DNA from: Ottowia sp.
Lineage (GTDB): Bacteria; Pseudomonadota; Gammaproteobacteria; Burkholderiales; Burkholderiaceae_C
Length of the DNA: 64,000 nt
Direction of reading: 5' to 3'
Assembly: GCF_035444425.1 (NCBI RefSeq)
Contig: NZ_DAOMOQ010000014.1
Location: 5,630 to 69,629, forward strand
In this document: positions 1-64,000 of the stretch, one piece after another
How positions within the stretch are numbered: position 1 is the first letter of the stretch
Layout of the letters: each line of letters begins with the position of its first letter
Made by a program: the position numbers and the translations under genes
Notes under the pieces: generated by a model
What the model was told of the DNA's origin: nothing
Databases searched by the model: none
Seen by the model: only the letters and a program-made list of their open reading frames with translations

Positions 1-4
1 CGCC

Positions 5-826
5 ATGACCATCACCATCAAGGACGAGGCCGGCATTGCAGGCATGCGCGAGGCCTGCCGCCTGGCGTCGGAAGTGCTGGACAGCATCACGCCGCACATC
101 AAGCCGGGCATCACCACACTGGAGATCGATCGCCTGAGTGCCGCGGCGATGGCGGCGCAGGGCACGCGCTCGGCCACCGTGGGCTACCAGCCGCCGGGCT
201 ATCCGCCCTACCCCGGCCACGTCTGCACCTCGGTCAACCACGTGGTCTGCCACGGCATTCCGGCCGACAAGCCGCTGAAGAAAGGCGACATCGTCAACGT
301 CGACGTCACCGTCATCACCGAGGACGGCTGGTACGGCGACAACAGCCGCATGTTCGAGATCGGCGAGGTGTCGATCGCCGCCAGGCGCCTGTGCGCGCTG
401 ACCTTCGATGCCATGTGGCTGGGCATCGAGCAGGTGCGCCCGGGCGCGCGGCTGGGCGACATCGGCCACGCGATCCAGAAGTTCGTCGAGGGCCACGGCC
501 TGTCGGTGGTGCGCGAGTTCTGCGGCCACGGCATCGGCCAGCGCTTTCACGAGGATCCACAGGTGCTGCACTACGGCAAGCCGGGCACCGGCGAGGAACT
601 GCTGCCGGGCATGACCTTCACCATCGAGCCGATGATCAACATCGGGCGGCGCGACATCAAGGAAATGCCCGATGGCTGGACCATCGTCACCAAGGACCGC
701 AGCCTGTCGGCGCAGTGGGAGCACACCGTGCTGGTGACGCCGAGCGGCTACGAGGTGCTGACGCTATCAAGCGGCAGCCCGGCGATCCCCGACTTCGTCA
801 AGGGCATGGAGCGCGCCGCCGCCTGA
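5..826 (+). CDS. map: Type I methionine aminopeptidase
   Basis: Motifs [35 protein letters not shown] and SAQWEHT; directly upstream of glnD, the usual proteobacterial synteny. Confidence 0.97.
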
Positions 827-855
827 CGCGGCCCCTGAAGCGGCGCTTCCCAGCG

Positions 856-3507
856 ATGCACGCCGACGTCGACACGCCTGCCGCTGCGCTGCCGGCGGAT
901 GATTTCCGCGCCCGCAAGCAGCAGTTGCTGCAGGCGTTGCGGCGCAGCCATGCCGGCCTGCGCGGTGCGCGTGCCGGCCTCAGGCGCCTGACGCTGCTGG
1001 TCGATGAAGCCCTGCGCGGACTGTGGGCCCAGGCCGGCTTCGACGCCGATTGCGCGCTGCTGGCGGTGGGCGGCTACGGGCGCGGCGAGCTGTACCCGTA
1101 TTCCGACGTCGACGTGCTGGTGCTGCTGCCGGCCGGAGCCAACCCGGCGGTCGACACCGCACTGCGCCAGCGCATCGAGGGCTTCATCAGCGCCTGCTGG
1201 GACAGCGGGCTGGAGATCGGCTCCAGCGTCCGCACCGTGAACGACTGCCTGAGCGTGGCGCGCAACGACGTCAGCGTGCAGACCGCCTTGCTGGAGGCGC
1301 GCCTGATCACCGGCAGCCGCGCACTGTTCAGGGAATTCCGGCGCTGCTACACGGCCGTGCTGGACCCGCTGGATTTCTTCACCGCCAAGCGGCTGGAGAT
1401 GCGCCAGCGCCACATCAAGTACGAGGACACGCCCTACGCGCTTGAGCCGAATTGCAAGGAGTCGCCCGGCGGCCTGCGCGACCTGCAGGTGATCCTGTGG
1501 ACCGCCCGCGCCGCCGGCATCGGCGACCGTTGGCAGGACCTGCGCAGCGCCGGCCTGGTGACGGCGCACGAGCTGCGCCAGCTGCGCCACAACGAGGCCG
1601 TGCTGGCACTGATCCGCACCCGGCTGCACCTGGTCGCCGGCCGGCGCGAGGACCGGTTGGTGTTCGACCTGCAGAACACGGTGGCCGAGTCGCTGCGCTT
1701 CAAGCACCGGCTGGATGGTGACGGCCGCATCGTCACCCGCGCCAGCGAACTGCTGATGCGCCAGTACTACTGGGCCGCCAAGGCGGTGACCCAGCTCAAC
1801 CAGCTGCTGCTGCAAAGCATTGAGGAGCACCTGCGCCGCAAGCGCGGCGAGCCCGAGCCGAACCTGCGCCGCATCAACAAGCGCTTTTTCGACAAGGACG
1901 GCATGATCGAGGTCGCCAGCGACGACCTGTACCAGCGCACGCCGCAGGCCATCCTCGAGACCTTTCTGCTGTACGCGCAGACGCCCAGCATCAAGGGCCT
2001 GTCGGTACGCACCCTGCGCGCGCTCTACAACGCCCGCAAGCTGATGGACCGGAACTTTCGCGACGACCCGGTCAACCGCAAGACCTTCCTGGCCATCCTG
2101 CAGCAGCCGCAGGGCATCACGCACGCGTTCCGGCTGATGAACCAGACCTCGGTGCTGGGGCGCTACCTGTGGGCGTTCCGCCGCATCGTCGGCCAGATGC
2201 AGCACGATCTGTTCCACGTCTACACGGTGGACCAGCACATCCTGATGGTGCTGCGCAACATGCGGCGCTTCTTCATCGCCGAGCACGCGCACGAATACCC
2301 GTTCTGCTCGCAGCTGGCGGCCGGCTGGGACAAGCCGTGGCTGTTGTACGTGGCCGCGCTGTTCCACGACATCGCCAAGGGCCGTGGTGGCGACCATTCA
2401 GACCTGGGCGCGCACGAGGTGCAGCGTTTCTGCCGCCAGCACGGCATCCAGCGGCAGGATGCCGACCTGATCGAGTTCCTGGTGCGCGAGCACCTGGCCA
2501 TGAGCCGCATTGCGCAGACCGAGGACCTGAGCGATCCCGAGGTGATCGCCGCCTTCGCGCAGCGCGTCGGCAACGAGCGCCGACTCACCGCGCTCTACCT
2601 GCTCACGGTGGCCGACGTGCGCGGCACCAGCCCCAAGGTCTGGAACGCCTGGAAGGGCAAGCTGCTGGAAGACCTGTACAAGCTTACCGTGCGCGCGCTG
2701 GGCGGACGTGCACCCGACGCCAACGCGCTGATCGAGTCGCGCAAGCGCGCCGCGCTCAAGCAGCTGGCCAGGATGGCGAACGGCGCCGAGCCGGCGCACG
2801 CGCCCCCGGCGCTGTGGGCCACGCTCGATGTCAGCTACTTCATGCGGCATGACGCCGGCGACATCGCCTGGCATGCCGAGCAGCTGGCCGGCCATGTGCA
2901 AGCCGGCGCCGCCGCGCCCGAGCAGGCCCTGGTGCGCGCGCGCCTGTCGCCGGTCGGCGAAGGCCTGCAGGTGATGGTCTACGTGCACGACCGGCCGGAC
3001 CTGTTCGCGCGCATCTGCGGCTACTTCGACCGCGCCGGCTTCTCGATCCTCGACGCCAAGATCCACACCACGCGCAAGGGCTACGCGCTCGACACCTTCC
3101 AGGTCGTCAGCCAGCTGGTGCCGGAGGAGGATTCTCGGGAATTCGTCCTCATGGTCGAGGCCGAGCTGCCCAATGCCATCGAAAGCCAGGGGCCGCTGCC
3201 GGCACCGCGCCTGGGCCGTGTGTCACGCCGGGTGCGCAACTTCCCGGTGGCACCGCGCATCGATCTGCGGCCGGACGAGAAAGGCCAGCGCTGGGTGCTG
3301 AGCGTGACCGCCAGCGACCGCCTGGGCCTGCTCTACGGCATCGCCCGCGTGCTGGCGGCGCACCACATCGACCTCGAACTGGCCAAGATCACCACCCTGG
3401 GCGAACGCGTCGAGGACGTGTTCCTGCTGCAGGGCGCGTCGCTGCAGCACAGCAAGACGCAGCTGGCGATCGAGCAGGAACTGATGGAGGTGCTGGAGGC
3501 GCAGTAG
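856..3507 (+). CDS. glnD: [Protein-PII] uridylyltransferase/uridylyl-removing enzyme (883 aa from ATG 856)
   Basis: NTase motif [32 protein letters not shown] domain (HVYTVDQH...LFHDIAKG) and two C-terminal ACT domains. The 391-855 extension of the track ORF overlaps map and is rejected. Confidence 0.96.
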
Positions 3508-3532
3508 CGCCCCGGTGCCCCGCCCCGCAGCC

Positions 3533-3880
3533 TCAGTTCTTCACTTCCTTGATCATCACCAGCAGCATCTTGAAGCGGCCCTGCGGGTGCACCGCGTGCG
3601 GGATGTTGGCCGGCATCAGCAGCGACTGGCCTTCTGCCACCTGGTAGTGCTGGCCGGCCACCATGATGTCGGCCGAACCCTCCACCCCGATCACCAGGGC
3701 ATCGAACGGCGCCGTGTGTTCGCTCAGGCCTTCGCCGCCCTCGAAGGCGAACAGCGTCACGCTGCCGCCGCTGTTCTTGACCAGCATGCGGCTGACGATG
3801 GCCTGTGGCTGGTAGCTCAGCAGGGTTTTCAGGTCCTCGACCTGGGGTGCGGCCTGAGTCGGCTTGGTGTCGTTGCTCAC
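3533..3880 (-). CDS. Cupin-domain protein
   Basis: Cupin motifs LSEHTAP and MPANIPHAV; GTG start at 3880 follows GGAGAA (track start 3901 is the alternative). Confidence 0.85.
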   Translation of the reverse strand: MSNDTKPTQAAPQVEDLKTLLSYQPQAIVSRMLVKNSGGSVTLFAFEGGEGLSEHTAPFDALVIGVEGSADIMVAGQHYQVAEGQSLLMPANIPHAVHPQGRFKMLLVMIKEVKN

Positions 3881-3963
3881 GGTGGTTCTCCGGTTGATCA
3901 AGGTGGATGCGGGGAAACGAAACCGGGCTGATTATGGGTCGGCGCCGAGCCCAGCCGTCGAAC

Positions 3964-6900
3964 CTAGCCCTGCACCTGCGCCCACACCTTGTCCAGCCGC
4001 TTGATGCTCACCGGTTGCGGCGTGCGCAGCTCCTGCGCGAAGAAGCTCACGCGCAGTTCCTCCAGCAGCCAGCGCAGCTCCTGCAGACGCGCGTCCTGCT
4101 GGCCCTTGCGCTCGGCCACCAGACGCCAGAAGCGCTGGTCCTGCGTGCGCACCTCGGCCATGCGCTGGGCGTCGCGCGCCGGGTCGGCGCGCAGCTTGTC
4201 GAGCCGCAGCACGATGGCCTTGAGGTAGCGCGGGAAGTGCTGCAGCGCGGACCACGGCGTCGCAGCGAGGAAGTTCTTCGGCATCAGGCGCTGCAACTGC
4301 TCGCTCGCGTCCCGAGTGGCGTCGGCCGAGTTCCGCGTGTCCTTGATCTTGCGCGCCGCGCTGGCGTATTCGCCGAGGATCACGCCGGCCAGGCGCGCGA
4401 TCTCGTTGGCGATCAGGGTCAGGCGGGCGCGGCCTTCTTCCATGCGTTGCCTGAATTCGGCCTCGTTCATCGGCAGCGGCTCGACAAGGAAGGCGCGCTC
4501 CAGCGCGACGTCGATGATCTGCTGGCGCAGCTCTTCGGCCGTGCCGAGCGGCATGTAGGCGACCGACATCTTCTGCAAGTCAGGCACGTTCTTTTCGAGG
4601 TACTTGAGCGCGTCCCTGAGCTGCAACGCGAACAGGCGGCGCAGGCCAACGCGGTGCTTTGCCGCGGCGAGTTCGGGTTCGTCGAAAACCTCGATAGTGA
4701 CGGCGTCGCCGGCGTCGATCAGAGCCGGAAAACCGATCAGCGTCTGCCCCTTGCGGCGGATTTCCATCAGCTCGGGGAGCTCACCGAAGTCCCAAGTGGT
4801 GTGGTGGGTGTCGGCGGATGCCGTCGTGCCCTCGCTTTTCTTGATGGCTGCCTGCGCCTGGGCGGCGGGTGCGGAAGGCGCTTCTCGACCCGAACCCGCC
4901 GGGGGCGCGGCGATCTCCACCTTGGCCACTTTCAGGCCCGCCAGCGCCTGGAACGCGCCGCGCGCCTCGCCGCCCAGTTCGGCCTTCAGCGCCGCCAGGT
5001 TGCGCCCCTGCCCGCGCTGGCGGCCATGCTCGTCAACCACGCGGAAGTTCATGAACAGGTGCGCCGGCAGCATGTCGAGCTTGAAGTCGGTGCGCCTGAC
5101 ATCCAGGCCGGTGGCCTCGCGCACCAGTTTGAGCAGCGCATCGGTCAGGCTGCCGTGGCCGAAGGCTTCCGGTGTGCCCAGCACCTCGTTCAGCCGCGCC
5201 GCGCTCTCGGGCAGCGGCACGAAGCGGCTGCGCGGCCGCTGTGGCAGGCTTTTCAGCAGCGCCTGGATCTTGGGCTTCAGCATGCCCGGCACCAGCCATT
5301 CGCAGCGCGCCTCGCTGACCTGGTTCAGCACGAACAGCGGCACGGTGACGGTGAGGCCGTCCTTGGCATCGCCCGGTTCATGCAGGTAGCTGGCGGCGCA
5401 GTCGACGCCACCCAGGCGGATCATCTTCGGGAAAGCGGCGCTGGTGATGCCCGCCGCCTCGTGGCGCATCAGCTCCTCGCGCGTCAGCTGCAGCAGCTTC
5501 GGGTTCGCCTGGCTGGCTTCGCGCCACCAGCGCTCGAAGTCGCGGCCGTTGCTGATGCCGGCCGGGATCTGGCTGTCGTAGAAGGCATAGATCAGCTCGT
5601 CGTCGACCAGCACGTCCTGGCGCCGGCTCTTGTGCTCGAGTTCCTCGACCTTGGCGATCGCCCGCTGGTTCGCTTGCAGGAACGGCAGGCGGCGCGTCCA
5701 GTCGTCCGGCCACTCGCTGTTCACCAGCGCCTCGCGGATGAAGATCTCGCGCGCGGCCTGCGGGTCGACCGCGCCGTAGCTCCGGCGCCGGCCGCTGTAG
5801 ACCACCAGCCCGTACAGCGTGGCGCGCTCCAGGGCAACCACGTCCTGCGCCTTCTTTTCCCAGTGCGGCTCCAGCAACTGCTTCTTCAAGAGGTGGCCAC
5901 CGACCTCCTCCAGCCACTGCGGCTCGATGGTCGCGATGCCGCGGCCGAACAGCCGCGTGGTCTCCACCAGTTCGGCGGCGACGATCCACCTGCCGGGTCG
6001 CTTGCTCAGGTGCGCACCGGGATGGCGGTGGAACTTGATGCCGCGCGCGCCCAGGTATTCGCCGCTGGCGGCGTCGTCGCTCTCCAGCTTGTGGCCCACG
6101 TTGCCCAGCAGACCGGCGAGCAGGGACTTGTGCAACGCCTCGTAGCCAGCGGAAACATGCCCCCACGCTCCGCGCTGCGCGTCTGCGCTGCCCCCCGAGG
6201 GGGCCGAGCCCGGCTTGGGGCGGCCCGGCGCCGGGCCGCGTGCGTTTTCCATCCACCCGTGCTCGGCGACGACGGTGTGCAACTGCGTGTGGATGTCGCG
6301 CCATTCGCGCACGCGGCGCACGCTGATGAAGTTCTGGCGCAGCAGGTTCTCCCACTGACGGTTGCTGAGCTTGTGGGTCGGCTGGTCAGCGACCGCTGGC
6401 GCGGCAGCCGACCCGCCCAGCGCCTTGCGCGCTGCCTCCATCGCCAGCGCGGCACGCTGCGCTGCGGGCAACGCGACCAGGTTGGCAGACTTCCTGACTG
6501 CGCCCTTGCCCTCGGCTGCCGCCATTTCGCGCCGCGTACGGACGACTTGCCCCCCGCGCGCATCGTGCAGCCACTTCCACAGCCGCAGATAGCCCGAGAA
6601 CTCGCTCTTCTCGTCGTCGAACTTGGCGTGCGCCTGGTCGGCCTGCGCCTGTTGCTCCAGCGGCCGGTCGCGCACGTCCTGCACGCTGAGGGCGGCGGCG
6701 ATGACCAGCACCTCGCGCAGCGCGCCGCGCTCGCGCGCCGCCAGGATCATGCGCCCGACGCGCGGATCCAGCGGCAGGCGGGACAGCTCGTGGCCCAGGG
6801 CAGTGAGCGCCTGCGCCTCGTCCATCGCACCCAGCTCCTGCAGCAGTTGGATGCCGTCGGCGATGGCCCGGCCGGACGGCGCGTCGAGAAAGGGAAAATC

Positions 6901-8214
6901 CCCCACCCGCCCGCCCTCGCCGCCCAGGTGCAGGCTCTTCATGCGCAGGATCACCGCCGCCAGCGAGGAGCGCAGGATCTCCGGGTCGGTGAAGCGCGGT
7001 CGGCCGGCGAAGTCCTTCTCGTCGTACAGCCGGATGCAGATGCCGTCGCTGACACGCCCGCAGCGCCCGGCTCGCTGGTTGGCCGCGGCCTGGCTCACCG
7101 GCTCGACCAGCAGCTGCTCCACCTTGCTGCGGTAGCTGTAGCGCTTGACGCGCGCCGTGCCCGGGTCGATGACGTACTTGATGCCCGGCACCGTGAGCGA
7201 GGTCTCGGCCACGTTGGTGGCGATGACGATGCGCGGTGCGCCGTGGGTGTCGAACACGCGGTCCTGCTCGGCCTGGCTCAGGCGCGCGAACAGGGGCAGC
7301 ACTTCGGCGCCGCGCGTCAGCGGGCTGCGCGCCAGGTGGCCGCGCAGATGCTCGGCGGCGTCGCGGATCTCGCGTTCGCCCGGCAGGAAGATCAGGATGT
7401 CACCGGCAGGACGACCCGTCCATACTTCATCCACCGCCTCGGCGATGGCGTCGTTCAGGTCGTGATCGCGGCTTTCCTCGAACGGCCGCCAGCGCTGCTC
7501 GACCGGGTACATGCGCCCCGACACCAGCAGGACCGGTGCTGGAACGAGGCCCCCACGCTCCACGGCTTCGCCTGTTGCGCTGCCCCCCGAGGGGGCTGCC
7601 CCGCCTTGGGGCGGCCCGGCGGCGGGGCGCCTCGGCATCGCGAAGTGCTGCGCGAAGCGGTCGGCGTCGATGGTGGCCGAGGTCACGATCAGCTTCAGGT
7701 CCGGTCGCCTGGGCAGGATCTGCTTCAGGTAGCCAAGCAGGAAGTCGATGTTCAGGCTGCGCTCGTGCGCCTCGTCGATGATCAGCGTGTCGTAGTTCTT
7801 CAGCAGCGGATCGGTCTGCGTTTCGGCCAGCAGGATGCCGTCGGTCATCAGCTTGATGCTGGCGCCGGCCGACAGGCGGTCGTTGAAGCGCACCTTGTAG
7901 CCGACCACTTCGCCCAGCGGCGTCTTCAGCTCGTCCGCGATGCGCCGGGCCACGCTGGTGGCGGCGATGCGGCGCGGCTGCGTGTGGCCGATCAGCCGGC
8001 CGCGCTGCCCTGGCGGGGCGTTCATGCGCCCGCGCCCCATGGCCAGTGCGATCTTGGGCAGTTGCGTGGTCTTGCCCGAGCCGGTCTCGCCGCAGACCAC
8101 CACCACCTGGTGGCTGCGCAGCGCCGCCTCGATATCGGCGCGGCGCGCCGATACGGGCAGGTCGGGGGGAAACTCGATCGTCGGCTGGAGCGCGCCGGAA
8201 GCTGGCTGGGACAT
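3964..8214 (-). CDS. hrpA: ATP-dependent RNA helicase HrpA (about 1416 aa) carrying two in-frame repeat-derived insertions
   Basis: GETGSGKTTQLP, HTQPRRIAA, DEAHERS, SAT, TNVAETSLT, QRAGRCGR and the C-terminal WLLEELRVSFFAQ...KRL tail; ATG at 8214. Confidence 0.95.
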   Translation of the reverse strand: MSQPASGALQPTIEFPPDLPVSARRADIEAALRSHQVVVVCGETGSGKTTQLPKIALAMGRGRMNAPPGQRGRLIGHTQPRRIAATSVARRIADELKTPLGEVVGYKVRFNDRLSAGASIKLMTDGILLAETQTDPLLKNYDTLIIDEAHERSLNIDFLLGYLKQILPRRPDLKLIVTSATIDADRFAQHFAMPRRPAAGPPQGGAAPSGGSATGEAVERGGLVPAPVLLVSGRMYPVEQRWRPFEESRDHDLNDAIAEAVDEVWTGRPAGDILIFLPGEREIRDAAEHLRGHLARSPLTRGAEVLPLFARLSQAEQDRVFDTHGAPRIVIATNVAETSLTVPGIKYVIDPGTARVKRYSYRSKVEQLLVEPVSQAAANQRAGRCGRVSDGICIRLYDEKDFAGRPRFTDPEILRSSLAAVILRMKSLHLGGEGGRVGDFPFLDAPSGRAIADGIQLLQELGAMDEAQALTALGHELSRLPLDPRVGRMILAARERGALREVLVIAAALSVQDVRDRPLEQQAQADQAHAKFDDEKSEFSGYLRLWKWLHDARGGQVVRTRREMAAAEGKGAVRKSANLVALPAAQRAALAMEAARKALGGSAAAPAVADQPTHKLSNRQWENLLRQNFISVRRVREWRDIHTQLHTVVAEHGWMENARGPAPGRPKPGSAPSGGSADAQRGAWGHVSAGYEALHKSLLAGLLGNVGHKLESDDAASGEYLGARGIKFHRHPGAHLSKRPGRWIVAAELVETTRLFGRGIATIEPQWLEEVGGHLLKKQLLEPHWEKKAQDVVALERATLYGLVVYSGRRRSYGAVDPQAAREIFIREALVNSEWPDDWTRRLPFLQANQRAIAKVEELEHKSRRQDVLVDDELIYAFYDSQIPAGISNGRDFERWWREASQANPKLLQLTREELMRHEAAGITSAAFPKMIRLGGVDCAASYLHEPGDAKDGLTVTVPLFVLNQVSEARCEWLVPGMLKPKIQALLKSLPQRPRSRFVPLPESAARLNEVLGTPEAFGHGSLTDALLKLVREATGLDVRRTDFKLDMLPAHLFMNFRVVDEHGRQRGQGRNLAALKAELGGEARGAFQALAGLKVAKVEIAAPPAGSGREAPSAPAAQAQAAIKKSEGTTASADTHHTTWDFGELPELMEIRRKGQTLIGFPALIDAGDAVTIEVFDEPELAAAKHRVGLRRLFALQLRDALKYLEKNVPDLQKMSVAYMPLGTAEELRQQIIDVALERAFLVEPLPMNEAEFRQRMEEGRARLTLIANEIARLAGVILGEYASAARKIKDTRNSADATRDASEQLQRLMPKNFLAATPWSALQHFPRYLKAIVLRLDKLRADPARDAQRMAEVRTQDQRFWRLVAERKGQQDARLQELRWLLEELRVSFFAQELRTPQPVSIKRLDKVWAQVQG
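6160..6230. repeat. Dispersed GC-rich repeat, copy A, in frame within hrpA
   Basis: Blocks CCCCCACGCTCC (6160-6171), TGCGCTGCCCCCCGAGGGGGC (6184-6204) and CTTGGGGCGGCCCGGCG (6214-6230) are identical to those at 7550-7621. Confidence 0.9.
7550..7621. repeat. Dispersed GC-rich repeat, copy B, in frame within hrpA
   Basis: The same three blocks at 7550-7561, 7576-7596 and 7605-7621, with different spacers. Confidence 0.9.
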
Positions 8215-8425
8215 GAAGGCCCCGATTATCCCAACGCGCCGGCAGCGGTGCCGCCCGCCTGCCCCGCCCCGCCCCGCCATTGACCCAATCGGGATTGCGT
8301 GATTCCGCCCGGGGGCGCTAAGCCGGTAGACTCGTGGTTCCCAGCCAGGCCGGCCGCGCGCCATGGCGCTGCTCTTTCATCAGCGTGCCGATGCCTGTTT
8401 TCTGAATCGATTGAATGAGAGGGAC

Positions 8426-9547
8426 ATGATGAAAACGGCTTTCCGCATGAAGAACGTTGCCGCCGCCCTGGGCGTCGCCGGCCTGCTGGCCTTCACCAGC
8501 GCCCACGCCCAGATCAAGATCGCCACCGTCATCCCGGCCACCGGCCCGCTGACGCAGTATGGTGACATGATCAAGGAAGGCGTGAACACGGCGGTCGAGC
8601 TGGCCAACGCCGCCGGCGGCGTGAATGGCAAGAAGATCGAGGTCGTCACCGTGGACGACGCCTGCGAGCCCAAGCAGGGCCCGGTGGCCGCCAACCGCGT
8701 GGTCAACGACAAGATCCACTACGTGGTCGGCCCGGTGTGTTCGGGCGCGTCGATCGCCGCCGCGCCGATCTACAACAACGAGGGCGTGGTGGTGGTGACC
8801 CCCTCGGCCACCTCGCCCAACCTGACCGACGGCAAGAACTACCACTACATCTTCCGCACCATCGGCCGCGACGACCAGCAGGGCCCCTCGGCCGCCAAGT
8901 TCATCACCAGCAAGATCAAGCCCAAGAAGGTCGCCGTGCTGCACGACAAGCAGTCCTACGGCCAGGGCATTGCCGCCGCCGTGCGCGACGACCTGAAGAA
9001 GGCCGGCGTCGACGTGACGCTGTTCGAGGGCATCAACGCCGGCGACAGCGACTACTCGGCCGTCATCACCAAGCTCAAGAGCGCGGGCGCGGACTTCGTC
9101 TACTACGGCGGCTACCACCCCGAGATGGGACTGCTGCTGCGCCAGGCCGGCGAGCAGGGCCTGAAGGTCAAGATGATGGGGCCCGAGGGCGTGGGCAACC
9201 CGGAGATCAACGCCATTGCCGGCCCGGCCGTCGAGGGCATGCTGCTGACGCTGCCGGCCGACTTCGCCGCCAACCCGAAGAACGCCGCCGTGGTGAAGGC
9301 CTTCAAGGACAAGAAGCGCGATCCCTCGGGAGCGTTCCAGCTCACCGCCTATGCCGCCACCCAGGTGATCCTGGACAGCATCAAGGCCGTCGGCGACGAC
9401 CCGAAGAAGGTGGCCGACCACCTGCACAAGACCAGCTTCGACACTCCGCTGGGCAACATCTCCTGGGATGCCAAAGGCGACCTGAAGTCGTTCGAGTTCC
9501 AGGTGTTCGAGTGGCACAAGGACGGCAGCAAGTCGGTCGTCAAGTAA
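8426..9547 (+). CDS. livK: Branched-chain amino acid ABC transporter periplasmic binding protein (LivJ/LivK family)
   Basis: Signal peptide, [26 protein letters not shown] and WDAKGDLK; GAGAGGGA before ATG 8426. Confidence 0.92.
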
Positions 9548-9684
9548 GGCACACCCGCTCCCCAGAGGCCTGATCGCGCGCCCCGGCGTCTTTTCCCCGT
9601 CCAAGTCCGGGGCAGACCCCGGGGTGCCGTCCGTTGCGGGGCCCGCACGGCCTCGCGATTCCCGCGTTCATCGAGAGGCTGCGC

Positions 9685-11878
<2,194 letters not shown>

Positions 11879-11879
<1 letters not shown>

Positions 11880-12651
11880 TGGCCGCCGGCGACGACAACT
11901 TCCTGCAGGTCGAGGACCTGAACATGCGCTTCGGCGGCCTGTTGGCCGTCGACGGCATCGGCTTCAGCGTCCGCGAGCGCGAGATCTTCGCCATCATCGG
12001 CCCCAACGGCGCCGGCAAGACGACGGTGTTCAACTGCATCAGCGGCTTTTATCGCCCCACCACCGGCCGCATCCGCCTGCAGGGGCGCGATCTGGCTGGC
12101 CTGGGCAGCCACGTCGTGGCCCGGCACGGCGTGGTGCGCACCTTCCAGAACGTGCGCCTGTTCAAGAACATGACGGTGCTGGAGAACCTGCTGGTGGCCC
12201 AGCACCGGCACCTGCGTACCTCGCTGCCGGCGGGCCTGTTCGCCACGCGCAGCTACCGTGAGAGCGAGCAGAAGGCGCTCGACCGCGCGCTGCGCTGGCT
12301 CGATGACATGGAACTGCGTGAGTTCGTCAACCGCGAGGCCGGCACCCTGGCCTACGGCCACCAGCGCCGGCTGGAGATCGCGCGCTGCATGGTCACCGAA
12401 CCGCGCGTGCTGATGCTCGACGAGCCAGCCGCCGGCCTGAACCCGCAGGAAAAACGCGACCTGCAGGACATGATCCGGCGGCTGCGCGACCGGCACGACC
12501 TGGCGGTGCTGCTGATCGAGCACGACATGAGCCTGGTGATGGGTGTGTCCGAGCGCATCCTGGTGATGGAGCACGGCCGCCCGATCGCCCTGGATCAGCC
12601 CGAGGCGATCCGCCAGGACCCGCGCGTGATCAAGGCCTACCTGGGAGAAGA

Positions 12652-12655
<4 letters not shown>
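11879..12655 (+). CDS. livG: Branched-chain amino acid ABC ATPase LivG
   Basis: GPNGAGKTT, LAYGHQRRLEIAR, LDEPAAG and VIKAYLGE; TGATG overlap with livM. Confidence 0.95.
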
Positions 12656-13365
<710 letters not shown>

Positions 13366-13375
13366 ACCCGGGTCA

Positions 13376-13611
13376 CCCTAGAAACGGCAGTGGGATGCGC
13401 CCGAGCGTGCCGCGATGGGCGTGCCAGGCAAGGCGAGACGACGCCGCAGGCTCGTGCCTACAAGGACGAGCAACGCGGCATGGTGCGGCCAGCGCGGTGC
13501 GATCGGGTGCATAGCGCGCTCACCCAACCGGTGAACGTGATCGAAGTCGTGAAAGTCAGCACGCATGCGGGTTGCCCAAGGATGGCGAGCGGTCAACTGC
13601 TGTTTCTAGGG
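13376..13611. mobile_element. MITE-like element (236 bp) with 16-bp terminal inverted repeats and a TCA direct repeat
   Basis: CCCTAGAAACGGCAGT (13376-13391) and ACTGCTGTTTCTAGGG (13596-13611) are inverted with one mismatch; TCA flanks both sides (13373-75, 13612-14); no credible coding content. Confidence 0.75.
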
Positions 13612-14265
13612 TCACTCGGCCCAGTTGAGCTGCACGCCCTGCTCGGCCGCCAGCCGCGCCACGTCGGCCTCGGTGTCGATGTCGGTGGTGCAGCGGGCGT
13701 GATCGAGCGCCAGCGCCTGTACCTGCGCCGCATGCGTGCGGCGCCATTCGCGCACGCCCTCGCCGCCCTGCCCGGCGGCCACGGTGCGGCGCACGGCCGG
13801 GCCGAACACCAGCGGGTGGCCGGGCTGGCCCTGGTGCGTCGGCAGCACCAGCTCGACGCCGGGCGCCCGCCCGGCCCAGGCATCCAGGATGGCGCGGACG
13901 TCCTGCGCCTGCAGCAGCGGCTGGTCGGCCAGTGCGACCAGCACGCCGTCCAGATCGGGCGGCAGCGCGGCCAGGCCGCAGCGGGTCGAGCCGCCCTGCC
14001 CGGCGTCCGGCTCGGCGTTGTGCACCCATTGCAGCCGCTCCGGCGCCCCCAGCGTATCGCGCAGGCGCTGCAGCACCAACTCGATGCGTTCAGCGTGATG
14101 GCCGAGCACCACCACCACCGGTGCCACGCCGGACTGAAGCAGCAGGCGCAGCGTGCGCTCGATCAGCGGCATGCCCTCGTTCTGCAGCAGGCACTTCGGG
14201 CGGTAGCCCATGCGCCGGCCGGCACCGGCGGCCATGACGATGGCGCCGATGCGCTCGGCTCGCAT
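13612..14265 (-). CDS. Nucleotidyltransferase, MocA-like molybdenum cofactor cytidylyltransferase
   Basis: MAAGAGRRMG..PKCLL, ALADQP and DIDTEAD motifs; coupled to xdhC in a molybdoenzyme cluster. Confidence 0.85.
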   Translation of the reverse strand: MRAERIGAIVMAAGAGRRMGYRPKCLLQNEGMPLIERTLRLLLQSGVAPVVVVLGHHAERIELVLQRLRDTLGAPERLQWVHNAEPDAGQGGSTRCGLAALPPDLDGVLVALADQPLLQAQDVRAILDAWAGRAPGVELVLPTHQGQPGHPLVFGPAVRRTVAAGQGGEGVREWRRTHAAQVQALALDHARCTTDIDTEADVARLAAEQGVQLNWAE

Positions 14266-15314
14266 CAGCCGACGTAGCAGACCGGCGCGCCGGCGTCGCT
14301 GAAGGCCACGCCTTGCGTGTCCTTCACGTGGGCGATGTCCATGTCGCGCGGCAGCGCCACGCCGTTCTTCACCGCCAGCACCTCGGCCATGATGCTGACA
14401 GCGATCTCGGGCGGGGTCTTGCTGCCGATGTAGATGCCGATCGGCCCGCGCAGCGTCTTCAGGCTGTCCTCGGTCTGCTCAAAGTGCTCGATCATGCGCT
14501 CACGGCGCAGCGCGTTGTTGCGCCGGCTGCCGATGGCGCCGACGTAGAAGGCCTCGGTCTTGATCGCCTCCAGCAGCGCCAGGTCGTCCAGCTTGGGGTC
14601 GTGCGTCAGCGCCAGCACGCAACTGCGGCCATCGGGCTTGAAGTCGAGCACCACGTCGTCGGGCATGCGGGCGTCAACGGTCGCGCCCTTCACGCTCCAG
14701 GCGCCGCGGTATTCCTCGCGCGGATCGCACACGGTGACGGTAAAGCCGCAGAACAGCGCCATCGTCGCCAGGTACTCGCCTAGCTGGCCGGCGCCGATCA
14801 GCAGCATGCGGTAGCCGGGGCCGAAGGTGTTAATCAGCTCGGTCTCGTCGACGCTCAGTTCATCGGGCTCGTCCGCCGGCGCTTGCGTGACCGTGCCGTC
14901 GGACAGGCGCACGCTGCGGCGGATCAGGCGTCCGGCGTCCAGCGCCTCGACCAGCTCGGCCAGTGCCTGCGGGTCGGGATCGTATTCCAGCAGCACCTCC
15001 AGCGTGCCGCCGCAGGGCAGTCCGAAGCGGTGCGCTTCGTCCGCCGTGACGCCGTACTTGGCGAACTGCGGCGGGCCGGTCGGACCGATCGCGTCCTTGG
15101 CACCGGGGTGGGTGTAGCGAGCGATCAGGTCGTCCTCGATGCAGCCGCCCGACACCGAGCCGACCACCGCGCCGCTGCCGGCCAGCGCCATGATCGAGCC
15201 GACCGGGCGCGGCGAGGAACCCCAGGTGCGCACCACCGTGGCCAGCAGGGCCGGCTTGCCGGCCAGCCGCCAGTCGCGCAGCGCGCGCAGCACCGTCAGA
15301 TCAAGGTTATCCAT
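14265..15314 (-). CDS. xdhC: XdhC/CoxF-family molybdoenzyme maturation chaperone
   Basis: TWGSSPRPVGS, GSVSGGCIE, GLPCGG, LTHDPKLDD and GPIGIYIGSKTPPEIA. Confidence 0.92.
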   Translation of the reverse strand: MDNLDLTVLRALRDWRLAGKPALLATVVRTWGSSPRPVGSIMALAGSGAVVGSVSGGCIEDDLIARYTHPGAKDAIGPTGPPQFAKYGVTADEAHRFGLPCGGTLEVLLEYDPDPQALAELVEALDAGRLIRRSVRLSDGTVTQAPADEPDELSVDETELINTFGPGYRMLLIGAGQLGEYLATMALFCGFTVTVCDPREEYRGAWSVKGATVDARMPDDVVLDFKPDGRSCVLALTHDPKLDDLALLEAIKTEAFYVGAIGSRRNNALRRERMIEHFEQTEDSLKTLRGPIGIYIGSKTPPEIAVSIMAEVLAVKNGVALPRDMDIAHVKDTQGVAFSDAGAPVCYVG

Positions 15315-15341
15315 GGCTGGACCTCCTTTGGGTCATTCGCT

Positions 15342-15911
15342 TCAACTTCGCAGCAGCCAGTATCCCAGCAGCAGCACGATCGCGCCAGCGATCCACACCC
15401 ATGCCGGCACTCCGCGCGCGGGTTGTGCCACTGCGGCCGGCGCGGCTTCTGCGCCGGCCGGGGCCGGATGGCGCTGCTGCATTTCCTCGTCGAAGCGCTT
15501 GAAGAAGTTCTCGGCCGTCGACTTGGCGACGCCGTCGATCAGGCGCTGGCCGACCTGGGCGATCTTGCCGCCCACCGTGGCATGCACCGTGTAGCCCAGT
15601 TCGCAGCCGGCGTCGTTGGGCGTCAGCACGACCTTGGCGCTGCCCTTGCCGAAGCCGGCGGCCCCGCCGTTGCCCTCGAAATTGAGCGTGTAGCTCTCGG
15701 GTGCATTGACGTCGGCCAGTTGGATGTTGCCCTTGAACTTGGCCGACACCGGGCCGACCTTGATCGCATTGACCAGCGCATAGGCGTTCTCGCCCGTGGC
15801 CTCGATGCTGTCGCAGCCGGGGATGCAGGCCTTCAGCACCTCGGGGTCGTTCAGCGCTTGCCAGGCCTGTTGCTGCGTCACGGCGAGTTGCCTGCTGCCT
15901 TGCATGTCCAT
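15342..15911 (-). CDS. coxG: CoxG-family (SRPBCC) protein with C-terminal membrane anchor
   Basis: AWQALNDPEVLKACIPGC, GGKIAQVGQRLID and a hydrophobic C-terminus. Confidence 0.9.
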   Translation of the reverse strand: MDMQGSRQLAVTQQQAWQALNDPEVLKACIPGCDSIEATGENAYALVNAIKVGPVSAKFKGNIQLADVNAPESYTLNFEGNGGAAGFGKGSAKVVLTPNDAGCELGYTVHATVGGKIAQVGQRLIDGVAKSTAENFFKRFDEEMQQRHPAPAGAEAAPAAVAQPARGVPAWVWIAGAIVLLLGYWLLRS

Positions 15912-15930
15912 GGGATGATTCTCCGTCGTC

Positions 15931-17133
15931 CTAGTTCTTCATCAGCGATGCGATGCCGTCCGCCAGATCCTGCAGCTTGCTGACGTTGTGCACCGCCAGC
16001 ATGCCATCGGCGGCGCGGTGCAGCACCGCGGCGCAGCGTGCGGTGGGTGCGTAGCCGTCGTAGCGCATCAAGGGGTTGAGCCACAGCAGGGCGCGGCTGT
16101 GGCGCCCCAGCCAGTCCAGCTCGCGCGCCAGGTCCTCGGGTTCGCCGGTGTCGAGGCCGTCGCTGACCAGCAGCACCAGGGTGCGGCGGCCGACCAGGCG
16201 GCGCGCATGCTGCTGGCGCAGCGTGGCCAGTGCGTCGCCCAAGCGCGTCCCGCCGGCAAAGTCGTCGATGGCGCGGCCGGCCACGCGCAGCATGGCGTCG
16301 GTATCGGCTTCGCGGAAGGCTGGCGTCAGATCGGTCAGGTGCATGCCGAAGGCAAACGCATCGCGCCGGATGCGCTGGCCATCGATGTGCTGGGTGGCAG
16401 CGTGCAGAAAGGCCAGCAGCAGGCGCGCGTAGCGCTCCATCGAACCCGACACGTCGACTAGCAGCAGCAGCGGCAGCGGCTCGCGCCGGCGCTGCAGGCG
16501 GTGCAGCGTCATCAGCTCGCCGCCGGTGCGGGCGGCGTCCCGCAGCGTGTGGCTCCAGTGCATGCGCGCGCCGCGCCAGCCGGTGCGCACCCGCCGCGCC
16601 GGCACTGTGGGCACCGGCAGCCGGATGTCGCGCACCAGGCGCTCGATGAGCCGGTATTCGCTGGCCGACAACTGGTTGAAGTCCGCGTGCTTCAGGCGCG
16701 CCAGTTCGCTCGCCGTCATGGTGGCGTCGAACTCGAACTCCTTGTCGGTGGCCCGTGGCGCGCGTGGCGCCTGCGCTGCCTTGGGCGGCGCCAGCGCTTC
16801 ACGCACGCGCGGGCGCTGGCGTGGCGGCTCGGCCGTGCCGTCGGCACGCGGCAGCATCTGCGCCAGCAGCTTGTGCGCCAGTTCGGGGTCGCGGAAGAAG
16901 GCGTCGAACAACTCGCGGAACACGGCGCGGTCTTCCTCACGGCTGACCAGCACGGCCTCCAACGCGGCGCTGACGTCGCCGCGGCGGTCGACGCCGGTGT
17001 GCTGCAGCGCCTGCTGAGCCAGCGCGATGCGCGCGGCATCAACGCGCAGGCCGGCGCGGCGCAGCGTGCGGCCGAAAGCGGTCAGGTTGTCGGCCAGCTT
17101 GCCGCTGCGGGCGTCGCCGAGCAGGGTGCTCAC
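15931..17133 (-). CDS. coxE: CoxE-like VWA-domain protein (400 aa, GTG start)
   Basis: MIDAS motif DVSGSM, GGTRLG, LVSDGLD and LWLNPL; overlaps the coxD stop codon. Confidence 0.88.
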   Translation of the reverse strand: MSTLLGDARSGKLADNLTAFGRTLRRAGLRVDAARIALAQQALQHTGVDRRGDVSAALEAVLVSREEDRAVFRELFDAFFRDPELAHKLLAQMLPRADGTAEPPRQRPRVREALAPPKAAQAPRAPRATDKEFEFDATMTASELARLKHADFNQLSASEYRLIERLVRDIRLPVPTVPARRVRTGWRGARMHWSHTLRDAARTGGELMTLHRLQRRREPLPLLLLVDVSGSMERYARLLLAFLHAATQHIDGQRIRRDAFAFGMHLTDLTPAFREADTDAMLRVAGRAIDDFAGGTRLGDALATLRQQHARRLVGRRTLVLLVSDGLDTGEPEDLARELDWLGRHSRALLWLNPLMRYDGYAPTARCAAVLHRAADGMLAVHNVSKLQDLADGIASLMKN

Positions 17134-18041
17134 GCGCCCTCCTCCGTTGCCAGCACCTCCGTGATCAGTTCCCGCGTCAGCGCCGCGACGTCCTCGCGCT
17201 GCTTGAACAGCACGCCGGCCGTGCCCTGCACCACCTCCGGATCGAGCGCCAGGGTGTCGAGCGCGACCAGCGCCTTGGCCCATTCGACGCTTTCGGCGAT
17301 GCCGGGGGCGCGCTGGAACAGTGCCGCGTGTGGCGTGCTGCGCAGCCGGTGCACGAAGGCCGCCACCTGGTCGGCCAGGGCCTGCGGCGCCTCGGGCACG
17401 CGGGCGCGCACGATCGCCAGTTCGCGCTCGCGCTCGGGGTAGTCGAGCCAGTGGTACAGGCAGCGGCGCTTGACCGCATCGTTCAATTCGCGCGTGCGGT
17501 TGCTGGTGAGGATCGTGACCGGCGTGGCGGCCGCGCGCACCGTGCCCAGCTCGGGGATGCTGACCTGGTACTCGCCCAGGTACTCGAGCAGAAAGGCCTC
17601 GAAGGGTTCGTCGGCACGGTCGACCTCGTCGATCAGCAGCACGGCGCCGGGCGGCGGCGTCTGCAGCGCCTGCAGCAGCGGCCGACGGATCAGGTAGTGC
17701 GGCTGGTAGACCTCGCGCTCGATCTCGTCCGCGGGCGCGCGTCCCTCGGCGGCGCGCAGGTGCAGCAGCTGTGCGGTGTAGTTCCACTCGTACAGCGCCT
17801 CGCGCTGCTCCAGGCCGTCGTAGCACTGCAGGCGGATCAGCTCGCGCTGCAGCGCCTGAGCCAGCGACTTGGCGAGCTCGGTCTTGCCGACGCCGGGCTC
17901 GCCCTCGAGCAGCAGGGGCCGCTGCAGCCTGAGCGCCAGGAAGGCGGCGGTCGCCAGGCGCCGGTCAGCGAAGTAGCCGGCGCCTTCGAGCGCCTGCATC
18001 AGCGCGTCGATGGTTTGAAAGGGCGGGATGGGAGCGCTCAT
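17130..18041 (-). CDS. coxD: CoxD-like MoxR AAA+ ATPase
   Basis: LLLEGEPGVGKT, RLQCYDGL, YEWNY, LLIDEVDRAD and ILTSNRTREL. Confidence 0.9.
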   Translation of the reverse strand: MSAPIPPFQTIDALMQALEGAGYFADRRLATAAFLALRLQRPLLLEGEPGVGKTELAKSLAQALQRELIRLQCYDGLEQREALYEWNYTAQLLHLRAAEGRAPADEIEREVYQPHYLIRRPLLQALQTPPPGAVLLIDEVDRADEPFEAFLLEYLGEYQVSIPELGTVRAAATPVTILTSNRTRELNDAVKRRCLYHWLDYPERERELAIVRARVPEAPQALADQVAAFVHRLRSTPHAALFQRAPGIAESVEWAKALVALDTLALDPEVVQGTAGVLFKQREDVAALTRELITEVLATEEGA

Positions 18042-18178
18042 TGACTATCGATTCCAGAACTGCTCTGGCTTGCCGGTCAAGCGCTGGTCAGTTTCATGCT
18101 TCGTGTGGGAGTGGCTTGGACCACGCTGGCGGTGCCGTCCCGCCCTGCGTGCCCCGGCCGCTCCCACGGTGGCAGCGC

Positions 18179-18970
18179 TCAGGCCAGCGCCTTCGCGACC
18201 GCCTGCTTTGCCATCACGCCGACCAGGTGCGCGCGGTACTCTGCGCTGCCGTGCAGGTCGCCGTTCAATTCACCGGCGTCGGTCTTGACGCCGGCTGCGG
18301 CCTCGGGCGTGAAGCTCTGGCCGAGCGCGGTCTCGAGGCCAGCATGACGGAACACGCCGTTGCCGCCGCCGGTCACCACCGCCCGCACGCCATCGCCGGT
18401 GTCGGCGACGAACACGCCGATCAGCGCGAACAGCGAGGCCGGCTGGCGGAACTTGGCGTAGGCGGCGCGCTTCGGGATCGGGAAGCGCACGGCGGTGATC
18501 AGCTCGCCGTCCTCCAGCGCGGTGGCGAACAGGCCCTGGAAGTAATCGTCCGCCGCGATCTCGCGCCGGTCGGTGACGATGGTCGCGCCCAGCGCCAGCA
18601 CGGCGGCGGGGTAGTCGGCGGCCGGATCGTTGTTGGCCACCGAGCCGCCCAGCGTGCCCATGGCCCGCACCTGCTTGTCGCCAATGCCGGCGGCCAGTTC
18701 CGCCAGCGCGGGGATGGCGCCGCGCACCTCGGCGTTCGCCGCCACGTCGGCGTGGCGCGTCATGGCGCCGATGACCAGGCTGCTGCCCTCCCTGCGGATA
18801 CCGGCCAGGTCCTGGATGGCGCCCAGGTCGACCAGTTGTTCCGGGTTGGCCAGGCGCAGCTTCATCGAGGCCAGCAGAGTCTGGCCACCGGCCAGCAGCT
18901 TGCCCCCGGCCTGCGCCAGCTTGACGGCGTCGGCCTGGCTGGTGGGACGTTCAAAGGTGAATGCATACAT
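18179..18970 (-). CDS. coxM: Xanthine dehydrogenase/CODH-family FAD-binding medium subunit (CoxM-like)
   Basis: [25 protein letters not shown] and YRAHL. The symbol denotes family only. Confidence 0.88.
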
Positions 18971-18983
18971 GGTGTCGATCTCC

Positions 18984-21356
18984 TCAAGCCTGGGCGTTCT
19001 GGATCGCCTGCCACACGCGGTGCGGCGTGGCGGGCATGTCGAAGTCCTTCACGCCCAGCGGCCGGAGCGCGTCCAGCACGGCGTTGATCACCGCCGGTGG
19101 CGAGCCGATGGCACCGGCCTCGCCGCAGCCCTTGCTGCCGATCGGGTTGTGCGTGCAGGGCGTGCAGACGTGGCCGAGCCTGAACTCGGGGAAGTCGGCC
19201 GCGCGCGGCATGGTGTAGTCCATGTAGCTGCCGGTCAGCAGCTGGCCGCTGTCCGGGTCGTAGACGCCGTGCTCCAGCAGCGCCTGGCCGATGCCCTGCG
19301 CCAGGCCGCCGTGCACCTGGCCTTCGACGATCATCGGGTTGACGATGACGCCGAAGTCATCGACGGCGGTGAAGCGGTCCACCCGCACCACGCCGGTGGC
19401 TGGATCGACCTCGACCTCGCAGATGTAGGTGCCGGCCGGGTAGGTGAAGTTGGTCGGGTCGTAGAACGCGGTCTCGTTCAGGCCCGGCTCCAGCTTGTCG
19501 AGCGGGTAGTTGTGCGGCACATAGGCGGTCAGCGCCACCTGGGCGAAGGGGATCTTCTTGTCGGTGCCCTTGACGCTGAACTCGCCGCCGCTGAACTCGA
19601 TGTCGGCGTCGCTGGCCTCCATCAGGTGGGCGGCGATTTTCTTCGCCTTGGTCTCGATCTTGTCGAGCGCCTTCATGATCGCCGTGCCGCCCACGCTGAG
19701 CGATCGGCTGCCGTAGGTGCCCATGCCGAAGGGCACGCGGCCGGTGTCGCCGTGCACGATGTCGACCTGCGATGGGTCGATGCCGAGCCGTGCCGCCACC
19801 AACTGCGCGAAGGTGGTCTCGTGCCCTTGCCCGTGACTGTGCGAGCCGGTGAACACCGTCACGCTGCCCGTGGGGTGCACGCGCACCTCGCCGGCTTCGA
19901 ACAGGCCGGCCCGGGCACCGAGCGCGCCGGCGATGTTGCTCGGCGCCAGGCCGCAGGCCTCGATGTAGCTCGAGTAGCCGATGCCGCGCCTGAGCCCCTT
20001 GGCCTCGCTGGCGGCGCGGCGCGCCTCGAAACCGGCCACGTCGGCGAGTTCCTGCGACTGCGCCATGCAGGCCGGATAGTCGCCGACGTCGTACTGCAGC
20101 GCCACCGGCGTCTGGTACGGGAAGCTGGTGATGAAGTTGCGCTTGCGGATCTCGTCCTGGCTCAAGCCCAGGTCCCAGGCGCAACGGGTGACCAGGCGCT
20201 CCAGCACGTAGGTGGCCTCGGGCCGGCCGGCGCCGCGGTAGGCATCGACCGGTGCGGTGCTGGTGAACCAGCCATCGACCTCGACGTAGATCTGCGGCGT
20301 GGTGTACTGGCCTGCCAGCAGCGTGCCATACAGGATGGTCGGCACGCTGGAGGCGAAGGTGGACAGGTAGGAGCCCAGGTTGGCGTCTGTGTGCACGCGC
20401 AGCGCCAGGAACTTGCCGTCCTGGTCCATCGCCATCTCGGCCTGCGTGATGTGGTCGCGCCCGTGGGCGTCGCTGACGAAGGACTCGGCACGCTCGGCGG
20501 TCCACTTGATGGCGCAGTTGAGTTGCTTGGCGGCCCAGGTGCAGGCGACCTCTTCGGCATAGAGGAAGATCTTGGAGCCGAAGCCGCCACCAACGTCGGG
20601 CGCGATCACGCGCACCTTGTGCTCGGGCAGTTGCAGCACGAAGGCCGTCAGCAGCAGGCGCGCGACGTGCGGGTTCTGGCTGGTGGTGTAGAGCTGGTAT
20701 TCCTCGGTCGCGCGGTTGTAGCTGGCGATGGCCGCGCGCGGCTCCATGGCGTTGGGGATCAGGCGGTTGTTGACCAGTTCGATCTTGCTCACGTGGGCCG
20801 CCTTGGCGAAGGCCTCCTGCACCGCCGCCTTGTCGCCCAGCGTCCACTTGTAGCAGTGGTTGTCCGGCGCTTCGTCGTGCAGCGCCGGGCCATTGCTTGC
20901 CGTGCGCATGTCGATCACCGCGTCGAGCACCTCGTAGTCGACCTCCACGGCCTCGGCGGCGTCCTTGGCCTGCTGCAGCGTGTCGGCCACCACCATGGCC
21001 ACGTGGTCACCGACATAGCGTACCTTGTGGATGGCCAGGATCGGGTGTGGCGGCTCCTTCATCGGCGAGCCGTCGGGGTTGCTGATCAGCCAGCCGCAGG
21101 GCAGGCCACCCATCTTGCCCTCGATGTCCTTGCCGGTGAACACGCGCGCCACGCCGGGCATGGCCGATGCGGCGCCGGTGTCGACGCTCTTGACGATGGC
21201 GTGCGCGTGCGGCGAGCGCACGAACACGGCGTATTTCTGGTTCGGCAGATTGATGTCGTCGGTGTACTGGCCGACACCGGTCAGGAAGCGCTCGTCCTCC
21301 TTGCGCTTAATCGATTCGCCGATGTGCGGCAGCTTTGCAAATTCGTTGGCACCCAT
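18984..21356 (-). CDS. coxL: Molybdopterin-binding large subunit, form II CoxL-like (AYRGAGR)
   Basis: [27 protein letters not shown] and KGCGEAG; active-site loop AYRGAGR (20223-20243). The substrate is not established. Confidence 0.88.
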
Positions 21357-21381
21357 GGTCTTGTCTCCTTGGCTGGCGCGG

Positions 21382-21861
21382 TCAGGCCATGGCCTGCTGG
21401 GCCTGTTGCACCGCTTTCACGATGTTCTGGTAGCCGGTGCAGCGGCAGATATTGCCTTCCAGCAGTTCGCGGATCTCGGCCTCGCTGGCCTGCGGGTGCT
21501 GCGCCAGCAGGTCGATGCTGCTGAGCACCATGCCGGGGGTGCAGAAGCCGCACTGCAGGCCGTGGGCGTCCTTGAACGCGGCCTGCATCGGGTGCATGGT
21601 GCCGTCGGCGGCGGCGATGCCTTCGATGGTGGTCACCTCGGCGCCCTGCATCTGCGCCGCCAGCACGTTGCAGGACTTGATGGCGCGGCTCTCGCCGCCG
21701 TCCGATTGCACCAGCACGGTGCAGGCGCCGCACTGCGCGGTGTCGCAGCCGACGTGGGTGCCGGTCAGCTGCAGGTGCTCGCGCAGCAGCTGCACCAGCA
21801 GGGTGTTGGGGGGAACGTCAGCGGTCACCGGCTTGCCGTTGACCTTCAGTTGCAGCTGCAT
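21382..21861 (-). CDS. coxS: 2[2Fe-2S] small subunit (CoxS-like, 159 aa)
   Basis: [19 protein letters not shown] and CRCTGY; ATG 21861 follows GGGAGAC. Confidence 0.9.
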
Positions 21862-22052
21862 GGTTTGTCTCCCGTCGGTTCGAAGAGTTGGTGGGACAGT
21901 GAACCTCTCATTCTTGAGGGACCGTCCGGCTCGTCGGCTAGGTGAAACCCTAGGTTCCGCGCGTGGGCGGCCGATATTCTCAGAATGAGACAATGATCCG
22001 GACCCTCGTCCGCGAGGACATCCACTTGTTCGTGCGATCGATGACTTGACTC

Positions 22053-23168
22053 ATGCCGGAGCAGCGCCAGTACCAGATCGAGCGGGCCCGCGCGGCCGTG
22101 CTGCAGGAGGGCGCGTCGGCCACCACCACGCTGGTCGAGGCCTGGTTCGACCGTGCCTGGATCACGCGCTCCTGGCAACGCTGCCTGCAGCAGGGCCGAC
22201 GGCCCGAGCAGGCCATCGGCTTCGACCTGGTGCCGGCCGGGGCGCGCCGCCGCGCCGAGAACGCGCACCACGCGCTGCTGGCCGCTGCCCGCCCGGAGAT
22301 GCAGCGTCTGGCGCGTGCCGTGGCGCCGATCCGCTATTTCGCCATCCTGACCGACGCCGAGGGCTGCGTGGTCGAGACCGCCGGCGCTATCGACCGACAT
22401 GATCGCCATGCCGAGGTGATCGCGCGGGTGGGTGTCGATCTGTCCGAGCGCAGCATCGGCACCAGTGCCATCGGCGCCGCGCTGGGCGAGCTGCATCCGG
22501 TCTGGCTGCACCGCGGCGAGCACTTTTTCGACGCCACCAGCGTCTACAGCTGCGCTGGCGCGCCGCTGTTCGGCCCGCGCGGCGGCTGCGTCGGCATGCT
22601 GGACCTGACCGGCATCAACGTGGCCGAGCGGCCGGAGCTCAAGCACCTGGTGGCACGCTCGGCCCGCGCGATCGAGGATGCCTTGACGCTGGCGGTGCCG
22701 CACGCGCTGCGCATGCGCCTGGCCTGGGACGACGCAGCGGCCGACGGCGACGGTGGCGCCCTGCTCTGCCTGGACGGCGAAGGCGCCGTGGTCAGTGCCA
22801 ACCCGGCCGCGCGCGCCATGCTGCCGGCGCTGGCCGGCCTGGCGGGCGGCGCGCTGCATGCCGGTGATCTGTTCGCCCAGCCCTGGATGCAGCTGTTCGA
22901 CCAGGCGCAGCGCGGGCTGCCGGCCAGCGTGCCCTTGTGGTCCGGCCTGCGCGTCTGGGTGCATGCCGTCCGGACCGCCAGCGCCCCGGGCCGCCCGGCG
23001 GGCCCGCAGCTGCCGCTGCGGGCGCTGGAAAACGACCTGATCCACCAGGCTGTGCGCGCCGCCGGCGGCAACGTCAGCCAGGCGGCGCAAACCCTGGGCC
23101 TGAGCCGCGCCACCGTGTACCGCCGCCTGGCCAAGGCGCGTGCTTCGGGCAAGCCGGCCCGGAGCTGA
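22053..23168 (+). CDS. GAF plus Fis-HTH transcriptional regulator lacking an AAA+ domain
   Basis: AcoR-like N-terminus (SWQRC, GTSAIG, CAGAPLF), a short PAS-like segment, then GGNVSQAAQTLGLSRATVYRRL; no Walker A or GAFTGA. Confidence 0.85.
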   Translation: MPEQRQYQIERARAAVLQEGASATTTLVEAWFDRAWITRSWQRCLQQGRRPEQAIGFDLVPAGARRRAENAHHALLAAARPEMQRLARAVAPIRYFAILTDAEGCVVETAGAIDRHDRHAEVIARVGVDLSERSIGTSAIGAALGELHPVWLHRGEHFFDATSVYSCAGAPLFGPRGGCVGMLDLTGINVAERPELKHLVARSARAIEDALTLAVPHALRMRLAWDDAAADGDGGALLCLDGEGAVVSANPAARAMLPALAGLAGGALHAGDLFAQPWMQLFDQAQRGLPASVPLWSGLRVWVHAVRTASAPGRPAGPQLPLRALENDLIHQAVRAAGGNVSQAAQTLGLSRATVYRRLAKARASGKPARS

Positions 23169-23357
23169 AATCCGGCTCACGCGTGCAGCAATGCGAAGGC
23201 AGACAAGCACGTTCCGGAGTCCTGAATCTTGCCCCCGGGCAACGACCCAGCGAGGTCTGAGTGCGCATCGGCACCCTGCGCAGGCTGCCGCGCTCGTTAA
23301 ACTTGCGCCTTTCTTCCGTCGGCGCGCCCTCGCCGCCCCTGCGCACCTCATCCCGGC

Positions 23358-24704
23358 ATGTCCACCGTCTTCAACTTCACCTTCGTCCCCTGGTTTCGCG
23401 CGGTGGCACCGTACATCCACATGCACCGCGGCAAGACCTTTGTGGTCGGCGTGGTCGGCGAGGCGGTTGCGGCCGGCAAGCTGGGCAACATCGCCACCGA
23501 CCTGGCGCTGATCCAGAGCATGGGCGTGCGGATCGTGCTGGTGCACGGCTTCCGCCCGCAGGTCAATGAACAGCTCCGTGCCAAGGGCCACGAGGCCAGG
23601 TACCACCATGGCCTGCGCATCACCGACGAGGTGGCGCTGGACTGCGCGCAGGAGGCGGCCGGCCAACTGCGCTACGAGGTCGAGGCCGCCTTCAGCCAGG
23701 GCCTGCCGAACACGCCGATGGCCGGCTCCAAGGTGCGCGTGATCTCGGGCAACTTCCTGACCGCGCGGCCGATGGGCATCATCGACGGCGTCGATTTCAA
23801 GAGCACCGGTGTGGTGCGCAAGGTCGACGTGGCGGGCATCACACGCTCGCTCGACGCCGGCGCGCTGGTGCTGATCTCGCCGGTCGGCTTCTCGCCCACC
23901 GGCGAGGCGTTCAACCTGTCGATGGAGGAAGTGGCGACCTCGGTCGCCATGGCGCTGCAGGCCGACAAGCTGATCTTCCTGACCGAACGGCCCGGCATCC
24001 GCGTGCGGCCGCTGGAACCCGAGGCCGACGACAACCCGATCGACACCGAGATCCCGCTGGCCGAGGCGCGCGCGCTGATGGCGCGCCTGCCGATGCCCGA
24101 GCACGCCACCGACGTGGGCTTCTACCTGCGCCACTGCGTCACCGCCTGCGAGCACGGCGTCGAGCGCAGCCACATCCTGCCGTTCGCGGTCGACGGCTCG
24201 GTGCTGCTGGAAATCTACATGCACGACGGCATCGGCACCATGGTGGTCGACGAGAAGCTGGAGAGCCTGCGCGAAGCGACCCATGATGACGTGGCCGGCA
24301 TCCTGCGCCTGATCGAGCCGTTCGAGCAGGACGGCACCCTGGTCAAGCGCAGCCGCACCGAGATCGAGCGCGACATCGGCAACTACAGCATCGTCGAGCA
24401 CGACGGCGTGCTGTTCGCCTGCGCCGCGCTGTATCCCTATCCGGAAGCCAAGACCGGCGAGATGGCGGCGCTCACCGTGTCGTCGCAAAGCCAGGGCCAG
24501 GGCGATGGCGAGAAGGTGCTCAAGCGGATCGAGCAGCGCGCCCGCGAAGCCGGACTGCAAAGCATCTTCGTGCTGACCACGCGCACCATGCACTGGTTCA
24601 TCAAGCGCGGCTTCCAGCCGATGGACCCCGAGTGGCTGCCCGAAGCGCGCAAGCGCAAGTACAACTGGGACCGCAAGAGCCAGGTGCTGGTCAAGAAACT
24701 GTAG
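23358..24704 (+). CDS. argA: Amino-acid N-acetyltransferase (N-acetylglutamate synthase)
   Basis: WFRAVAPYIHMHRGKTFV kinase-like domain plus GNAT domain (FVLTTRTMHWFIKRGF, YNWDRKSQV). Confidence 0.96.
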   Translation: MSTVFNFTFVPWFRAVAPYIHMHRGKTFVVGVVGEAVAAGKLGNIATDLALIQSMGVRIVLVHGFRPQVNEQLRAKGHEARYHHGLRITDEVALDCAQEAAGQLRYEVEAAFSQGLPNTPMAGSKVRVISGNFLTARPMGIIDGVDFKSTGVVRKVDVAGITRSLDAGALVLISPVGFSPTGEAFNLSMEEVATSVAMALQADKLIFLTERPGIRVRPLEPEADDNPIDTEIPLAEARALMARLPMPEHATDVGFYLRHCVTACEHGVERSHILPFAVDGSVLLEIYMHDGIGTMVVDEKLESLREATHDDVAGILRLIEPFEQDGTLVKRSRTEIERDIGNYSIVEHDGVLFACAALYPYPEAKTGEMAALTVSSQSQGQGDGEKVLKRIEQRAREAGLQSIFVLTTRTMHWFIKRGFQPMDPEWLPEARKRKYNWDRKSQVLVKKL

Positions 24705-24811
24705 CGCAATCGCCAGTCTTGCTGGCAGCTGTGCGGGTACTTCTCCTACGGCGGCGACCGGGGCCGCTGCCTACAGTAGGTCATCGCAGTACTGTTCGGG
24801 AGTCAGGCGCC

Positions 24812-25057
24812 ATGGAACTCATCTGGTTCATTCTCGTCGGGTTGATCGCCGGCTGGCTGGCCGGCGTGTTGGTCAAGGGTGGCGGTTTCGGCCTGGTCGG
24901 TGATCTCATCGTCGGTGTGCTGGGCGCGCTGCTCGGCGGCTTCCTGTTCGGCTCCCTGGGTGGCGCGGTCGGTGGCGGCCTGCTGGGCAGCATCGTGGTG
25001 GCGACGCTCGGAGCGGTCATCCTGGTCCTGCTGCTGCGCGTGCTCAAGCGGACCTGA
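24812..25057 (+). CDS. GlsB/YeaQ/YmgE-family stress membrane protein (81 aa)
   Basis: IWFILVGLIAGWLAG...GDLIVGVLGA...VATLGAVILV pattern. Confidence 0.88.
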   Translation: MELIWFILVGLIAGWLAGVLVKGGGFGLVGDLIVGVLGALLGGFLFGSLGGAVGGGLLGSIVVATLGAVILVLLLRVLKRT

Positions 25058-25128
25058 CGACGCGCTGCGGAACCACCATGAAAAAAGCGGCCGATGGCCG
25101 CTTTCCCGTTCTGCAGAGCCAAGCCAAG

Positions 25129-25653
25129 TCAGGCCGGCATGACCCCGTTGCGCCGGCTGGGCAGTTTCAGCAGCGTGACCAGGATGGCGATGATGAAGAT
25201 CACGAACCAGACGAATGACCAGTTGGCGATGGTCAGACCCATGAAGGTCCAGTCGATCGCGCTGCAGTCGCCGGCGCCGCGAAAGATCATGGGGATTGCG
25301 CGCTGCAGGGGAAATGATTCGATCATGCCGAACAGGTCGCGTCCGCAGGTGGCGAGCTCCGGCGGGTTCCACTGCAGCCAGCTCTGGCGCGCTGCGGTGA
25401 AGGCGCCGAAGCTGCCGATGGCAACTCCCAGCAGACCCCAGAAGCGCCAGCCGACCGGCCCTTTCGAGAATGCCGCCAGCGCGCTGAACACGCCCAGCAA
25501 AATCAGGCAGTAGCGCTGCACGATGCACATCGGGCAAGGCTCCAGTCCGACCACGTTCTGCAGGTACAGGATGCCGTAGGCGAGCATGCCGGCGCACAGG
25601 ATGGCGATGCCCGCGAACACGCGGCGTGGCTGGGTGAACAGGGAACTGGGCAA
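25129..25653 (-). CDS. dsbB: Disulfide bond formation protein B (TTG start)
   Basis: LEPCPMCIVQR plus a second Cys pair (TCG...GDCS), four hydrophobic segments, GGAGAA upstream. Confidence 0.92.
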   Translation of the reverse strand: MPSSLFTQPRRVFAGIAILCAGMLAYGILYLQNVVGLEPCPMCIVQRYCLILLGVFSALAAFSKGPVGWRFWGLLGVAIGSFGAFTAARQSWLQWNPPELATCGRDLFGMIESFPLQRAIPMIFRGAGDCSAIDWTFMGLTIANWSFVWFVIFIIAILVTLLKLPSRRNGVMPA

Positions 25654-25842
25654 GATGGTCTTCTCCGGGATGGTTCGCGCCGTGGCGCATGGCTGGAGCC
25701 CAAACCCGCCGTCAAGGTTCCCGTGGCCGTGTCGTCAAACGCACTTCAGCGGGCGATTCTATGGCTTCCCCGGAACGCCGCATGGGCACCCGCACACCCG
25801 CGCGGTGGCGGGCGTGTCGCCAGCAGTGGCCGGAATCCGGTG

Positions 25843-26391
25843 TCAGGCGTGCTTCTTGACCCAGGCCACGAAGGCGTCGACGAACTTCTGCACGTGCTCG
25901 CGGCTGTCCGGACCGATCGCGCCGTCCACCACCAGGCCATCCTTCCACTGGATGTACATCTCGGGCTGGCCCATTTCGGGCATGGCCAGGAACGAAAGCA
26001 CGCTGCGCAGATTGGCCTGCGCCACGGCCGTGCCCACGGCGCCGATCGACACCCCGGCCACCGCCGCCGGCTTGCCCGCCCATTTGCTCTCGCCCCAGGG
26101 GCGCGATGCCTGGTCGATGGCGTTCTTGAGTCCGCCGGGGATCGAGCGGTTGTACTCGGGCGTGACGAACAGCACGCCATCGGCCGCTGCGATCTCGTCG
26201 CGCAGGCGCTTGACCGGCGCCACCGGCGGCGCAGCGTCGCTGTCCTGGTTGTACAGCGGCAGATCGTCGATACGGACGAAGCTGGCCTTGAACTCGGCCG
26301 GAAACTGCTTGACCAGCGCCTCGGCGAACTGGCGGTTGTAGGATTCCTTGCGAATGCTGCCCACCACGACGGCGATGTTGAGTTGGCTCAC
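25843..26391 (-). CDS. NADPH-dependent FMN reductase (ChrR/YieF-like, 182 aa)
   Basis: VGSIRKESYN, LPLYNQD, VTPEYNRSIPGGLKNAID and WAGKP. Confidence 0.9.
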   Translation of the reverse strand: MSQLNIAVVVGSIRKESYNRQFAEALVKQFPAEFKASFVRIDDLPLYNQDSDAAPPVAPVKRLRDEIAAADGVLFVTPEYNRSIPGGLKNAIDQASRPWGESKWAGKPAAVAGVSIGAVGTAVAQANLRSVLSFLAMPEMGQPEMYIQWKDGLVVDGAIGPDSREHVQKFVDAFVAWVKKHA

Positions 26392-26509
26392 GGTTGTTCT
26401 CCTTGCTTGAACGTGAAACGATGACGGATCATGCCGCCAAATCAGAAAACCTGCTGGCAGCGTGATCGGCAAGCTTCGTGCCATCAGGCCGTGCACGGAT
26501 AATCCCGGC

Positions 26510-27355
26510 ATGGTTTCATCACGGCGTCCTGAGTCGAACCCGAGCGGTGGCCTGGAGAGCCCGCCTGCGGACGAGCAACCCAAGCGCCAGCGTCGCATCC
26601 AGTCGGTCGTGGTCGGCATGCGCGTGCTGCAGGTGCTGACCGAGCAGCACCGCCCGTTGCCCCTGAAGGAACTGGCCCAGCTGGCGGGCATGCCGCCCGG
26701 CAAGGCGCATCCGTACCTGGTCAGCTTCATGGCCGCCGGCATGGTCAAGCAAAGCCCGCTGACCGGCCATTACGAGTTGGGGCCGATGGCCTTGCAGATG
26801 GGGCTGGCGGCCCTGCAGCAGCTCGATCCGCTGACCGAAGCCAGCCAGGAGGCCGCCCTGCTCGCCGCGCGCGCCGACCTGAGCGTGGCGCTGGCGGTCT
26901 GGGGCCACCTGGGGCCGACGGTGGTGCGGCTGGACGAGCCGCGCTACCCGCTGCATGTCAACCTGCGTGTCGGCACGGTGATGTCGGTGTTCAACACCAT
27001 CACCGGCCGCGTGTTCGCCGCCTACCTGCCCGAGAGGATGGTGCGCACCATGCTGGAGGACGAGCATCGCCGCGTGGTCGGTGGCACATCCGCGGATTTC
27101 GATTCGCCCGAGGTGCAGCAGCTGTTGCAGGAGATCCGCGCCACCGGCATGGGGCGCGGCCAGTCGGTGCCGCTGCCCGGTGTCAACACCCTGTGCGCGC
27201 CGGTGTTCGACACCGCCGGGCACATCGCGCTGGTGATCACCATGTTCGGCCCGCAGGGTGCGTTCGACGCCGACATCGACGGCCCGGCCGGACGCATGCT
27301 GCGCGAGCATGCCGACGCCGTTTCGCGCCGGCTGGGGGCGCAGGGTCGTCGATGA
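26510..27355 (+). CDS. IclR-family transcriptional regulator
   Basis: N-terminal HTH (LKELAQLAGMPPGKAHPYLVSF), then VNLRVG...TITGRVFAAY and LCAPVFD. Confidence 0.9.
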   Translation: MVSSRRPESNPSGGLESPPADEQPKRQRRIQSVVVGMRVLQVLTEQHRPLPLKELAQLAGMPPGKAHPYLVSFMAAGMVKQSPLTGHYELGPMALQMGLAALQQLDPLTEASQEAALLAARADLSVALAVWGHLGPTVVRLDEPRYPLHVNLRVGTVMSVFNTITGRVFAAYLPERMVRTMLEDEHRRVVGGTSADFDSPEVQQLLQEIRATGMGRGQSVPLPGVNTLCAPVFDTAGHIALVITMFGPQGAFDADIDGPAGRMLREHADAVSRRLGAQGRR

Positions 27356-27585
27356 GGCTGCTGACGGCCGGATTTGGATCCTGGGGGCTCCAATTCCGGC
27401 TGTCGGGGCAAGCGGCGAGTGCTACCTCTTGGTCGTGTGGTCAGGCGAACCGCCTGGCCGATGCACGCCACTGGTCGCGCACCGCGGCCCACGAGACCGG
27501 GATTTCAGCGGGGGCGTGAAAGCCGTTTCTCTTGAGGTCGTCCAGCGTGACCACCGGACGCTTGTCGGCCCCGCTTCCCAAGGCA

Positions 27586-27637
27586 GTTTATTAAACATAG
27601 GCAAATGCATTGACTAATAGCTAAAAACATCGATAAT
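27586..27637 (+). promoter_or_regulatory. Putative sigma70 promoter with adjacent palindrome upstream of the MBL gene
   Basis: TTGACT (27610-15), 16 nt, GATAAT (27632-37); GTTTA-T-TAAAC palindrome at 27586-96; AT-rich patch. Confidence 0.55.
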
Positions 27638-27674
27638 CAGGCCTCGGTTCCCACTTTGCATTGGAGACACCCTG

Positions 27675-28640
27675 ATGACCGAAAAGAAGTTCGCTTCCCA
27701 GGCCGACCTGGAAGAAAAGCAGATCAGCTGGGACAAGCTGTCTGACAACGCCTACGCCTACACCGCCGAGGGCGACCCGAACACCGGCGTCATCATCGGC
27801 GACGACGGCTGCATGATCATCGACGCCACCGCCACCCCGGTGGCGGCGCAGGGCGTGATCAGGAAGATTCGCGAGATCACCGACAAGCCGATCAAGTACG
27901 TGGTGCTGACGCACTACCACGCGGTGCGTGTGCTCGGCGCCTCGGGCTATCGTGACGAAGGCCTGCAGCAGGTCATCGCCAGCCAGGACACCTACGACCT
28001 GATCGTCGAGCGCGGCCAGCAGGACATGGATTCCGAGATCGGCCGCTTCCCGCGCCTGTTCCAGGCCGTCGAGAGCGTGCCCGGACTGACCTGGCCCACC
28101 CTCACCTTCACCGGCGACATGACGCTGTGGCTGGGCAAGCTGGAAGTCAAGATCAAGCAGATCGGCCGCGGCCACACCAAGGGCGACACCATCGTCTACC
28201 TGCCGCAGCAGAGCATCTGCTTCTCGGGCGATCTGGTCGAGGCGGATGCCGCCTGCTACACCGGGGACGCCTACCTGGCCGACTGGCCGCAGACGCTCGA
28301 CAACCTCGCCGCGATGAAGTTCGACAAGCTGGTGCCCGGCCGCGGCCCGGCTTTGATGACGCCAGAGGCGGTGAACCTGGGCCTGGCCTACACACGCGAC
28401 TTCGTGTCGACGCTGTACCAGAGTGCGCGGGAAGCCGTGGCGCAGGGCATGGATCTGAACGCCTGCATGAAACACACGCGCAAGGCCATGGACCCGAAGT
28501 TCGGCCATGTTTTCATCTACGAGCACTGCCTGCCGTTCGACGTGACCCGCGCCCACGACGAGGCCAGCGGCATCCGCGATCCGCGCATCTGGACCGCCGA
28601 GCGCGATCAGGAGATGTGGCATGAACTGCAGAAGGCGTAA
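27675..28640 (+). CDS. Metallo-beta-lactamase-fold protein with non-canonical metal motif
   Basis: PNTGVIIG, THYHAVR (in place of HxHxDH), GRGHTKGD, FSGDLV and LVPGRG. Confidence 0.88.
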   Translation: MTEKKFASQADLEEKQISWDKLSDNAYAYTAEGDPNTGVIIGDDGCMIIDATATPVAAQGVIRKIREITDKPIKYVVLTHYHAVRVLGASGYRDEGLQQVIASQDTYDLIVERGQQDMDSEIGRFPRLFQAVESVPGLTWPTLTFTGDMTLWLGKLEVKIKQIGRGHTKGDTIVYLPQQSICFSGDLVEADAACYTGDAYLADWPQTLDNLAAMKFDKLVPGRGPALMTPEAVNLGLAYTRDFVSTLYQSAREAVAQGMDLNACMKHTRKAMDPKFGHVFIYEHCLPFDVTRAHDEASGIRDPRIWTAERDQEMWHELQKA

Positions 28641-28783
28641 GCGCCCAGCCACCTGACGGCGCTTTCCCCTCGCTGTTGAAGCGGGAGCATGGCCGTGCCT
28701 GATACCGCTCAGCGCACGGCATTTGCGGATCCGGCCCGCTCCGCGGCCGATTGAATCAGGCGGAGCACAAGAGGAGACAAACG

Positions 28784-30460
28784 GTGCAGAAAACCTTCAC
28801 CTACCCAAAATTCGATTTCGTCAAGCCACCCGAGCTGACCGAGGGCAAGCCAGGTCACTATCCCGTGGTCGTGGTCGGCGCCGGCCCGGTCGGCCTGTCG
28901 GCGGCCATCGACCTGGCCCAGCTCGGCCAGGATGTGCTGCTGCTCGACAACGACGACACGGTGTCGATCGGCTCGCGCGGCGTCTGCTACGCCAAGCGTG
29001 CGCTGGAAGTGCTCGACCGCATGGGCTGCGGCGACAAGTTCGTGCAGAAAGGCGTCAGCTGGGACGTCGGCCGCACCTTTCTGCGCGAGAGCGAGGTGTT
29101 CAACTTCAACCTGCGCCCGGAGCCGTTCCACCACCGCCCGGGCATGATCAACCTGCAGCAGTACTACCTCGAGGAGTACCTGATCGAGCGCGCGCGCCAG
29201 CTCGAGGGCAAGCTGCAGATGCGCTTCAAGAGCAATGTCATCTCGGTGGTGCCGGGCGATGACAAGGTGACGGTGCGCGTGGAAACGCCCGAGGGCCCCT
29301 ACTCACTCACCACCGACTGGCTGGTGGTCGCCGACGGCGCGCGCTCGCCGATCCGCAACATGCTGGGCCTGGACATCGACGGCAAGATCTTCATGGACCG
29401 CTTCCTCATTGCCGACGTGGTGATGAAGGCCGATTTCCCGGCCGAGCGCTGGTTCTGGTTCGACCCGCCCTTCCACCCCAACCAGTCGGTGCTGCTGCAC
29501 AAGCAGGCCGACAACGTGTGGCGCATCGATTTCCAGCTCGGCTGGCAGGCCGATCCGGAACAGGAGAAGAAGCCCGAGAAGGTGATCCCCCGCATCAAGG
29601 CGATGCTGGGCGACGAGCGCGAGTTCGAGCTCGAATGGGTCAGCGTCTACACCTTCCAGTGCCGGCGCATGAACCAGTTCAACCACGGCCGCGTGCTGTT
29701 TGTGGGCGATGCGGCGCACCAGGTTTCGCCGTTCGGCGCGCGCGGCGCCAACTCGGGCATCCAGGACACCGACAACCTGGCCTGGAAGCTCAAGCTCGTG
29801 ATGGATGGCAAGGCTCCAGCCACCCTGCTCGACAGCTATTCGGAGGAACGCGGCTACGCGGCCGACGAGAACATCGCGAACTCGACCCGCTCGACCGATT
29901 TCATCACGCCCAAGAGCAACACCAGCAAGACCTTCCGCAACGCGGTGCTGGAGTTGGCCGCCAAGTACCCGTTCGCACGCGCACTGGTCAACTCCGGCCG
30001 GCTGTCGGTGCCGAGCTGGCTGGCCAGTTCCAGCCTGAACACGCCCGACACGGACGAGTTCCAGGGCCACATGATTCCCGGCGCGCCGATGGCCGATGCG
30101 CCGGTCCAGGTCGGTGGCAGCGACGGGTGGCTGCTGCAACAGCTCGGCAACCGCTTCCAGTTGCTGCACCATGTCGAGGACGCATCGGGGCTCGACGCCG
30201 CCACCGCGAAGGCGCTGGGCGAGCTGAACGCGGATGCCAATGGCATCGAGGTCGAGCCCGTCATCGTCGCCCGGCGGGGTCAGGCGCCGGGCGGGCTGAA
30301 GACGCTGATCGACACCCAGGGCTGCATCGCCGAACGCTACGACCTGAAGCCCGGCAGCAGCTACCTGGTGCGCCCCGACCAGCACGTGGCCGCTCGCTGG
30401 CGCACGTTCGACGCCGGCAAGGTCAAGGCCGCCGTGGCCCGCGCCACCTGCAACGTCTGA
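28784..30460 (+). CDS. FAD-dependent aromatic monooxygenase (PHBH/MhpA-type fold, 558 aa)
   Basis: GAGPVG, VADGARS, VGDAAH and PFGARGAN, with C-terminal YLVRPDQHVAARW; GTG 28784 follows GAGGAG. Confidence 0.88.
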   Translation: MQKTFTYPKFDFVKPPELTEGKPGHYPVVVVGAGPVGLSAAIDLAQLGQDVLLLDNDDTVSIGSRGVCYAKRALEVLDRMGCGDKFVQKGVSWDVGRTFLRESEVFNFNLRPEPFHHRPGMINLQQYYLEEYLIERARQLEGKLQMRFKSNVISVVPGDDKVTVRVETPEGPYSLTTDWLVVADGARSPIRNMLGLDIDGKIFMDRFLIADVVMKADFPAERWFWFDPPFHPNQSVLLHKQADNVWRIDFQLGWQADPEQEKKPEKVIPRIKAMLGDEREFELEWVSVYTFQCRRMNQFNHGRVLFVGDAAHQVSPFGARGANSGIQDTDNLAWKLKLVMDGKAPATLLDSYSEERGYAADENIANSTRSTDFITPKSNTSKTFRNAVLELAAKYPFARALVNSGRLSVPSWLASSSLNTPDTDEFQGHMIPGAPMADAPVQVGGSDGWLLQQLGNRFQLLHHVEDASGLDAATAKALGELNADANGIEVEPVIVARRGQAPGGLKTLIDTQGCIAERYDLKPGSSYLVRPDQHVAARWRTFDAGKVKAAVARATCNV

Positions 30461-30480
30461 CCCCATCAAGGAAACCCGCC

Positions 30481-30705
30481 ATGCCCCTGAACACCGAACC
30501 CAACTTCCGCGAAGCCGGCCATCGCTATTTCCAGGCCTACTCGCCCGGCGACGATTTCTACGAGGCCCTGATCGACACCCACCGCGACCTCAGCGACGAG
30601 CAGAGCGCCATGGTCAACGCACGCCTGATCCTGCTGCTGGCCAACCACATCGGTGACATCGGCGTGCTGCGCGAGGCGATGGCGATCGCGCGCGAGGGCG
30701 TGTAA
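30481..30705 (+). CDS. DUF2783-family small protein (74 aa)
   Basis: DDFYEALIDTHRDLSDEQSAMVNARLILLLANHIGD matches the recalled family pattern. Confidence 0.8.
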   Translation: MPLNTEPNFREAGHRYFQAYSPGDDFYEALIDTHRDLSDEQSAMVNARLILLLANHIGDIGVLREAMAIAREGV

Positions 30706-30736
30706 ATTCCGCTCACCAACCCAAAGGAGACACCCC

Positions 30737-31291
30737 ATGGCGATCGTTGAAAAGATCCACCACGTTGCCTACCGCTGCAAGAACGCCAAGGAAACCGTCG
30801 AGTGGTACCAGAAGTACCTCGATATGGACTTCATCCTGGCGATTGCCGAGAACCAGGTGCCGTCCACCAAGGAACCCGACCCGTACATGCACATCTTCCT
30901 CGACGCCGGCAATGGCAACGTGCTGGCCTTCTTCGAGCTGCCGACCAAGGCGCCGATGCTGGCGCCGTCGGACGCCAACACGCCGGCCTGGACCCAGCAC
31001 CTGGCGCTCAAGGTCGATTCGGTCGACACCATGATGAAGGTCAAGGCCAGGCTCGAGGCGGACGGCATCGAGGTCGTCGGCCCGACCGACCACACCATCT
31101 TCCAGTCGATCTATTTCCGCGATCCCAGCGGCCACCGGCTGGAACTGGCCGCCAACACCTCCACGCCCCAGATGGACAAGGCGCTGGACGAGGTCAAGTG
31201 GGACATGCTGAACGAGTGGGACCGCACCAAGCAGGCCCCCACCCATGCGCGCTGGATGCACGACGGCAGTGGCAAGGTCGGCGCGCCGTAA
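30737..31291 (+). CDS. VOC/glyoxalase-fold metalloprotein (184 aa)
   Basis: IHHVAYRC, YMHIFLD, LAFFEL, QHLALKV and SIYFRDPSGHRLEL; GGAG RBS. Confidence 0.88.
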   Translation: MAIVEKIHHVAYRCKNAKETVEWYQKYLDMDFILAIAENQVPSTKEPDPYMHIFLDAGNGNVLAFFELPTKAPMLAPSDANTPAWTQHLALKVDSVDTMMKVKARLEADGIEVVGPTDHTIFQSIYFRDPSGHRLELAANTSTPQMDKALDEVKWDMLNEWDRTKQAPTHARWMHDGSGKVGAP

Positions 31292-31312
31292 GCGTTCCCC
31301 TGCGCCACCCAG

Positions 31313-31344
31313 AAGCGGCAGCCGACGGCTGCCGCTTTTCTTTC
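31313..31344 (+). terminator. Rho-independent terminator after the VOC gene
   Basis: Hairpin AAGCGGCAGCC-GAC-GGCTGCCGCTT followed by TTCTTTC. Confidence 0.85.
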
Positions 31345-31546
31345 GGGCCCTTCGTGTCTGTCAGCGTGCCTGCGGCATGGGCGCGGAAGTTGACAGTTCA
31401 TCGGGGTAAACCGCCCCGGGGGTGAACTGAAATGCATTTGCGCCTACAGTGGGCTGCACGGGCGCGTTCGGCGCTTGATGCATCGTCGATGCGAGCGCCG
31501 GGCTTCCCGGCCATCAAGGGCCGGCGCCTGGCGCAGGAGAATGATC

Positions 31547-33088
31547 ATGGCAAGCGACGATTTCCCGATTTCCGGCCCCGACTTTGCCTTGGGCGTGGCC
31601 GCCACCGATGTCAAGGACGGCGAGATGCTGCTCGGCCACGCCTATGGCGAGCCGATGATCCTGGTGCGTCGCGGCAGCGAGCTGTTCGCCGTCGGCGCCG
31701 TCTGCACGCACTGGAACGGCCCGCTTGATGAAGGCCTGCTGGTCGACGATACGGTGCGCTGCCCCTGGCACCACGCCGCCTTCAGCCTGCGCACCGGCGA
31801 GGCGGTGCGTGCGCCAGCACTCAAGCCGGTGTCGACCTGGCAGGTCGATGAGGATGACGGTCGTATCTACGTCCGCGATCGCGCACCTGACACTGCGCCG
31901 CCGGCACCCGCCGCCACTACCGGCACGCCGCGCTCGATCGTGATTATCGGCGGCGGCGCCGCCGGCAGCGCCGCCGCCGAGGCGCTGCGCAGCTCCGGCC
32001 ACGAGGGTTCGATCACGATCTTCAGCGCCGACGCCGATGCACCCTGCGACCGCCCCAACCTGTCCAAGTCCTATCTGGACGGCAGCGCGCCCGACGACTG
32101 GGTGCCGCTGCGTCCAGCCGAGTTCTATGCGGAGCAGCGCATCGACCTGCGGCTGAACAGCCGCGTCGGCGCCATCGACACCGCCAGGCGCGAGGTGCAA
32201 CTCGAGGACGGCAGCCGGCACGGCTACGACGCCCTGCTGCTGGCCACCGGCGCCAACCCGGTGCGGCTGCCGCTGCCGGGCGCCGACCTGCCGCACGTGC
32301 ACTACCTGCGCAGCTGGGCCGATGCGCGGAACCTGGTCGCCGCAGCGGCAAAGGCGCGCCGCGCCGTCGTCATCGGCGCCAGCTTCATCGGACTCGAGGT
32401 GGCGGCGTCGCTGCGCAAGCGCGGCCTCGAGGTCGATGTCGTCGGCCGCGAAACCGTGCTGATGGAGCGTGTGCTGGGCGCCCAGGTGGGCGACTTCCTC
32501 AAGCGCCTGCACGAACAGCACGGCGTGCGCTTCCACCTCGGCGTCACGCCGGAATCGATCAGCGAACAGGCGGTCAAGCTGTCCAGCGGCGAGTCGCTGG
32601 CGGCCGACCTGGTGGTGATCGGTGTCGGCGTGCGGCCTGCGCTGGAACTGGCCGAACAGGCCGGCCTGGCGATCGACAAGGGCGTCAAGGTCGACGAGTA
32701 CCTGCAGACCAGCGTGCCGGGCATCTACGCCGCCGGCGACATCGTGCGCTGGCCCGATCCGCACAGCGGCGAGCCGATCCGGGTCGAGCACTGGGTGGTG
32801 GCGCAGCGGCTCGGGCAGGTGGCGGCACACAACATGCTGGGACAGCGCGAGCGCTTCGACATGGTGCCGTTCTTCTGGACCGAGCAGTACGACTTCGGGC
32901 TCGCCTACGTCGGCCACGCCGAGCGCTTCGACGAGATCAAGATCGATGGCGACCTCGACAAGCGCGACTGCCGCATTTCGTACCGCCGGGCCGGCAAGGA
33001 GCTGGCGGCGGCCTTCGTCCACCGCGACCTCGATGGCCTGCGCACCGAGGTCGAGTTCGAGAACGCCCTGGCTGCCGGCCAAGCGTAG
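31547..33088 (+). CDS. Rieske [2Fe-2S] / FAD-dependent pyridine nucleotide-disulfide reductase fusion (AIF-like)
   Basis: CTH...CPWH Rieske ligands, GGGAAG, DRPNLSK, GASFIGLE, YAAGD and VPFFWTEQY; start 31541 or 31547. Confidence 0.88.
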   Translation: MASDDFPISGPDFALGVAATDVKDGEMLLGHAYGEPMILVRRGSELFAVGAVCTHWNGPLDEGLLVDDTVRCPWHHAAFSLRTGEAVRAPALKPVSTWQVDEDDGRIYVRDRAPDTAPPAPAATTGTPRSIVIIGGGAAGSAAAEALRSSGHEGSITIFSADADAPCDRPNLSKSYLDGSAPDDWVPLRPAEFYAEQRIDLRLNSRVGAIDTARREVQLEDGSRHGYDALLLATGANPVRLPLPGADLPHVHYLRSWADARNLVAAAAKARRAVVIGASFIGLEVAASLRKRGLEVDVVGRETVLMERVLGAQVGDFLKRLHEQHGVRFHLGVTPESISEQAVKLSSGESLAADLVVIGVGVRPALELAEQAGLAIDKGVKVDEYLQTSVPGIYAAGDIVRWPDPHSGEPIRVEHWVVAQRLGQVAAHNMLGQRERFDMVPFFWTEQYDFGLAYVGHAERFDEIKIDGDLDKRDCRISYRRAGKELAAAFVHRDLDGLRTEVEFENALAAGQA

Positions 33089-33114
33089 ATGCATCCCGTT
33101 CGAGGAGTTTGACC

Positions 33115-33468
33115 ATGAGCCATGACATGTTTCCCTCCGCCTCGCGCGAGCTGAGCGACAAGCGCGAGCAGCTCACGCCCGATGCGACCGCGGCCTTCAA
33201 GGCCTTCAGCAAGGCCGCATTCGCCGATGGGGCGCTGCCGGCCAAGATGAAGGAGCTGATCGCCGTGGCGGTGGCACACGTGACGCAGTGCCCCTACTGC
33301 ATCCGCGGCCACACCGCCGGCGCGCTGCGCAAGGGCGCGACCGAGCAGGAGATCATGGAAGCCATCTGGGTCGCGTCCGAGATGCGTGCCGGCGCGGCCT
33401 ACGCGCACTCGAACCTGGCGCTCGACGCCATGAACGAGTACGCGGCGCGCCATCCAGCCAAGGGCTGA
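33115..33468 (+). CDS. Carboxymuconolactone decarboxylase/AhpD-family protein
   Basis: KELIAVAVAHVTQCPYCIRGH with CxxC. Confidence 0.9.
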   Translation: MSHDMFPSASRELSDKREQLTPDATAAFKAFSKAAFADGALPAKMKELIAVAVAHVTQCPYCIRGHTAGALRKGATEQEIMEAIWVASEMRAGAAYAHSNLALDAMNEYAARHPAKG

Positions 33469-33490
33469 ACGCCCGCCCCGGCCCACGGCC

Positions 33491-33889
33491 ATGGCCCGCA
33501 TCGCCGCCGCGCGCGTCAAGCTGAAACGCGCCTATGAAGAACCCGCCGCCAGCGACGGCAAGCGGGTCCTGATCGACCGCCTGTGGCCGCGCGGCGTGCG
33601 CAAGGAGGATGCGGCGCTGGATCTGTGGCTGAAGGAGCTCGGCCCCAGCACCCAGCTGCGCAAGTGGTTCGGCCACGACCCCGCGCGCTGGGACGAATTC
33701 CAGCAGCGTTATGCAGAGGAACTGGCGCAGAAACCCGAGTTGATGGCGCAGCTGCGCGGGTTCGCGCGCGACGGCGTGCTGACGCTGGTGTACTCGGCGC
33801 GCGACGAGCAGCACAACGACGCCGTGGTGCTGAGGCAGCTGCTGACCGGCGGCGCGGCTGCCTCTGCCTCCACCGGCAGCAAGCGCTGA
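33491..33889 (+). CDS. DUF488/YeaO-family protein
   Basis: KRAYE..DGKRVLIDRLWPRG, PSTQLRKWFGHDP and TLVYSARDEQHN. Confidence 0.88.
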   Translation: MARIAAARVKLKRAYEEPAASDGKRVLIDRLWPRGVRKEDAALDLWLKELGPSTQLRKWFGHDPARWDEFQQRYAEELAQKPELMAQLRGFARDGVLTLVYSARDEQHNDAVVLRQLLTGGAAASASTGSKR

Positions 33890-33915
33890 TGCCCCGCGCC
33901 GCCCGACGAGCGCGC

Positions 33916-33990
33916 TCAGCCCATCTTCACCGCCGTGCCGGTCACCGACACCAGCATCATGCCGTTGGTCTCGCCCAGCACCTCGTAGTC
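33916..33990 (-). pseudogene. 3' remnant (24 codons) of a YbjQ/UPF0145-like gene truncated by a transposon end
   Basis: Reads DYEVLGETNGMMLVSVTGTAVKMG-stop and abuts the GGGG of the IR at 33991 exactly on a codon boundary. Confidence 0.75.
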
Positions 33991-34028
33991 GGGGTCGTCT
34001 CAGAATTCGGAAAATAAAGCACGTTAAG
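33991..34028. mobile_element. 38-bp terminal inverted repeat of a Tn3-family (Tn21-subgroup) transposon
   Basis: GGGGTCGTCTCAGAATTCGGAAAATAAAGCACGTTAAG; the tnpA stop codon lies inside it. Confidence 0.93.
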
Positions 34029-34574
34029 CCGGTTGCAATGCTCGCAACGGCCTGAACTTGCCCGCGCCGATCTTGGCGCTGCTGCGCCAGAGGTAATCGC
34101 CGGTCAGGTTGATGTGTTCCCAGCCTAGCGGCGATAGGTACTGCAACAGCACATCATCGACGGCATGACCAGTGCCACGTAGCCCGTGTGTCGCCCGCTC
34201 CAAATAGACCGTATTCCACAGTACGATGGCCGCCGTCACCAGGTTGAGGCCGCTGGCCCGGTAGCGCTGCTGCTCGAAACTGCGGTCGCGGATTTCTCCC
34301 AGGCGGTTGAAGAACACGGCGCGCGCCAGTGCGTTGCGCGCTTCACCCTTGTTCAGCCCGGCATGTACGCGGCGGCGCAGTTCGACGCTTTGCAGCCAGT
34401 CCAGAATGAACAGCGTGCGCTCGATGCGCCCCAGCTCGCGCAGCGCTACGGCCAGGCCGTTCTGGCGCGGGTAGCTGCCGAGTTTCCTGAGCATCAGCGA
34501 GGCCGTCACCGTGCCCTGCTTGATCGAGGTGGCCAGCCGCAGGATTTCGTCCCAATGGGCGCGGACGTGCTTGA
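34024..34574 (-). pseudogene. tnpA: C-terminal fragment (about 184 codons) of a Tn3-family transposase
   Basis: [42 protein letters not shown] and [15 protein letters not shown]; interrupted at about 34575. Confidence 0.93.
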
Positions 34575-34682
34575 TGTTGATTTCCACGCAGAAGTGACCC
34601 ACTAACCCCCAGGATTTCCATCCAAACCTGACCCACGTACTAACCCTAACCTGCTGCTTTGTTGAGCAGCAGGAGACCAGGA

Positions 34683-36209
34683 GTGATAGACGTGGCAACA
34701 CTGAGTGTCATCAGGCGCTGGGCCCTGCGAGAGCAGTTGTCCATCCGAGAGATCGCCCGCCGCACGGGCCTCTCGCGCAACACCATCCGCAAGTACCTGC
34801 GCGCAGGCGAGGCCGAGCCGCACTATGCCAAGCGGGTCAGTCCATCCAAGCTCGATCCCTTCGCATCGAAGCTCTCGGGCTGGCTCAAGACGGAAGCTGG
34901 CCGATCCCGCAAGCAGCGGCGTACCGTCAAGCAGATGTACGCTGATCTGCAGGCCCTGGGCTATACCGGCTCCTACAACCGGGTTGCCGCCTTTGCCCGG
35001 CTGTGGCAAGAGCAGCGCGTGGTGGCCCAGCAGACCACCGGCCGCGGCACCTTCGTTCCCCTGGCCTTCGGCCCAGGTGAGGCCTTCCAGTTCGACTGGA
35101 GCGAGGACTGGGCAGTGCTGGCCGGAGTGCGCACCAAGCTGCAAGTGGCCCACTTCAAGCTCAGCCACAGCCGAGCGTTCTACCTGCGCGCCTATCCGCT
35201 GCAGACGCACGAGATGCTGTTTGACGCTCACAACCATGCGTTCGTAGTTCTGGGCGGTGTGCCCCGCCGTGGCATCTACGACAACATGCGCACCGCTGTA
35301 GACCGGGTGCGCCGTGGCAAGGAGCGCGACGTCAATGCGCGCTTTGCGGCCATGGTCAGCCACTTCCTGTTCGAGGCCGAGTTCTGCAATCCCGCGTCGG
35401 GCTGGGAGAAGGGCCAGGTGGAGAAGAACGTGCGCGACGCCCGCCATCGCTTGTGGCAGGTGGTGCCGCCATTCCCAGGCCTGACTGAGCTCAACGCCTG
35501 GCTTGAGGAGCGCTGCGTGGCCTTATGGAATGAGATCGAGCATGGCAAGTTGCCGGGCACCGTCGCGGATGTCTGGGCTCAAGAGAAGGCAACCTTGATG
35601 CCGATGCCTCGGCCCTTCGATGGCTTTGTGGAGCACACCAAGCGCGTCTCGCCCACCTGCTTGGTCCACTTCGAGCGCAACCGCTACAGCGTGCCGGCCC
35701 CGTATGCCAACCGGCCTGTAAGCCTGCGGGTCTACGCAGACCGCTTGGTGATTGCCGCCGAAGGCCAGATCGTGTGCGAGCACCAGCGCCTGATCGAGCG
35801 TAACCACCATGGTGCTGGGCTGACCGTCTACGACTGGCGCCACTACCTGGCGGTGCTGCAGCGCAAGCCCGGAGCCTTGCGCAATGGTGCTCCGTTCCTG
35901 GAGCTACCAGCGGCCTTCAAGCGACTGCAGGCCACCTTGCTCAAGCAACCCGGCGGCGACCGGGAGATGGTGGAGGTTCTGGCACTGGTGCTGCACCACG
36001 ACGAGCAGGCGGTACTCACCGCAGTGGAGCTGGCACTGGAGTCAGGTGCTGCCAGCAAGACCCACATCCTGAACGTGCTCCATCGCCTGCTGGACGGCAA
36101 GCCCGCTCCAGCACCGGTCACTTCGCCCCAGGCCCTCAAGCTGGCGGTGGAACCCCAGGCCAATGTGCTTCGCTACGACCAATTGAGGGAGGTGCGCTAT
36201 GCGTCATGA
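34683..36209 (+). CDS. istA: IS21-family DDE transposase IstA (508 aa)
   Basis: [35 protein letters not shown] and GWEKGQVE. Confidence 0.93.
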
Positions 36210-36416
36210 CCCTGCCATCGCTTCCATCGTGATCATGTTGCGCGAGCTCAAGATGCACGGTATGGCCCAGGCGGTTGCGGAACTGGCTGAGCAAGGTGCA
36301 CCGGCCTTCGATGCGGCACAGCCCATCCTGTCTCAACTGCTCAAGGCCGAGACCGCCGAGCGGGAGGTGCGCTCGGTAGCCTACCAATTGAAGGTGGCCA
36401 GATTCCCGGCGTACCG
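36199..36416 (+). pseudogene. istB: Truncated IstB (about 73 codons; ATPase domain absent)
   Basis: LRELKMHGMA...EREVRSVAYQLKVARFPAYR, then unrelated sequence; no Walker A motif. Confidence 0.88.
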
Positions 36417-36462
36417 GAGGGTCGGCCGTGATTCCTGCAAAATCCGCAGAAAGGAGGCTAAG
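36417..36462. mobile_element. Putative GAGGG-tipped Tn3-family terminal repeat (TnXax1/Tn4651-like lineage)
   Basis: GAGGGTCGGCCGTGATTCCTGCAAAATCCGCAGAAAGGAGGCTAAG begins exactly where istB homology stops, ends in CTAAG and sits next to tnpT/tnpS. The IR may be longer. Confidence 0.65.
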
Positions 36463-36620
36463 TATTTGATTTAACTAATATTTTTTCAACTGAGTGACCG
36501 TAGCTACCATCCAACGCGCCTTCGACTATGTGCTCAAAGCATTCCATACGCTGTACAGCGTATGGTTGGTGCGCAGCCAGGGCCTGGAGCTTGGAGCGAA
36601 AGCATCGTGCTGTCGCGCTA

Positions 36621-37610
36621 CTAGCGTTTGAGCACGGTCTTCATTTTGGACCGCGTCGCGGGCGTCTCAGTGTTGGCGCCCCCCTTGGGTAGGCGTGCTT
36701 TGAGCTGGACCAATAGGTCAGCCATGTCTTTTTGCAACTGCTCCTGGTGCGAGTGCGCCATCTGCAGATCCTCGCGTGCAGAAAGGATCTCACGGGCCAA
36801 GCCTGCGTTCTCGGCGATCAGGGCGCTGACCTGCACCCGAAGCGACTGGGCTTGCTCGTGCGAATCTGCCAACGACTTGGCCGCTTTTTTATTGTCATCT
36901 GCGAGCAAGAGGGTGACGCGCTTCAGTTCCTGCCGGGTCCTATCGACGTCCTCCAACAGCCGTCGTTCCTGAGCGGAAGCTCGTTGCTCCAGGCGCTCAC
37001 GCTCCTGCCGGTGCTCCTCGTTCAGCGCATTGAGGCGACCACGCTCGGCTTGCAACGCTTGCGTTGCCGCAGCATGCTGGGTGCGCACGGATTCAATGTC
37101 GGCGTCCCTACCCGCCAGCCCTTTTTGGAGGTCGGTGACCTGGCGCATCAGATCGGCGATCTGGTGATCCTTGGCCAGAAGCGCTGCGCCCAGTGCTTCC
37201 GAGCGCTCGTTCAACCGTTGCTGTTCTTGATCCAAGGCTGTTCGCTCGGCAGCGAGCCGCTCTACCAGCTTTTCCAGTGCGTCTCGATCGACCTGTACCG
37301 ATTGCGCCGCCTGCTCCTGGGCATGCTGCTGGGCGCGACCCCACAGCGCCTTGGCCACCCGCAGAACCGGTGCTGGCAGGGCGCCCTGCTCTCCGGTTCC
37401 CTCTTCGCCACCATTCGCGTCCAGTCGCTTGGCCAAAGAGCCGTACCAGGCATCGAGCATGGGCGCCACGGTGTTCGGCGACCCCCGGCCAAGGTACGCG
37501 CGCACGCGCTCGATCGTGGGCCGCTCACCCTGCGAGAGCACCGCATCGGCCGCGGCCCAAACCTCGTCGACCTGGACGCCTCGAGTGACTCTCGTACTTT
37601 TCATTTGCAT
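36621..37610 (-). CDS. tnpT: TnpT-like cointegrate-resolution helper (KfrA-type N-terminal DNA-binding domain plus coiled coil)
   Basis: VWAAADAVLSQGERPTIERVRAYLGRGSPNTV followed by a long E/Q/A/L-rich helical region; divergent from a tyrosine recombinase. Confidence 0.72.
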   Translation of the reverse strand: MQMKSTRVTRGVQVDEVWAAADAVLSQGERPTIERVRAYLGRGSPNTVAPMLDAWYGSLAKRLDANGGEEGTGEQGALPAPVLRVAKALWGRAQQHAQEQAAQSVQVDRDALEKLVERLAAERTALDQEQQRLNERSEALGAALLAKDHQIADLMRQVTDLQKGLAGRDADIESVRTQHAAATQALQAERGRLNALNEEHRQERERLEQRASAQERRLLEDVDRTRQELKRVTLLLADDNKKAAKSLADSHEQAQSLRVQVSALIAENAGLAREILSAREDLQMAHSHQEQLQKDMADLLVQLKARLPKGGANTETPATRSKMKTVLKR

Positions 37611-37637
37611 CGCCCTGCTTCAACGGTTAAATTACCA

Positions 37638-37698
37638 ACGATAAGGGATACTTATCGTGACTTATCGGCCAATTTCGTATCAAATCATACATAGTATG
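37638..37698. promoter_or_regulatory. Putative resolution (res) site between the divergent tnpT and tnpS
   Basis: ACGATAAG-GGATA-CTTATCGT (37638-58), a second ACTTATCG (37660-67) and CATAC-ATA-GTATG (37686-98), in an AT-rich spacer. Confidence 0.65.
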
Positions 37699-38795
37699 TG
37701 CGAGAAATATCCTTCAATCACCCTGCCCTGAACATGCGCCTGCCCATCCTCCAGAAAACCCCGGCCCTGCAGCCGCACGAGTTGAGCGATATGACCGCGC
37801 AGGCCGTGGCCGACCTGCTGCGCGAGGGCGAATCGCTCAACACGCAACTGAGCTACCGCAGCGCACTTCGATATTGGGCCGCCTGGTACGGGATCCGTTA
37901 CGGCGCGCAAATCAGCCTGCCGCTGCCCGCGGCCTGCGTGCTGCAGTTCATCGTCGACCACGCGCAGCGCACCACGCCCAAGGGCTTGGTGCACGAGCTG
38001 CCGGCGAAGATCGACGCCGCCCTGGTCGAGGCCGGCTACAAGGGAAAGACGGGACCGATGGCGCACAACACGCTGGTGCACCGCCTGGCCGTGCTCTCCA
38101 AAGCGCACAAGATGCGCGACGTGAAAAACCCCTGTCAGGACCCCAAGGTGCGCGAGCTGCTCTCGCGCACGCGCAAGGCCTACGCCAAGCGCGGCGAGTT
38201 GCCCAAGAAAAAAGACGCGCTGACCAAGGATCCGCTGCAGCTTGTGCTGGCCACCTGCGACGACACATTGAAAGGGAAGCGTGATCGTGCCCTCCTCCTC
38301 TTTGCTTGGGCCAGTGGTGGGCGCCGGCGCTCCGAAGTGGCCGCGGCCGACGTTAAATTTTTGAAGCGTCTGGCGCGGGGGGAGTTTTCTTACGAGCTCG
38401 CGTTCTCGAAAACGAACCAGAGTGGCGTCGACCGGCCCGAGAACCACAAGCCGGTGCTGGGTGCTGCGGGTGCTGCCCTGGAAGATTGGCTACTGATCAG
38501 CGGGATCCGCGAGGGCGCCCTCTTCCGTCGGGTGCTCAAGGGCGGCCACCTGGGTGGCCCGCTGTCGGCAGCGTCCGTGCGCGACATCGTTCAGGCGCGG
38601 TGTTTGTTGGCGGGTGTTGAGGGGGAGTTTTCTGCGCATTCGCTACGGTCGGGCTTTGTGACGGAAGCTGCCGCACAGAACGTCTCGATCGCTGACACGA
38701 TGGCGATGACAGGCCACCAGTCCGTGGCCGTGGTGCTCGGATACCAGCGCCGCGGTGGGCTTTCCAAAAACCCCGCTTCTAGTCTGCTGGCATAG
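37698..38795 (+). CDS. tnpS: Tyrosine recombinase, TnpS-like resolvase
   Basis: RDRALLLFAWASGGRRRSEV, SKT, HSLRSG, TGH and catalytic Tyr (LGY); the true start may be ATG 37734. Confidence 0.8.
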   Translation: MREISFNHPALNMRLPILQKTPALQPHELSDMTAQAVADLLREGESLNTQLSYRSALRYWAAWYGIRYGAQISLPLPAACVLQFIVDHAQRTTPKGLVHELPAKIDAALVEAGYKGKTGPMAHNTLVHRLAVLSKAHKMRDVKNPCQDPKVRELLSRTRKAYAKRGELPKKKDALTKDPLQLVLATCDDTLKGKRDRALLLFAWASGGRRRSEVAAADVKFLKRLARGEFSYELAFSKTNQSGVDRPENHKPVLGAAGAALEDWLLISGIREGALFRRVLKGGHLGGPLSAASVRDIVQARCLLAGVEGEFSAHSLRSGFVTEAAAQNVSIADTMAMTGHQSVAVVLGYQRRGGLSKNPASSLLA

Positions 38796-38821
38796 GCATC
38801 AGAAATGGGTTTTCAGATCGC

Positions 38822-39081
38822 ATGATTTCCTCTGGCGGACTGGCCCATGCATTCGCCATGGACGCAGCGCAGTCCGAGGCCAAGCAGGTCATTTCGCTGC
38901 AGGGCGGCAAAAGCTCTACGTCTTCAAGGACGGCCTGATGGCGAAGGAAAGCAAGTTTGGACGTGCTATTCATCTCGGCAAGGGTGCCGTCATGCAGACG
39001 GCCGACGGGAAGAGCATCGCGACGATGGGCAACGAAGTCGCGCGTCTGTATGTCTTGCTGAACAAAGGCCATCACAACTGA
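38822..39081 (+). pseudogene. copK: CopK-like periplasmic copper-binding protein, frameshifted, with degenerate N-terminus
   Basis: One frame gives LAHAFA-MDAAQSEAKQVISLQGG; the -1 frame continues KLYVFKDGLMAKESKFG...MGNEVARL...KGHHN; the shift lies near 38905-38915. Confidence 0.7.
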
Positions 39082-39138
39082 GGCTGGCCACCTGCGCTCC
39101 TGCGGTCAAGGCTTCGCTGCATGCGAGCCAGACCTTCA

Positions 39139-39170
39139 AGACCTTCTCGTCAGTTCTGACGAGAAGGTCT
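39139..39170. terminator. Perfect 15-bp inverted repeat between the convergent copK and ATPase genes
   Basis: AGACCTTCTCGTCAG-TT-CTGACGAGAAGGTCT; no long U-tract, so the terminator role is tentative. Confidence 0.5.
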
Positions 39171-39195
39171 CTTCATTTGGACTTCTGCGTCCTAA

Positions 39196-41565
39196 TCACT
39201 CTTCCCGGATGACTGCGCCCCGCAACCGCAGCGCGTTGCCGATCACCGAGGCCGAGCTGAGGCACATGGCCAGCGCGGCGATCATGGGCGACAACAGCCA
39301 GCCGGTGAACGGGTACAGCAAGCCCGCGGCCAGCGGAATGCCCAGGGCGTTGTAGACGAAGGCGAAAGCCAGGTTCTGCTTCATGTTCTCCACCGTCGCC
39401 ACCGAGAGCGCGCGGGCCGTCGCAATGCCCCGCAGATCGCCCTTGACCAGCGTGAGTTGCGCGCTGTTCATCGCCACATCGGTGCCCGTGCCCATGGCAA
39501 TGCCCACATCGGTGCGGGCCAGTGCCGGCGCGTCGTTGATACCGTCACCGGCCATCGCGACCACGCGGCCCTCCGCCTGGAGTTTCTCCACGAGTTGGAG
39601 TTTGTCGGCGGGCTTCACTTCTCCGTGCACCTCGTCAATGCCCAGGCGTTGACCCACGGAGCGCGCGGTGGTGAGGCCGTCGCCGGTGGCCATGATCACG
39701 CGGATGTTCGCCTGGCGCAGCGAGGCCAGTGCGTCCGCCGTGGTGGTCTTGACCGGGTCGGACACCGCCAGCAGACCGGCCAGCGCTTGGTTCACCGCGA
39801 GAAACATGACGCTGGCGCCCTGTGCGCGCAGTGCTTCGGCCTGGGCGGCCAGGGGCGCGACGTCCACCCCCAGCTGTTGCATCAGCGCCGTGTTGCCCAA
39901 GGCCAGGGGCTTGCCGCTCACAACACCCTTGACCCCGATGCCGGACTCGGAGTCGAACTGCTCGGGCTTGTCGAGTGTGAGCCCCTGTTGCTTTGCTGCG
40001 GCCACGATGGCGGCGGCCAGCGGGTGTTCGCTGCCCTGGTCCAGGCTGGCGGCGAGGCGCAAGACCTCGTCTTCGGGGACGCTCCCGTGTCCGATGGCAC
40101 GCTCGAAGGTGGGGCGGCCTTCGGTCAGCGTGCCCGTCTTGTCGACGATCAGTGTGTCGACCTTGCGCAGGTTTTCGATGGCGGCGGCGTCGCGAAACAA
40201 GACGCCGTTGGTGGCGCCGCGCCCGGTCGCCACCATGATGGACATGGGCGTCGCCAGGCCCAACGCACAGGGGCACGCGATGATCAACACGGCCACCGCA
40301 TTGATGAGTGCGTAGACCCAGCTCGGCTCGGGTCCGAACAGACCCCAGCCGAAGAAGGTGACCAGTGCCGCGACCACGACACCCACGACAAAGTAGCCCG
40401 CCACCTGGTCGGCCATGCGCTGCATGGGCGCGCGCGAACGCTGGGCCATGGCAACCATCTGCACGATCTGCGAGAGCACGGTATCCGAGCCCACGTGCTC
40501 GGAGCGCATCACCAATGCACCGCTGGTGTTGAGCGTGGCGCCGATCAGCTTGTCACCGACCCGCTTGGTCACCGGCAGCGGCTCGCCCGTGAGCATCGAT
40601 TCGTCGAGTGCGCTGCTGCCCTCGACCACGGTGCCGTCGGTCGGCACCTTTTCGCCGGGGCGCACACGCAGCAGGTCGCCCACATGCACATGGGCCAGCG
40701 GCACGTCTTCTTCCTGCCCGTCGGCCGCGATGCGCCGCGCGGTCTTGGGCGCCAGACCCAGCAGCGAGCGGATGGCGGCCGAGGTTTGGGACCGTGCCTT
40801 GAGTTCCAGCAGCTGACCCAACAAGGTCAGCGAGATGATCACCGCCGCCGCTTCGAAGTACACCGACACCCGCCCCATCGACACAAAGGAGTCGGGGAAC
40901 ACCTGCGGCGCCACCGTGGCCACCACGCTGTACACAAACGCCGAACCGGTGCCCAGACTGATCAGCGTCCACATGTTGGGGCTGCGGTTCACGATCGACT
41001 GCGCGCCGCGCACAAAGAATGGCCAGCCGGCCCACAGCACGATCGGCACGGTCAGCACCAGCTCGATCCAGCTCTGTGTGGTCATGTCGAACCAGCCGAG
41101 GTTGTGGCCGAACATCGCCAGCACGGCGACCACCACCGTGAGCGGCAAGGTCCACCAGAACCGCCGCTGGAAGTCCACCAGCTCGGGGTTCTCCTCAGCG
41201 TCCAGTTCGGGCATGACCGGCTCCAGCGACATGCCGCATTTGGGACAGTTGCCCGGGTGGTCCTGCCGGATCTCCGGGTGCATGGGACAGGTGTAGAGCG
41301 TGCCGGGCTTGCCCTGCGGCGCGGGCGTTGGGGCTGCGTGACGCCCCACCTCGGCGTGAACAAACCGGGCCGGTTCGGCCGCAAACCGGGCTTGGCACTT
41401 CGCGCTGCAGAAATAGTAGGGCTGCCCCGCGTGCTCCAGGTGGTGTGGCGACTGCTCGGTGACCGCCATCCCGCACACGGGATCTTTCAGCCCGGTCGCA
41501 GGATGAAGTGGTTTTGACGCGCCGTTGGGGTGGCCGGCATGGTCGTGTTTTGCTTGTGTGTCCAT
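39196..41565 (-). CDS. copA: Cu(I)/Ag(I)-type P1B-ATPase with YHS and heavy-metal-binding N-terminal domains (789 aa)
   Basis: KDPVCGM..YFCS (YHS), [38 protein letters not shown] and MCLSS. Confidence 0.92.
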
Positions 41566-41759
41566 GTCTTTCCCTTCCTGGAAATTTCGAAACCCCGTGG
41601 TGCCAAACACCATCTTCCTCTCAATGGCGCGATGTGACGGAGCGCATTGGCACTTGGTGCACGTGAACGCCGCGCATGCAGGCCAGAAGGTCAACTGAGG
41701 TTGCCCCTGAAAAGTGGAGTTCTTAGCCCTTGTTGAAAATACCGACAAGGAGTTCAGAG

Positions 41760-42092
41760 ATGAGTGAAAAGCAGGTGCGTGCGCAGTACACGCGAGAGTT
41801 CAAGCTGGAGGCTGTTCGGCAGGTGCGCTCGGGTCAGCCGATTGCGGTGGTGGCCAAGGTACTGGGCATCCCCAAAGCGAGCCTGGGCAACTGGGTGCGG
41901 CTGTCAGCCAAGGGAGAATTGGACGGTGCGGGCGGTGGTGACAAGAGCATCCAAGTCTCGCCCGAGAAAATGGAGATTGCTCGGCTGCGCGCCGAGAATG
42001 CCCGGCTTCGCATGGAGCGTGACGTTGCAAAAAAAGCCGCGGCGTACTTCGCGCAGGACACGCTGCGAGGTACGCCTGGATTCACCAAATGA
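41760..42092 (+). CDS. IS3-family OrfA
   Basis: [33 protein letters not shown] zipper, and an A7G slip site at 42029-36. Confidence 0.9.
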
Positions 42093-42958
42093 GAAAGCTG
42101 TATCCGGTGAGTGTGTCCTGCGGTGTGCTGGAGGTGAGCGCGAGCGGGTACTTCAACTGGCTGCGCCGAGGCGAGTCTGGCCACGGTGGCCCTGGCCGGC
42201 GCTACAGCGACGAAGCCTTGCTGGCGCACATTCGTGCCATCCACGCCCAGGTCAAGGGCGAATACGGCTGGCCACGCATGCACAAGGAACTGCTGGCCCG
42301 AGGCATCCGTGTGGGCAAAGACCGGGTTCGCAAGCTCATGCAGCAGCACGCCATCAAGGCCAGGACGAAACGCAAGTTTGTGGTCACCACCGACAGCAGA
42401 CACAGCCTGCCGGTGGCGCCCGACCTGGTGCAGCGGCGCTTCAAGCCCGAGGAGCCCAACCAGCTCTGGAGTGGCGACATCACCTACATCCAGACCGACG
42501 AGGGCTGGCTGTACCTGGCTGCGGTCATCGACCTGTTCAGCCGTCAGGTGGTGGGCTGGAGCCTGCAGCCGCACATGCAGGCGGGCTTGGTCAAGGACGC
42601 GCTGGCCATGGCGTGGTGGCGCCGTAGACCGCCTCCTGGGGTGATATTCCACAGCGACCGGGGCAGCCAGTATTGCAGCGCAGAGTTCCAGCAGGCCCTG
42701 AAGAACTGGGGCATCCAATCATCGATGAGCCGCAAGGGGAACTGTTGGGACAACGCACCGACGGAAAGCTTCTGGGGGCGGCTGAAAACCGCCAGCGTGC
42801 ATGGGTGCAAATTCGCCACCCGTGAGCAGGCAAGTCAGGCGGTGATGGACTGGATGGCCTTCTACAATCACCGAAGGTTGCATTCGTCACTGGGCTACCT
42901 CAGCCCGATGCAATACGAGCAGCGCTGGTACGAGGCACAGCGTAAAAAGGCCGCGTGA
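42089..42958 (+). CDS. IS3-family OrfB (DDE); the OrfAB fusion would form by -1 frameshift
   Basis: WSGDITYI, FHSDRGSQY and GNCWDNAPTES; the -1 frame is open from the slip site (...[10 protein letters not shown]). Confidence 0.92.
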   Translation: MRKLYPVSVSCGVLEVSASGYFNWLRRGESGHGGPGRRYSDEALLAHIRAIHAQVKGEYGWPRMHKELLARGIRVGKDRVRKLMQQHAIKARTKRKFVVTTDSRHSLPVAPDLVQRRFKPEEPNQLWSGDITYIQTDEGWLYLAAVIDLFSRQVVGWSLQPHMQAGLVKDALAMAWWRRRPPPGVIFHSDRGSQYCSAEFQQALKNWGIQSSMSRKGNCWDNAPTESFWGRLKTASVHGCKFATREQASQAVMDWMAFYNHRRLHSSLGYLSPMQYEQRWYEAQRKKAA

Positions 42959-43021
42959 ATCGTGGGTTAAGAACTACACGAAACAGGGGCAAGGTCACAC
43001 CTCACCCTGAAGCATTGCACC

Positions 43022-43132
43022 ATGACAGCCCAGCGAAAAGGCGATTTGCCAACAAAGCTTTGCGCCTGTTGCCAGCGCCCGATGGCCTGGCGCAAAAAAT
43101 GGGCCAAGGTGTGGGACGAAGTGAAGTACTGC
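43022..43132 (+). pseudogene. DUF2256-family gene truncated after KYC
   Basis: [33 protein letters not shown]; the following sequence is IS5 transposase. Confidence 0.78.
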
Positions 43133-43718
43133 CCAGCAGTGGTATTTCGGGATGAAGCTGCACATTGGCGTGGACAGCCGCACCGGGCTGGCGCACAGCG
43201 CTGTGGTGACAGCAGCCAACGTGCACGACAAGCACCCGCTGCCCGATCTGCTGCACGGCAATGAGCAGCGTGTGTATGGCGACAGTGCCTACGCCAGCCA
43301 GAAGGCGTTGATCGGATCGAAGGCCCCCAAAGGCCCGGGACTTCACCAACCAGCGCGTGCGGAGGGGCGGCGAGATCGACGAGGCTGAGCGATCCAGGAA
43401 CCACAACAAGTCCAAGGTCCGCGCCCGGGTCGAACACGTCTTCGCTGTGGTCAAACGGCTCTGGGGCTTTGCCAAGGTGCGCTACCGGGGCCTGGCCAAG
43501 AACGCCACGCGCTCGTTTGTGGTGCTGGGTCTGGCCAACATCCACCTGGCGCGCCAGCGCCTCGTGGCATGAGTGCGCCCGCAGCGGGCGCCAAGGGCGG
43601 ATGAAGACGCCCAGAAGGGTCTCAGGTCGCCTCAGAATGCGTGATTCGCCGACCTAATCCCGCATGTCGAAATCGGCCAGCGAGGTTCGTTGAGATCTAC
43701 GGCTTGTTCAGCGCAGCC
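43133..43718 (+). mobile_element. IS5-family remnant: frameshifted 3' transposase fragment plus right end
   Basis: [21 protein letters not shown], an extra A near 43329-31, then VRARVEHVF..KVRYRGLAKN (stop 43572); end CTTGTTCAGCGCAGCC followed by TTAA. Confidence 0.85.
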
Positions 43719-44455
43719 TTAAATCCGCCGCCTGTCGCCGCGGCGGCCTGGCGGGTCAGGATGTCGCAGGTCAGGCGGATATGGGCTTCCAGCGCCAGCG
43801 CGGCGCGGGCCTCCTGCCGCGCCATCGCCGCGAGAAAGATGCTCTCGTGCTCGGCGTGCACATCGCGGTCGAAGCCCGGCGTGGCGCCGATGCGGATGGC
43901 GATGTGGCGGTAGCGCTCGCCGTGGCGGTAGAGGATGTCCAGCAGGTGCCGCGTCCAGGGTGAGCTGTGGCCCGCGATCAGGGTTTCGTGGAAGTGGCGG
44001 TTGGCGCGCTCCCACTGGTCCGGGTCGCGGCCGGCGCCGCCCTCCTCGGCCACGCTGAGCCGTGCAAAGGCCCCGCGCACCGAGCGCTCCCAGCCCGCGT
44101 CGCCGAGCCGGATCGACTGGCGCAGCGCTTCGGTTTCCAGCCGCACGCGGGTGTCGGTCAGGTCGCGCAGATCGTCCAGCGAGACCGCGCTGACGCGGTA
44201 GCCGCGCTGGCCTTCGACCGTGACCAGCGCGTCGGACACCAGCAGCGCCAGCGCCTCGCGCAGCGTGCCGGCGCCCACGCCGTAGTGGTCCTTGAGGTGC
44301 TCGACGCGCAGGCGCTGGCCCGGCTGCAGATCGCCACACACGATGTCGTGACGCAGCGCCCGGTAGGCGCGTTCGGTGAGGGTGCGCGGCTCGGGTTCGT
44401 CGCTGCGCGGCGCGGGGCCGGCGGCGTGTGCGGGTTGAAGCAGGTCTTGCAGCAT
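43697..44455 (-). CDS. GntR/FCD-family regulator (AphS/PhcS-like repressor position)
   Basis: LQPGQRLRVEHLKDHYGVGAGTLREAL wHTH and an FCD domain; immediately downstream of the DmpR-type gene; last codons lie in the IS5 end. Confidence 0.85.
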   Translation of the reverse strand: MLQDLLQPAHAAGPAPRSDEPEPRTLTERAYRALRHDIVCGDLQPGQRLRVEHLKDHYGVGAGTLREALALLVSDALVTVEGQRGYRVSAVSLDDLRDLTDTRVRLETEALRQSIRLGDAGWERSVRGAFARLSVAEEGGAGRDPDQWERANRHFHETLIAGHSSPWTRHLLDILYRHGERYRHIAIRIGATPGFDRDVHAEHESIFLAAMARQEARAALALEAHIRLTCDILTRQAAAATGGGFKAALNKP

Positions 44456-44465
44456 GGTGATGACC

Positions 44466-46145
44466 TCAATCGGCTTCCTGTTGATGCTGGCGTTTGAGCC
44501 GGTAGGCCAGCTGCGCGCGGCTCAGACCCAGCAGGCGGGCGGCGCCGGCCAGATTGCCGCGGCTGCGCTCGACCGCCAGGGCCAGCACCTGCGCCTCCAG
44601 GGTCTCGATCGGCACGCCGGCATCGAGCACCTGCGCGCACAGGCGCAGCTCGTCCTCGGGCGCACGGCGCGCCAGCCGGCCCTGCGGGTCGATGCCGTCC
44701 TGCGCCGGCTCGGACTGGTTGGGGAACAGGTGCTCGACCTCGATCACGCCGCCCTGCGCCGCCAGGATCACGCCGCGCTCGACCAGGTTCTCCAGCTCGC
44801 GCACGTTGCCGGGCCAGCGGTGGCGAGCCAGCGCTTGCAGCGCGCGGTCGCTGAAGCCGCCCAGGCGCTTCTGGTGCAGCGCGGTGAAGCGCGCCAGCAG
44901 GTGCCGAGCCAGCGGCTCGATGTCGCTGCTGCGTTCGCGCAGCGGCGGGATGCAGATCGGGTAGACGTTGAGGCGGTAGAACAGGTCGCGCCGGAACTGC
45001 CCGCGTTCGACCGCGGCTTCGAGGTTGACGTTGGTCGCCGTCACGAGGCGCACGTTGACCTTGCGCGCGCTCTCGCTGCCCAGGCGCTCGATCTCGCCCT
45101 CCTGCAGCACGCGCAGCAGCTTGGCCTGCGCCGGCAGCGACATGTCGCCCACCTCGTCGAGGAACAGCGTGCCGCCTTCGGCCCGCTCGAAGCGGCCGGC
45201 CCGCGCCGCGTGGGCACCGGTGAAGGCGCCCTTCTCGACGCCGAACAGCTCGGCCTCGATCAGCTCGGCCGGCAGCGCCGCGCAGTTGACCGCCACGAAC
45301 GGCCCGGCGGCGCGCTCGGAGTGTTCGTGCAGTGCGCGCGCGAAGCGCTCCTTGCCCACGCCGGTCTCGCCGGTGAGCAGCACCGTCACCTGCGTCGCCG
45401 CGGCGCGGCGCATCAGGTCGTGCGCGTGCTGGAAGCCCGGCGAGGAGCCGACCAGCATGCCACCCGACTCGGCCGGCTCCAGCGTGTTCTTCAACGCCTC
45501 GACCTGCTGGCTCAGCGCGGCCATCTTCTCCAGCAGCGAGTCGTCCTCGAAGTACTGGCGGTGCGCGTCACCGTCGGGCCACTCGTCGATCGGCCGGCCT
45601 TCGATCAGGCAATGGTCGTCGCCGCAGGCCGAACACTTCGTCTCCTTGTACAGGATCAGCCGGCCCATGAAGGCGCTGGTGTAGCCGCTCGCGTAACCCA
45701 GCAGGGTCCAGCAGGCCGGCTCGTCGACCACGCCGTATTGCAGCCGGTGCGCGTGCGCCTCCCAGGAGTCGTCCCAGCGGAACACGCCCTCGAAGCGGCC
45801 GGCCGCGGCGTCCATCTCCAGCCGCACCGGCGTGACGCGCGCCGCGCCTTCGAGCATGTGCAGCTGCGGCCCGACCAGGAACATGTCTTCCAGTGTCTTC
45901 TTGCCGCGCGTCTTGGCCGCGAAGCCCGCATCGTGCAGGCCGCAGGCATAGCCCATGCGCGTGAGCAGGCGCCGCGCGTGGTCCTTGCCGACCGAGGTGA
46001 TGAGGTCGTGGCGCAGCGCCGTCAGCGCCGCGGTGTGCAGCAGCACCATGCGCCGCTCGCCCAGCCAGATGGCGCCGCTGTGCGGCTCGAAGCGCAGCAG
46101 CCGGCGCAGGTCGTTGTCGGGCGGGTAGGTCAGATGGGGGTCCAA
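44466..46145 (-). CDS. dmpR: Sigma54-dependent phenol-responsive activator, DmpR/XylR family (TTG start)
   Basis: XylR_N/V4R sensor ([28 protein letters not shown]), [31 protein letters not shown] and a Fis HTH. Confidence 0.92.
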
Positions 46146-46240
46146 AGGTGTCTCCGGTGGGTCGCTCTGCGGCGACTGGAATCTCGATATTTTCCGCCAC
46201 GCTCCCCCAGATCGACAAGCCGGCGAAGCAGTGCCTGAAA

Positions 46241-46256
46241 TTGATCATTTGATCAC
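46241..46256. promoter_or_regulatory. Putative DmpR/XylR upstream activating sequence
   Basis: TTGATCATTTGATCAC matches 14 of 16 positions of the recalled consensus TTGATCAATTGATCAA; a weaker site lies near 46273-88. Confidence 0.7.
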
Positions 46257-46429
46257 TCGCGGCCAAAAGCGCCTCATCAAATCAAGACTTTTCCTTCGTG
46301 CTGCACCGCAACAGCTCAAGAAACAGGCTATCGAAGAGTGCCGGGCGATCCGGATGCTGCGCTGCACACCGGCTTTTTCATCAGGGATTTCCCTGAAATA
46401 TCGAGATTTTTGGCCCGACCCGGTCGGAC

Positions 46430-46444
46430 TGGCACGCCATCTGC
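46430..46444 (+). promoter_or_regulatory. Sigma54 -24/-12 promoter of the phenol hydroxylase operon
   Basis: TGGCAC-GCCAT-CTGC with GG-N10-GC spacing, 44 nt before the first ATG. Confidence 0.85.
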
Positions 46445-46487
46445 GAGAGGGGACGCGTCCGACAACGCACCGACCGCCCCCAGCACC

Positions 46488-46688
46488 ATGCCCCAGACCA
46501 CCGACACCTCCCTGCCCGCCGTCGACACCTCGCTGCGCTTCGTGCGGGTGATCGAACGCCGTGCCGACGGCCTGGTCGCCTTCGAGTTCTCGATCGGCTG
46601 GCCGGAGCTGGCGGTGGAGCTGATGCTGCCGGCCTCGGCCTTCGAGGCCTTCTGCGCCAACAACCGGGTGCAGCGTCTGGACACCTGA
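46488..46688 (+). CDS. dmpK: Phenol hydroxylase assembly subunit (K/P0, 66 aa)
   Basis: VAFEFSIGWPELAVELMLP..AFEAFCANN. Confidence 0.9.
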   Translation: MPQTTDTSLPAVDTSLRFVRVIERRADGLVAFEFSIGWPELAVELMLPASAFEAFCANNRVQRLDT

Positions 46689-46734
46689 GTTCCCGAGAGC
46701 CGTTCAACAACCATTCCAACGGAGATAAGCACCG

Positions 46735-47730
46735 ATGAACATCGACCTGCAGGCGCGGGAGATCACGCCGCTGCGCCAGACCTACGCCCACGTGGCGAAA
46801 TACATCGGCGGCGACAAGACCGCCAGCCGCTACCAGGAGGCCACCTTCGGCGCTCAGCCGATGGTCAACTTCCACTACCGGCCGACCTGGGACCCGGGCC
46901 ACGAACTCTTCGACGCCAGCCGCAGCAAGATCGTGCTGGCCGACTGGTACGTGCTCAAAGACCCGCGCCAGTTTTATTACGCCACCTGGACCATGACCCG
47001 CGCCAAGCAGCAGGACGCGATGGAGGCCAACTTCCAGTTCGTCGAGCAGCGCGGCATGGTCGGCAAGATGCCCGACGGCGTGCGCGAGAAGGCCCTGACG
47101 GTGCTGATGCCGCTGCGCCACGCGGCCTGGGGCGCCAACATGAACAACGCGTCCATCTGCGCCTACGGTTTTGGCACTGCCTTCACCGCGCCGGCCATGT
47201 TCCACGCGATGGACAACCTGGGTGTGGCGCAGTACCTGACCCGCCTGGGCCTGGTGCTGGGCGAGCCGCAGTCGCTGGAAGACGGCAAGCAGGCCTGGCT
47301 GGACGCCCCCGAGTGGCAGGGCCTGCGCCGGCTGGTCGAGGACAGCTTCGTGGTCAGCGACCCGTTCGAGCTGTTCGTGGCGCAGAACTTCGCGCTCGAC
47401 GGCCTGCTGTACCCGCTGATCTACGGTGGCTTCGTGGACGACCACGTCGCCCTGCAGGGCGGCACCGCGGTCGCGATGCTGACCAGCTTCATGCCCGAGT
47501 GGCACGACGAAACCGCGCGCTGGATCGACGCCGTCATCAAGGCCGCGGGCGCCGAATCGGACGCCAACAAAGCCCTGCTGCGCGGCTGGGCCGGCCACTG
47601 GATGGACCGCGCCCAGGCCGCCCTCTCGCCCATCGCCCGCCTGGCCCTGGGCGAGACCGGAGAAACCGTGTTGAGCGACGCCCGCGTGCAGCTGCAGGCG
47701 CGCCTGGCCAAGACCGGCGTCACCACCTGA
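46735..47730 (+). CDS. dmpL: Phenol hydroxylase beta subunit (L/P1)
   Basis: ASRYQEAT, FHYRPTWDP, KDPRQFYY and AWGANMNN. Confidence 0.95.
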   Translation: MNIDLQAREITPLRQTYAHVAKYIGGDKTASRYQEATFGAQPMVNFHYRPTWDPGHELFDASRSKIVLADWYVLKDPRQFYYATWTMTRAKQQDAMEANFQFVEQRGMVGKMPDGVREKALTVLMPLRHAAWGANMNNASICAYGFGTAFTAPAMFHAMDNLGVAQYLTRLGLVLGEPQSLEDGKQAWLDAPEWQGLRRLVEDSFVVSDPFELFVAQNFALDGLLYPLIYGGFVDDHVALQGGTAVAMLTSFMPEWHDETARWIDAVIKAAGAESDANKALLRGWAGHWMDRAQAALSPIARLALGETGETVLSDARVQLQARLAKTGVTT

Positions 47731-47755
47731 CCAGGCCTGAACAGGAGACCACAAC

Positions 47756-48025
47756 ATGTCCGACGTATTCATCGCCTTCCAGCACAACGAAGAGTCCCGT
47801 CCGGTGATCGACGCCATCGTGGCCGACAACCCGAACGCGGTGCTGACCCACCCGACCGGCCTGGTCAAGATCAACGCGCCCGGCAGCCTGACCATCCGCC
47901 GCGAAACCATCGAGGGCCTCACCGGTCGCCCCTACGACCTGCAGGCCATCCACGTCAACCTCGTCACCCTCTCGGGCTACATCGACGAGGACGACGACCA
48001 GCTCACGCTGAGCTGGAAACACTGA
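47756..48025 (+). CDS. dmpM: Phenol hydroxylase regulatory subunit (M/P2)
   Basis: IDAIVADNP and VNLVTLSGYIDEDDD. Confidence 0.93.
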   Translation: MSDVFIAFQHNEESRPVIDAIVADNPNAVLTHPTGLVKINAPGSLTIRRETIEGLTGRPYDLQAIHVNLVTLSGYIDEDDDQLTLSWKH

Positions 48026-48048
48026 ATCACGAGCAGAAGGAGACACGC

Positions 48049-49611
48049 ATGGACACGAGAGTTGCGAGCAAGAAGCTCGGCCTGAAAGAACGCTACGCCG
48101 CCATGACGCGCGGCCTGGGCTGGGAGACCAGCTACCAGCCGATGGACAAGGTGTTCCCGTACGACAAGTACGAGGGCATCAAGATCCACGACTGGGACAA
48201 GTGGCAGGACCCGTTCCGCCTGACCATGGACGCCTACTGGAAGTACCAGGGCGAGAAGGAGAAGAAGCTCTACGCCGTCATCGAGGCCTTCGCGCAGAAC
48301 AACGGCCAGCTCGGCGTGTCCGACGCGCGCTACGTCAACGCGCTCAAGCTGTTCATCCAGGGCGTGACGCCGCTGGAGTACTACGCGCACCGCGGCTTCG
48401 CCCATGTGGGCCGCCAGTTCACCGGCGAAGGCGCCCGCGTCGCGGCGCAGATGCAGTCCATCGACGAGCTGCGCCACTACCAGACCGAGACGCACGCGAT
48501 CAGCCACTACAACAAGTACTTCAACGGCATTCACCACTCGAACCACTGGTACGACCGCGTGTGGTACCTGTCGGTGCCGAAGTCCTTCTTCGAAGACGCC
48601 TGCACCAGTGGTCCGTTCGAGTTCCTCACCGCCGTCAGCTTCAGCTTCGAGTACGTGCTGACCAACCTGCTGTTCGTGCCCTTCATGAGCGGCGCGGCGC
48701 ACAACGGCGACATGTCCACCGTCACCTTCGGCTTCTCGGCGCAGAGCGACGAGAGCCGCCACATGACGCTGGGCATCGAGTGCATCAAGTTCATGCTGGA
48801 GCAGGACCCGGACAACGTGCCCATCGTGCAGCGCTGGATCGACAAGTGGTTCTGGCGCGGCTACCGCCTGCTGACCCTGGTCGCGATGATGCAGGACTAC
48901 ATGCTGCCCAAGCGCGTGATGAGCTGGAAGGAAGCCTGGGAGATGTACGCCGAAGAAAACGGCGGCGCCCTGTTCAAGGACCTGGCGCGCTACGGCATCC
49001 GCGAGCCGGCCGGCTGGAAGCAGGCCTGCGAAGGCAAGGACCACATCAGCCACCAGACCTGGGCCACCTTCTACAACTACAACGGCGCCGCCCCGTTACA
49101 CACCTGGGTGCCCAAGGAAGACGAACTGGCCTGGCTGAGCGAGAAGTACCCCGAGACCTTCGACAAGTACTACCGCCCGCGCTGGGAGTTCTGGCGCGAC
49201 CAGGCCGCCGAAGGCAAGCGCTTCTACAACAAGACGCTGCCGATGCTGTGCACCACCTGCCAGATCCCGATGCTGTTCACCGAAGAGGGTGACCCCAGCA
49301 AGATCTGCTACCGCGACAGCGACTACAAGGCCTACAAGTACCACTTCTGCAGCGACCACTGCAAGAGCATCTTCGACCACGAGCCCGAGAAGTACGTGCA
49401 GAGCTGGCTGCCGGTGCACCAGATCTACCAGGGCCACTGCTTCCCCGAAGGCACCGACCCGACCGCCGAGGGCTTCGACCCGCTGATGGCCGTGTTCAAG
49501 TACTACGAGATGGAAGTCGGCCGCGACAACTTCGACTTCGAAGGTTCGGAAGACCAGAAGAACTTTGCCGCCTGGAAGGGCGAGCCCCTGGTGCAAGGAG
49601 AGCAGAAATGA
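48049..49611 (+). CDS. dmpN: Phenol hydroxylase alpha (diiron) subunit (N/P3)
   Basis: DELRH and DESRH diiron motifs; YHS-like C-terminus (FCSDHC). Confidence 0.97.
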   Translation: MDTRVASKKLGLKERYAAMTRGLGWETSYQPMDKVFPYDKYEGIKIHDWDKWQDPFRLTMDAYWKYQGEKEKKLYAVIEAFAQNNGQLGVSDARYVNALKLFIQGVTPLEYYAHRGFAHVGRQFTGEGARVAAQMQSIDELRHYQTETHAISHYNKYFNGIHHSNHWYDRVWYLSVPKSFFEDACTSGPFEFLTAVSFSFEYVLTNLLFVPFMSGAAHNGDMSTVTFGFSAQSDESRHMTLGIECIKFMLEQDPDNVPIVQRWIDKWFWRGYRLLTLVAMMQDYMLPKRVMSWKEAWEMYAEENGGALFKDLARYGIREPAGWKQACEGKDHISHQTWATFYNYNGAAPLHTWVPKEDELAWLSEKYPETFDKYYRPRWEFWRDQAAEGKRFYNKTLPMLCTTCQIPMLFTEEGDPSKICYRDSDYKAYKYHFCSDHCKSIFDHEPEKYVQSWLPVHQIYQGHCFPEGTDPTAEGFDPLMAVFKYYEMEVGRDNFDFEGSEDQKNFAAWKGEPLVQGEQK

Positions 49612-49964
49612 GCGTCGTCGCCATCGCCCCCTACGAGTTCACGCCCAGGGATGTGCGCGAGAACTTCCCCGCCCCGCTGCTCTACATCGGCTGGGAAGAC
49701 CACCTGATGTTCTGCGCCCCCGTCTGCCTGCCGCTGCCGCCGGACACCCCGTTCGGCGCGATGTCGGCCGCGGTGCTGCCCGGCATCTACGGTTACCACC
49801 CGGACTTCGCCAGGATCGACTGGGCCCGGGCCGAGTGGAAGAAGAACGGCCAGCCCTGGACGCCCGACCCGGCCAAGTCGCTGGCCGAGAACGGCCTGGT
49901 GCACAAGGACGCGATCCGCTTCAGAACCCCTGGGCTCACAGGGATCAAAGGTTCGTTCAGCTGA
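49608..49964 (+). CDS. dmpO: Phenol hydroxylase gamma subunit (O/P4)
   Basis: LYIGWEDHLMFCAP and HKDAIRFRTPGL. Confidence 0.93.
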   Translation: MSVVAIAPYEFTPRDVRENFPAPLLYIGWEDHLMFCAPVCLPLPPDTPFGAMSAAVLPGIYGYHPDFARIDWARAEWKKNGQPWTPDPAKSLAENGLVHKDAIRFRTPGLTGIKGSFS

Positions 49965-49971
49965 TCCGGCC

Positions 49972-51033
49972 ATGAGCTACCAACTGACGATCGAGCCGCT
50001 GGGCGCGACCATCGAGGTCGAAGAAGGCCAGACCGTGCTGGACGCGGTGCTGCGGCAGGGTCTCTACCTGCCGCACGCCTGCGGCCACGGCCTCTGCGGC
50101 ACCTGCAAGGTGCAGGTCTGCGATGGCGAGGTGGACCACGGCGCGGCCAACCCGTTCGCGCTGATGGACTTCGAGCGCGACGACGGCAAGACCCTGGCCT
50201 GCTGCGCCACGCTGCAGGCCGACACCACCATCGAGGCCGACATCGACGAGGAACCCGATGCGCGCGTGATCCCGGTGCGCGACTTCGCGGCCACGGTCAG
50301 CCGCGTCGAGGACCTCACGCCCACCATCAAGGCGATCCACCTGCAGCTGGACAAGGCCATCGACTTCCAGGCGGGGCAGTACGTGCAGGTGGAAATCCCG
50401 GGTGTGGGCAGCCGCGCCTTCTCGATCGCCAATCAACCCGCCGACGTGGCCGCCACGAAGGGCATCGAGCTCAACGTGCGCAAGCTGCCCGGCGGCGCCG
50501 GCACCACCTGGCTGCACGAGCAGCTCAAGGCCGGCGACCGCCTGCGCGTGGCCGGCCCCTACGGCCGTTTCTTCGTGCGCGAGTCGGCGCGCCAGCCGAT
50601 GCTGTTCATGGCCGGCGGCTCGGGGCTGTCGAGCCCGCGCTCGATGATCGCGGACCTGCTCTCGCGCGGCTGCACGCTGCCCATCACCCTGGTCTACGGA
50701 CAGCGTTCGCACGAGGAGCTGTACTACGACGCCGAGTTCCGCGCGCTCGCCGAACAGCACGCCAACTTCTCGTACGTGCCGGCGCTCTCGCACGAGCCCG
50801 AGGGCTCGGACTGGGACGGCTTCCGCGGCTTCGTGCACGAAGCGGCCAAGGCGCATTTCGGCGGCAGCTTTGTGGGCCAGAAGGCCTACCTGTGCGGGCC
50901 GCCGCCCATGATCGAGGCCTGCATCTCCACCCTGATGCAGGGCCGCCTGTTCGAGCGCGACATCTACACCGAGAAGTTCCTCTCGGCGGCCGACGCGCAG
51001 GCCGCCCGCAGCCCGCTGTTCAGGCAGGTCTGA
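49972..51033 (+). CDS. dmpP: Phenol hydroxylase reductase (P/P5; 2Fe-2S, FAD, NAD)
   Basis: CGHGLCGTC, RAFSIA, GPYG, AGGSG and YLCGPPPM. Confidence 0.96.
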   Translation: MSYQLTIEPLGATIEVEEGQTVLDAVLRQGLYLPHACGHGLCGTCKVQVCDGEVDHGAANPFALMDFERDDGKTLACCATLQADTTIEADIDEEPDARVIPVRDFAATVSRVEDLTPTIKAIHLQLDKAIDFQAGQYVQVEIPGVGSRAFSIANQPADVAATKGIELNVRKLPGGAGTTWLHEQLKAGDRLRVAGPYGRFFVRESARQPMLFMAGGSGLSSPRSMIADLLSRGCTLPITLVYGQRSHEELYYDAEFRALAEQHANFSYVPALSHEPEGSDWDGFRGFVHEAAKAHFGGSFVGQKAYLCGPPPMIEACISTLMQGRLFERDIYTEKFLSAADAQAARSPLFRQV

Positions 51034-51940
51034 GGCCGTTGCCGCCCTTCGTTTCGCTCTTCCCATGCGCACGCACCACCTCCAGGAACATGGCCAGCAC
51101 CGGCGACGGATCGCCGCGCCGGTAGAGGCAGCTCAGCTCCAGGTCCTTGAGGTGGCGGCTGCGCAAGGGCACGAACACCACGCCCGGCAGGCGCAGGCTG
51201 GCGGCCGACCGGGTGGCGATGGTCAGCCCGAAGCCACTGGCCACCAGGGCCACGGCCGTCACCACGTCCTCGACGTCCTGCTCGACCGCCAGCCGCACGC
51301 CTTCCTGGCGGAAGGCCTCGGCCACTTCCTGCGCCAGCCCGTGGATGGCCTCGTTGGGGTAGAGGATCATGGGCAGCCCGTCGAGGTCGGCCATCCCGAC
51401 CTGCCTGCGCTGCGCCAGCGGGTGCGCTTCGTGCATCGCCACCAGCAGCGGCTCGCGCAGCACCGACTCGACCACCAGGTCCGGCTCGGGCGGGATCAGG
51501 CGGTTGAAGCCCACGCTGATGCGCCGTTCGCGCAGCGCCTGCAGCTGCTCGGACTTGGTGAGGTTGTGCAGCGCGATGCGCACCTCGGGCCGCTGCGCGT
51601 GGAACTTCGCGAGCACGCGGGGAATGACGTCCAGCACGCCCGAGCCGTAGATGCCCACGTCGAGCTGGCCGGTCAGGCCCTGCGCCGCGCGCCGCGTGCG
51701 CTCGGCCGCGCGCTGCGCCAGGTGCAGCAGGTTGGGCACCTCGTCCAGCAGCGTCTGGCCCGCCTCGGTCAGCTCCACGCCGGCCGGTGCGCGCAGGAAC
51801 AGCGGCGCCCCCATCTCGTCTTCCAGCGCCTTGATCTGGCGCGACAGCGGCGGCTGCGCCATGTGCAGGCGCTCGGCCGCGCGGGTGAAGTTGCGCTCTT
51901 CGGCGACCGCCAGAAACTGGCGCATGTCCTTGAGATCCAT
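51020..51940 (-). CDS. LysR-family regulator, CatR/BenM/AphT-like (306 aa)
   Basis: MRQFLAVAEERNFTRAAERLHMAQPPLSRQI; divergent from the meta operon and convergent with dmpP (14-bp overlap). Confidence 0.9.
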   Translation of the reverse strand: MDLKDMRQFLAVAEERNFTRAAERLHMAQPPLSRQIKALEDEMGAPLFLRAPAGVELTEAGQTLLDEVPNLLHLAQRAAERTRRAAQGLTGQLDVGIYGSGVLDVIPRVLAKFHAQRPEVRIALHNLTKSEQLQALRERRISVGFNRLIPPEPDLVVESVLREPLLVAMHEAHPLAQRRQVGMADLDGLPMILYPNEAIHGLAQEVAEAFRQEGVRLAVEQDVEDVVTAVALVASGFGLTIATRSAASLRLPGVVFVPLRSRHLKDLELSCLYRRGDPSPVLAMFLEVVRAHGKSETKGGNGLRPA

Positions 51941-51963
51941 GAGGCCTCCTGGTTCGGTTCGCA

Positions 51964-52028
51964 ATACCTCACCAGTATAGGGTCGCAAAAATTCGGTATT
52001 GGACGGTATGACCGCTCCACCCTATCTT
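51964..52028 (+). promoter_or_regulatory. LysR recognition box and sigma70-type promoter of the meta operon
   Basis: ATAC-N7-GTAT (51964-78); TTGGAC (51999-52004), 18 nt, TATCTT (52023-28). Confidence 0.75.
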
Positions 52029-52066
52029 TGGCAGCTGGAGCTGCTGCGTTGAAGAAGAACTGAGAC

Positions 52067-52438
52067 ATGTCCCTGTTTGACTCCCGCCCCAAGTTCGCCG
52101 TGCACGTGGCCCAGACGGACGAGACCTTTCCCTGCGCCGGCAATGAAAGCCTGCTCACCGGCATGGTCCGCCTGGGCCGCAAGGGCATCCCGGTGGGTTG
52201 CGTCAACGGCGGCTGCGGGGTCTGCAAGGTCCGCATCGTCGAGGGACAGATCAAGGCCCTGGGGCCGATCAGCCGTGCACACGTGACGCTCGACGAAGAG
52301 AACCAGGGCTACACGCTGGCCTGCCGCGTGGCGCCACAGACGCCGGTGAACCTCGAAGTGGCCGGCAAGTTGAGCAAACCGTTTTCCAAGGGGCGCGCAG
52401 AGTCTGCGACTGCCAGCCCTTCGATTCAGCAGCAGTAA
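52067..52438 (+). CDS. xylT: XylT-type [2Fe-2S] ferredoxin (C23O reactivation)
   Basis: PVGCVNGGCGVC, SRAH and LACRV. Confidence 0.92.
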   Translation: MSLFDSRPKFAVHVAQTDETFPCAGNESLLTGMVRLGRKGIPVGCVNGGCGVCKVRIVEGQIKALGPISRAHVTLDEENQGYTLACRVAPQTPVNLEVAGKLSKPFSKGRAESATASPSIQQQ

Positions 52439-52459
52439 CCAACCACCAGGAGACACAAC

Positions 52460-53404
52460 ATGGGTGTGATGCGCATCGGGCACGCGAGCCTGAAAGTGAT
52501 GGACATGGACGCCGCGGTCAAGCACTACGAAAACGTGCTCGGCCTCAAGACCACCATGAAAGACAAGGCCGGCAATGTCTACCTCAAGTGCTGGGACGAG
52601 TGGGACAAGTACTCACTGATCCTGACACCGTCCGACCAGGCCGGCCTGAACCACGTGGCCTACAAGGTCGAGAAGGACAGCGACCTCGACGAGTTGCAGA
52701 AGAAGGTGGAAGCCTGGGGCGTGAAGACCACCGTGCTGCCAGAAGGCACCCTGCCGTCCACCGGCCGCATGCTGCAGTTCAACCTGCCCAGCGGCCACGA
52801 GATGCGCCTGTACGCCATGAAGGAGTACGTGGGCACCGAGGTCGGCACCACCAACCCCGACCCGTGGCCGGACGGACTCAAAGGCTCGGGCGTGCACTGG
52901 CTGGACCACCTGCTGCTGATGTGCGAGATGAACCCCGAAGCCGGCATCAACACCGTGGCCGACAACACGCGCTTCATGACCGAGGCGCTGGACTTCTTCC
53001 TGACCGAGCAGGTGCTGGTCGGCCCCGAAGGCAACATGCAGGCCGCCACCTGGATGGCCCGCACCACCACGCCGCACGACATCGCCTTCGTCGGCGGCGC
53101 CAAGAGCGGCCTGCACCACATCGCCTTCTTCCTCGACTCGTGGCACGACGTGCTGAAGTCGGCCGACGTGATGGCCAAGAACAAGACCAAGATCGACGTC
53201 GCACCGACGCGCCACGGCATCACCCGCGGCGAGACGATCTATTTCTTCGACCCCAGTGGCAACCGCAACGAGACCTTTGCCGGCCTGGGCTACCTGGCCC
53301 AGCGCGACCGCCCCGTGACCACCTGGACCGAGGACCAGCTGTGGAGCGGCATCTTCTATCACACGGGTGAAGCGGTGCCGTCTTTCACCGAGGTGTACAC
53401 GTGA
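52460..53404 (+). CDS. xylE: Catechol 2,3-dioxygenase (314 aa; resembles the TdnC/CbzE/AphB subfamily)
   Basis: [31 protein letters not shown] and [11 protein letters not shown]. Confidence 0.96.
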
Positions 53405-53511
53405 TCACCCCCCTGCGCCGCTGACGCGGCTTCCCCCCTCTCTGACGCGCCTTCGGCGCTTGGAGGGGGGACGGCACCTGAGGCCCGGCGGAGCCGGTTC
53501 CTCGGTGCCCC
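53405..53511. repeat. Structured dispersed repeat, copy 1, directly after the C23O stop codon
   Basis: Three hairpins; aligns with 55457-55562. Confidence 0.85.
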
Positions 53512-53547
53512 TCGAACTGGCTCCCCCTCCTTCTCATTGTTCTTCTG

Positions 53548-53979
53548 ATGACAACCGCTCTTTCTGTTCCTTCTGCCGTCATCACCGCATCGGCGGCCTC
53601 TCTGGCCTGTCAGGCGGCGCTGGCGCATGCAGAGGCATTGGGCATTCGCATCAACGTGGCCGTGACCGATGCCTCGGGCACGCTCGCCGCCTTCTTGCGC
53701 ATGCCCAATGCCTTTCTGCATTCGATCGACATCGCGATCGACAAGGCCTACACCGCGGCCAGCTTCGGCTTCCCCACCTCGCAGTGGGGCGGCGTGATCG
53801 GCGACGACGAGCTGCTGCGCATCGGCCTGAACCAGCGCCAGCGCCTGGTGCTGTTCGGTGGCGGCCTGCCCATCGTGGCCGACGGCCAGCGCATCGGCGG
53901 CATCGGTGTTTCCGGCGGCTCGGCCGAGCAGGACGAAGCCTGCGCCCGCGCCGGCCTGCAGGCCCTGGGGCTCGATTGA
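53548..53979 (+). CDS. GlcG/HbpS-family heme-binding protein
   Basis: VAVTDASG, AIDKAYTAASF and FGGGLPI..IGGIGVSGG...DEACA. Confidence 0.9.
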   Translation: MTTALSVPSAVITASAASLACQAALAHAEALGIRINVAVTDASGTLAAFLRMPNAFLHSIDIAIDKAYTAASFGFPTSQWGGVIGDDELLRIGLNQRQRLVLFGGGLPIVADGQRIGGIGVSGGSAEQDEACARAGLQALGLD

Positions 53980-54001
53980 TTTTTCATTTCATCCACACAC
54001 C

Positions 54002-55456
54002 ATGAAACAGTTCCTGAACTTCATCAACGGCGATTTCGTCGCCACCGCCAAGACCTTCGAAAACCGCAACCCGGCCACCAACGAGGTCGTAGGTCTGGTG
54101 CACGAGGCCGGTCAGGCCGAGGTCGACGCGGCCGTGGCCGCGGGCCGCGCCGCGCTCAAGGGCGAGTGGGGCACGATGAGCGTGGTCAAGCGCGCCGAAC
54201 TGCTGCACGCGGTGGCCGACGAGATCAACCGCCGCTTCGACGACTTCCTCGCCGCCGAACTGGCCGACACCGGCAAGCCGCGCTCGCTGGCTTCGCACAT
54301 CGACATCCCGCGCGGCGCCGCCAACTTCAAGATCTTTGCGGACATCGTCAAGAACGTGCCGACCGAGAGCTTCCAGATGACCACGCCCGACGGCGGCACT
54401 GCCATCAGCTACGGCCTGCGCACACCCCTGGGCGTGGTCGGCGTGATCTGCCCCTGGAACCTGCCGCTGCTGCTGATGACCTGGAAGGTCGGCCCGGCCC
54501 TGGCCTGCGGCAACACCGTCATCGTCAAACCCTCGGAGGAAACCCCCGCCACCGCGACCCTGCTGGGCGAGGTGATGAACGCGGTCGGCGTGCCCAAGGG
54601 CGTGTACCAGGTGCTGCACGGCTTCGGCCCCGGCTCGGCCGGCGAATTCATCACCAAGCACCCGGGTGTCAACGGCATCACCTTCACCGGCGAGACCCGC
54701 ACGGGTGAAGCCATCATGGCCGCCGCCGCCAAGGGTGTGCGCCCGGTGTCGTTCGAACTCGGCGGCAAGAACGCCGGCATCGTGTTCGCCGACGCCGACT
54801 TCGACAAGGCCATCGCCGGCATCACCCGCAGCGCCTTCGAGAACTGCGGCCAGGTCTGCCTGGGCACCGAACGCGTGTACGTGCAGCGCCCGATCTTCGA
54901 CAAGTTCGTCGCCGCGCTGAAAGAAAAGGCTGAGGGCCTGAAGATCGGCGGCCCCGACATGCCGGGCGTGGGCATCGGCCCGCTGATCTCGGCCGAACAC
55001 AAGCAGAAGGTCATGGGCTACTACGCCAAGGCCAGGGCCGAGGGGGCGACCGTCGTCACCGGCGGCGGTGAACCGGCCATGACGGGCGAGTACGCCAACG
55101 GCCACTTCGTGCAGCCCACTATCTGGACCGGCCTGCCCGAAAGCGCCAGCGTGATCCGCGAGGAGATCTTCGGCCCCTGCTGCCACATCGCCCCCTTCGA
55201 CACCGAAGAGGAAGCGATTGCGCTGGCCAACGCCACCGACTACGGCCTGGCGACCACCGTGTGGACGCAGGATCTGGGCAAGGCGCACCGCATGGCCTCG
55301 GCCATCGAGGTCGGCCTGTGCTGGATCAACAGCTGGTTCCTGCGTGACCTGCGCACCGCCTTCGGCGGCAGCAAGGCCTCGGGCATCGGCCGCGAAGGCG
55401 GCGTGCACTCGCTGGAGTTCTACACGGAACTCCGCAACGTGATGGTGAAGCTGTGA
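54002..55456 (+). CDS. dmpC: 2-hydroxymuconic semialdehyde dehydrogenase
   Basis: PWNLPLLL, FTGET, FELGGKN, GQVCLG and EEIFGP. Confidence 0.95.
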   Translation: MKQFLNFINGDFVATAKTFENRNPATNEVVGLVHEAGQAEVDAAVAAGRAALKGEWGTMSVVKRAELLHAVADEINRRFDDFLAAELADTGKPRSLASHIDIPRGAANFKIFADIVKNVPTESFQMTTPDGGTAISYGLRTPLGVVGVICPWNLPLLLMTWKVGPALACGNTVIVKPSEETPATATLLGEVMNAVGVPKGVYQVLHGFGPGSAGEFITKHPGVNGITFTGETRTGEAIMAAAAKGVRPVSFELGGKNAGIVFADADFDKAIAGITRSAFENCGQVCLGTERVYVQRPIFDKFVAALKEKAEGLKIGGPDMPGVGIGPLISAEHKQKVMGYYAKARAEGATVVTGGGEPAMTGEYANGHFVQPTIWTGLPESASVIREEIFGPCCHIAPFDTEEEAIALANATDYGLATTVWTQDLGKAHRMASAIEVGLCWINSWFLRDLRTAFGGSKASGIGREGGVHSLEFYTELRNVMVKL

Positions 55457-55562
55457 TCTCCCCCCTGCGCCGCTGCGCGGCTTCCCCCCTCCGTTGCGCG
55501 TCTTCGACGCTTCGAGGGGGACGCCGCCTGTGGCCCGGCATAGCCGGTTCCACGGCTGCCCT
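55457..55562. repeat. Structured dispersed repeat, copy 2, directly after the dmpC stop codon
   Basis: Aligns with 53405-53511, with compensatory substitutions. Confidence 0.85.
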
Positions 55563-55587
55563 GGACGAACGGCCTCGTGCGCCGACA

Positions 55588-55689
55588 GCGAGTGGGCCGG
55601 GGCGACTGGTGCAGTGAAGTAAAGGAGGAGGCGAGCGCGCAGCGACCGACGGGGGACATGAACGGAACCAGTCGTCCCGGCCCACTCGC
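55588..55689. repeat. 23-bp inverted repeat pair with a 56-nt spacer
   Basis: GCGAGTGGGCCGGGGCGACTGGT (55588-610) and ACCAGTCGTCCCGGCCCACTCGC (55667-689), with one G-T mismatch. Confidence 0.8.
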
Positions 55690-55725
55690 CGCCCCTTCAA
55701 AGCAAAGACCTCAAGGACAAGACAC

Positions 55726-56592
55726 ATGAATGCCCCACACAACCCTGAAATTGCGCTGAGCGTTCGCACAGGCAGCTTCAACACCAACGTGCACGACCTC
55801 GGCAGCTCCAAGCCGGGACAGCCTCCGGTGCTGTTCATCCACGGCTCCGGTCCGGGTGTAAGCGCCTGGGCCAACTGGCGCCTCGCCATGCCGGTCATCG
55901 CCAAGGATCGGCGAGTCATCGCGCCCGACATGGTGGGCTTCGGCTACACCGACCGCCCCGCCGGCATGACCTACAACATGGACACCTGGGTCCAGCAGGC
56001 GCTGGATGTCATGGACGCGATGGGCGTCGAGAAAGCCGACGTGGTCGGCAACAGCTTTGGCGGCGCGCTCTCGCTGGCGCTGGCGATCCGCGCGCCGCAG
56101 CGCGTGCGCCGCCTGGTGCTCATGGGCTCGGTCGGTGTGCCCTTCCCGATCACGCCGGGCCTGGACGCGGTCTGGGGCTACGAGCCCTCGCTGGCCACCA
56201 TGAAGCGCCTGCTGGACATCTTCGCCCACAGCCGCGCGCTGGTCACCGACGAGCTGGCCGAGCTGCGCTACCAGGCCAGCATCCGCCCCGGCTTCCAGGA
56301 ATCCTTCTCGGCCATGTTCCCGGCCCCGCGCCAGCGCTGGGTCGACGCCATGGCCAGCCCCGAATCGGCGATCCGCGCGCTGCCGCACGAGACGCTCATC
56401 GTCCACGGCCGCGAGGACCAGGTGATTCCGCTGCAGACCTCGCTCACGCTGAGCCAGTGGATTCCCAACAGCCAGCTGCACGTGTTCGGCCACTGCGGCC
56501 ACTGGACGCAGATCGAACACGCCGCGCGCTTCGCCCAGCTGGTGTCGAACTTCCTCGCCGAAGCCGACGCGCAGGGCGCCGCGTCCGCCTGA
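55726..56592 (+). CDS. dmpD: 2-hydroxymuconic semialdehyde hydrolase
   Basis: HGSGPGVSAWANW, GNSFGG, HGREDQVIP and CGHWTQIE. Confidence 0.95.
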   Translation: MNAPHNPEIALSVRTGSFNTNVHDLGSSKPGQPPVLFIHGSGPGVSAWANWRLAMPVIAKDRRVIAPDMVGFGYTDRPAGMTYNMDTWVQQALDVMDAMGVEKADVVGNSFGGALSLALAIRAPQRVRRLVLMGSVGVPFPITPGLDAVWGYEPSLATMKRLLDIFAHSRALVTDELAELRYQASIRPGFQESFSAMFPAPRQRWVDAMASPESAIRALPHETLIVHGREDQVIPLQTSLTLSQWIPNSQLHVFGHCGHWTQIEHAARFAQLVSNFLAEADAQGAASA

Positions 56593-56615
56593 CCCCTTTT
56601 CCCACACAGAACACC

Positions 56616-57401
56616 ATGGACAACTCCAAGATCCAGCACTACGGCGACGAGCTCTACCAGTCGCTGCTCGACCGCCAACCCGTCGCTCCGCTGACCGACC
56701 GCGAAGCGGACATCACCATCGAGGACGCCTACCAGATCCAGCTGCGCATGATCCAGCGCCGGCTGGACGCGGGCGAGCGCGTGGTGGGCAAGAAAATAGG
56801 CGTGACGAGCAAGGTCGTGATGGACATGCTCAAGGTCAACCAGCCCGACTTCGGCCACCTGCTCTCGGGCATGGTCTACAACGAAGGCCAGCCCATCCCG
56901 GTGAGCAGCATGATCGCGCCCAAGGCCGAGGCAGAGGTCGCCTTCATCCTGGCGCGCGACCTCGAAGGCCCCGGCGTCACCGCGGCCGACGTGCTGCGCG
57001 CCACCGACTGCGTGATGCCGTGCTTCGAGATCGTCGACTCGCGCATCAAGGACTGGAAGATCAAGATCCAGGACACCGTGGCCGACAACGCCTCCTGCGG
57101 CGTGCTCACGCTCGGCGGCCTGCGCAAGAGCCCGCGCGACCTCGACCTCGCGCTGGCCGGCATGGTGCTGGAAAAGAACGGCGAAATCATCAGCACGTCC
57201 TGCGGCGCATCGGTGCAGGGCTCGCCGGTCAACGCGGTGGCCTGGCTGGCCAACACGCTCGGCCGTCTGGGCATCGGCCTCAAGGCCGGCGACATCATCC
57301 TCTCTGGCTCGCAGTCGCCGCTGGTGCCGGTGGTCGCGGGCGACAGCCTGTATTGCAGCGTCGGCGGCCTGGGCGGCACGTCGGTGCGTTTCGTCGCCTG
57401 A
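56616..57401 (+). CDS. dmpE: 2-oxopent-4-enoate hydratase (261 aa)
   Basis: GKKIGVTS, FEIVDSRI.DWKIKIQDTVADNAS and ILSGS. Confidence 0.93.
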   Translation: MDNSKIQHYGDELYQSLLDRQPVAPLTDREADITIEDAYQIQLRMIQRRLDAGERVVGKKIGVTSKVVMDMLKVNQPDFGHLLSGMVYNEGQPIPVSSMIAPKAEAEVAFILARDLEGPGVTAADVLRATDCVMPCFEIVDSRIKDWKIKIQDTVADNASCGVLTLGGLRKSPRDLDLALAGMVLEKNGEIISTSCGASVQGSPVNAVAWLANTLGRLGIGLKAGDIILSGSQSPLVPVVAGDSLYCSVGGLGGTSVRFVA

Positions 57402-57420
57402 GCGGGAAGGAAACAACCAC

Positions 57421-58209
57421 ATGAAACTCGACAAGAACACCCTCGCCCAGCTCGCCGAGCACCTGGAAAACGCCGAGCTGAAGGCGCACGACGTCACCAA
57501 GATCACCGACGACCACCCGGACATGGACTGGGACGACGCCTACGCGATCCAGGACCTGATCCGCGCGCGCAAGGAAAGCCGTGGCCACAAGACGGTGGGC
57601 CTCAAGTGCGGCCTGACCTCCTACGCCAAGATGAAGCAGATGGGCGTGGACACGCCGGTCTTCGGCTTCGTCAGCGACTACATGGCCTGCGCCGAAGGCA
57701 GCGACATCAAGACCTCCGAACTCATCCACCCCAAGGTCGAGGCCGAGATCTGCGTCGTCACCAAGGCGCCGCTCAAAGGTCCGGGCTGCCACGTCGGCGC
57801 CGTGATGGCCGCGATCGACTTCGTGATCCCCGGCGTGGAGATCATCGACAGCCGCTACCGCGACTTCAAGTTCGACCTCAAGAGCGTGATCGCCGACAAC
57901 ACCTCGGCCTCGCGCTTCGTGATCGGTGGCCGCGCCCGTCGTGTGGAAGACCTGGACCTGCGCACGCTGGGCGTGGTGCTGGAGAAGAACGGCCAGATCG
58001 TGGCCATGGCCGCCGGCGCCGCCGTGATGGGCCACCCGGCCGCCGCCATCGCCGCCCTGGCCAACCACCTGGGCGCGCGCGGTCAGGAGATCCCGACGGG
58101 CAGCTTCATCATGACCGGCGGCGTGACCGAAGCCATTGCGGTGCAGGCCGGCGACAGCGTGAACGTGCGCTTCCAGGACCTGGGCACGGTTGGCATGCGA
58201 TTCGTCTGA
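57421..58209 (+). CDS. dmpH: 4-oxalocrotonate decarboxylase
   Basis: GLTSYAKMKQMGV, LIHPKVEAE and DSRYRDFKFDLKSVIADNTS. Confidence 0.94.
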   Translation: MKLDKNTLAQLAEHLENAELKAHDVTKITDDHPDMDWDDAYAIQDLIRARKESRGHKTVGLKCGLTSYAKMKQMGVDTPVFGFVSDYMACAEGSDIKTSELIHPKVEAEICVVTKAPLKGPGCHVGAVMAAIDFVIPGVEIIDSRYRDFKFDLKSVIADNTSASRFVIGGRARRVEDLDLRTLGVVLEKNGQIVAMAAGAAVMGHPAAAIAALANHLGARGQEIPTGSFIMTGGVTEAIAVQAGDSVNVRFQDLGTVGMRFV

Positions 58210-58234
58210 GCGCCGCCCTGAGCCGCCTGCACCC

Positions 58235-58837
58235 ATGAACGCACCCGCCACCCCGTCGCGCGCCGTGACCGTGCTGGTCACGCGCCGGGTCGCACCCCAA
58301 GGCGTGGCCGGCTTCGAGACGGCCATGGCCGGCATGATCGAGGCAGCGACCCACTTCCCCGGCCACCTGGGCGGCCACCTGGGCGGCCAGCTGGTGCGCC
58401 CTGGCGAGGCCGGCGGCGGCGACGAGCCCCTGCTCTACCACGTGGTCTTCGCCTTCGACAACGAGGCGCACCTGGCCGCCTGGCAGGACTCGCCCGAGCG
58501 GGCCCGCTGGCTCGCGCAAGTCGCACCCCACACCGTCGGTGCGCAGGAGATGCGCCGGGTCAGCGGGCTGGACTACTGGTTCGCGCCGGCGGGCAGCACC
58601 ACCAAGGCGCCGCCGCGCTGGAAGGTGGCGATCGTGACTTGGCTGGGCATCTTCCCGACCGTGCTGCTGCTGTTCCTCACCGTGGCGCCGCTGCTGGCCG
58701 ACTGGCCGCTGGTGCCGCGCACCATGGTCATCACCGTGCTGGTGGTGGTCCTCATGACCTGGGTGGTGGCGCCGCGCCTGACCCGCTGGCTGGCCGGCTG
58801 GCTGCACGCCCGTCCGCCCGTAGGAGGGCGCCCATGA
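58235..58837 (+). CDS. ABM (antibiotic biosynthesis monooxygenase-like) domain protein with two C-terminal TM helices
   Basis: [41 protein letters not shown] and [16 protein letters not shown]. Confidence 0.8.
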
Positions 58838-59637
58838 GCCCGGCACCACGCCCCCTGGCGGGGCAGACCGCCTTCGTCTCGGGCTCGACCGCTGGCATCG
58901 GCCTGGCCATCGCCCAGGCCCTGCTGGCCGACGGCGCCCATGTGGTGCTCAACGGCCGCGGCGAGGCGTCGGTGCAGCGCGCCCTGCAGACCCTGCGCCA
59001 ACAGCACCCGCAGGCCGAGGTGTCGGGCATCGCCGCCGACCTGGGCACCGCCGCCGGCTGCGAGCAGGTGGCGACCCGGCTGGCCGATGTGGACATCCTG
59101 GTCAACAACCTCGGCATCTTCGAGCCCAAGCCCTTCGAGCAGATCGCCGACGCCGACTGGCAGCACCTGTTCGAGGTCAACGTGATGAGCGGCGTGCGCC
59201 TCGCCCGCGCCGCGCTGCCCGGCATGCTGACGCGCAACCGCGGCCGCATCGTCTTCATCTCCAGCGAGTCGGGCATCTGCCCGCCGGCCGAGATGGTGCA
59301 TTACGGCATGAGCAAGTCGGCCCAGCTGTCCGTGGCACGCGGCCTGGCCGAGTGCTGCGCCGGCACCGCCGTCACGGTCAACAGCGTGCTGCCCGGCCCC
59401 ACGCTGACCGAAGGCGCACGCGCTTTCTTCGACACGCTCGCCGCGCAGCAGGGCCTGAGCTTCGACGAAGCCGCGGCCCGCTTCTTCCGCGACGCGCGCC
59501 CCACCTCGCTGCTGCGCCGCTTCATCCGCCCCGACGAGGTGGCGGCCATGGTGGCCTACGTCTGCAGCCCGCAGGCCAGCGCCACCACCGGCGCCGCGCT
59601 GCGGGTGGACGGTGGCGTGGTGCGCACGCTCACCTGA
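58834..59637 (+). CDS. Short-chain dehydrogenase/reductase (267 aa)
   Basis: [17 protein letters not shown] (YxxxK) and VNSVLPGPT; ATGA overlap with the ABM gene. Confidence 0.9.
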
Positions 59638-59669
59638 ACCTTTTTTCTTCTTCCCCCAGGAGTCAACCC

Positions 59670-60584
59670 ATGACCAAAAAAATCAAGTGCGCCCTGATCG
59701 GGCCCGGCAACATCGGCACCGACCTGCTGGCCAAGCTGCAGCGCAGCCCCTTGCTCGAACCCGTGTGGATGGTGGGCATCGATCCCAACTCCGACGGTCT
59801 CAAGCGCGCCAAGGAGATGGGCATCAAGACCACCGCCGAGGGTGTGGACGGCCTGATCCCGCACATGAAGGCCGACGGTGTGCAGATCGTGTTCGACGCC
59901 ACCAGCGCCTACGTGCACGCCGAGAACTCGCGCAAGGTCAATGAGCAGGGCGCGATGATGATCGACCTCACGCCCGCCGCCATCGGCCCCTACTGCGTGC
60001 CGCCGGTCAACCTCAAGCAGCACGTCGGCCAGCGCGAGATGAATGTGAACATGGTCACCTGCGGCGGCCAGGCCACCATCCCCATGGTCTACGCGGTCAG
60101 CCGCGTGCAGCCGGTGAGCTACGGCGAGATCGTCGCCACCGTGTCCAGCAAATCGGTCGGTCCCGGCACGCGCAAGAACATCGACGAGTTCACCCGCACC
60201 ACGGCCGGCGCGGTCGAGAAGGTGGGCGGCGCCAAGAAGGGCAAGGCCATCATCGTGATCAACCCGGCCGAGCCGCCGCTGATCATGCGCGACACGGTGC
60301 ACTGCCTGGTCGAAGGCACGCCCGACGAGGCCGCGATCACGAAGTCGGTGCACGACATGATCAAGGAAGTGCAGAAGTACGTGCCGGGCTACAAGCTGGT
60401 CAACGGCCCCGTCTTCGACGGCAACCGCGTCTCGGTCTTCATGGAGGTCGAGGGCCTGGGCGACTACCTGCCCAAGTACGCCGGCAACCTGGACATCATG
60501 ACCGCCGCCGCCGCGCGCACCGCCGAGATGTTTGCCGAAGAAATCCTGAAGGGCGAGCTCGTGCTCGAACCCGTCGCCGCCTGA
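59670..60584 (+). CDS. dmpF: Acetaldehyde dehydrogenase (acylating)
   Basis: [22 protein letters not shown] and YAGNLDIMT. Confidence 0.96.
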
Positions 60585-60597
60585 TCCGGAGCACCCC

Positions 60598-61638
60598 ATG
60601 AGCCAGCAAAAAATCACCCTGCACGACATGACCCTGCGCGACGGGATGCACCCCAAGCGCCACCTGATGACGCTCGAACAGATGAAGAGCATCGCCTGCG
60701 GCCTCGACGCCGCCGGTGTGCCGCTGATCGAGGTCACCCACGGCGACGGCCTGGGCGGCTCCAGCGTCAACTACGGCTTCCCGGCCCACTCCGACGAGGA
60801 GTACCTGGGCACCGTGATCCCGCTGATGAAGCAGGCCAAGGTCTCGGCCCTGCTGCTGCCCGGCATCGGCACCGTCGACCACCTGAAGATGGCGCACGGC
60901 CTGGGCGTGCACACCATCCGCGTGGCCACGCACTGCACCGAAGCCGACGTGAGCGAGCAGCACATCACCTTCGCCCGAAAGCTCGACATGGACACCGTGG
61001 GCTTCCTGATGATGGCCCACATGAACAGCCCCGAAGGCCTGGTGAAACAGGCCAAGCTGATGGAGGGCTATGGCGCCAACTGCATCTACATCACCGACTC
61101 GGCCGGCTACATGCTGCCCGCCGACGTGAAGGCCCGCCTGCAGGCCGTGCGCGACGCGCTCAAGCCCGAGACCGAGCTGGGCTTCCACGGCCACCACAAC
61201 CTGGCCATGGGCGTGGCCAACTCGGTCGCCGCCATTGAATGTGGCGCCACCCGCATCGACGCTGCCGCCGCCGGCCTGGGCGCGGGCGCAGGCAACACGC
61301 CGATGGAAGTGCTGGTCGCCGTGCTCGACCGCATGGACGTGCAGACCGGTGTGGACGTCTGGAAGATCCAGGACGTGGCCGAAGACCTGGTCACGCCCAT
61401 CATGGACTTCCCGATCCGCATCGACCGCGACGCGCTCACGCTGGGCTACGCCGGCGTGTACGGCAGCTTCCTGCTGTTCGCCAAACGCGCCGCCGTCAAG
61501 TACGGCCTGTCGGCGCGCGACATCCTGGTCGAACTGGGCCGCAAGAAGATGGTCGGTGGCCAGGAAGACATGATCGAAGACACGGCCATGACCATGGCTC
61601 GCGCGCGAGATGCGCGCGAGCAGAAAAAAGCGGCCTGA
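60598..61638 (+). CDS. dmpG: 4-hydroxy-2-oxovalerate aldolase
   Basis: [22 protein letters not shown] and HGHHNL. Confidence 0.96.
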
Positions 61639-61650
61639 GGAACGCACCCT

Positions 61651-62628
61651 ATGCAACGCAGAGATTTCATCGCCTCCGTGGGGGCCGGCCTGGCCCTGGC
61701 ACCCGCCGCTGGTTGGTCGCAGGACGCCTACCCCGCCCGTCCCGTCAAGCTCATCGTGCCCTTCCCACCGGGTGGACCCACCGACATCATGGGCCGCACC
61801 GCCGCCAAGGCCATGGGCGACGCGCTGGGCCAGTCCTTCGTGGTCGAGAACAAGGCCGGCGCCGGCGGCAACATCGGCACCGACGCGGTGGCCAAGGCCG
61901 CACCGGACGGCTACACCATCGGGCTGTCGGCCATCAGCAGCCTGGCCATCGCGCCCTACCTCTACGACAAGCTGCCGTTCCAGGTGGAAAAGGACTTCGC
62001 CCCGATCTCGCTGGTGGGCACCACGCCCTGCGTGATCGTCGTGCACCCGAGCGCACCGTTCGCCGACCTCAAGGGTCTGGTGGCCTACGCCAAGGCCAAC
62101 CCGGGCAAGCTCGGCTACGCCACGTCCGGCATCGGCACCAGCAACCACCTGGCGGCCGAGCTGCTGCAGTCGGTGGCCGGCATCGAACTCACCAACATCC
62201 CCTACAAGGGGTCGAGCCAGATCGTGCCGGACCTGCTCTCGGGCACGGTGATCATGAGCATGGAAAGCTCGCTGGCCACCACCTTGCAGCACATCCGCAG
62301 CGGCAAGCTCAAGGCGCTGGCCGTCACCTCGCCCACGCGCGCCAAGGCCCTGCCGGACGTACCGACCGTGGCCGAGTCCGGTTACCCCGGCTTCGCGGTG
62401 GAGACCTGGTTCGGCCTGGTCGCCCCCGCCGCCACCCCGGCCGCCGTCGTGCAGAAGCTGCACGACGCCTGGGCCAAAGGCGCCAAGACCGCCGAGGCCC
62501 AGGCCGCGTTCGACAACATCTCCGGCAACCTGCGCGTCACCACGCCCCAGGAGTTCGACGCCTTCATCAAGGCCGAGAACAACCGCTGGGGTGCCCTGAT
62601 CCGCAAGCTGGACATCAAAGCCAACTGA
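61651..62628 (+). CDS. Bug/TctC-family tripartite tricarboxylate transporter receptor
   Basis: Tat-like RR leader, YPARPVKLIVPFPPGGPTD, VENKAGAGG, PYKG and PDVPTVAE. Confidence 0.92.
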   Translation: MQRRDFIASVGAGLALAPAAGWSQDAYPARPVKLIVPFPPGGPTDIMGRTAAKAMGDALGQSFVVENKAGAGGNIGTDAVAKAAPDGYTIGLSAISSLAIAPYLYDKLPFQVEKDFAPISLVGTTPCVIVVHPSAPFADLKGLVAYAKANPGKLGYATSGIGTSNHLAAELLQSVAGIELTNIPYKGSSQIVPDLLSGTVIMSMESSLATTLQHIRSGKLKALAVTSPTRAKALPDVPTVAESGYPGFAVETWFGLVAPAATPAAVVQKLHDAWAKGAKTAEAQAAFDNISGNLRVTTPQEFDAFIKAENNRWGALIRKLDIKAN

Positions 62629-62645
62629 CCCAGGAGACCACCACC

Positions 62646-62837
62646 ATGCCGTTCGCACAGATCTACATACTCGAAGGCCGCACGCCCGAGCAGAAGAAGG
62701 CCGTGATCGAGAAGGTCACCCAGGCGCTGCACGAGGCCATCGACGCGAAGAAGGAAACCATCCGCGTCTGGATCCACGAAATGCCCAAGGAGAACTGGGG
62801 CATCGCGGGCGTCAGCGCCAAAGACCTCGGCCGCTGA
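62646..62837 (+). CDS. dmpI: 4-oxalocrotonate tautomerase (63 aa)
   Basis: Pro-1 (MPFAQI), EGRT, and R..I.E..KENWGIAG; GGAG RBS. It is the tail of a longer track ORF. Confidence 0.93.
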   Translation: MPFAQIYILEGRTPEQKKAVIEKVTQALHEAIDAKKETIRVWIHEMPKENWGIAGVSAKDLGR

Positions 62838-62875
62838 CCAGGACCGGAATCGCCGCCCAGCGCTACCAGGGGCGC

Positions 62876-63128
62876 GTGGTGCAGGCGGCCCTGCAGGCCC
62901 ATGGCCGCGTCGACGCGTCGGTGCACAACGTGGGCGGCACCATCTGGGTGCGTCTCGCCCGGTGCCATCGACAACGGCCAGCGCATCGTGCCGCGCAACC
63001 CGCAGCCGCTGAGCGAGGCCGAGACCGGCTGGATGAAAGCCATCTACACCCAGTTGCTGCGCGACACGCCGATGAACCGCCTGGGCACACCAGAAGAGAT
63101 CGCCGCGGACTTGGCGGCCGGGTGGTGA
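62876..63128 (+). pseudogene. BenD/XylL-like cis-diol dehydrogenase relic with a large internal deletion
   Basis: HGRVDASVHNVGGTIW in one frame is joined to VSPG..RIVPRNPQPLSEAETGW..PMNRLGTPEEIA in another; no Rossmann or YxxxK segment. Confidence 0.65.
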
Positions 63129-63171
63129 CAATGGGACACACCCTGTTCACCACACCCCGAGGAGAAGGCCC

Positions 63172-64000
63172 TTGAACGCTGCCCACCTGTCGCTGGCCGA
63201 GCACGCCGCCCGCCTGCGCCGCCGCGAACTGACGGCGGTGGCCCTGATCGACACCTGCGCGCAACACCACGCGCGCATGGAACCCCGGCTCAACGCCTAC
63301 AAGACCTGGGACGGCGCGCGCGCCCGCAGCGCCGCCGCTGCGGTCGACACCCTGCTGGACCAGGGCCAGGACCTGGGCCCGCTGATGGGCTTGCCGGTGT
63401 CGGTGAAGGACCTGTACGGCGTGCCCGGCCTGCCGGTGTTTGCGGGCAGCGACGAGGCCCTGCCCGAAGCCTGGCAGGCGGCCGGCCCGCTGGTCGCGCG
63501 GCTGCAGCGGCAACTGGGCATCGTGGTCGGCAAGACGCACACGGTCGAGTTCGCGTTCGGGGGTCTTGGCGTCAACGCCCACTGGGGCACGCCCCGGAAC
63601 CCCTGGTCACCCCACGAGCACCGCGTGCCAGGCGGGTCCAGCGCGGGCGCGGGCGTCTCGCTGGTGCAGGGCAGCGCCCTGCTGGCGCTGGGCACCGACA
63701 CCGCCGGTTCGGTGCGCGTGCCCGCGTCCATGACCGGACAGGTGGGCCTGAAGACCACCGTGGGGCGCTGGCCGGTCGAAGGCATCGTGCCCCTGTCGTC
63801 CTCGCTCGACACCGCGGGCGTGCTCACCCGCACGGTGGAAGACCTGGCCTACGCGTTCGCCGCCCTCGACACAGAGAGCCAGGGCCTGCCCGCGCCTGCC
63901 CCGGTGCGCGTGCAAGGACTGCGCGTCGGCGTGCCGACCAACCACTTCTGGGACGACATCGACCCGAGCATCGCCGCCGCCGTGGAAGCGGCCGTTCAGC
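63172..64000 (+). CDS. Amidase-signature family protein (CnbH-like), runs off the window
   Basis: TTG start after GAGGAGA; open frame to the window end: MNAAHLSLAEH..PVSVKDLY..PGGSSAG..GTDTAGSVRVPA (Lys-cisSer-Ser triad). It is absent from the ORF track because it has no stop in the window. Confidence 0.88.
   Translation, partial: MNAAHLSLAEHAARLRRRELTAVALIDTCAQHHARMEPRLNAYKTWDGARARSAAAAVDTLLDQGQDLGPLMGLPVSVKDLYGVPGLPVFAGSDEALPEAWQAAGPLVARLQRQLGIVVGKTHTVEFAFGGLGVNAHWGTPRNPWSPHEHRVPGGSSAGAGVSLVQGSALLALGTDTAGSVRVPASMTGQVGLKTTVGRWPVEGIVPLSSSLDTAGVLTRTVEDLAYAFAALDTESQGLPAPAPVRVQGLRVGVPTNHFWDDIDPSIAAAVEAAVQ

What the first reader, a model, noticed from the sequence alone, without database searches (positions are those of the whole stretch)
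6160..7621. The same dispersed repeat has inserted twice, in frame, inside hrpA
Seen: two elements of about 71-72 bp (6160-6230, 7550-7621) share three identical blocks (12, 21 and 17 nt), lie in the same orientation and have different spacers. Both are translated as inserts: RRPAAGPPQGGAAPSGGSATGEAVERGG, between the SAT motif and the next helicase segment, and RGPAPGRPKPGSAPSGGSADAQRGAWG. The flanking blocks are read in different frames in the two copies (GPPQG versus GRPKP; VERG versus GAWG), so conservation is at the nucleotide level. Inference: a selfish palindromic element that colonises protein loops, comparable to Rickettsia palindromic elements, and generates new peptide sequence in a conserved helicase.
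Basis: partly seen in the sequence, partly recalled or inferred. Interest (0 to 1): 0.72.

Follow-up and report, generated by a model that had tools for sequence, protein, structure and literature searches.

The report
Hairpin repeat translated twice inside hrpA
Two copies of an 81-87-base hairpin-forming DNA repeat, found across the Comamonadaceae, sit in frame inside the hrpA RNA-helicase gene and are read as extra protein loops; this kind of behaviour is known from Rickettsia, but this repeat family appears undescribed and occurs in bacteria that can be grown and engineered.

Summary
Window 6151-6237 and 7540-7628 hold two same-orientation copies of one repeat inside hrpA (3964-8214, minus strand). 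They add 28 and 27 residues. Most same-genus HrpA orthologues and E. coli HrpA have short linkers of 2-6 residues at both points.

The repeat is dispersed, with 42 copies in this 3.3 Mb genome. Twenty-five copies lie in frame in 17 genuine genes, including valS, two uvrA genes, recJ and an lnt-like gene. A strict pattern finds the repeat in 119 of 201 sampled genera of the family.

The unit is a short A-rich leader, three invariant blocks and three hairpins, two of which have covarying stems. It is 81-87 nt long and tandem periods are multiples of three. In genes, only one reading frame per orientation is normally used, the frame with the fewest Arg, Cys and Trp codons.

I found no target duplication and no Rfam match. 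I found no link to Y1/RAYT or DUF559 genes.

Resident copies are better conserved than neighbouring codons. Even so, their presence is scattered among species, and at site 1 I saw no clearly decayed copy.

Verdict: an apparently undescribed member of the RPE / intragenic-REP kind. How it moves is unknown.

The parts
3964..8214 (-). hrpA, a DEAH/RHA ATP-dependent RNA helicase of 1416 aa, host of both inserts
   Evidence: Translation. PDB phmmer matches E. coli HrpA (9ggr, 6zww) at E = 0 over five collinear stretches.
7540..7628 (+). Repeat copy B (element orientation +, read from the minus strand). It encodes about residues 196-225. The extra segment M193-V224 replaces a 4-6-residue linker between the SAT motif/RecA1 end and the first RecA2 strand; net +81 nt.
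   Evidence: It falls between E. coli HrpA residues 241 and 244.
6151..6237 (+). Repeat copy A (element orientation +, read from the minus strand). The extra segment R659-S688 replaces 2-3 residues; net +84 nt.
   Evidence: It falls between E. coli HrpA residues 614 and 617.
6151..6159 (+). A-rich leader of copy A (GGAAACATG). The equivalent in copy B is 7540-7548 (TGGAACGAG).
   Evidence: Anchored comparison of 38 copies shows G-R-A-A-C enrichment at -10 to -5. The leader is absent from empty sites.
6159..6171 (+). Invariant block 1, GCCCCCACGCTCC (copy B: 7549-7561)
   Evidence: column conservation about 0.9-1.0.
6172..6183 (+). Hairpin 1, a variable 4-5 bp stem around a T(G/T)C loop (copy B: about 7562-7575)
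   Evidence: Covariation in 152 distinct copies. For example, pair 16-22 is G-C in 80 and A-T in 58; pair 14-25 is C-G in 92 and T-A in 40.
6184..6204 (+). Invariant block 2 with the central hairpin, TGCGCTG-CCCCCC-GAG-GGGGC. It is read as APSGGSA. Copy B: 7576-7596.
6208..6236 (+). Hairpin 3: variable arms GCCCGGC/GCCGGGC around the conserved 15-nt loop TTGGGGCGGCCCGGC. Copy B: 7598-7628, with arms GCCCCGCC/GGCGGGGC.
   Evidence: Arms pair over 5.3 consecutive bp on average, against 2.2 with shuffled partners; there are 45 different arm sequences.

Best explanation
The two segments are copies of a dispersed, non-coding, hairpin-forming repeat family that is widespread in the Comamonadaceae. 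The unit is 81-87 nt. It consists of a short A-rich leader, block GCCCCCACGCT, a covarying hairpin, block GCTGCCCCCCGAGGGGGC, and a second covarying hairpin around the loop TTGGGRCGGCCCGGC. Copies entered hrpA at two points where the protein has only short inter-domain linkers, and they are translated as Gly/Ala/Pro/Ser-rich loops.

Shown here: the family exists. It sits in many real genes in frame. Most orthologues lack the inserts. Different species carry copies at four different hrpA sites. Unit length is a multiple of three. Only two of the six reading frames are normally found in genes.

Inferred: the element moves, or moved, as DNA through a hairpin-dependent process carried out in trans by an unidentified enzyme. 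Copies persist only where length (3n), absence of stop codons and a harmless peptide allow. It works like Rickettsia palindromic elements and intragenic REPs. Its means of spread and loss is not known.
For: 1. The two copies are confirmed, and most orthologues are empty at both sites.
2. nhmmer finds 42 copies in the genome. Twenty-five lie in long open frames with coding GC1/2/3 patterns on both sides.
3. The 17 host genes have Pfam domains on both sides of, or spanning, the insert. They are hrpA, valS, uvrA, a 2174-aa uvrA-like gene, recJ, an lnt-like gene, a P-type ATPase and others.
4. Copies occur in both orientations and in places not classed as in-frame coding, with the outer blocks in varying frames. 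Conservation is therefore at the DNA level.
5. Frame filter. About 40 of 42 opposite-orientation copies read block 2 as APxGGS, and 29 of 32 same-orientation copies read it as ALPPEG. These two frames have about 1.7 Arg and no more than 0.5 Cys per copy, against 3.9-5.5 Arg in the unused frames, and they contain the fewest stops.
6. Tandem periods are 84 or 87 nt; 44 of 50 are multiples of three.
7. Both variable stems covary.
8. Four different hrpA sites are occupied in different species of the genus.
9. Named genome records holding the repeat include Polaromonas, Rhodoferax, Ramlibacter, Hydrogenophaga, Ottowia, Xenophilus, Variovorax, Curvibacter, Acidovorax and Caenimonas. The pattern matches 161 of 301 genomes and 119 of 201 genera of the GTDB family, and 0 of 12 genomes sampled from other families of the order.
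10. Both inserts fall where E. coli HrpA has two residues between aligned blocks.
Against: - No mobilising enzyme was found. The one RAYT with flanking REPs has its own GTAG-type REPs. Copy number does not track Y1 or DUF559 genes. No gene recurs next to copies.
- No target-site duplication or clear terminal inverted repeats were seen in four filled/empty comparisons, so transposition in the usual sense is not demonstrated.
- Resident copies are more conserved than third codon positions, and their invariant blocks are as conserved as first and second positions. Passive junk does not predict this.
- Predicted folding energies are no better than those of shuffled sequence, with z from +0.1 to -0.7. 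The case for structure rests on covariation alone.
- Translation is inferred from frame constraints.
- 'In-frame genic' was called from open frames plus GC3 patterns, not from an annotation. It was checked with Pfam for the 17 host genes only.
Confidence: 0.8

Rival explanations
1. The repeat is a functional nucleic-acid element kept by the host, for example a protein-binding or structure-forming DNA site or an mRNA hairpin, and happens to be embedded in coding sequence (dual use). It would not be mere selfish DNA. This reading is compatible with an origin by insertion.
For: At orthologous hrpA sites retrieved through protein flanks, the invariant blocks are 95%, 99% and 89% identical across 8, 5 and 5 species. 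Third codon positions of the flanks are 64-73% identical and first/second positions mostly about 88-96%. The valS insert is 85-95% identical against 68-77% for third positions. Stem 3 of the valS copy changes by paired substitutions between species. Wobble-type mispairs in hairpin 1 are about equal on the two strands, which fits a DNA-level or strand-symmetric role. The family persists across at least 119 genera.
Against: Presence at a given site is scattered among closely related species, so no single copy is indispensable. Copy number ranges from 0 to more than 70 per genome within the family. Decayed copies would escape the HMM, which inflates apparent conservation. Copy-to-copy replacement does occur, as in the G000 site-1 copy, and could homogenise copies without any function.
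Confidence: 0.25
2. The element is an ordinary REP mobilised by a RAYT (Y1/HUH) transposase, that is, a member of the GTAG/CGTC REP superfamilies.
For: The element is built of hairpins, shows no target duplication, and leaves clean empty sites. All of these fit single-strand 'peel and paste' chemistry (established knowledge of IS200/IS605). The genome encodes two Y1-type proteins.
Against: GTAG/CTAC occurs in only about 7% of copies and CGTC/GACG in about 23%, so neither is a conserved tag. The RAYT gene on contig C8 is flanked by a different REP, GTGGGAGCGGCGGCAGCCGCGAAC. The element HMM has no hit in four sampled Y1 loci of relatives. The rank correlation between copy number and Y1 genes in 18 genomes of the genus is -0.004. 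Element-rich G004 (only 80% complete) has no Y1 hit and G005 only a sub-threshold one.
Confidence: 0.1
3. The similarity reflects selection for a useful peptide module, a Gly/Ser/Pro linker acquired repeatedly at the protein level.
For: The central block is almost always read as APSGGSA or ALPPEG.
Against: The same DNA is read on both strands, giving unrelated peptides. The outer blocks are read in two or three frames. Seventeen of the 42 copies in this genome were not classed as in-frame coding. Third codon positions inside the blocks are invariant.
Confidence: 0.03
4. The two copies arose by local duplication within hrpA, or are an assembly artefact.
For: None beyond the two copies lying in one gene.
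Against: Forty other copies lie on 26 other contigs. The two hrpA copies belong to different variants of the variable parts. The same two sites are filled in the single-contig genome G017 and in other species.
Confidence: 0.01

Closest known systems
Rickettsia palindromic elements (RPE; Ogata et al. 2000, as summarised in PMC10969869 and PMC3733652)
   Same: Both are dispersed hairpin-forming repeats without coding capacity of their own. In both, many copies are inserted in frame in unrelated housekeeping genes and read as extra peptides that leave the proteins plausibly functional. In both, a large share of copies is intragenic. No dedicated transposase is known for either.
   Different: The hosts differ: free-living, 60-70% GC Betaproteobacteria rather than AT-rich obligate intracellular Alphaproteobacteria. 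The unit is shorter, 81-87 nt against about 100-150 (figure from PMC10969869). It has a fixed order of three different hairpins with invariant loops and blocks and covarying stems. The sequences are unrelated as far as can be judged; I had no RPE sequences to compare.
Intragenic GTAG- and CGTC-tagged REPs (Di Nocera, De Gregorio, Rocco 2013, PMC3733652)
   Same: REP-type palindromes found inside genes as inserts of 20-30 amino acids, often twice in one gene. The host set is strikingly similar: uvrA (both paralogues in Opitutus terrae), RNA helicases, tRNA synthetases and recombination/repair genes. In this genome the hosts include both uvrA genes, recJ, hrpA and valS.
   Different: There is no conserved GTAG or CGTC tag. 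The unit is a three-hairpin composite rather than a single 20-40 bp stem-loop or a head-to-head dimer. Arrays are direct tandems with 84 or 87 nt periods.
REP/REPIN-RAYT systems
   Same: GC-rich hairpin repeats present in tens of copies per genome. This genome does contain a classical REPtron.
   Different: That REPtron carries a different repeat. This element neither flanks Y1 genes nor co-varies with them.
MITEs with intragenic copies (ERIC/RU elements, Correia; PMC2759123, PMC10969869)
   Same: Small non-autonomous repeats that sometimes fuse in frame with host ORFs.
   Different: MITEs are defined by terminal inverted repeats and target-site duplications. Neither is evident here.

Membership tests
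RPE-like / intragenic palindromic repeats (functional class) | Dispersed, multi-copy, hairpin-forming, non-coding repeat | tested here: met
   There are 42 copies in the genome. Stems covary.
RPE-like / intragenic palindromic repeats (functional class) | Copies inserted in frame in genes whose orthologues lack them | tested here: met
   hrpA. valS: filled in 5 and empty in about 39 of 44 matched genomes. Seventeen host genes were confirmed by Pfam.
RPE-like / intragenic palindromic repeats (functional class) | Inserts lie in permissive loops or linkers of the protein | tested here: inconclusive
   By sequence alignment, both inserts fall where E. coli HrpA has two residues between aligned blocks. 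No 3-D model was made.
Rickettsia RPE-1 to RPE-10 (sequence families) | Sequence similarity to a described RPE family | not tested
   No RPE sequences were available in the tools. Host lineage and base composition make membership unlikely.
GTAG / CGTC REP superfamilies | Conserved GTAG or CGTC tetranucleotide at one end of the palindrome | tested here: not met
   Of 197 copies, GTAG occurs in 14, CTAC in 15, CGTC in 48 and GACG in 44. None sits at a fixed position.
GTAG / CGTC REP superfamilies | Unit is a single 20-40 bp stem-loop, commonly in inverted dimers | tested here: not met
   The unit has three different hairpins in a fixed order. Arrays are direct tandems of 84 or 87 nt.
REPtron (REP + RAYT) | Copies of the repeat flank the RAYT gene | tested here: not met
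   The C8 RAYT is flanked by GTGGGAGCGGCGGCAGCCGCGAAC-type REPs and the C4 Y1 gene by none. The HMM finds nothing in four sampled Y1 loci of relatives.
REPtron (REP + RAYT) | Repeat abundance goes with presence of the transposase | tested here: not met
   Spearman rho is -0.004 over 18 genomes of the genus.
MITE | Terminal inverted repeats | tested here: inconclusive
   Read directly from the sequence, there is only a 10-of-12 imperfect match between the 5' block (GGCCCCCACG) and the complement of loop 3 (GGCCGCCCCAAG). That match is internal, not terminal.
MITE | Target-site duplication | tested here: not met
   None was seen at four hrpA sites compared with empty alleles.
Rfam structured RNA families | Match to a curated covariance model | tested here: not met
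   cmscan of window 5900-7900 at E up to 1 gave no hits.
Hairpin repeats bracketing DUF559 nuclease genes (lead from earlier notes of this scan) | Repeat flanks a DUF559 gene, or co-occurs with one | tested here: not met
   DUF559 is absent from G000, G017, G003, G004, G005 and G011, all of which are rich in the element. There are no HMM hits in 16 DUF559 loci, and rho is -0.26.

The most novel reading that the evidence does not exclude
The element is more than tolerated junk. It may be an undescribed, family-wide 'gene-compatible' element: its unit is a whole number of codons, it has two harmless reading frames, and its resident copies inside essential genes are held under nucleotide-level constraint, with blocks as conserved as first and second codon positions and stems changing by paired substitutions. 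At the same time, copies appear and vanish cleanly between sister species. That combination would point either to a host-level DNA or RNA function written over coding sequence, or to an unknown insertion/excision machinery that leaves no footprint and is not of the RAYT or DUF559 type.
Probability: 0.3. Interest if true: 0.72.

Novelty: new member of a known kind. Interest (0 to 1): 0.52.

Why it matters
In-frame palindromic repeats are mostly discussed as a curiosity of Rickettsia and Wolbachia, which cannot be manipulated easily. This family behaves the same way in free-living, culturable bacteria such as Acidovorax, Variovorax, Polaromonas and Hydrogenophaga. In this genome about 60% of copies sit inside real genes, including valS, uvrA and recJ.

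That makes several old questions testable:
- How such repeats move.
- Whether the added loops change protein function.
- Whether the DNA or RNA hairpins are themselves under selection.

There is also a practical side. These inserts add 27-29-residue low-complexity loops to conserved proteins and break assemblies at repeat arrays (one contig here, C11, ends within a pair of copies). Both can mislead annotation and alignment-based phylogeny in this family.

Tried and rejected
- **Local duplication.** Rejected: 40 other copies exist, and the two hrpA copies are of different variants.
- **Rfam.** No match.
- **Thermodynamic signal.** MFE z-scores run from +0.12 to -0.66, no better than shuffles. 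Structure is supported only by covariation.
- **RAYT/Y1 as partner.** The flanks of both Y1 genes were read. One has its own GTAG-type REPs and the other has none. There is no correlation with copy number.
- **DUF559 nuclease as partner** (a lead from earlier notes). Absent from element-rich genomes, and no copies lie in 16 DUF559 loci.
- **A recurrent neighbouring gene.** All-against-all comparison of ORFs in 119 loci from other genomes gave only generic ABC-ATPase paralogues.
- **Variable stems copied from, or complementary to, the target.** This looked possible at hrpA site 3. Over 79 copies, the longest shared word exceeds shuffled pairings by only about 0.3 nt, which is explicable by genome composition. 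Not supported.
- **Lateral spread of filled alleles together with their flanks.** Carriers do not cluster on trees of the 300-nt flanks, although these short trees have low power.
- **Vertical descent versus replacement.** Similarity of variable columns between G000 and G017 orthologous copies is too close to the background (0.48-0.80 against 0.50 +/- 0.13) to decide in general.
- **Literature.** A full-text search for the core sequence found no paper, and searches on Comamonadaceae genera with REP terms found nothing relevant.

Full report
**Observation.** hrpA occupies window 3964-8214 on the minus strand and encodes 1416 aa. Its best PDB relatives are E. coli HrpA structures, at E = 0. Aligning window 6140-6260 with 7530-7650 gives 82% identity. 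There are three identical blocks of 12-13, 21 and 17 nt in the same orientation, and the spacers differ by +2 and -1 nt. The blocks recur 11-22 times in the 3.33 Mb, 68.6% GC genome.

**Orthologue test.** tblastn of the two regions against hrpA loci of relatives shows that nearly all same-genus orthologues have a 4-6-residue linker (DARGN, DAQGQ, SKQG and similar) where this protein has M193-V224. They have 2-3 residues (T-Q-P) where it has R659-S688. DNA alignments give net inserts of +81 and +84 nt. In E. coli HrpA the aligned blocks are separated by two residues at each point, 241/244 and 614/617. From my recollection of the HrpA structure papers, these points are the RecA1/RecA2 junction and the junction before the OB domain. 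I did not model this.

**Census in this genome.** An HMM built from the two copies and then rebuilt finds 42 copies at E below 0.01, several as direct tandem pairs. For each copy I asked whether one stop-free frame runs through it with a coding GC1/GC2/GC3 pattern on both sides. Twenty-five copies pass, in 17 ORFs. Pfam confirms all 17 as real genes, with domains on both sides of the insert or spanning it. The hosts are:
- HrpA (2 copies)
- valyl-tRNA synthetase
- UvrA
- a 2174-aa double-UvrA-like protein (3 copies, in both orientations)
- RecJ
- a carbon-nitrogen hydrolase, lnt-like (2 copies)
- a heavy-metal P-type ATPase
- a CobB/CobQ-like amidotransferase (2 copies)
- an acyl-CoA synthetase (2 copies)
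- a FemAB-like protein (2 copies)
- an FtsX permease
- a molybdopterin oxidoreductase
- nitronate monooxygenase
- an APH kinase
- a histidine phosphatase
- a MoCF-domain protein
- a fatty-acid hydroxylase (2 copies)

The other 17 copies are intergenic, at gene ends, or undetermined.

**Anatomy.** The unit has five parts:
- a 7-9 nt A-rich leader, consensus GRAAC-N2-3
- block GCCCCCACGCT
- hairpin 1, a 5-bp stem with one bulge around a T(G/T)C loop
- block GCTGCCCCCCGAGGGGGC, which is itself a C5-6/G5 hairpin with a variable 2-3 nt loop
- hairpin 3, with arms of about 5-9 bp around the conserved 15-nt loop TTGGGRCGGCCCGGC

Both variable stems covary. In 152 distinct copies, hairpin-1 pairs switch between G-C, C-G, A-T and T-A, with 82-99% of copies paired at each position. 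Hairpin-3 arms pair over 5.3 consecutive bp on average, against 2.2 with shuffled partners (maximum of 200 shuffles 2.6), and there are 45 different arm sequences. Wobble-type mispairs in hairpin 1 are about equally frequent on the two strands, which does not favour a single transcribed strand. Folding energies are not better than shuffles. Central-block-to-central-block periods in tandem arrays are 84 or 87 nt. Forty-four of 50 are multiples of three, including 24 of 27 arrays not classed as in-frame genic. Inserts measured against empty sites are 81, 84, 81 and 81-87 nt.

**Reading frames.** In genes, block 2 is read in essentially one frame per orientation. When the gene runs opposite to the model it reads APxGGS. 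This holds for all well-preserved cases: 17 of 19 here, 13 of 13 in other genera, 8 of 8 in G017 and 2 of 2 in G014. The two unclear cases are degenerate copies. When the gene runs co-directionally it reads (A/S)LPPEG, in 29 of 32 cases. Stop codons do not explain this, because most copies are open in every frame. The two used frames have the fewest Arg (about 1.7 per copy against 3.9-5.5), few Cys and Trp, the most Gly/Ala/Ser/Pro, and the fewest stops. The outer blocks are read in two or three frames. I take this as a filter acting on the peptide, which in turn implies that the inserts are translated.

**Distribution.** An exact-pattern scan of species-representative genomes hit records named Polaromonas, Rhodoferax, Ramlibacter, Hydrogenophaga, Ottowia, Xenophilus, Variovorax, Curvibacter, Acidovorax and Caenimonas, plus a few MAG records with odd organism labels. 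A looser pattern matches 161 of 301 genomes and 119 of 201 genera of the window's GTDB family, with up to 76 matches per genome. The reversed-pattern control gave 0 everywhere. Twelve genomes from other families of the order also gave 0. The in-frame share varies:
- about 60% here
- 17 of 31 sampled copies, plus three more in hrpA, in G017
- 5 of 25 in G014
- 25 of 149 in the multi-genus sample

. Most genomes therefore hold the element mainly outside in-frame genic positions, while this lineage holds it mainly inside genes.

**Turnover in hrpA.** Across 30 species of the genus, four hrpA sites are occupied:
- site 1 (residues 192/226) in 8 species
- site 2 (656/689) in 5
- site 3 (264/271) in 2
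- site 4 (553/560, the other orientation) in 4, plus G004

Carriers of a given site share site-specific variable sequence, so the copies at a site look homologous. One exception is instructive. At site 1, G000 alone carries a different hairpin-1/stem-3 variant, and it is the variant most common elsewhere in G000. This suggests copy-to-copy replacement.

Carriers are nevertheless scattered on the hrpA core tree like random labels: 7 changes for 8 carriers, and 5 for 5. The AU test rejects a single clade at p about 1.4e-5. Carriers do not cluster on trees of the adjacent 300 nt either, though those trees have low power. At site 1 I saw only intact copies or short linkers. I saw no target-site duplication at any of the four sites.

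**Conservation in place.** Using copies retrieved through flanking protein similarity rather than through the repeat:

| hrpA site | Species | Invariant blocks | Other element columns | Third codon positions of flanks |
|---|---|---|---|---|
| 1 | 8 | 95% | 84% | 70% |
| 2 | 5 | 99% | 80% | 73% |
| 4 | 5 | 89% | 85% | 64% |

First and second codon positions of the flanks are mostly about 88-96% identical. The valS insert is present in 5 of 44 matched genomes. It is 85-95% identical between species, against 68-77% for third positions, and its stem 3 differs by paired substitutions: GACCCCGCC/GGCGGGGTC, GATCCCGCC/GGCGGGATC and GGCCCCGCC/GGCGGGGCC. One caveat applies: copies decayed beyond HMM recognition would be scored as absent, so these figures are upper bounds. 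Even so, passive decay does not fit.

**Search for a partner.** There is no Rfam family. Two Y1/HUH genes exist. One is a RAYT flanked by its own GTAG-type REPs, and the other has no flanking repeats. Copy number does not correlate with Y1 or DUF559 genes. The element is absent from the four Y1 and 16 DUF559 loci sampled from relatives. DUF559 is missing from this and other element-rich genomes. No gene recurs beside copies in 119 loci. Variable arms are not derived from the target.

**Comparison with what is known.** A 2024 review of MITEs still cites RPEs as the extreme case of in-frame insertion (PMC10969869). Di Nocera et al. 2013 (PMC3733652) described GTAG- and CGTC-tagged REPs inside genes in several species, often twice per gene. 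They were enriched in uvrA, helicases, tRNA synthetases and recombination genes, which is the same host profile seen here. The present element lacks those tags and that unit structure. It therefore works like these elements but is not a member of those families. I found no paper containing its sequence. Earlier notes of this scan show the class recurring in other phyla.

**Mechanism I commit to.** This is a non-autonomous, hairpin-dependent DNA element that is inserted, and probably removed, without target duplication by a trans-acting activity not yet identified (inference, probability about 0.6). Its length of 28-29 codons and its two benign frames let copies survive inside genes at linkers, where they are translated (inference from frame statistics, about 0.85). 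Which copies persist is set by selection on the host protein. The extra conservation of resident copies is unexplained. Host-level function, copy-to-copy correction and detection bias are the candidates.

**Limits.** Organism names of the genus are hidden. Gene calls rest on open frames and GC3. No transcript, read or protein data were available.

Noticed in passing
genome contig C8:83113-83394 and flanks (outside the window): A classical REPtron. A roughly 150-aa RAYT-type Y1 transposase is flanked on both sides by inverted GT(A/G)GGAGCGGCGG(A/C)AGCCGCGAA(C/T) REPs. This repeat family is different from the one studied here.
   Followed up: partly
L004 (G012) and L029 (G016), hrpA region corresponding to residues about 600-614: A second, unrelated palindromic repeat (…CCCTCTCCCGC…GCGGGAGAGGG…, read as …PSPRGGGS…LPAPGEGGGEG) is also inserted in frame in hrpA of these relatives. 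G002 (L013) has an extra segment of about 90 residues made of other repeats at site 2. The hrpA linkers of this genus collect several repeat families.
   Followed up: no
window 6370-6560 (HrpA residues 552-614): This genus has a roughly 60-residue Ala/Arg-rich segment where E. coli HrpA has three residues (568-570). It is lineage-specific, variable in length, and contains insertion site 4.
   Followed up: partly
hrpA site 1, empty alleles (L003, L004, L007-L012 and others): Empty alleles in this genus carry 4-6-residue linkers (DARGN, DPQGK, SKQG, EGRTG), whereas other families have 1-2 residues. Some resemble pieces of the element's peptide (GPPQG, ERGG). They could be scars of old imprecise deletions rather than never-occupied sites.
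   Followed up: no
window 3907-8283, plus strand: A 1458-codon open frame runs antisense to hrpA. Its GC pattern (position 1 highest) marks it as a shadow frame typical of high-GC DNA, not a gene.
   Followed up: partly
window 53405-53511 and 55457-55562: The roughly 105-bp stop-codon-anchored repeat reported in another note on this window is not a member of this family. The element HMM hits contig C14 only at the two hrpA copies.
   Followed up: partly
genome contig C11:1-155: A contig ends inside a tandem pair of the element, so arrays of this repeat break the assembly. The genome-wide copy count is therefore a lower bound.
   Followed up: no
genome contig C20:6231-12752 (minus strand): A 2174-codon open frame with duplicated UvrA domains carries three copies of the element. 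Two are in tandem in one orientation and one is in the other orientation.
   Followed up: partly

What the first reader, a model, noticed from the sequence alone, without database searches (positions are those of the whole stretch)
30737..31291. Single small VOC protein with His/His/Glu ligands as a possible ring-cleavage dioxygenase
Seen: a 184-aa two-module VOC with candidate ligands in HHVAY, QHLAL and RLELA, as the last gene downstream of an aromatic hydroxylase. Established: VOC folds include Fe(II) 2-His-1-carboxylate dioxygenases. Inference: it cleaves the hydroxylase product rather than acting as glyoxalase I.
Basis: inference. Interest (0 to 1): 0.55.

Follow-up and report, generated by a model that had tools for sequence, protein, structure and literature searches.

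The report
Glyoxalase-fold homogentisate ring-opening enzyme
This small gene very probably encodes the enzyme that opens the aromatic ring of homogentisate, using a glyoxalase-like fold instead of the textbook one; the same enzyme has already been shown in Acinetobacter, so this is a new copy of a known kind.

Summary
Observation confirmed. Window 30737-31291(+) encodes a 184-aa VOC protein with H9, H88 and E136. It ends an MBL - FAD monooxygenase - DUF2783 - VOC operon, followed by a strong hairpin. [quoted passage not shown] The primers of a 2022 A. baumannii 'hmgA' complementation match the ends of the orthologous VOC gene, which falls in the same clade. In 331 Burkholderiales genomes, a close homologue is found in 22 of 32 hppD genomes lacking a cupin HmgA, against 9 of 75 that have one. 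Beside the monooxygenase sits the VOC, a canonical HmgA or a divergent cupin HmgA. Caveats: this genome also has a divergent cupin HmgA, two alphaproteobacterial-type operons carry both enzymes, and I could not read the 2025 structure paper. The scan noted this family before on other DNA (e1-2680287). Verdict: new member of a known kind. The livelier side lead is DUF2783 as the missing subunit of 4-hydroxyphenylacetate 1-hydroxylase.

The parts
30737..31291 (+). VOC-fold homogentisate 1,2-dioxygenase, 184 aa. Inferred metal ligands H9, H88, E136; inferred second-sphere residues H119 and Y126.
30481..30705 (+). DUF2783 protein, 74 aa; probable MhaB-like coupling subunit of the monooxygenase
   Evidence: Pfam E 4e-30; found in 47 of 47 loci with a near-full-length monooxygenase orthologue at >=50% identity; predicted complex score 0.74 against best control 0.00
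28751..30460 (+). FAD aromatic monooxygenase (PRK08132 subfamily; start TTG 28751 or GTG 28781); MhaA/HpaH-type hydroxyphenylacetate hydroxylase, which would make homogentisate
27675..28640 (+). MBL-fold protein, 321 aa, with a degenerate metal motif (THYHAVR); candidate HpaC-like mutase or other homogentisate-pathway accessory enzyme
   Evidence: identity with HpaC recalled from memory, not tested
26510..27355 (+). IclR-family regulator (start uncertain)
   Evidence: found near the VOC in 21 of 80 loci
27610..27637 (+). sigma70-like promoter, TTGACT-16-GATAAT, before the MBL gene
   Evidence: 1 found, 0.4 expected: weak on its own
31311..31343 (+). intrinsic-terminator-like hairpin closing the operon

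Best explanation
The protein is a VOC-fold homogentisate 1,2-dioxygenase, an orthologue of the Acinetobacter enzyme. Inferred mechanism: Fe(II) is held by H9, H88 and E136 (2-His-1-carboxylate). Homogentisate, a 2-substituted hydroquinone, binds, O2 is activated, and the C1-C2 bond is cut to give maleylacetoacetate, which MaiA and fumarylacetoacetase, encoded elsewhere in this genome, take to fumarate and acetoacetate. The operon supplies the substrate: the FAD monooxygenase with its DUF2783 subunit, probably helped by the MBL protein, turns a hydroxyphenylacetate into homogentisate. HppD can also supply it from tyrosine. Shown here: sequence, fold, orthology, conservation and gene context. 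Taken from papers: the activity of the Acinetobacter orthologue. Inferred: metal, ligands, cleavage site and the feeder substrate for this copy.
For: [quoted passage not shown] (2) PMC13572102 cites Seo et al. 2025 (Proteins 93:2150) as showing that the glyoxalase-annotated homologue is a homogentisate 1,2-dioxygenase. (3) In PMC9431530, a transposon in A. baumannii 'hmgA' gives pyomelanin and complementation abolishes it. Its primers match the two ends of the VOC gene between maiA and iclR/hppD: the reverse exactly, the forward one A short in an A-run. That protein is 57% identical to P0001, keeps H9, H52, H88, H119, Y126 and E136, and nests in the same clade (SH-aLRT 98). (4) Of 80 nearest loci, 59 have a fumarylacetoacetase-family gene, 59 the monooxygenase, 23 maiA, 3 hppD, and none a cupin hmgA. 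(5) In a phylum sample, hppD lies within 1.5 kb of the VOC in 14 of 29 loci. (6) In 331 Burkholderiales, a close VOC is in 22 of 32 hppD genomes without cupin HmgA and 9 of 75 with one. (7) Next to the monooxygenase orthologue lies the VOC (10 genomes), canonical HmgA (17) or divergent cupin HmgA (11), never two together in that sample (hand count). (8) This genome has hppD, maiA and fahA.
Against: This genome also encodes a 376-aa divergent cupin HmgA-like protein with its His/Glu/His motifs apparently intact, so the gap-filling argument does not apply here. Two operons from the phylum sample carry canonical hmgA and the VOC together (L157, L158). In the window's own genus, 4 of 12 VOC-bearing genomes also have canonical hmgA. 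I could not read Seo 2025, so its kinetics and metal data are known to me only by title and citation, and 9U42 holds Zn. One earlier genomic paper guessed the A. baumannii gene was inactive (PMC7646211); the 2022 complementation argues against that. Kin are not independent in the genome counts.
Confidence: 0.88

Rival explanations
1. It is a ring-cleaving dioxygenase for a related para-diol, such as a substituted homogentisate, gentisate or an alkylhydroquinone made by the adjacent monooxygenase. Homogentisate is a side substrate and the cupin HmgA handles tyrosine.
For: It coexists with a cupin HmgA in this genome and within the operons L157 and L158. The next sequence hit, 1zsw, has the look of the PcpA/LinE hydroquinone dioxygenases (recalled, not tested). 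The monooxygenase substrate is not fixed.
Against: Close orthologues sit directly beside hppD, whose product is homogentisate. The active-site residues are identical to the Acinetobacter enzyme. Either HmgA type occupies the same slot after the same monooxygenase.
Confidence: 0.07
2. It is an accessory protein of the homogentisate pathway, for example handling a quinol or quinone intermediate or acting as an isomerase, and not the ring-cleaving step.
For: It sits in the same operon as canonical hmgA in L157 and L158. VOC folds carry out many chemistries.
Against: It is the only candidate ring-cleaving gene found in 22 hppD genomes lacking a cupin HmgA. The PDB title and the cited paper name the dioxygenase activity.
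Confidence: 0.04
3. It is a glyoxalase I (lactoylglutathione lyase), as many databases name its relatives.
For: Pfam Glyoxalase hit and automated names. A profile alignment places H9, H88 and E136 on GloA H5, H74 and E122, and with low confidence places E67 on GloA E56.
Against: TIGR00068 scores 21 bits against a cut-off of 120. Identity to GloA is 19-22%. A separate GloA-like gene is on contig C3. The neighbourhood is aromatic catabolism, and the title of Seo 2025 denies glyoxalase I function for the orthologue.
Confidence: 0.01

Closest known systems
Acinetobacter VOC-type homogentisate 1,2-dioxygenase (PDB 9U42; Seo et al. 2025, Proteins 93:2150; A. baumannii 'hmgA' of Zhao et al. 2022, PMC9431530)
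   Same: Same length (182 vs 184 aa), 57-60% identity, rmsd 1.7 A, all putative active-site residues identical, same clade, same pathway neighbours across relatives.
   Different: Here it follows a hydroxyphenylacetate-type monooxygenase module in a Comamonadaceae-like genome (nearest named relatives Ottowia, Comamonas, Rubrivivax) rather than hppD-maiA-fahA. This genome also has a cupin HmgA-like gene.
Cupin homogentisate 1,2-dioxygenase HmgA (TIGR01015; PDB 1EY2, 3ZDS) and its divergent ~380-aa form
   Same: Same inferred reaction, a 2-His-1-Glu iron site, and the same operon slot.
   Different: Unrelated fold and less than half the length: an analogue, not a homologue.
VOC extradiol and hydroquinone dioxygenases (catechol 2,3-dioxygenase XylE, L-DOPA dioxygenase, PcpA/LinE type)
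   Same: VOC fold, His/His/Glu set, and a His...Tyr...Glu C-terminal motif (H119, Y126, E136). L-DOPA dioxygenase is also a small single-domain protein (Z 14.1, rmsd 2.6 A, 133 aligned).
   Different: Identity is about 20% or less by structure, scores are far below NCBIfam cut-offs, and most are two-domain proteins acting on catechols.
MhaAB 3-hydroxyphenylacetate 6-hydroxylase (P. putida U) and HpaH/HpaC 4-hydroxyphenylacetate 1-hydroxylase (Delftia acidovorans): the upstream module
   Same: A flavoprotein of about 560 aa plus a coupling protein of about 60 aa next to hmgA (PMC3053370), or a flavoprotein plus a mutase (PMC9338888). Both routes give homogentisate.

Membership tests
VOC-type homogentisate 1,2-dioxygenase (9U42 kind) | Full-length sequence orthology to the Acinetobacter enzyme | tested here: met
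   57% global identity (102/179), E 2e-66, same clade SH-aLRT 98
VOC-type homogentisate 1,2-dioxygenase (9U42 kind) | Same single-domain VOC fold with C-terminal helix | tested here: met
   Z 20.6, rmsd 1.7 A, 166 aligned; TM 0.82/0.89
VOC-type homogentisate 1,2-dioxygenase (9U42 kind) | Conserved His/His/Glu and second-sphere residues | tested here: met
   H9, H52, H88, H119, Y126, E136, H170 and H175 identical in A. baumannii; all but H170 invariant in 89 close homologues, apart from one gapped row at H9
VOC-type homogentisate 1,2-dioxygenase (9U42 kind) | Linked to homogentisate source and sink genes | tested here: met
   hppD, maiA and fahA in own genome
VOC-type homogentisate 1,2-dioxygenase (9U42 kind) | Fe(II)- and O2-dependent conversion of homogentisate to maleylacetoacetate | not testable with these tools
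   needs an enzyme assay; reported for the orthologue by citation only
Glyoxalase I (GloA) | Score above the lactoylglutathione lyase equivalog cut-off | tested here: not met
   TIGR00068 21.4 bits against 120
Glyoxalase I (GloA) | Fourth ligand (Glu56 position) in the first module | tested here: inconclusive
   Strand limits in the model (10-14 and 61-67) put A64 at that place; a low-confidence profile alignment puts E67 there
Cupin HmgA | HgmA_N/HgmA_C cupin domains | tested here: not met
   No such Pfam or NCBIfam hit; VOC fold instead
HpaH/HpaC or MhaAB (upstream module) | Orthology to the characterised Delftia or P. putida proteins | not tested
   reference sequences not retrievable; only size, architecture and context agree

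The most novel reading that the evidence does not exclude
The whole operon is the complete 4-hydroxyphenylacetate 1-hydroxylase route: MBL as the HpaC-type mutase, the flavoprotein as HpaH, and DUF2783 as an obligatory small subunit. That would explain why cloning hpaH and hpaC alone gave no homogentisate (PMC9338888). The route ends in whichever of three homogentisate dioxygenases (VOC, canonical cupin, divergent cupin) a lineage has plugged into the slot.
Probability: 0.4. Interest if true: 0.45.

Novelty: new member of a known kind. Interest (0 to 1): 0.17.

Why it matters
The enzyme kind is published, so the finding itself is ordinary. Its practical value is in annotation. These proteins are widely named 'VOC family protein' or 'lactoylglutathione lyase', yet they were found in about one in ten Pseudomonadota genomes sampled (30 of 301), and they close the apparent hmgA gap in many Burkholderiales. 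The side lead on DUF2783 offers a cheap test of a stalled reconstitution problem, namely making homogentisate or pyomelanin from 4-hydroxyphenylacetate.

Tried and rejected
Strict mutual exclusion with cupin HmgA was tested and rejected: the two coexist in this genome, in 4 of 12 VOC-bearing genomes of its genus, and within operons L157 and L158. Counting the 37-48% sister VOC clade as the same enzyme would raise gap-filling to 31 of 32. I did not accept this, because that clade branches apart, lacks H170 and H175 and mostly has unrelated neighbours. The longer ORF from GTG 30653 was rejected: it overlaps DUF2783, the ribosome-binding site is at 30737, and homologues start there. A module-against-module profile alignment failed, so the fourth-ligand question stayed open. 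Seo 2025, Raspail 2011 and Hareland 1975 were not held. Paper searches for 9U42 and '4-hydroxyphenylacetate 1-hydroxylase' found nothing, and the DUF2783 search gave one unrelated paper.

Full report
Observation. The ORF at 30737-31291(+) is real and encodes 184 aa behind a good ribosome-binding site. It is a Glyoxalase/VOC protein (Pfam E 2e-17). The model (pLDDT 93.7) has two beta-alpha-beta-beta-beta modules and an extra C-terminal helix. The gene order is IclR (26510-27355), a promoter-like site (27610-27637), an MBL-fold protein (27675-28640), an FAD monooxygenase (28751-30460), DUF2783 (30481-30705), the VOC, and a terminator-like hairpin at z -3.8.

What it is. One solved structure stands far above all others: 9U42, E 2e-66 by sequence with the next hit at 1e-6. 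[quoted passage not shown] Foldseek gives TM 0.82/0.89 at 57% identity, and VIA gives Z 20.6, rmsd 1.7 A over 166 residues, with the next Z at 16.0. PMC13572102 cites Seo et al. 2025 (Proteins 93:2150) as showing that this glyoxalase-annotated gene is a homogentisate dioxygenase. I could not read that paper.

Genetic evidence. In PMC9431530, disruption of A. baumannii 'hmgA' gave pyomelanin and complementation removed it. To check which gene was meant, I compared the published primers with an annotated A. baumannii locus, fahA-maiA-VOC-iclR-hppD. They match the two ends of the 549-bp VOC gene, the reverse exactly and the forward one A short in an A-run. That protein is 57% identical to ours, keeps every putative active-site residue and lies inside the same clade (SH-aLRT 98 on the quick tree).

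Genomic context. In the 80 nearest loci, 74 carry at least one homogentisate-pathway neighbour and none has a cupin hmgA. In a phylum-wide sample, 30 of 301 genomes have the gene, and hppD lies within 1.5 kb in 14 of 29 loci. In 331 Burkholderiales searched with the same handles, 107 have hppD. Of the 32 that lack any cupin HmgA, 22 have a close VOC (55% identity or more), 9 have only a 37-48% sister form and 1 has neither. Of the 75 with a cupin HmgA, 9 have a close VOC. Only 7 of 224 genomes without hppD have a homologue. Fisher p is 1e-8 for the close form, overstated because kin are not independent. Next to orthologues of this window's monooxygenase, the slot holds the VOC in 10 genomes, canonical HmgA in 17 and a divergent cupin HmgA in 11, none nearby in 19, and never two together (hand count). 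This genome has hppD, maiA and fahA elsewhere.

Counter-evidence. The genome also encodes a 376-aa divergent cupin HmgA-like protein with the iron motifs apparently present, so the VOC is not needed to fill a gap here. Two operons read hmgA-fahA-MBL-monooxygenase-DUF2783-VOC-maiA, with both enzymes together (L157, L158), and 4 of 12 VOC-bearing genomes of the window's genus also have canonical hmgA. Redundancy after operon merging is the simplest reading, but a shifted substrate range or an accessory role cannot be excluded without assays. Glyoxalase I is very unlikely: 21 bits against a cut-off of 120, and a separate GloA-like gene on contig C3. Whether the first module lacks the fourth glyoxalase ligand stayed inconclusive.

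Mechanism (inferred). By established knowledge of VOC ring-cleaving dioxygenases, H9, H88 and E136 bind Fe(II), while H119 and Y126 stand where second-sphere His and Tyr stand in extradiol enzymes. Homogentisate is cut between C1 and C2 to give maleylacetoacetate. The feeder module matches in architecture either MhaAB, a 566-aa flavoprotein with a 60-aa coupling protein next to hmgA (PMC3053370), or HpaH/HpaC of Delftia, a flavoprotein plus mutase (PMC9338888). Both make homogentisate; I could not test which applies. DUF2783 was found in all 47 loci with a near-full-length monooxygenase at 50% identity or more. A predicted complex of monooxygenase, FAD and DUF2783 scored 0.74 against a best control of 0.00, with runs agreeing in at least 88% of contacts and partner pLDDT at least 88. 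That mark was reached by 58 of 80 solved and 2 of 110 mismatched pairs, counts that hold only roughly here; it supports binding but does not show it. The review notes that hpaH plus hpaC gave no homogentisate and that another sequence may be needed. DUF2783 is the obvious candidate, provided the MBL and flavoprotein here are HpaC and HpaH, which I recall from memory and did not verify.

Verdict. The enzyme kind was shown genetically in 2022 and structurally in 2025, and the scan reached the same conclusion earlier on another genome (e1-2680287). It is a new member of a known kind; interest 0.17.

Noticed in passing
window 30481-30705 with 28781-30460: DUF2783 is predicted to bind the FAD monooxygenase (score 0.74, best control 0.00). 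It is a candidate for the missing component in failed HpaH/HpaC reconstitutions.
   Followed up: partly
window 27675-28640; L115, L120, L122, L123, L125: The MBL-fold gene with the degenerate motif also occurs as MBL-VOC, usually followed by fahA, without the monooxygenase, so it may act in the central homogentisate pathway and not only with the hydroxylase.
   Followed up: partly
L001:703-1833 (G000:C30): Stand-alone 376-aa divergent cupin HmgA-like gene, between an alpha/beta hydrolase and TRAP transporter genes; no close equivalent was found in the 17 other genomes of the genus searched.
   Followed up: partly
L105-L114: A sister VOC clade at 37-48% identity keeps the His/His/Glu set. One copy sits in hppD-FAH-VOC (L105) and two beside a distant monooxygenase plus DUF2783 (L112, L113); others lie by CysB-like regulators or valS. 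It may be a second ring-cleaving subfamily.
   Followed up: partly
L157, L158: Operons carrying both canonical hmgA and the VOC gene.
   Followed up: partly
L125 (Acidovorax IncP plasmid), L127 (Enterobacter plasmid), L126 (Sphaerotilus plasmid): The VOC gene with MBL or FAH/maiA genes occurs on plasmids, two of them conjugative, so the module is mobile.
   Followed up: no
window 34024-38795 and 41730-42700: By eye from the ORF translations and a GC drop to 61-64%: a Tn3-like transposase remnant, an IS21-like element with a truncated second gene, a KfrA-like protein, a tyrosine recombinase and an IS3-like element around a copper-type P1B ATPase (39196-41748).
   Followed up: no
protein P0130: A 778-aa protein with this VOC domain at residues 600-773 and no significant Pfam family over most of the first 600 residues; possibly a fusion or an assembly artefact.
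   Followed up: no

Follow-up and report, generated by a model that had tools for sequence, protein, structure and literature searches.

The window, meaning the whole 64,000-nucleotide stretch of Ottowia sp. DNA that was analysed, contains a chromosomal ybjQ gene interrupted by a succession of three mobile-element ends, behind which copper and phenol genes are found. The features are listed below with their coordinates and strands (IR, inverted repeat).

33916..33990, minus: 3′ stub of ybjQ/UPF0145 (last ~25 codons), a conserved gene; this chromosomal target is interrupted precisely at the IR
33986..33990, no strand: TAGTC, left copy of the 5-bp target duplication of the composite described below; right copy after the partner IR in sister contigs L072, L076, L078 and L079
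33991..34028, plus: IRa, 38-bp terminal IR at the tnpA end of a Tn21-subgroup (Tn3-family) transposon, sequence GGGGTCGTCTCAGAATTCGGAAAATAAAGCACGTTAAG
34024..34580, minus: tnpA stub, C-terminal 184 codons of ~990; last 6 nt (34575-34580) common to the IS tip
34575..36416, plus: left 1.84 kb of an ISAlsp1-like IS21-family element; left IR tip TGTTGATTTCC, right IR absent
34683-36209, plus: istA, intact (NF033546, 328 bits against a cut-off of 160)
36199-36416, plus: istB, cut after 72 codons (positions 1-62 of 232 of NF038214 only)
36417..36462, plus: GAGGG...CTAAG terminal IR of ~46 bp, tnpT side of a TnpS/TnpT-type Tn3-family transposon, beginning GAGGGTCGGCCGTGATTCCTG...
36621..37610, minus: tnpT, helper protein of the TnpS/TnpT resolvase (KfrA_N, E 4e-21)
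37611..37733, no strand: tnpT-tnpS intergenic region, expected rst resolution site (position inferred from the divergent layout and the literature)
37734..38795, plus: tnpS, tyrosine recombinase, 353 aa as called in sister contigs (L048) (Phage_integrase, E 1.5e-10)
38938-39081, plus: copK, in the copper block (38938..41748)
39196-41748, minus: P1B-type copper ATPase, in the same block
41696..42997, plus: IS3-family IS (orfA/orfB), no flanking direct repeat; a block boundary
43697..64000, no strand: phenol hydroxylase and meta-cleavage cluster with GntR, DmpR-like and LysR regulators (Pfam; 97-99.96% nucleotide identity to NZ_CP053984)

The outermost of the three ends is of the Tn21 type. Across the target point, intact ybjQ in relatives reads ...CTCGTAGTC-GAAGTCGATGCC, and in sister contigs the intact gene carries the Pfam domain YbjQ_1. 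IRa occurs once only in the window; it has the form GGGG...TAAG and shows three mismatches to the IRa of a transposon of Pelobacter propionicus pPRO2 (NC_008608). The tnpA stub matches the final 165 positions of PF01526 (225-389, E 2e-69) and positions 790-954 of NF033527. Its nucleotide identity is about 91% with tnpA of the TnAs3/ISPa38 type, as NCBI names the tnpA type of the parent transposon discussed below, with homology ending at 34580, and 85% with the tnpA of pPRO2. Neither a full-length Tn21-type tnpA in this assembly nor a second PF01526 match in the genome was found.

The second end is that of the IS21-family element. Its tip TGTTGATTTCC at 34575 is also the tip of a complete, 93%-identical copy that lies in another flank in the Delftia IncP plasmid NZ_CP065667. 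The remainder of istB is absent from the genome, and the right end of the element was found neither in the window nor in the genome. IS21 transposition uses an IRR-IRL junction, which a copy devoid of its right IR cannot form.

The third end belongs to a transposon with a TnpS/TnpT resolution module. The 21-nt tip GAGGGTCGGCCGTGATTCCTG... starts 24 other ends in Burkholderiales (GTDB) genomes, with a different outer flank each time, and complete GAGGG relatives have inverted partner ends and 5-bp duplications. The tnpT/tnpS block is 83.5% identical at the nucleotide level to that of a complete 20.5-kb element in the Hydrogenophaga plasmid NZ_CP044976, and exact look-up of the TnpT protein gave no match. 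GAGGG tips have been reported for TnXax1, TnPa43 and TnTin1 (PMC4337579), and rst has been located between tnpS and tnpT (PMC7157771).

A preliminary description of this DNA had placed a Tn21-type end with its tnpA cut at about 34575, followed by an istB cut at about 36416 by the GAGGG tip. Both junctions, and the Tn21-type end at 33991, were confirmed to the base. All three element interiors face right, also as described there, and none of the three has a partner end within the window. Every junction coincides exactly with the true end of an element, so that each was made by a transposase, in line with successive insertion.

The same description had pointed out that the IS tip TGTTGA maintains the tnpA reading at the tnpA/IS junction. 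This detail is right: uninterrupted tnpA reads ...CTCAACATCAAGCAC..., so that nucleotides 34575-34580 are assignable to either tnpA or the IS. We dropped the overlap as evidence of targeting. Two other IS21-family insertions in Tn21-type tnpA genes, on Delftia and Achromobacter plasmids, sit at different positions, the Delftia junction has no TGTTGA-like overlap, and a second IS21-family element found at the present locus (see below) overlaps its own flank by 3 nt only. The 6-nt overlap itself is taken as real.

Behind the mobile-element ends, the copper block directly follows tnpS in every sister contig reaching that far and shows 89.6% nucleotide identity to a Hydrogenophaga sp. BPS33 plasmid. 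The right flank of the IS3-family element is common to the Achromobacter plasmid NZ_CP053984, whereas the left flank is not, and sister contig L049 enters a different locus after this element. The phenol cluster extends to an IS1071 IR at window-equivalent positions 64882-64936, where the contig of the window's own assembly ends, 936 nt past the window. The IS breakpoints in the cargo region include, besides the IS3-family element, an IS5-family remnant and IS1071.

The right border in sister assemblies

The Ottowia sp. assembly resembles a filtered metagenome bin: its shortest contig has 3994 nt and 99 of its 162 contig ends have no partner. Since short contigs are missing and contig ends are orphaned, the absence of partner ends in this assembly is weak evidence. 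Public sister assemblies were therefore of particular value. They match the window sequence with 99.96-100% identity, except for one short SNP patch. The ORF of truncated istB that spans the IS21/GAGGG junction was found in 12 public contigs, which represent 10 or more samples and show an identical gene order throughout. Hence, this staircase of ends is not a one-off assembly product.

The right border was observed in sister assemblies, the window's own genome having no such contig. Four sister contigs (L072, L076, L078, L079) show, in order, intact metY, the 5′ part of ybjQ, TAGTC, a partner Tn21-type IR (IRb, beginning GGGGACGTC...), tetR, an MFP gene and a truncated macB, then a second IS21-family element and an N-terminal tnpA stub of the GAGGG element. 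Read in the direction of the window, the border is ...CTGAGACGTCCCC-TAGTC-GAAGTCGATGCC. The outermost mirror end predicted in the preliminary description, a Tn21 IR followed by TAGTC, was thus found exact to the base. One of these contigs, L072, continues into the genome's own contig C77 with 99.96% identity. Synteny with the same-genus genome G007 yielded the downstream chromosome order (C77, C70) and did not reveal the right border. Exact look-up of the TetR protein gave no match because of its GTG start.

The inner mirror ends have not survived. In the sister contigs, the second IS21-family element links codon ~64 of the GAGGG-element tnpA directly to the truncated macB of the parent; what remains of this tnpA, ~64 codons, matches the beginning of tnpA in complete GAGGG elements with 98% DNA identity. 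The expected CCCTC end with TACCG and the rest of istB is not in the genome, nor are the IS right IR and the rest of the parent tnpA. The CCCTC-TACCG junction is also absent from the 24 GTDB GAGGG ends and from the scanned JGI metagenome contigs. Consequently, of the three alternative sets of mobilisable ends that had been proposed, one pair only survives.

The parent of the outer element could be recognised in pPRO2 (NC_008608, 1372-10856), where it is complete and has an IR pair asymmetric as in the composite (GGGGTCGTC at the tnpA end, GGGGACGTC at the tetR end). The breakpoints of the composite correspond to positions 1959 and 8386 of the pPRO2 transposon, 6.4 kb of the parent being missing. 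The genes tnpR/res, present in the parent (pPRO2, L077), are absent between IRb and the second IS21-family element in the sister contigs. As the tnpA stub is 85% identical to that of pPRO2 and 91% to the TnAs3 type, the two ends of the composite may come from a hybrid parent.

Overall, both outer IRs survive and the TAGTC 5-bp duplication flanks the whole composite, of which at least 39 kb is assembled. From the topology and the matching duplications, the phenol cluster most likely lies inside it. No contig bridges the gap between the IS1071 IR at which the window's contig stops and the side carrying the Metallophos gene and the truncated tnpA. The IS5-family element beside the Metallophos gene is very widespread, and an outward walk from it gave nothing on structure.

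A near-identical copy in metY

The same composite was also found in metY, 677 bp away, with its own duplication, TGCAG. The left junction in metY reads ...GTGCTGC-TGCAG-GGGGTCGTC (L048, L049, L052) and the right junction ...GACGTCCCC-TGCAG-GAACTGG (L058, L059, L070); the empty metY site is present in L060. Contigs of this other variant have an intact ybjQ with a single TAGTC. Comparison of the two copies of the composite gives 2 differences in 5956 nt on the right side and, on the left side, none over ~7.5 kb outside one SNP patch in the tnpA stub. This patch lies at 34117-34381 (L048, L049) and hints at the presence of a full-length Tn21-subgroup tnpA in these metagenomes. Landings as close together as 677 bp would be rare by chance in a genome of 3.3 Mb (about 4e-4), which counts against the reading proposed below. 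Four assemblies have contig breaks in metY that fit no single structural junction; these are probably caused by strain variation.

Because the same composite occurs in metY with its own TGCAG duplication, it probably moved as a unit after the staircase had formed, mobilised in trans by a Tn21-type transposase. Cointegrates could be resolved by the tnpS/tnpT-rst module, which is intact in the inner element and has its rst at a predicted position, in place of the lost tnpR/res.

Proposed history and its alternatives

With good confidence, we regard the stretch as the left-hand margin of a single large composite transposon of the Tn21 subgroup (Tn3 family) in chromosomal ybjQ, built and partly lost as follows. 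The parent would have been a ~9.5-kb pPRO2-type transposon with the order IRb-tetR-MFP-macB-ABC-cytochrome c-OMP-tnpR-tnpA-IRa. An ISAlsp1-like IS21-family element would next have entered the parent tnpA, and a copper-carrying, GAGGG-tipped TnpS/TnpT transposon would then have entered istB of this element. Later, the unrelated second IS21-family element would have caused a deletion, either by adjacent deletion or by recombination between two copies. The lost stretch would comprise the remainder of tnpA and the right IR of the GAGGG element, the remainder of istB and the right IR of the ISAlsp1-like element, some 805 N-terminal codons of the parent tnpA together with tnpR/res, and the efflux genes as far as the middle of macB. 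A left-hand staircase with no inner mirror would be the outcome. One deletion next to the second IS21-family element would explain the loss of the inner mirror halves; the number and order of deletion events are not recoverable. The successive insertions of the preliminary description are therefore retained insofar as all junctions are flush with genuine element tips, whereas lossless nesting fails for the two inner elements. The deletion-generated mosaic that was named there as the refuting case holds for these two elements.

The alternative that survives best, though we judge it improbable, is that an intact parent inserted twice with its own TnpA and that the rearranged interior was then copied by homologous recombination, so that the composite itself never transposed. 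The end segments would be long enough (585 bp at IRa and 2.5 kb at IRb), SNP-dense patches in the chromosomal flanks and in the tnpA stub resemble recombination tracts, and no source of TnpA in trans was found in this assembly. However, more events are needed, the 677-bp proximity is still unexplained, and no intact parent was seen at either site among the contigs examined.

That the staircase or the insertion variants are chimeric joins across repeats is very improbable, in spite of the bin-like character of the genome with its orphan contig ends and of the other path taken by L049 past the IS3-family element. None of the three junctions falls at a repeat with several copies in the genome, and SPAdes, MEGAHIT, JGI and Logan assemblies all contain them in identical form. 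Moreover, both variants show exact 5-bp duplications, each showing the site of the other empty, which misjoining cannot yield.

Fully nested insertions with nothing lost would leave all three mirror ends in order and three usable pairs. The flush left junctions and the existence of the outermost mirror IR with TAGTC agree with such a history, but it has very little chance of being correct: the sister contigs run continuously from IRb through tetR, MFP and truncated macB to the second IS21-family element and the GAGGG tnpA, with no inner halves, and the missing pieces were found neither in the genome nor, for the CCCTC-TACCG junction, among the GTDB ends and JGI contigs.

Finally, a ybjQ junction made from the metY insertion by a transposase-made 677-bp adjacent deletion flush with IRa, with no second insertion, would fit the observation that the window equals L048 without exactly the 677 nt between TAGTC and IRa, but it predicts a right junction in metY and is refuted by the intact metY of window-type contigs, in which the 5′ part of ybjQ with the matching TAGTC directly adjoins IRb.

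Returning to the composite that moved as a unit, a more far-reaching view is that a transposase-less composite of at least 40 kb, carrying copper and likely phenol genes, is still hopping in a bioreactor-type community, with TnpA provided in trans and TnpS/TnpT-rst resolving. We put this forward as a tentative and rather doubtful possibility. If true, the 677-bp spacing of the two landings would suggest a local target hot spot or short-range hopping, undescribed for the Tn21 subgroup.

The locus gives a base-by-base view of how a catabolic and metal-resistance island would be assembled, insertions stacking at one end and a single IS-linked deletion erasing the other. It suggests that such a wreck can stay mobile while the outermost IR pair survives. 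For annotation, truncated ends stacked on one side should not be taken to mean that a mirror series exists on the other. Ecologically, the locus is an example, dated by identity, of a phenol and copper island that occupies two positions in a single chromosomal background in several public metagenomes.

Relation to known systems

All component parts of the composite are of known kinds. The pPRO2 transposon of the Tn21 subgroup has the same IR pair, a 5-bp duplication and a tnpA reading into the IR, and its IRb-tetR-MFP-macB′ segment is 99.3-99.4% identical to that of the composite. Compared with it, the composite is missing the N-terminal ~805 codons of tnpA, tnpR/res, the OMP, cytochrome c and ABC ATPase genes and half of macB, and foreign elements amounting to at least 35 kb stand in place of the lost 6.4 kb. 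Elements of the ISAlsp1/ISThsp10 type, annotated on Delftia and Alicycliphilus plasmids, show 91-93% nucleotide identity, the same left tip and the istA/istB overlap, whereas the copy studied here is truncated within istB and has no right IR.

TnXax1, TnPa43, TnTin1 and TnXca1, with Tn4651-like resolution, share with the innermost element the GAGGG tip instead of GGGG and the divergent tnpT/tnpS genes. Its closest complete relative is the 20.5-kb element of the Hydrogenophaga plasmid NZ_CP044976. The IR of TnXax1 is 92 bp long; that of the element described here is ~46 bp, with one IR only. In contrast to complete GAGGG transposons, its tnpA is limited to ~64 codons, known from sister contigs only.

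On the cargo side, an IS1071-associated block of the Achromobacter pestifer IncP-1 plasmid NZ_CP053984 has the same series of IS3, GntR, DmpR, phenol hydroxylase and meta pathway with 97-99.96% identity. This plasmid likewise carries an IS21-family element within a Tn21-type tnpA, but the junction is at another position and in the opposite orientation. The left flank of IS3 also differs, and IS1071 cuts the terminal hydratase gene in the window.

Finally, mobile insertion cassettes bounded by TnXax1 IRs contain passenger DNA and no working tnpA, and have been proposed to move with a related transposase (PMC4337579). The composite likewise has cognate IRs around passenger DNA with no working tnpA. 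It differs from these cassettes in its size of tens of kilobases, in its Tn21-subgroup descent and in having kept a foreign resolution module.

Stacked left ends and their targets

Three left ends are stacked in the window just as the preliminary description had placed them, correct to the base: a Tn21-type inverted repeat (IR) at 33991, the tip of an IS21-family element at 34575 and a GAGGG tip at 36417. The features of this region are the following.

Left of the IR, minus strand: last ~25 codons of a ybjQ-like conserved gene
33991-34028: Tn21-type IR (IRa), 38 bp, the only one in the window
Behind the IR, minus strand: tnpA stub, C-terminal 184 codons of a Tn3-family transposase (PF01526 positions 225-389, E 2e-69; NF033527 positions 790-954)
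34683-36209: istA, intact
Ending at 36416: istB, after 72 codons
After the GAGGG tip, minus strand: tnpT, a KfrA_N-type gene
After tnpT, plus strand: tnpS, a tyrosine recombinase

The tnpA stub shows ~91% nucleotide identity to TnAs3/ISPa38-type tnpA, and the homology stops at 34580. Because uninterrupted tnpA reads ...CTCAACATCAAGCAC..., positions 34575-34580 can be assigned to tnpA or to the IS21-family element, in line with the earlier remark on TGTTGA. The IS21-family element has a complete ISAlsp1-type counterpart, 93% identical, on a Delftia IncP plasmid; this copy has the same tip, TGTTGATTTCC, next to a flank of unrelated sequence, and its opposite end carries the inverse of that tip. 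IS21-family elements also lie within the C-terminal third of Tn21-type tnpA on IncP-1 plasmids of Delftia (L002 5488-5883) and Achromobacter (L019 5945-6862), at different positions and in the opposite orientation. This part of tnpA may be a recurrent target region.

The third element starts at 36417 with GAGGGTCGGCCGTGATTCCTG. A Hydrogenophaga plasmid carries a complete 20.5-kb element that has both IRs, and one of its ends matches this tnpT/tnpS stretch at 83.5% identity. The 21-nt GAGGG tip is common to 24 ends in Burkholderiales genomes, every flank being different, and two complete pairs in this set have 5-bp duplications. The literature describes TnXax1, TnPa43 and TnTin1 as having GAGGG tips and TnpS/TnpT modules (PMC4337579; PMC7157771). 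Every component belongs to a family already described, and the junctions are transposase-made, in succession, as had been proposed.

In same-genus genomes, the intact ybjQ-like gene reads ...CTCGTAGTC|GAAGTCGATGCC, with metY just upstream on that strand. ybjQ is also truncated in one such genome (G007 C1:3715614-3715700, L017); homology to the intact gene ends ~8 nt past the window's insertion point and unrelated genes come next, showing that ybjQ was struck independently there.

Right border in sister assemblies

Neither the 5′ part of ybjQ nor the rest of tnpA or istB was found in the window's own assembly (3.33 Mb, 81 contigs), and no second Tn3-family transposase is present elsewhere in it. 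Absence from this assembly is weak evidence, because its shortest contig is 3994 nt, 99 of the 162 contig ends have no partner, and contig C14, whose positions 5630-69629 are the window, stops at an IS1071 IR while the IS1071 body is missing from the assembly. Sister contigs were sought with a 91-aa ORF spanning the istB/GAGGG junction, and the right border through chromosomal and transposon proteins of the other side. The ORF is carried by 12 public contigs (JGI, ENA, Logan) with an identical staircase and 99.7-100% identity to the window.

Four contigs (L072, L076, L078, L079) give the right border. In window orientation, it consists of an N-terminal stub of the GAGGG-element tnpA (~64 codons, 98% nucleotide identity to complete GAGGG elements at the start of tnpA), a second IS21-family element, macB′ (210 codons), MFP, tetR, IRb, TAGTC, the 5′ part of ybjQ and intact metY. 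IRb reads ...CTGAGACGTCCCC, followed by TAGTC and then by GAAGTCGATGCC..., where ybjQ resumes; L072 runs on into the genome's own contig C77 with 99.96% identity. The predicted outer mirror, a Tn21 IR plus TAGTC, is thus present. On another sister contig (L059 430-560), a long perfect palindrome (GGATAGGTGACCAGTTATGGG ... CCCATAACTGGTCACCTATC) was seen upstream of the GAGGG-element tnpA stub.

The expected inner series is lost: between IRb and this stub, the sister contigs lack the CCCTC end, TACCG with the remainder of istB, the right IR of the IS and the remainder of the parent tnpA. Nor did the predicted junction, CCCTC+TACCG, turn up among GTDB GAGGG ends or in JGI metagenome contigs. Since these mirrors are lost, the composite, that is the whole IRa-to-IRb unit, has one usable pair of ends rather than the three alternative pairs proposed, and the preliminary interpretation is partly supported overall.

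The second IS21-family element is only ~73% identical to the window's and has the opposite orientation. In the simplest account, a deletion anchored on it, either an adjacent deletion or recombination between two copies, would in one step have eliminated every inner mirror half along with tnpR/res and half the efflux operon. C13 and C32 of the window's assembly each have the terminal 55 nt of this element as their right end; another copy probably sits between them, its own contig having been filtered out.

Probable cargo of the composite

Right of the staircase, the sequence is a mosaic in the following order.

After tnpS: copK and a P1B copper ATPase
41696-42997: IS3-family element, without flanking repeat
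~43150-43720: IS5-family remnants, short DDE_Tnp_1 gene fragments between the IS3 element and the GntR gene (gene calls on L050)
After these remnants: phenol hydroxylase and meta-cleavage cluster, GntR/DmpR-regulated
64882-64936, window-equivalent (C14:70511-70565): first 55 nt of the IS1071 IR, where C14 ends, 936 nt past the window

The IS3-family element also lacks a flanking direct repeat on the Achromobacter IncP plasmid NZ_CP053984, which shares the element's right flank with the window but not the left one. Contig L049 leaves this element into a different chromosomal locus, 95.8% identical to C7. An IS1071-associated block of NZ_CP053984 is 97-99.96% identical to the window's phenol cluster, whereas in C14 IS1071 interrupts the terminal hydratase gene at window-equivalent 64882. 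L050, an independent contig, agrees with the window at 100% identity throughout the 12.4 kb compared, up to 46474; judged from its 30.9 kb, it would end where C14 ends. The phenol genes most likely lie inside the composite, a placement based on the matched duplications; no contig bridging IS1071 to the Metallophos-tnpA′ side was found.

A second insertion and the probable parent transposon

In JGI samples with near-identical chromosomes, the composite was also found inside metY, 677 bp to the right. The left junction reads ...GTGCTGC|TGCAG|GGGGTCGTC (L048, L049, L052) and the right one ...GACGTCCCC|TGCAG|GAACTGG (L058, L059, L070); one sample has an empty metY site (contig L060). The ybjQ variant (duplication TAGTC, left copy at 33986-33990) and the metY variant (TGCAG) each have the other's site unoccupied, with its pentamer in single copy. 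The chance of two sites falling 677 bp apart is ~4e-4 in 3.3 Mb.

Between the two copies, 2 of 5956 nt are different on the right side. On the left side, L048 shows no difference from the window over ~7.5 kb except 25 at 34117-34225 in the tnpA stub, and L049 shows 30, its patch reaching 34381; both match the window exactly downstream. Conversion by another Tn21-type tnpA may have produced the patch (34117-34381), or metagenome assembly may have blended sequences there.

Every internal junction is common to both copies, showing that the rearrangements are older than both insertions. Because these junctions are shared and the composite's own tnpA is only a 184-codon stub, TnpA supplied in trans most likely moved it as one unit. 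A scenario in which the intact parent inserted twice and the rearranged interior then spread by recombination would be less economical. Formation of the window form by adjacent deletion is ruled out by the unoccupied sites with single pentamers. For a composite moving as a unit, the intact tnpT-rst-tnpS module could take over cointegrate resolution from the lost tnpR/res. The notable part is this evidence of recent mobility of a large composite without its own transposase.

The probable parent type is represented by a complete 9.5-kb transposon on Pelobacter propionicus plasmid pPRO2 (NC_008608), to which the IRb-tetR-MFP-macB′ piece is 99.3-99.4% identical. Its order is IRa-tnpA-tnpR-OMP-cytochrome c-ABC-macB-MFP-tetR-IRb, with the same asymmetric IR pair as the composite, whose breakpoints correspond to pPRO2 positions 1959 and 8386.

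What the first reader, a model, noticed from the sequence alone, without database searches (positions are those of the whole stretch)
36417..38795. TnpT-res-TnpS module beside a GAGGG end: possible Tn4651/TnXax1-type carrier of the phenol pathway
Seen: a non-GGGG terminus ending in CTAAG, then a divergent KfrA-like coiled-coil gene and a tyrosine recombinase around a symmetric AT-rich site; no cognate tnpA in the window. Recalled: Tn4651-type catabolic transposons resolve cointegrates with TnpS/TnpT, and TnXax1 has GAGGG-tipped long IRs and non-autonomous derivatives. Inference: a related element, here in a Comamonadaceae-like host, whose cargo runs through copA into the phenol/meta cluster.
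Basis: partly seen in the sequence, partly recalled or inferred. Interest (0 to 1): 0.62.

Follow-up and report, generated by a model that had tools for sequence, protein, structure and literature searches.

The report
One-ended Tn3-family transposon remnant
This is the left end of a known kind of bacterial jumping gene (a 46-base terminal repeat plus its two-protein system for separating fused DNA circles), but its other end and its transposase are missing here, and nothing shows that it carries the neighbouring phenol-degradation genes.

Summary
A 46-bp Tn3-family terminal repeat (GAGGG...CTAAG, 36417-36462) cuts an IS21 istB gene. Next to it lie a KfrA_N coiled-coil gene (tnpT-like, 36621-37610, minus strand), a 123-bp AT-rich intergenic site, and a Cre-like tyrosine recombinase (tnpS-like, 37734-38795).

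Relatives show what the block is. The same IR-to-tnpS block (83-91% nt identity) is the left end of complete Comamonadaceae transposons. These have a partner IR, a Tn3-family tnpA (35-39% identical to the Tn4651 and TnXax1-like TnpA) and 5-6-bp target duplications. The intergenic site shares the motif TTCGTA-N8-TACATAGTATGT with the experimentally defined Tn4651 res region.

The TnpS/TnpT pair is a divergent subfamily, about 24% identical to the Tn4651 proteins. In a tree it groups with Cre and TnpS, not with the genome's own Xer proteins and integrases.

The "carrier of the phenol pathway" idea is not supported:
- The assembly holds no partner IR and no cognate tnpA.
- DNA after tnpS is a mosaic: a broken copK, a copper ATPase, an IS3 without target duplication, a 138-bp gene fragment and a truncated IS5.
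- The phenol/meta cluster ends in an IS1071 repeat at the contig end.

This is an ordinary one-ended remnant of a known kind of element, and of modest interest.

The parts
36417..36462 (+). 46-bp terminal inverted repeat (left end, reading inward to the right), GAGGG tip and CTAAG inner end
   Evidence: Homology to relatives starts exactly here. The same IR occurs as inverted pairs flanked by 5-6-bp target duplications in other genomes. It has the same length class and inner CTAAG as the Tn4651 IR. It matches a TnXax1-type IR at 29 of 46 positions, including the GAGGGTCGGC tip.
36463..36620 (.). Spacer between the IR and the tnpT stop codon, containing a perfect 22-bp palindrome CCATACGCTGTACAGCGTATGG (36542-36563)
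   Evidence: Read directly from the sequence. The palindrome is conserved in the Hydrogenophaga element. Some relatives carry a roughly 700-bp insert between 36587 and 36600. Its function is unknown; a tnpT terminator or a protein-binding site is possible.
36621..37610 (-). tnpT-like gene: KfrA_N DNA-binding domain plus a long coiled coil, 329 aa
   Evidence: Pfam KfrA_N E 4.4e-21. The Tn4651 TnpT and the TnpT-position proteins of the TnXax1-like and P. aeruginosa elements hit the same Pfam family at E 1e-26 to 1e-28. Identity is 94% to G066, 74% to Hydrogenophaga PBL-H3, 43% to Diaphorobacter, and only 24% (E 0.01-0.1) to the Tn4651 TnpT.
37611..37733 (.). AT-rich res/rst-like recombination region between the divergent genes. 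It holds a candidate accessory site ACGATAAG-GGATA-CTTATCGT-GA-CTTATCG (37638-37667) and a candidate core TTCGTA-TCAAATCA-TACATAGTATGT (37674-37699).
   Evidence: Repeats found. G+C is 42% against 68% for the window. The TTCGTA...TACATA.TATG motif aligns with the Tn4651, P. aeruginosa and TnXax1-like intergenic regions. The CGATAAG repeats are conserved only in the window's own clade. The roles assigned to each site are inferred, not shown.
37734..38795 (+). tnpS-like gene: Cre-like tyrosine recombinase, 353 aa (an alternative GTG start lies at 37698)
   Evidence: Pfam Phage_integrase. The only solved-structure relatives are Cre and Tre, at E 2e-7, and the R, K, H-x-x-R, H/W and Y positions align. 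It is 24% identical over its full length to the Tn4651 TnpS, E 6e-16. Tree placement is. dN/dS is 0.05-0.08 against relatives.
36199..36416 (+). Target of the insertion: the 5' part of an IS21-family istB gene, cut by the IR (istA is at 34659-36209)
   Evidence: NCBIfam IS21_help_AAA positions 1-62 of 232 and the IS21 transposase model. No remainder of istB exists in the assembly.
38838..41613 (.). DNA directly after the conserved block: a copK remnant (plus strand, 5'-truncated and frameshifted, ending at 39081) and a copper-type P1B ATPase (minus strand, 39196 to about 41613)
   Evidence: The 47-aa ORF matches CopK model positions 46-87 of 88. The three-frame translation shows the frameshift and a shortened signal peptide. 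The ATPase domains are listed. This DNA is not shared with any relative of the module.
41696..43718 (.). Mosaic junction zone: an IS3-family element (41696-42997) with flanks AAC and CAC and so no target duplication; a 138-bp DUF2256-like gene fragment (42998-43135); and the 3' remnant of an IS5-family element (about 43136-43718)
   Evidence: Terminal inverted repeats. Sequence and reading frames. Pfam hits for the IS3 ORFs and for the IS5 ORFs in the gene table. The identification of DUF2256 rests on my reading of the translated motif, not on a tool hit.

Best explanation
Window 36417-38795 is the left terminal module of a replicative Tn3-family transposon of the TnpS/TnpT type. It consists of one 46-bp terminal repeat, the accessory DNA-binding protein gene tnpT, the resolution site, and the Cre-like recombinase gene tnpS.

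How complete elements of this lineage work (by analogy with Tn4651; inferred for this lineage):
- A transposase gene at the opposite end acts on the two inverted repeats.
- It makes a cointegrate and a 5-bp target duplication.
- TnpS, helped by TnpT, then recombines the two copies of the intergenic site to resolve the cointegrate.

In this genome the element landed in the istB gene of an IS21-family element and later lost everything beyond tnpS, including cargo, tnpA and the right repeat. What remains is a non-autonomous one-ended remnant. Its recombinase genes look intact but have only one site to act on.

The neighbouring copper genes, IS fragments and phenol/meta-cleavage cluster are joined to it by later IS-associated rearrangements. 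They are not demonstrable cargo.

Shown: the anatomy, the homology, the existence of complete relatives, and the absence of the partner parts from the assembly. Inferred: recombination activity, the roles of the sites, and the order of the rearrangements.
For: The IR-to-tnpS block is a discrete unit.
- It is shared with the Hydrogenophaga sp. PBL-H3 plasmid (83% nt) and with genome G066 (91% nt).
- In both cases the shared stretch runs from 36417 to the tnpS stop codon and no further.

Complete relatives exist.
- The Hydrogenophaga element has its partner IR 20.5 kb away, with 1 mismatch in 36, next to a tnpA that is split by an IS.
- MAG OTTO1 (also seen as metagenome contig Ga0209572) and MAG KLAP82 carry IRL-tnpT-res-tnpS...tnpA-IRR with target duplications AGGCC and TGAATA.
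- G221 and Ga0208515 carry the same IR pair and tnpA, with duplications AGCTC and AATTC.

The cognate TnpA belongs with the Tn4651 group. It is 38.7% identical to a TnXax1-like TnpA, 35.4% to the Tn4651 TnpA and 26% to the Tn4653 TnpA.

The proteins fit the family.
- TnpS sits in a clade with 99/99 support together with Cre and the Tn4651/TnXax1 TnpS, apart from the seven other tyrosine recombinases of this genome.
- Cre and Tre are the only PDB hits.
- The TnpT-like protein shares the KfrA_N domain with the Tn4651 TnpT and its counterparts in the TnXax1-like and P. aeruginosa elements.
- The res motif is shared with Tn4651.

The element is a remnant here.
- The assembly has no second IR, no cognate tnpA and no rest of istB.
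- None of the 53 IR-bearing public loci shows the predicted right junction.
- copK next to tnpS is truncated and frameshifted.
- The IS3 has no target duplication, and a 138-bp gene fragment and a truncated IS5 follow it.
- G066 shows the same one-ended state independently.
Against: The genome is a fragmented assembly of 81 contigs that under-represents mobile DNA. Contig C14 stops inside an IS1071 repeat, and the interior of IS1071 is absent from the assembly. A missing right end could therefore have been lost in assembly or binning rather than in the cell.

The Tn4651 precedent shows that resolution and transposition modules can sit tens of kilobases apart.

No recombination or transposition activity was tested.

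Similarity to the characterised Tn4651 proteins is low: 24% for TnpS, and TnpT is barely detectable by BLAST.

Confidence: 0.8

Rival explanations
1. The element is an intact, large Tn4651-style catabolic transposon. In this reading the copper genes and the phenol/meta cluster are true cargo. The tnpA and the right IR would lie beyond the IS1071 insertion at the contig end, on DNA that was not assembled or not binned.
For: The assembly demonstrably lacks mobile DNA. Contig C14 ends 55 bp into an IS1071 IR, and no IS1071 transposase is in the assembly. In Tn4651 the tnpT-res-tnpS module and tnpA lie at opposite ends, about 50 kb apart on pWW0. Relatives of this lineage do carry aromatic-catabolism cargo, for example a ring-hydroxylating dioxygenase and dmpG in the Hydrogenophaga element.
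Against: The assembly has no IRR, no cognate tnpA and no rest of istB. The predicted junction appears in none of 53 public IR loci. Between tnpS and the phenol genes lie a truncated and frameshifted copK, an IS3 without target duplication, a 138-bp gene fragment and half an IS5, so the linkage is secondary. The DNA to the right of the IS3 differs in other assemblies of the same block. In a congener, the left-flank homologue and the phenol-cluster homologue lie 145 kb apart, and the cluster is present in four copies.
Confidence: 0.1
2. The gene pair is not transposon machinery here. It would be a free-standing Cre-like recombinase plus KfrA-like partner, serving as a plasmid or island multimer-resolution or integration module that happens to sit beside a solo Tn3-type repeat.
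For: Homologous pairs are common outside recognisable Tn3 ends. TnpS homologues occur in 21 of 301 family genomes, but only 3 of those carry this IR. In 10 sampled loci, none has this IR or the cognate tnpA within 6 kb. Relatives also occur beside plasmid partition and replication genes, on alphaproteobacterial plasmids next to toxin-antitoxin genes, and in a cyanophage.
Against: IR, tnpT, res and tnpS are inherited as one block with fixed spacing in the window, Hydrogenophaga PBL-H3 and G066. In OTTO1 and KLAP82 the same four parts keep the same order, with a roughly 700-bp insert between the IR and tnpT. In three of these elements the block is the left end of an element that has its partner IR and a tnpA, and two of them also have target duplications. 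The two readings are not exclusive: the transposon lineage may have captured such a module.
Confidence: 0.07
3. The arrangement is an assembly chimera: unrelated fragments joined through repeats.
For: The IS3 flanks show no target duplication. In other metagenome assemblies the IS3 right end is joined to sequences that are internal to contigs C7 and C56 of this genome. Paths through the IS3 are therefore ambiguous.
Against: This concerns only the IS3 junction, which lies outside the finding. The block from 33991 to the IS3 is reproduced at 99.7-100% identity in several independent assemblies, including the istB/IR junction and the tnpS/copK junction. Every segment is single-copy in this assembly.
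Confidence: 0.03

Closest known systems
Tn4651 of Pseudomonas putida pWW0 (TnpS/TnpT/res resolution system; Genka 2002 and Yano 2013, as cited in PMC7157771 and PMC4337579)
   Same: A 46-47-bp IR ending in CTAAG. tnpT and tnpS are divergent near one end with the res site between them, and tnpA sits at the far end of complete relatives. TnpT is a KfrA_N domain plus a coiled coil of about 330 aa. TnpS is Cre-like. The intergenic motif TTCGTA...TACATAGTATGT is shared.
   Different: TnpS is only 24% identical and TnpT about 24% (E 0.01-0.1). TnpA of complete relatives is 35% identical. The tip is GAGGG, not GGGG. No tnpC is present, and tnpA reads outward towards its IR rather than inward. The extra CGATAAG repeats are absent from Tn4651. 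Here the element is truncated.
TnXax1 and other GAGGG-tipped Tn3-family elements (TnPa43, TnStma1, TnTin1, TnXca1; Ferreira et al. 2015, PMC4337579)
   Same: The IR tip is GAGGG(TCGGC), matching a TnXax1-type IR on an X. citri plasmid at 29 of 46 positions. The elements use TnpS/TnpT resolution. tnpA reads outward towards its IR. One-ended and non-autonomous derivatives are common.
   Different: The IR is 46 bp, not 92 bp. TnpS is 28% identical and TnpA of relatives 39% identical. The hosts are Comamonadaceae and other Burkholderiales, not xanthomonads.
Unnamed 20.5-kb element on Hydrogenophaga sp. PBL-H3 plasmid pPBL-H3_B2-1 (NZ_CP044976, 129934-150414), and its relatives in MAGs OTTO1 and KLAP82
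   Same: The IR, spacer, tnpT, res and tnpS are shared at 83% nt identity (TnpS 94% aa, TnpT 74% aa). This is the same transposon lineage.
   Different: Those elements keep the right IR and a tnpA, and they carry different cargo. In Hydrogenophaga the cargo includes LysR and IclR regulators, a ring-hydroxylating dioxygenase, TRAP transporter genes and dmpG. The window copy ends at tnpS.
Cre/loxP of phage P1
   Same: Cre and its engineered derivative Tre are the only solved structures detectably related to the recombinase (E 2e-7), and the catalytic positions align. Cre falls in the same 99/99-supported clade.
   Different: Cre acts alone on a 34-bp site. Here a KfrA_N partner gene and a longer site with extra repeats are present. 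Identity to Cre is 24.5%.

Membership tests
Tn3-family transposon | Terminal inverted repeat of about 38-110 bp with a GGGG-like tip and a TAAG inner end | tested here: met
   The repeat is 46 bp, GAGGG...CTAAG, at 36417-36462. Homology to relatives starts at the tip. The same sequence forms inverted pairs elsewhere.
Tn3-family transposon | Second, inverted copy of the repeat bounding the element | tested here: not met
   No second copy exists in the window or in the whole assembly.
Tn3-family transposon | Cognate DDE transposase (DUF4158 plus DDE_Tnp_Tn3, about 1000 aa) | tested here: not met
   The only hit in the assembly is a Tn21-type C-terminal fragment that belongs to another element. 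An intact cognate tnpA of 1011 aa is present in relatives.
Tn3-family transposon | 5-bp target-site duplication | not testable with these tools
   Only one end is present here. Complete relatives show AGCTC, AGGCC and AATTC, and one shows a 6-bp TGAATA.
TnpS/TnpT resolution system (Tn4651 type) | Divergently transcribed tnpT and tnpS with the recombination site between them | tested here: met
   The genes lie at 36621-37610 (minus strand) and 37734-38795 (plus strand), with a 123-bp spacer. The same layout occurs in Tn4651, TnXax1-like and P. aeruginosa elements.
TnpS/TnpT resolution system (Tn4651 type) | TnpS is a Cre-like tyrosine recombinase with the catalytic R, K, H-x-x-R, H/W and Y residues | tested here: met
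   The alignment to Cre shows R (RRRSE), K (SKT), HSLR, H (GHQS) and Y (LGYQ) at the catalytic positions. The clade with Cre and TnpS has 99/99 support. Within that clade the window protein is a separate subfamily from the Tn4651/TnXax1 TnpS.
TnpS/TnpT resolution system (Tn4651 type) | TnpT accessory protein homologous to the Tn4651 TnpT | tested here: inconclusive
   It shares the Pfam domain (KfrA_N), the length and the coiled-coil architecture with the Tn4651 TnpT and its counterparts in related elements. Direct BLAST to the Tn4651 TnpT is marginal, at 24% and E 0.01-0.1.
TnpS/TnpT resolution system (Tn4651 type) | Functional res site that is recombined by TnpS and enhanced by TnpT | not testable with these tools
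   Only sequence evidence is available: a motif shared with the Tn4651 res region, plus conserved inverted repeats.
TnXax1 group | Long (92-bp) IRs with GAGGG tips, and TnpA/TnpS/TnpT closely related to TnXax1 | tested here: not met
   The tip matches, but the IR is 46 bp. TnpS is 28% identical and TnpA of relatives 39% identical to the TnXax1-like proteins (PMC4337579).
Catabolic transposon carrying the phenol/meta pathway | The pathway genes lie between the two ends of one element | tested here: not met
   There is no right end. Mosaic IS junctions lie between tnpS and the cluster. The cluster is cut by IS1071 at the contig end.

The most novel reading that the evidence does not exclude
The window-type pair (KfrA_N protein plus Cre-like recombinase, with CGATAAG repeats and a lox/res-like core) may be a distinct and widespread recombination cassette. 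It occurs on plasmids, in chromosomal islands and even in a cyanophage.

One Comamonadaceae Tn3 lineage appears to have captured it as a discrete 2.4-kb IR-proximal module and can swap it. Sister elements with the same IRs and tnpA carry an Xer-like recombinase instead. The module also survives as one-ended remnants, under purifying selection, after the rest of the transposon is gone. That would suggest a host-beneficial role, such as replicon dimer resolution, independent of transposition.
Probability: 0.35. Interest if true: 0.4.

Novelty: new member of a known kind. Interest (0 to 1): 0.22.

Why it matters
The finding correctly labels a piece of mobile DNA that standard annotation calls only "DNA-binding protein" and "site-specific integrase". 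It also documents a Comamonadaceae-wide lineage of GAGGG-tipped TnpS/TnpT transposons with defined ends and target duplications.

It removes an attractive but unsupported claim that this element carries the phenol-degradation pathway. For people tracking the spread of catabolic genes, the more relevant neighbours are the IS1071 end and the IS3/IS5 junctions.

The divergent TnpS/TnpT subfamily and its candidate sites give a tractable system for asking how a KfrA-like partner controls a Cre-like recombinase. That is an incremental question rather than a surprising one.

Tried and rejected
Searches for the missing right end that found nothing:
- A second IR copy in the window and the whole genome: pattern search with 3 mismatches, and blastn-short with word size 7.
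- A cognate tnpA: Pfam DDE_Tnp_Tn3 and tblastn with the intact relative's TnpA. Only the Tn21-type fragment was found.
- The remainder of istB.
- The predicted right junction among 29 metagenome and 24 genome loci that carry the IR 21-mer. No outer flank ends in CGGTA.

Other checks that led nowhere:
- I first labelled the pXCV183 gene pair (52% TnpS identity) as TnXca1. The paper's identities (TnXca1 TnpS is 98% identical to TnXax1's) show it is a different, second pair on that plasmid, so I withdrew the label.
- The small ORFs upstream of tnpA in relatives show no similarity to TnpC.
- Synteny of the left flank and the phenol cluster in congeners was noisy. In the one informative genome they lie 145 kb apart.
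- The differing right flanks of the IS3 in other assemblies cannot be told apart from assembler paths through a repeat. I give them little weight.
- A regex scan found no GAGGG/GGGGG...TAAG ends near homologous gene pairs in other loci. The first scan was too strict to detect GGGGT tips.
- The earlier-findings look-up by sequence returned nothing.
Full report
**1. What is there**

Reading rightwards from 33991, the window holds three nested left ends.
- A Tn21-type 38-bp IR with the C-terminal 167 codons of a Tn3-family tnpA (34024-34701, minus strand; NCBIfam transpos_Tn3 positions 788-954).
- An IS21-family element that cuts this tnpA. Its istA is at 34659-36209, and its istB starts at 36199.
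- The feature under study, which cuts istB after about 73 codons.

At 36417 the sequence GAGGGTCGGCCGTGATTCCTGCAAAATCCGCAGAAAGGAGGCTAAG begins (46 bp). It is unique in the window, and no chance matches occurred in 100 shuffles.

After 158 bp comes the stop codon of a 329-aa minus-strand gene. This gene has a KfrA_N DNA-binding domain (E 4.4e-21) and a long coiled coil.

A 123-bp spacer follows. It is 42% G+C against 68% for the window.

Then comes a plus-strand tyrosine recombinase gene (Pfam Phage_integrase). More than 100 homologue clusters are about 353 aa long, so the ATG at 37734 is the likely start.

The istB/IR junction and the rest of the block recur at 99.7-100% identity in independently assembled contigs from JGI, ENA and Logan samples. 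The arrangement is real DNA and not an artefact of this assembly.

**2. Is 36417 a transposon end?**

Yes. Megablast against plasmids finds one close relative, Hydrogenophaga sp. PBL-H3 plasmid pPBL-H3_B2-1. The match starts exactly at 36417 and stops at the tnpS stop codon.

On that plasmid the same 46-bp sequence recurs inverted 20.5 kb away, with 1 mismatch in 36. It lies directly after a Tn3-family tnpA that is interrupted by an IS.

A pattern search of 301 genomes of the same family found the IR in four genomes.
- The window's own genome.
- The Hydrogenophaga plasmid.
- G066, which has one IR with tnpT and tnpS at 94% aa identity but no cognate tnpA.
- G221, a chromosomal 25.8-kb element with both IRs, an intact 1011-aa tnpA and a perfect 5-bp duplication AGCTC.

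Exact-word scans then found the IR tip in 29 metagenome loci and 24 genome loci. The hosts include Rhodoferax, Polaromonas, Curvibacter, Roseateles, Aquabacterium, Ramlibacter and Albidiferax. Among these loci:
- MAG OTTO1, also seen as metagenome contig Ga0209572, carries a 21.1-kb element with IRL, tnpT, res and tnpS at one end and tnpA-IRR at the other. It is flanked by AGGCC.
- MAG KLAP82 carries the same architecture, flanked by TGAATA.
- Contig Ga0208515 carries an 18.5-kb IR pair flanked by AATTC.

The GAGGG-tipped repeat is thus the working end of an active Tn3-family lineage. In that lineage the tnpT-res-tnpS block is the IR-proximal left module.

**3. Relation to known systems**

TnpA:
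- The intact TnpA of relatives is 38.7% identical to a TnXax1-like TnpA, 35.4% to the Tn4651 TnpA and 26% to the Tn4653 TnpA.
- This places it with the Tn4651 subgroup as defined in the literature (PMC7157771).

IR:
- The Tn4651 IR, recovered from pWW0, is GGGGTCATGCCGAGATAAGGCAAAAATTAGGACATTCGTTCTCTAAG. It has the same length class and the same inner CTAAG.
- A TnXax1-type IR on an X. citri plasmid shares the GAGGGTCGGC tip and 29 of 46 positions.
- Ferreira et al. (PMC4337579) already describe GAGGG tips in TnXax1, TnPa43, TnStma1, TnTin1 and TnXca1, and many non-autonomous derivatives.

TnpS:
- It is 24% identical over its full length to the Tn4651 TnpS (E 6e-16).
- Its only solved-structure relatives are Cre and its engineered derivative Tre (E 2e-7), and all catalytic positions align.
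- In a maximum-likelihood tree, a clade with 99/99 support separates Cre, the Tn4651/TnXax1 TnpS and the window-type proteins from the seven other tyrosine recombinases of this genome.
- Inside that clade the window protein belongs to a lineage of its own. This lineage holds Comamonadaceae proteins, a Diaphorobacter plasmid, a second pair on pXCV183, a cyanophage, and Methylorubrum and Agrobacterium plasmids.
- Its branching order relative to Cre and the canonical TnpS is unresolved.

TnpT:
- Published descriptions say TnpT resembles no known protein.
- Here, however, the Tn4651 TnpT and the TnpT-position proteins of the TnXax1-like and P. aeruginosa elements all hit Pfam KfrA_N at E 1e-26 to 1e-28. 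"KfrA-like" and "TnpT" therefore describe the same family.
- Direct similarity of the window protein to the Tn4651 TnpT is marginal.
- No tnpC is present in relatives.

**4. The site**

Alignment of seven tnpT-tnpS spacers shows a conserved TTCGTA-N(5-8)-TACATA-N-TATG(T).
- In the window it reads TTCGTA TCAAATCA TACATAGTATGT (37674-37699).
- In Tn4651 it reads TTCGTA GTAGAT TACATAGTATGT, inside the region reported as the functional res (literature as cited in PMC4337579).

Upstream, only the window-type clade carries ACGATAAG-N5-CTTATCGT-N2-CTTATCG (37638-37667).

I infer that the first motif is the TnpS core and that the repeats are the TnpT (helix-turn-helix) binding sites. This inference is untested.

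tnpS shows dN/dS of 0.05-0.08 against its relatives. The gene has therefore been under purifying selection in this lineage.

**5. Is it a carrier of the phenol pathway?**

The evidence is against this reading, or at best silent.
- The assembly contains no second IR, no cognate tnpA and no remainder of istB.
- None of the 53 public IR loci shows the junction expected for the missing right end.
- In all three contexts the conserved block ends at the tnpS stop codon, and unrelated DNA follows.
- In the window the DNA that follows is, in order:
  - a copK that has lost most of its signal peptide and is frameshifted;
  - a copper-type P1B ATPase;
  - an IS3-family element whose flanks (AAC and CAC) are not a target duplication;
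  - a 138-bp fragment of a small zinc-ribbon gene;
  - the 3' half of an IS5-family element, abutting the GntR gene of the phenol cluster.

The phenol hydroxylase and meta-cleavage genes themselves are real.

Their far end is cut, 874 bp beyond the window, by the terminal repeat of IS1071, where contig C14 stops. That repeat is 100% identical to copies on pADP-1 and pUO1.

In other assemblies the IS3 right end is joined to different DNA. This may reflect assembler paths through a repeat.

In a congener the homologues of the left flank and of the phenol cluster lie 145 kb apart, and the cluster is present in four copies.

One real caveat remains. This fragmented assembly under-represents mobile DNA, so a right end lost in assembly or binning cannot be excluded. 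I give that rival about 0.1.

**6. Wider distribution**

TnpS homologues (at least 51% identity) occur in 21 of 301 family genomes.
- In 8 of 10 sampled loci a divergent tnpT homologue is adjacent.
- None of the 10 shows this IR or the cognate tnpA within 6 kb.
- One close homologue sits beside plasmid partition and replication genes without a tnpT.
- G221 has the same IRs and tnpA but carries an Xer-like recombinase instead of tnpS and tnpT.

This pattern suggests that the pair is a portable cassette that this transposon lineage uses, and that resolution modules are exchanged. It is a modest, untested extension.

**7. Verdict**

The phenol-carrier inference is not supported.

The copy here is a one-ended, non-autonomous remnant. 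Novelty: a new member of a known kind. Interest is low to modest.

Noticed in passing
window 33916-33995; L030:5505-6257: In three other assemblies of the same block (L028, L030, L033), 677 bp lie between the window's left flank and the Tn21-type IR. They hold a complete ybjQ gene and a fragment of a Cys/Met-metabolism gene. The window and L031 lack these 677 bp. The cut in ybjQ therefore looks like a deletion next to the IR, not the original insertion site.
   Followed up: partly
contig C14 70511-70565 (881 bp beyond the window's right end); also L036 and L037 at window position 39314: The contig ends in the terminal repeat of IS1071, which cuts a 2-keto-4-pentenoate hydratase-family gene of the meta pathway. 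In two other samples the same IS1071 end is inserted in the 3' part of the copper ATPase gene. The IS1071 interior and transposase are absent from the assembly.
   Followed up: partly
window 38838-39081: copK (periplasmic copper-binding protein) is a pseudogene. Its signal peptide is shortened and there is a frameshift near 38910, so only the last 47 codons form an ORF.
   Followed up: partly
window 41696-42997: A single-copy IS3-family element lies upstream of the copper ATPase gene, and its flanks show no target duplication. In other metagenome assemblies its right end abuts sequences that are internal to contigs C7 and C56 of this genome. The IS is therefore active or multi-copy in related populations, and linkage across it is uncertain.
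   Followed up: partly
window 42998-43718: A 138-bp fragment encodes the start of a small zinc-ribbon protein (DUF2256-like: ...[24 protein letters not shown]). It is fused to the 3' half of an IS5-family transposase gene that itself has a frameshift. The IS5 is a remnant, not a complete element.
   Followed up: no
window 36542-36563: A perfect 22-bp palindrome CCATACGCTGTACAGCGTATGG lies between the IR and the tnpT stop codon. It is conserved in the Hydrogenophaga element, and 19 bp of it recur in an unrelated spot of locus L008. Several relatives carry a roughly 700-bp insert just beside it.
   Followed up: no
L049/L050 (G221:C1:2171536-2197327): This is a complete 25.8-kb sister transposon with the same IRs and tnpA but no tnpS or tnpT. 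It carries two TIR-domain proteins next to the left IR, an Xer-like tyrosine recombinase, a MerR regulator and an outer-membrane efflux protein.
   Followed up: partly
L107 and L097: In Rhodoferax ferrireducens OTU1 and in one metagenome contig, a tnpT/tnpS pair lies just outside an IR of this family rather than inside it. In the Rhodoferax genome it lies 0.9-2.2 kb from the tip; in the metagenome contig it lies about 7 kb away. This suggests nested or adjacent elements.
   Followed up: no
L066 (Dolichospermum phage Dfl-JY45, 119881-121005): A cyanophage encodes a protein that is 42% identical to the window's TnpS over its full length. This is closer than any canonical TnpS.
   Followed up: no
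G306 contigs C1-C4 (same genus): Homologues of the GntR, DmpR and phenol hydroxylase region (70-76% nt identity) occur four times in one congeneric genome, three of them on small contigs. This hints that the phenol cluster is itself on repeated or mobile DNA in this genus.
   Followed up: no
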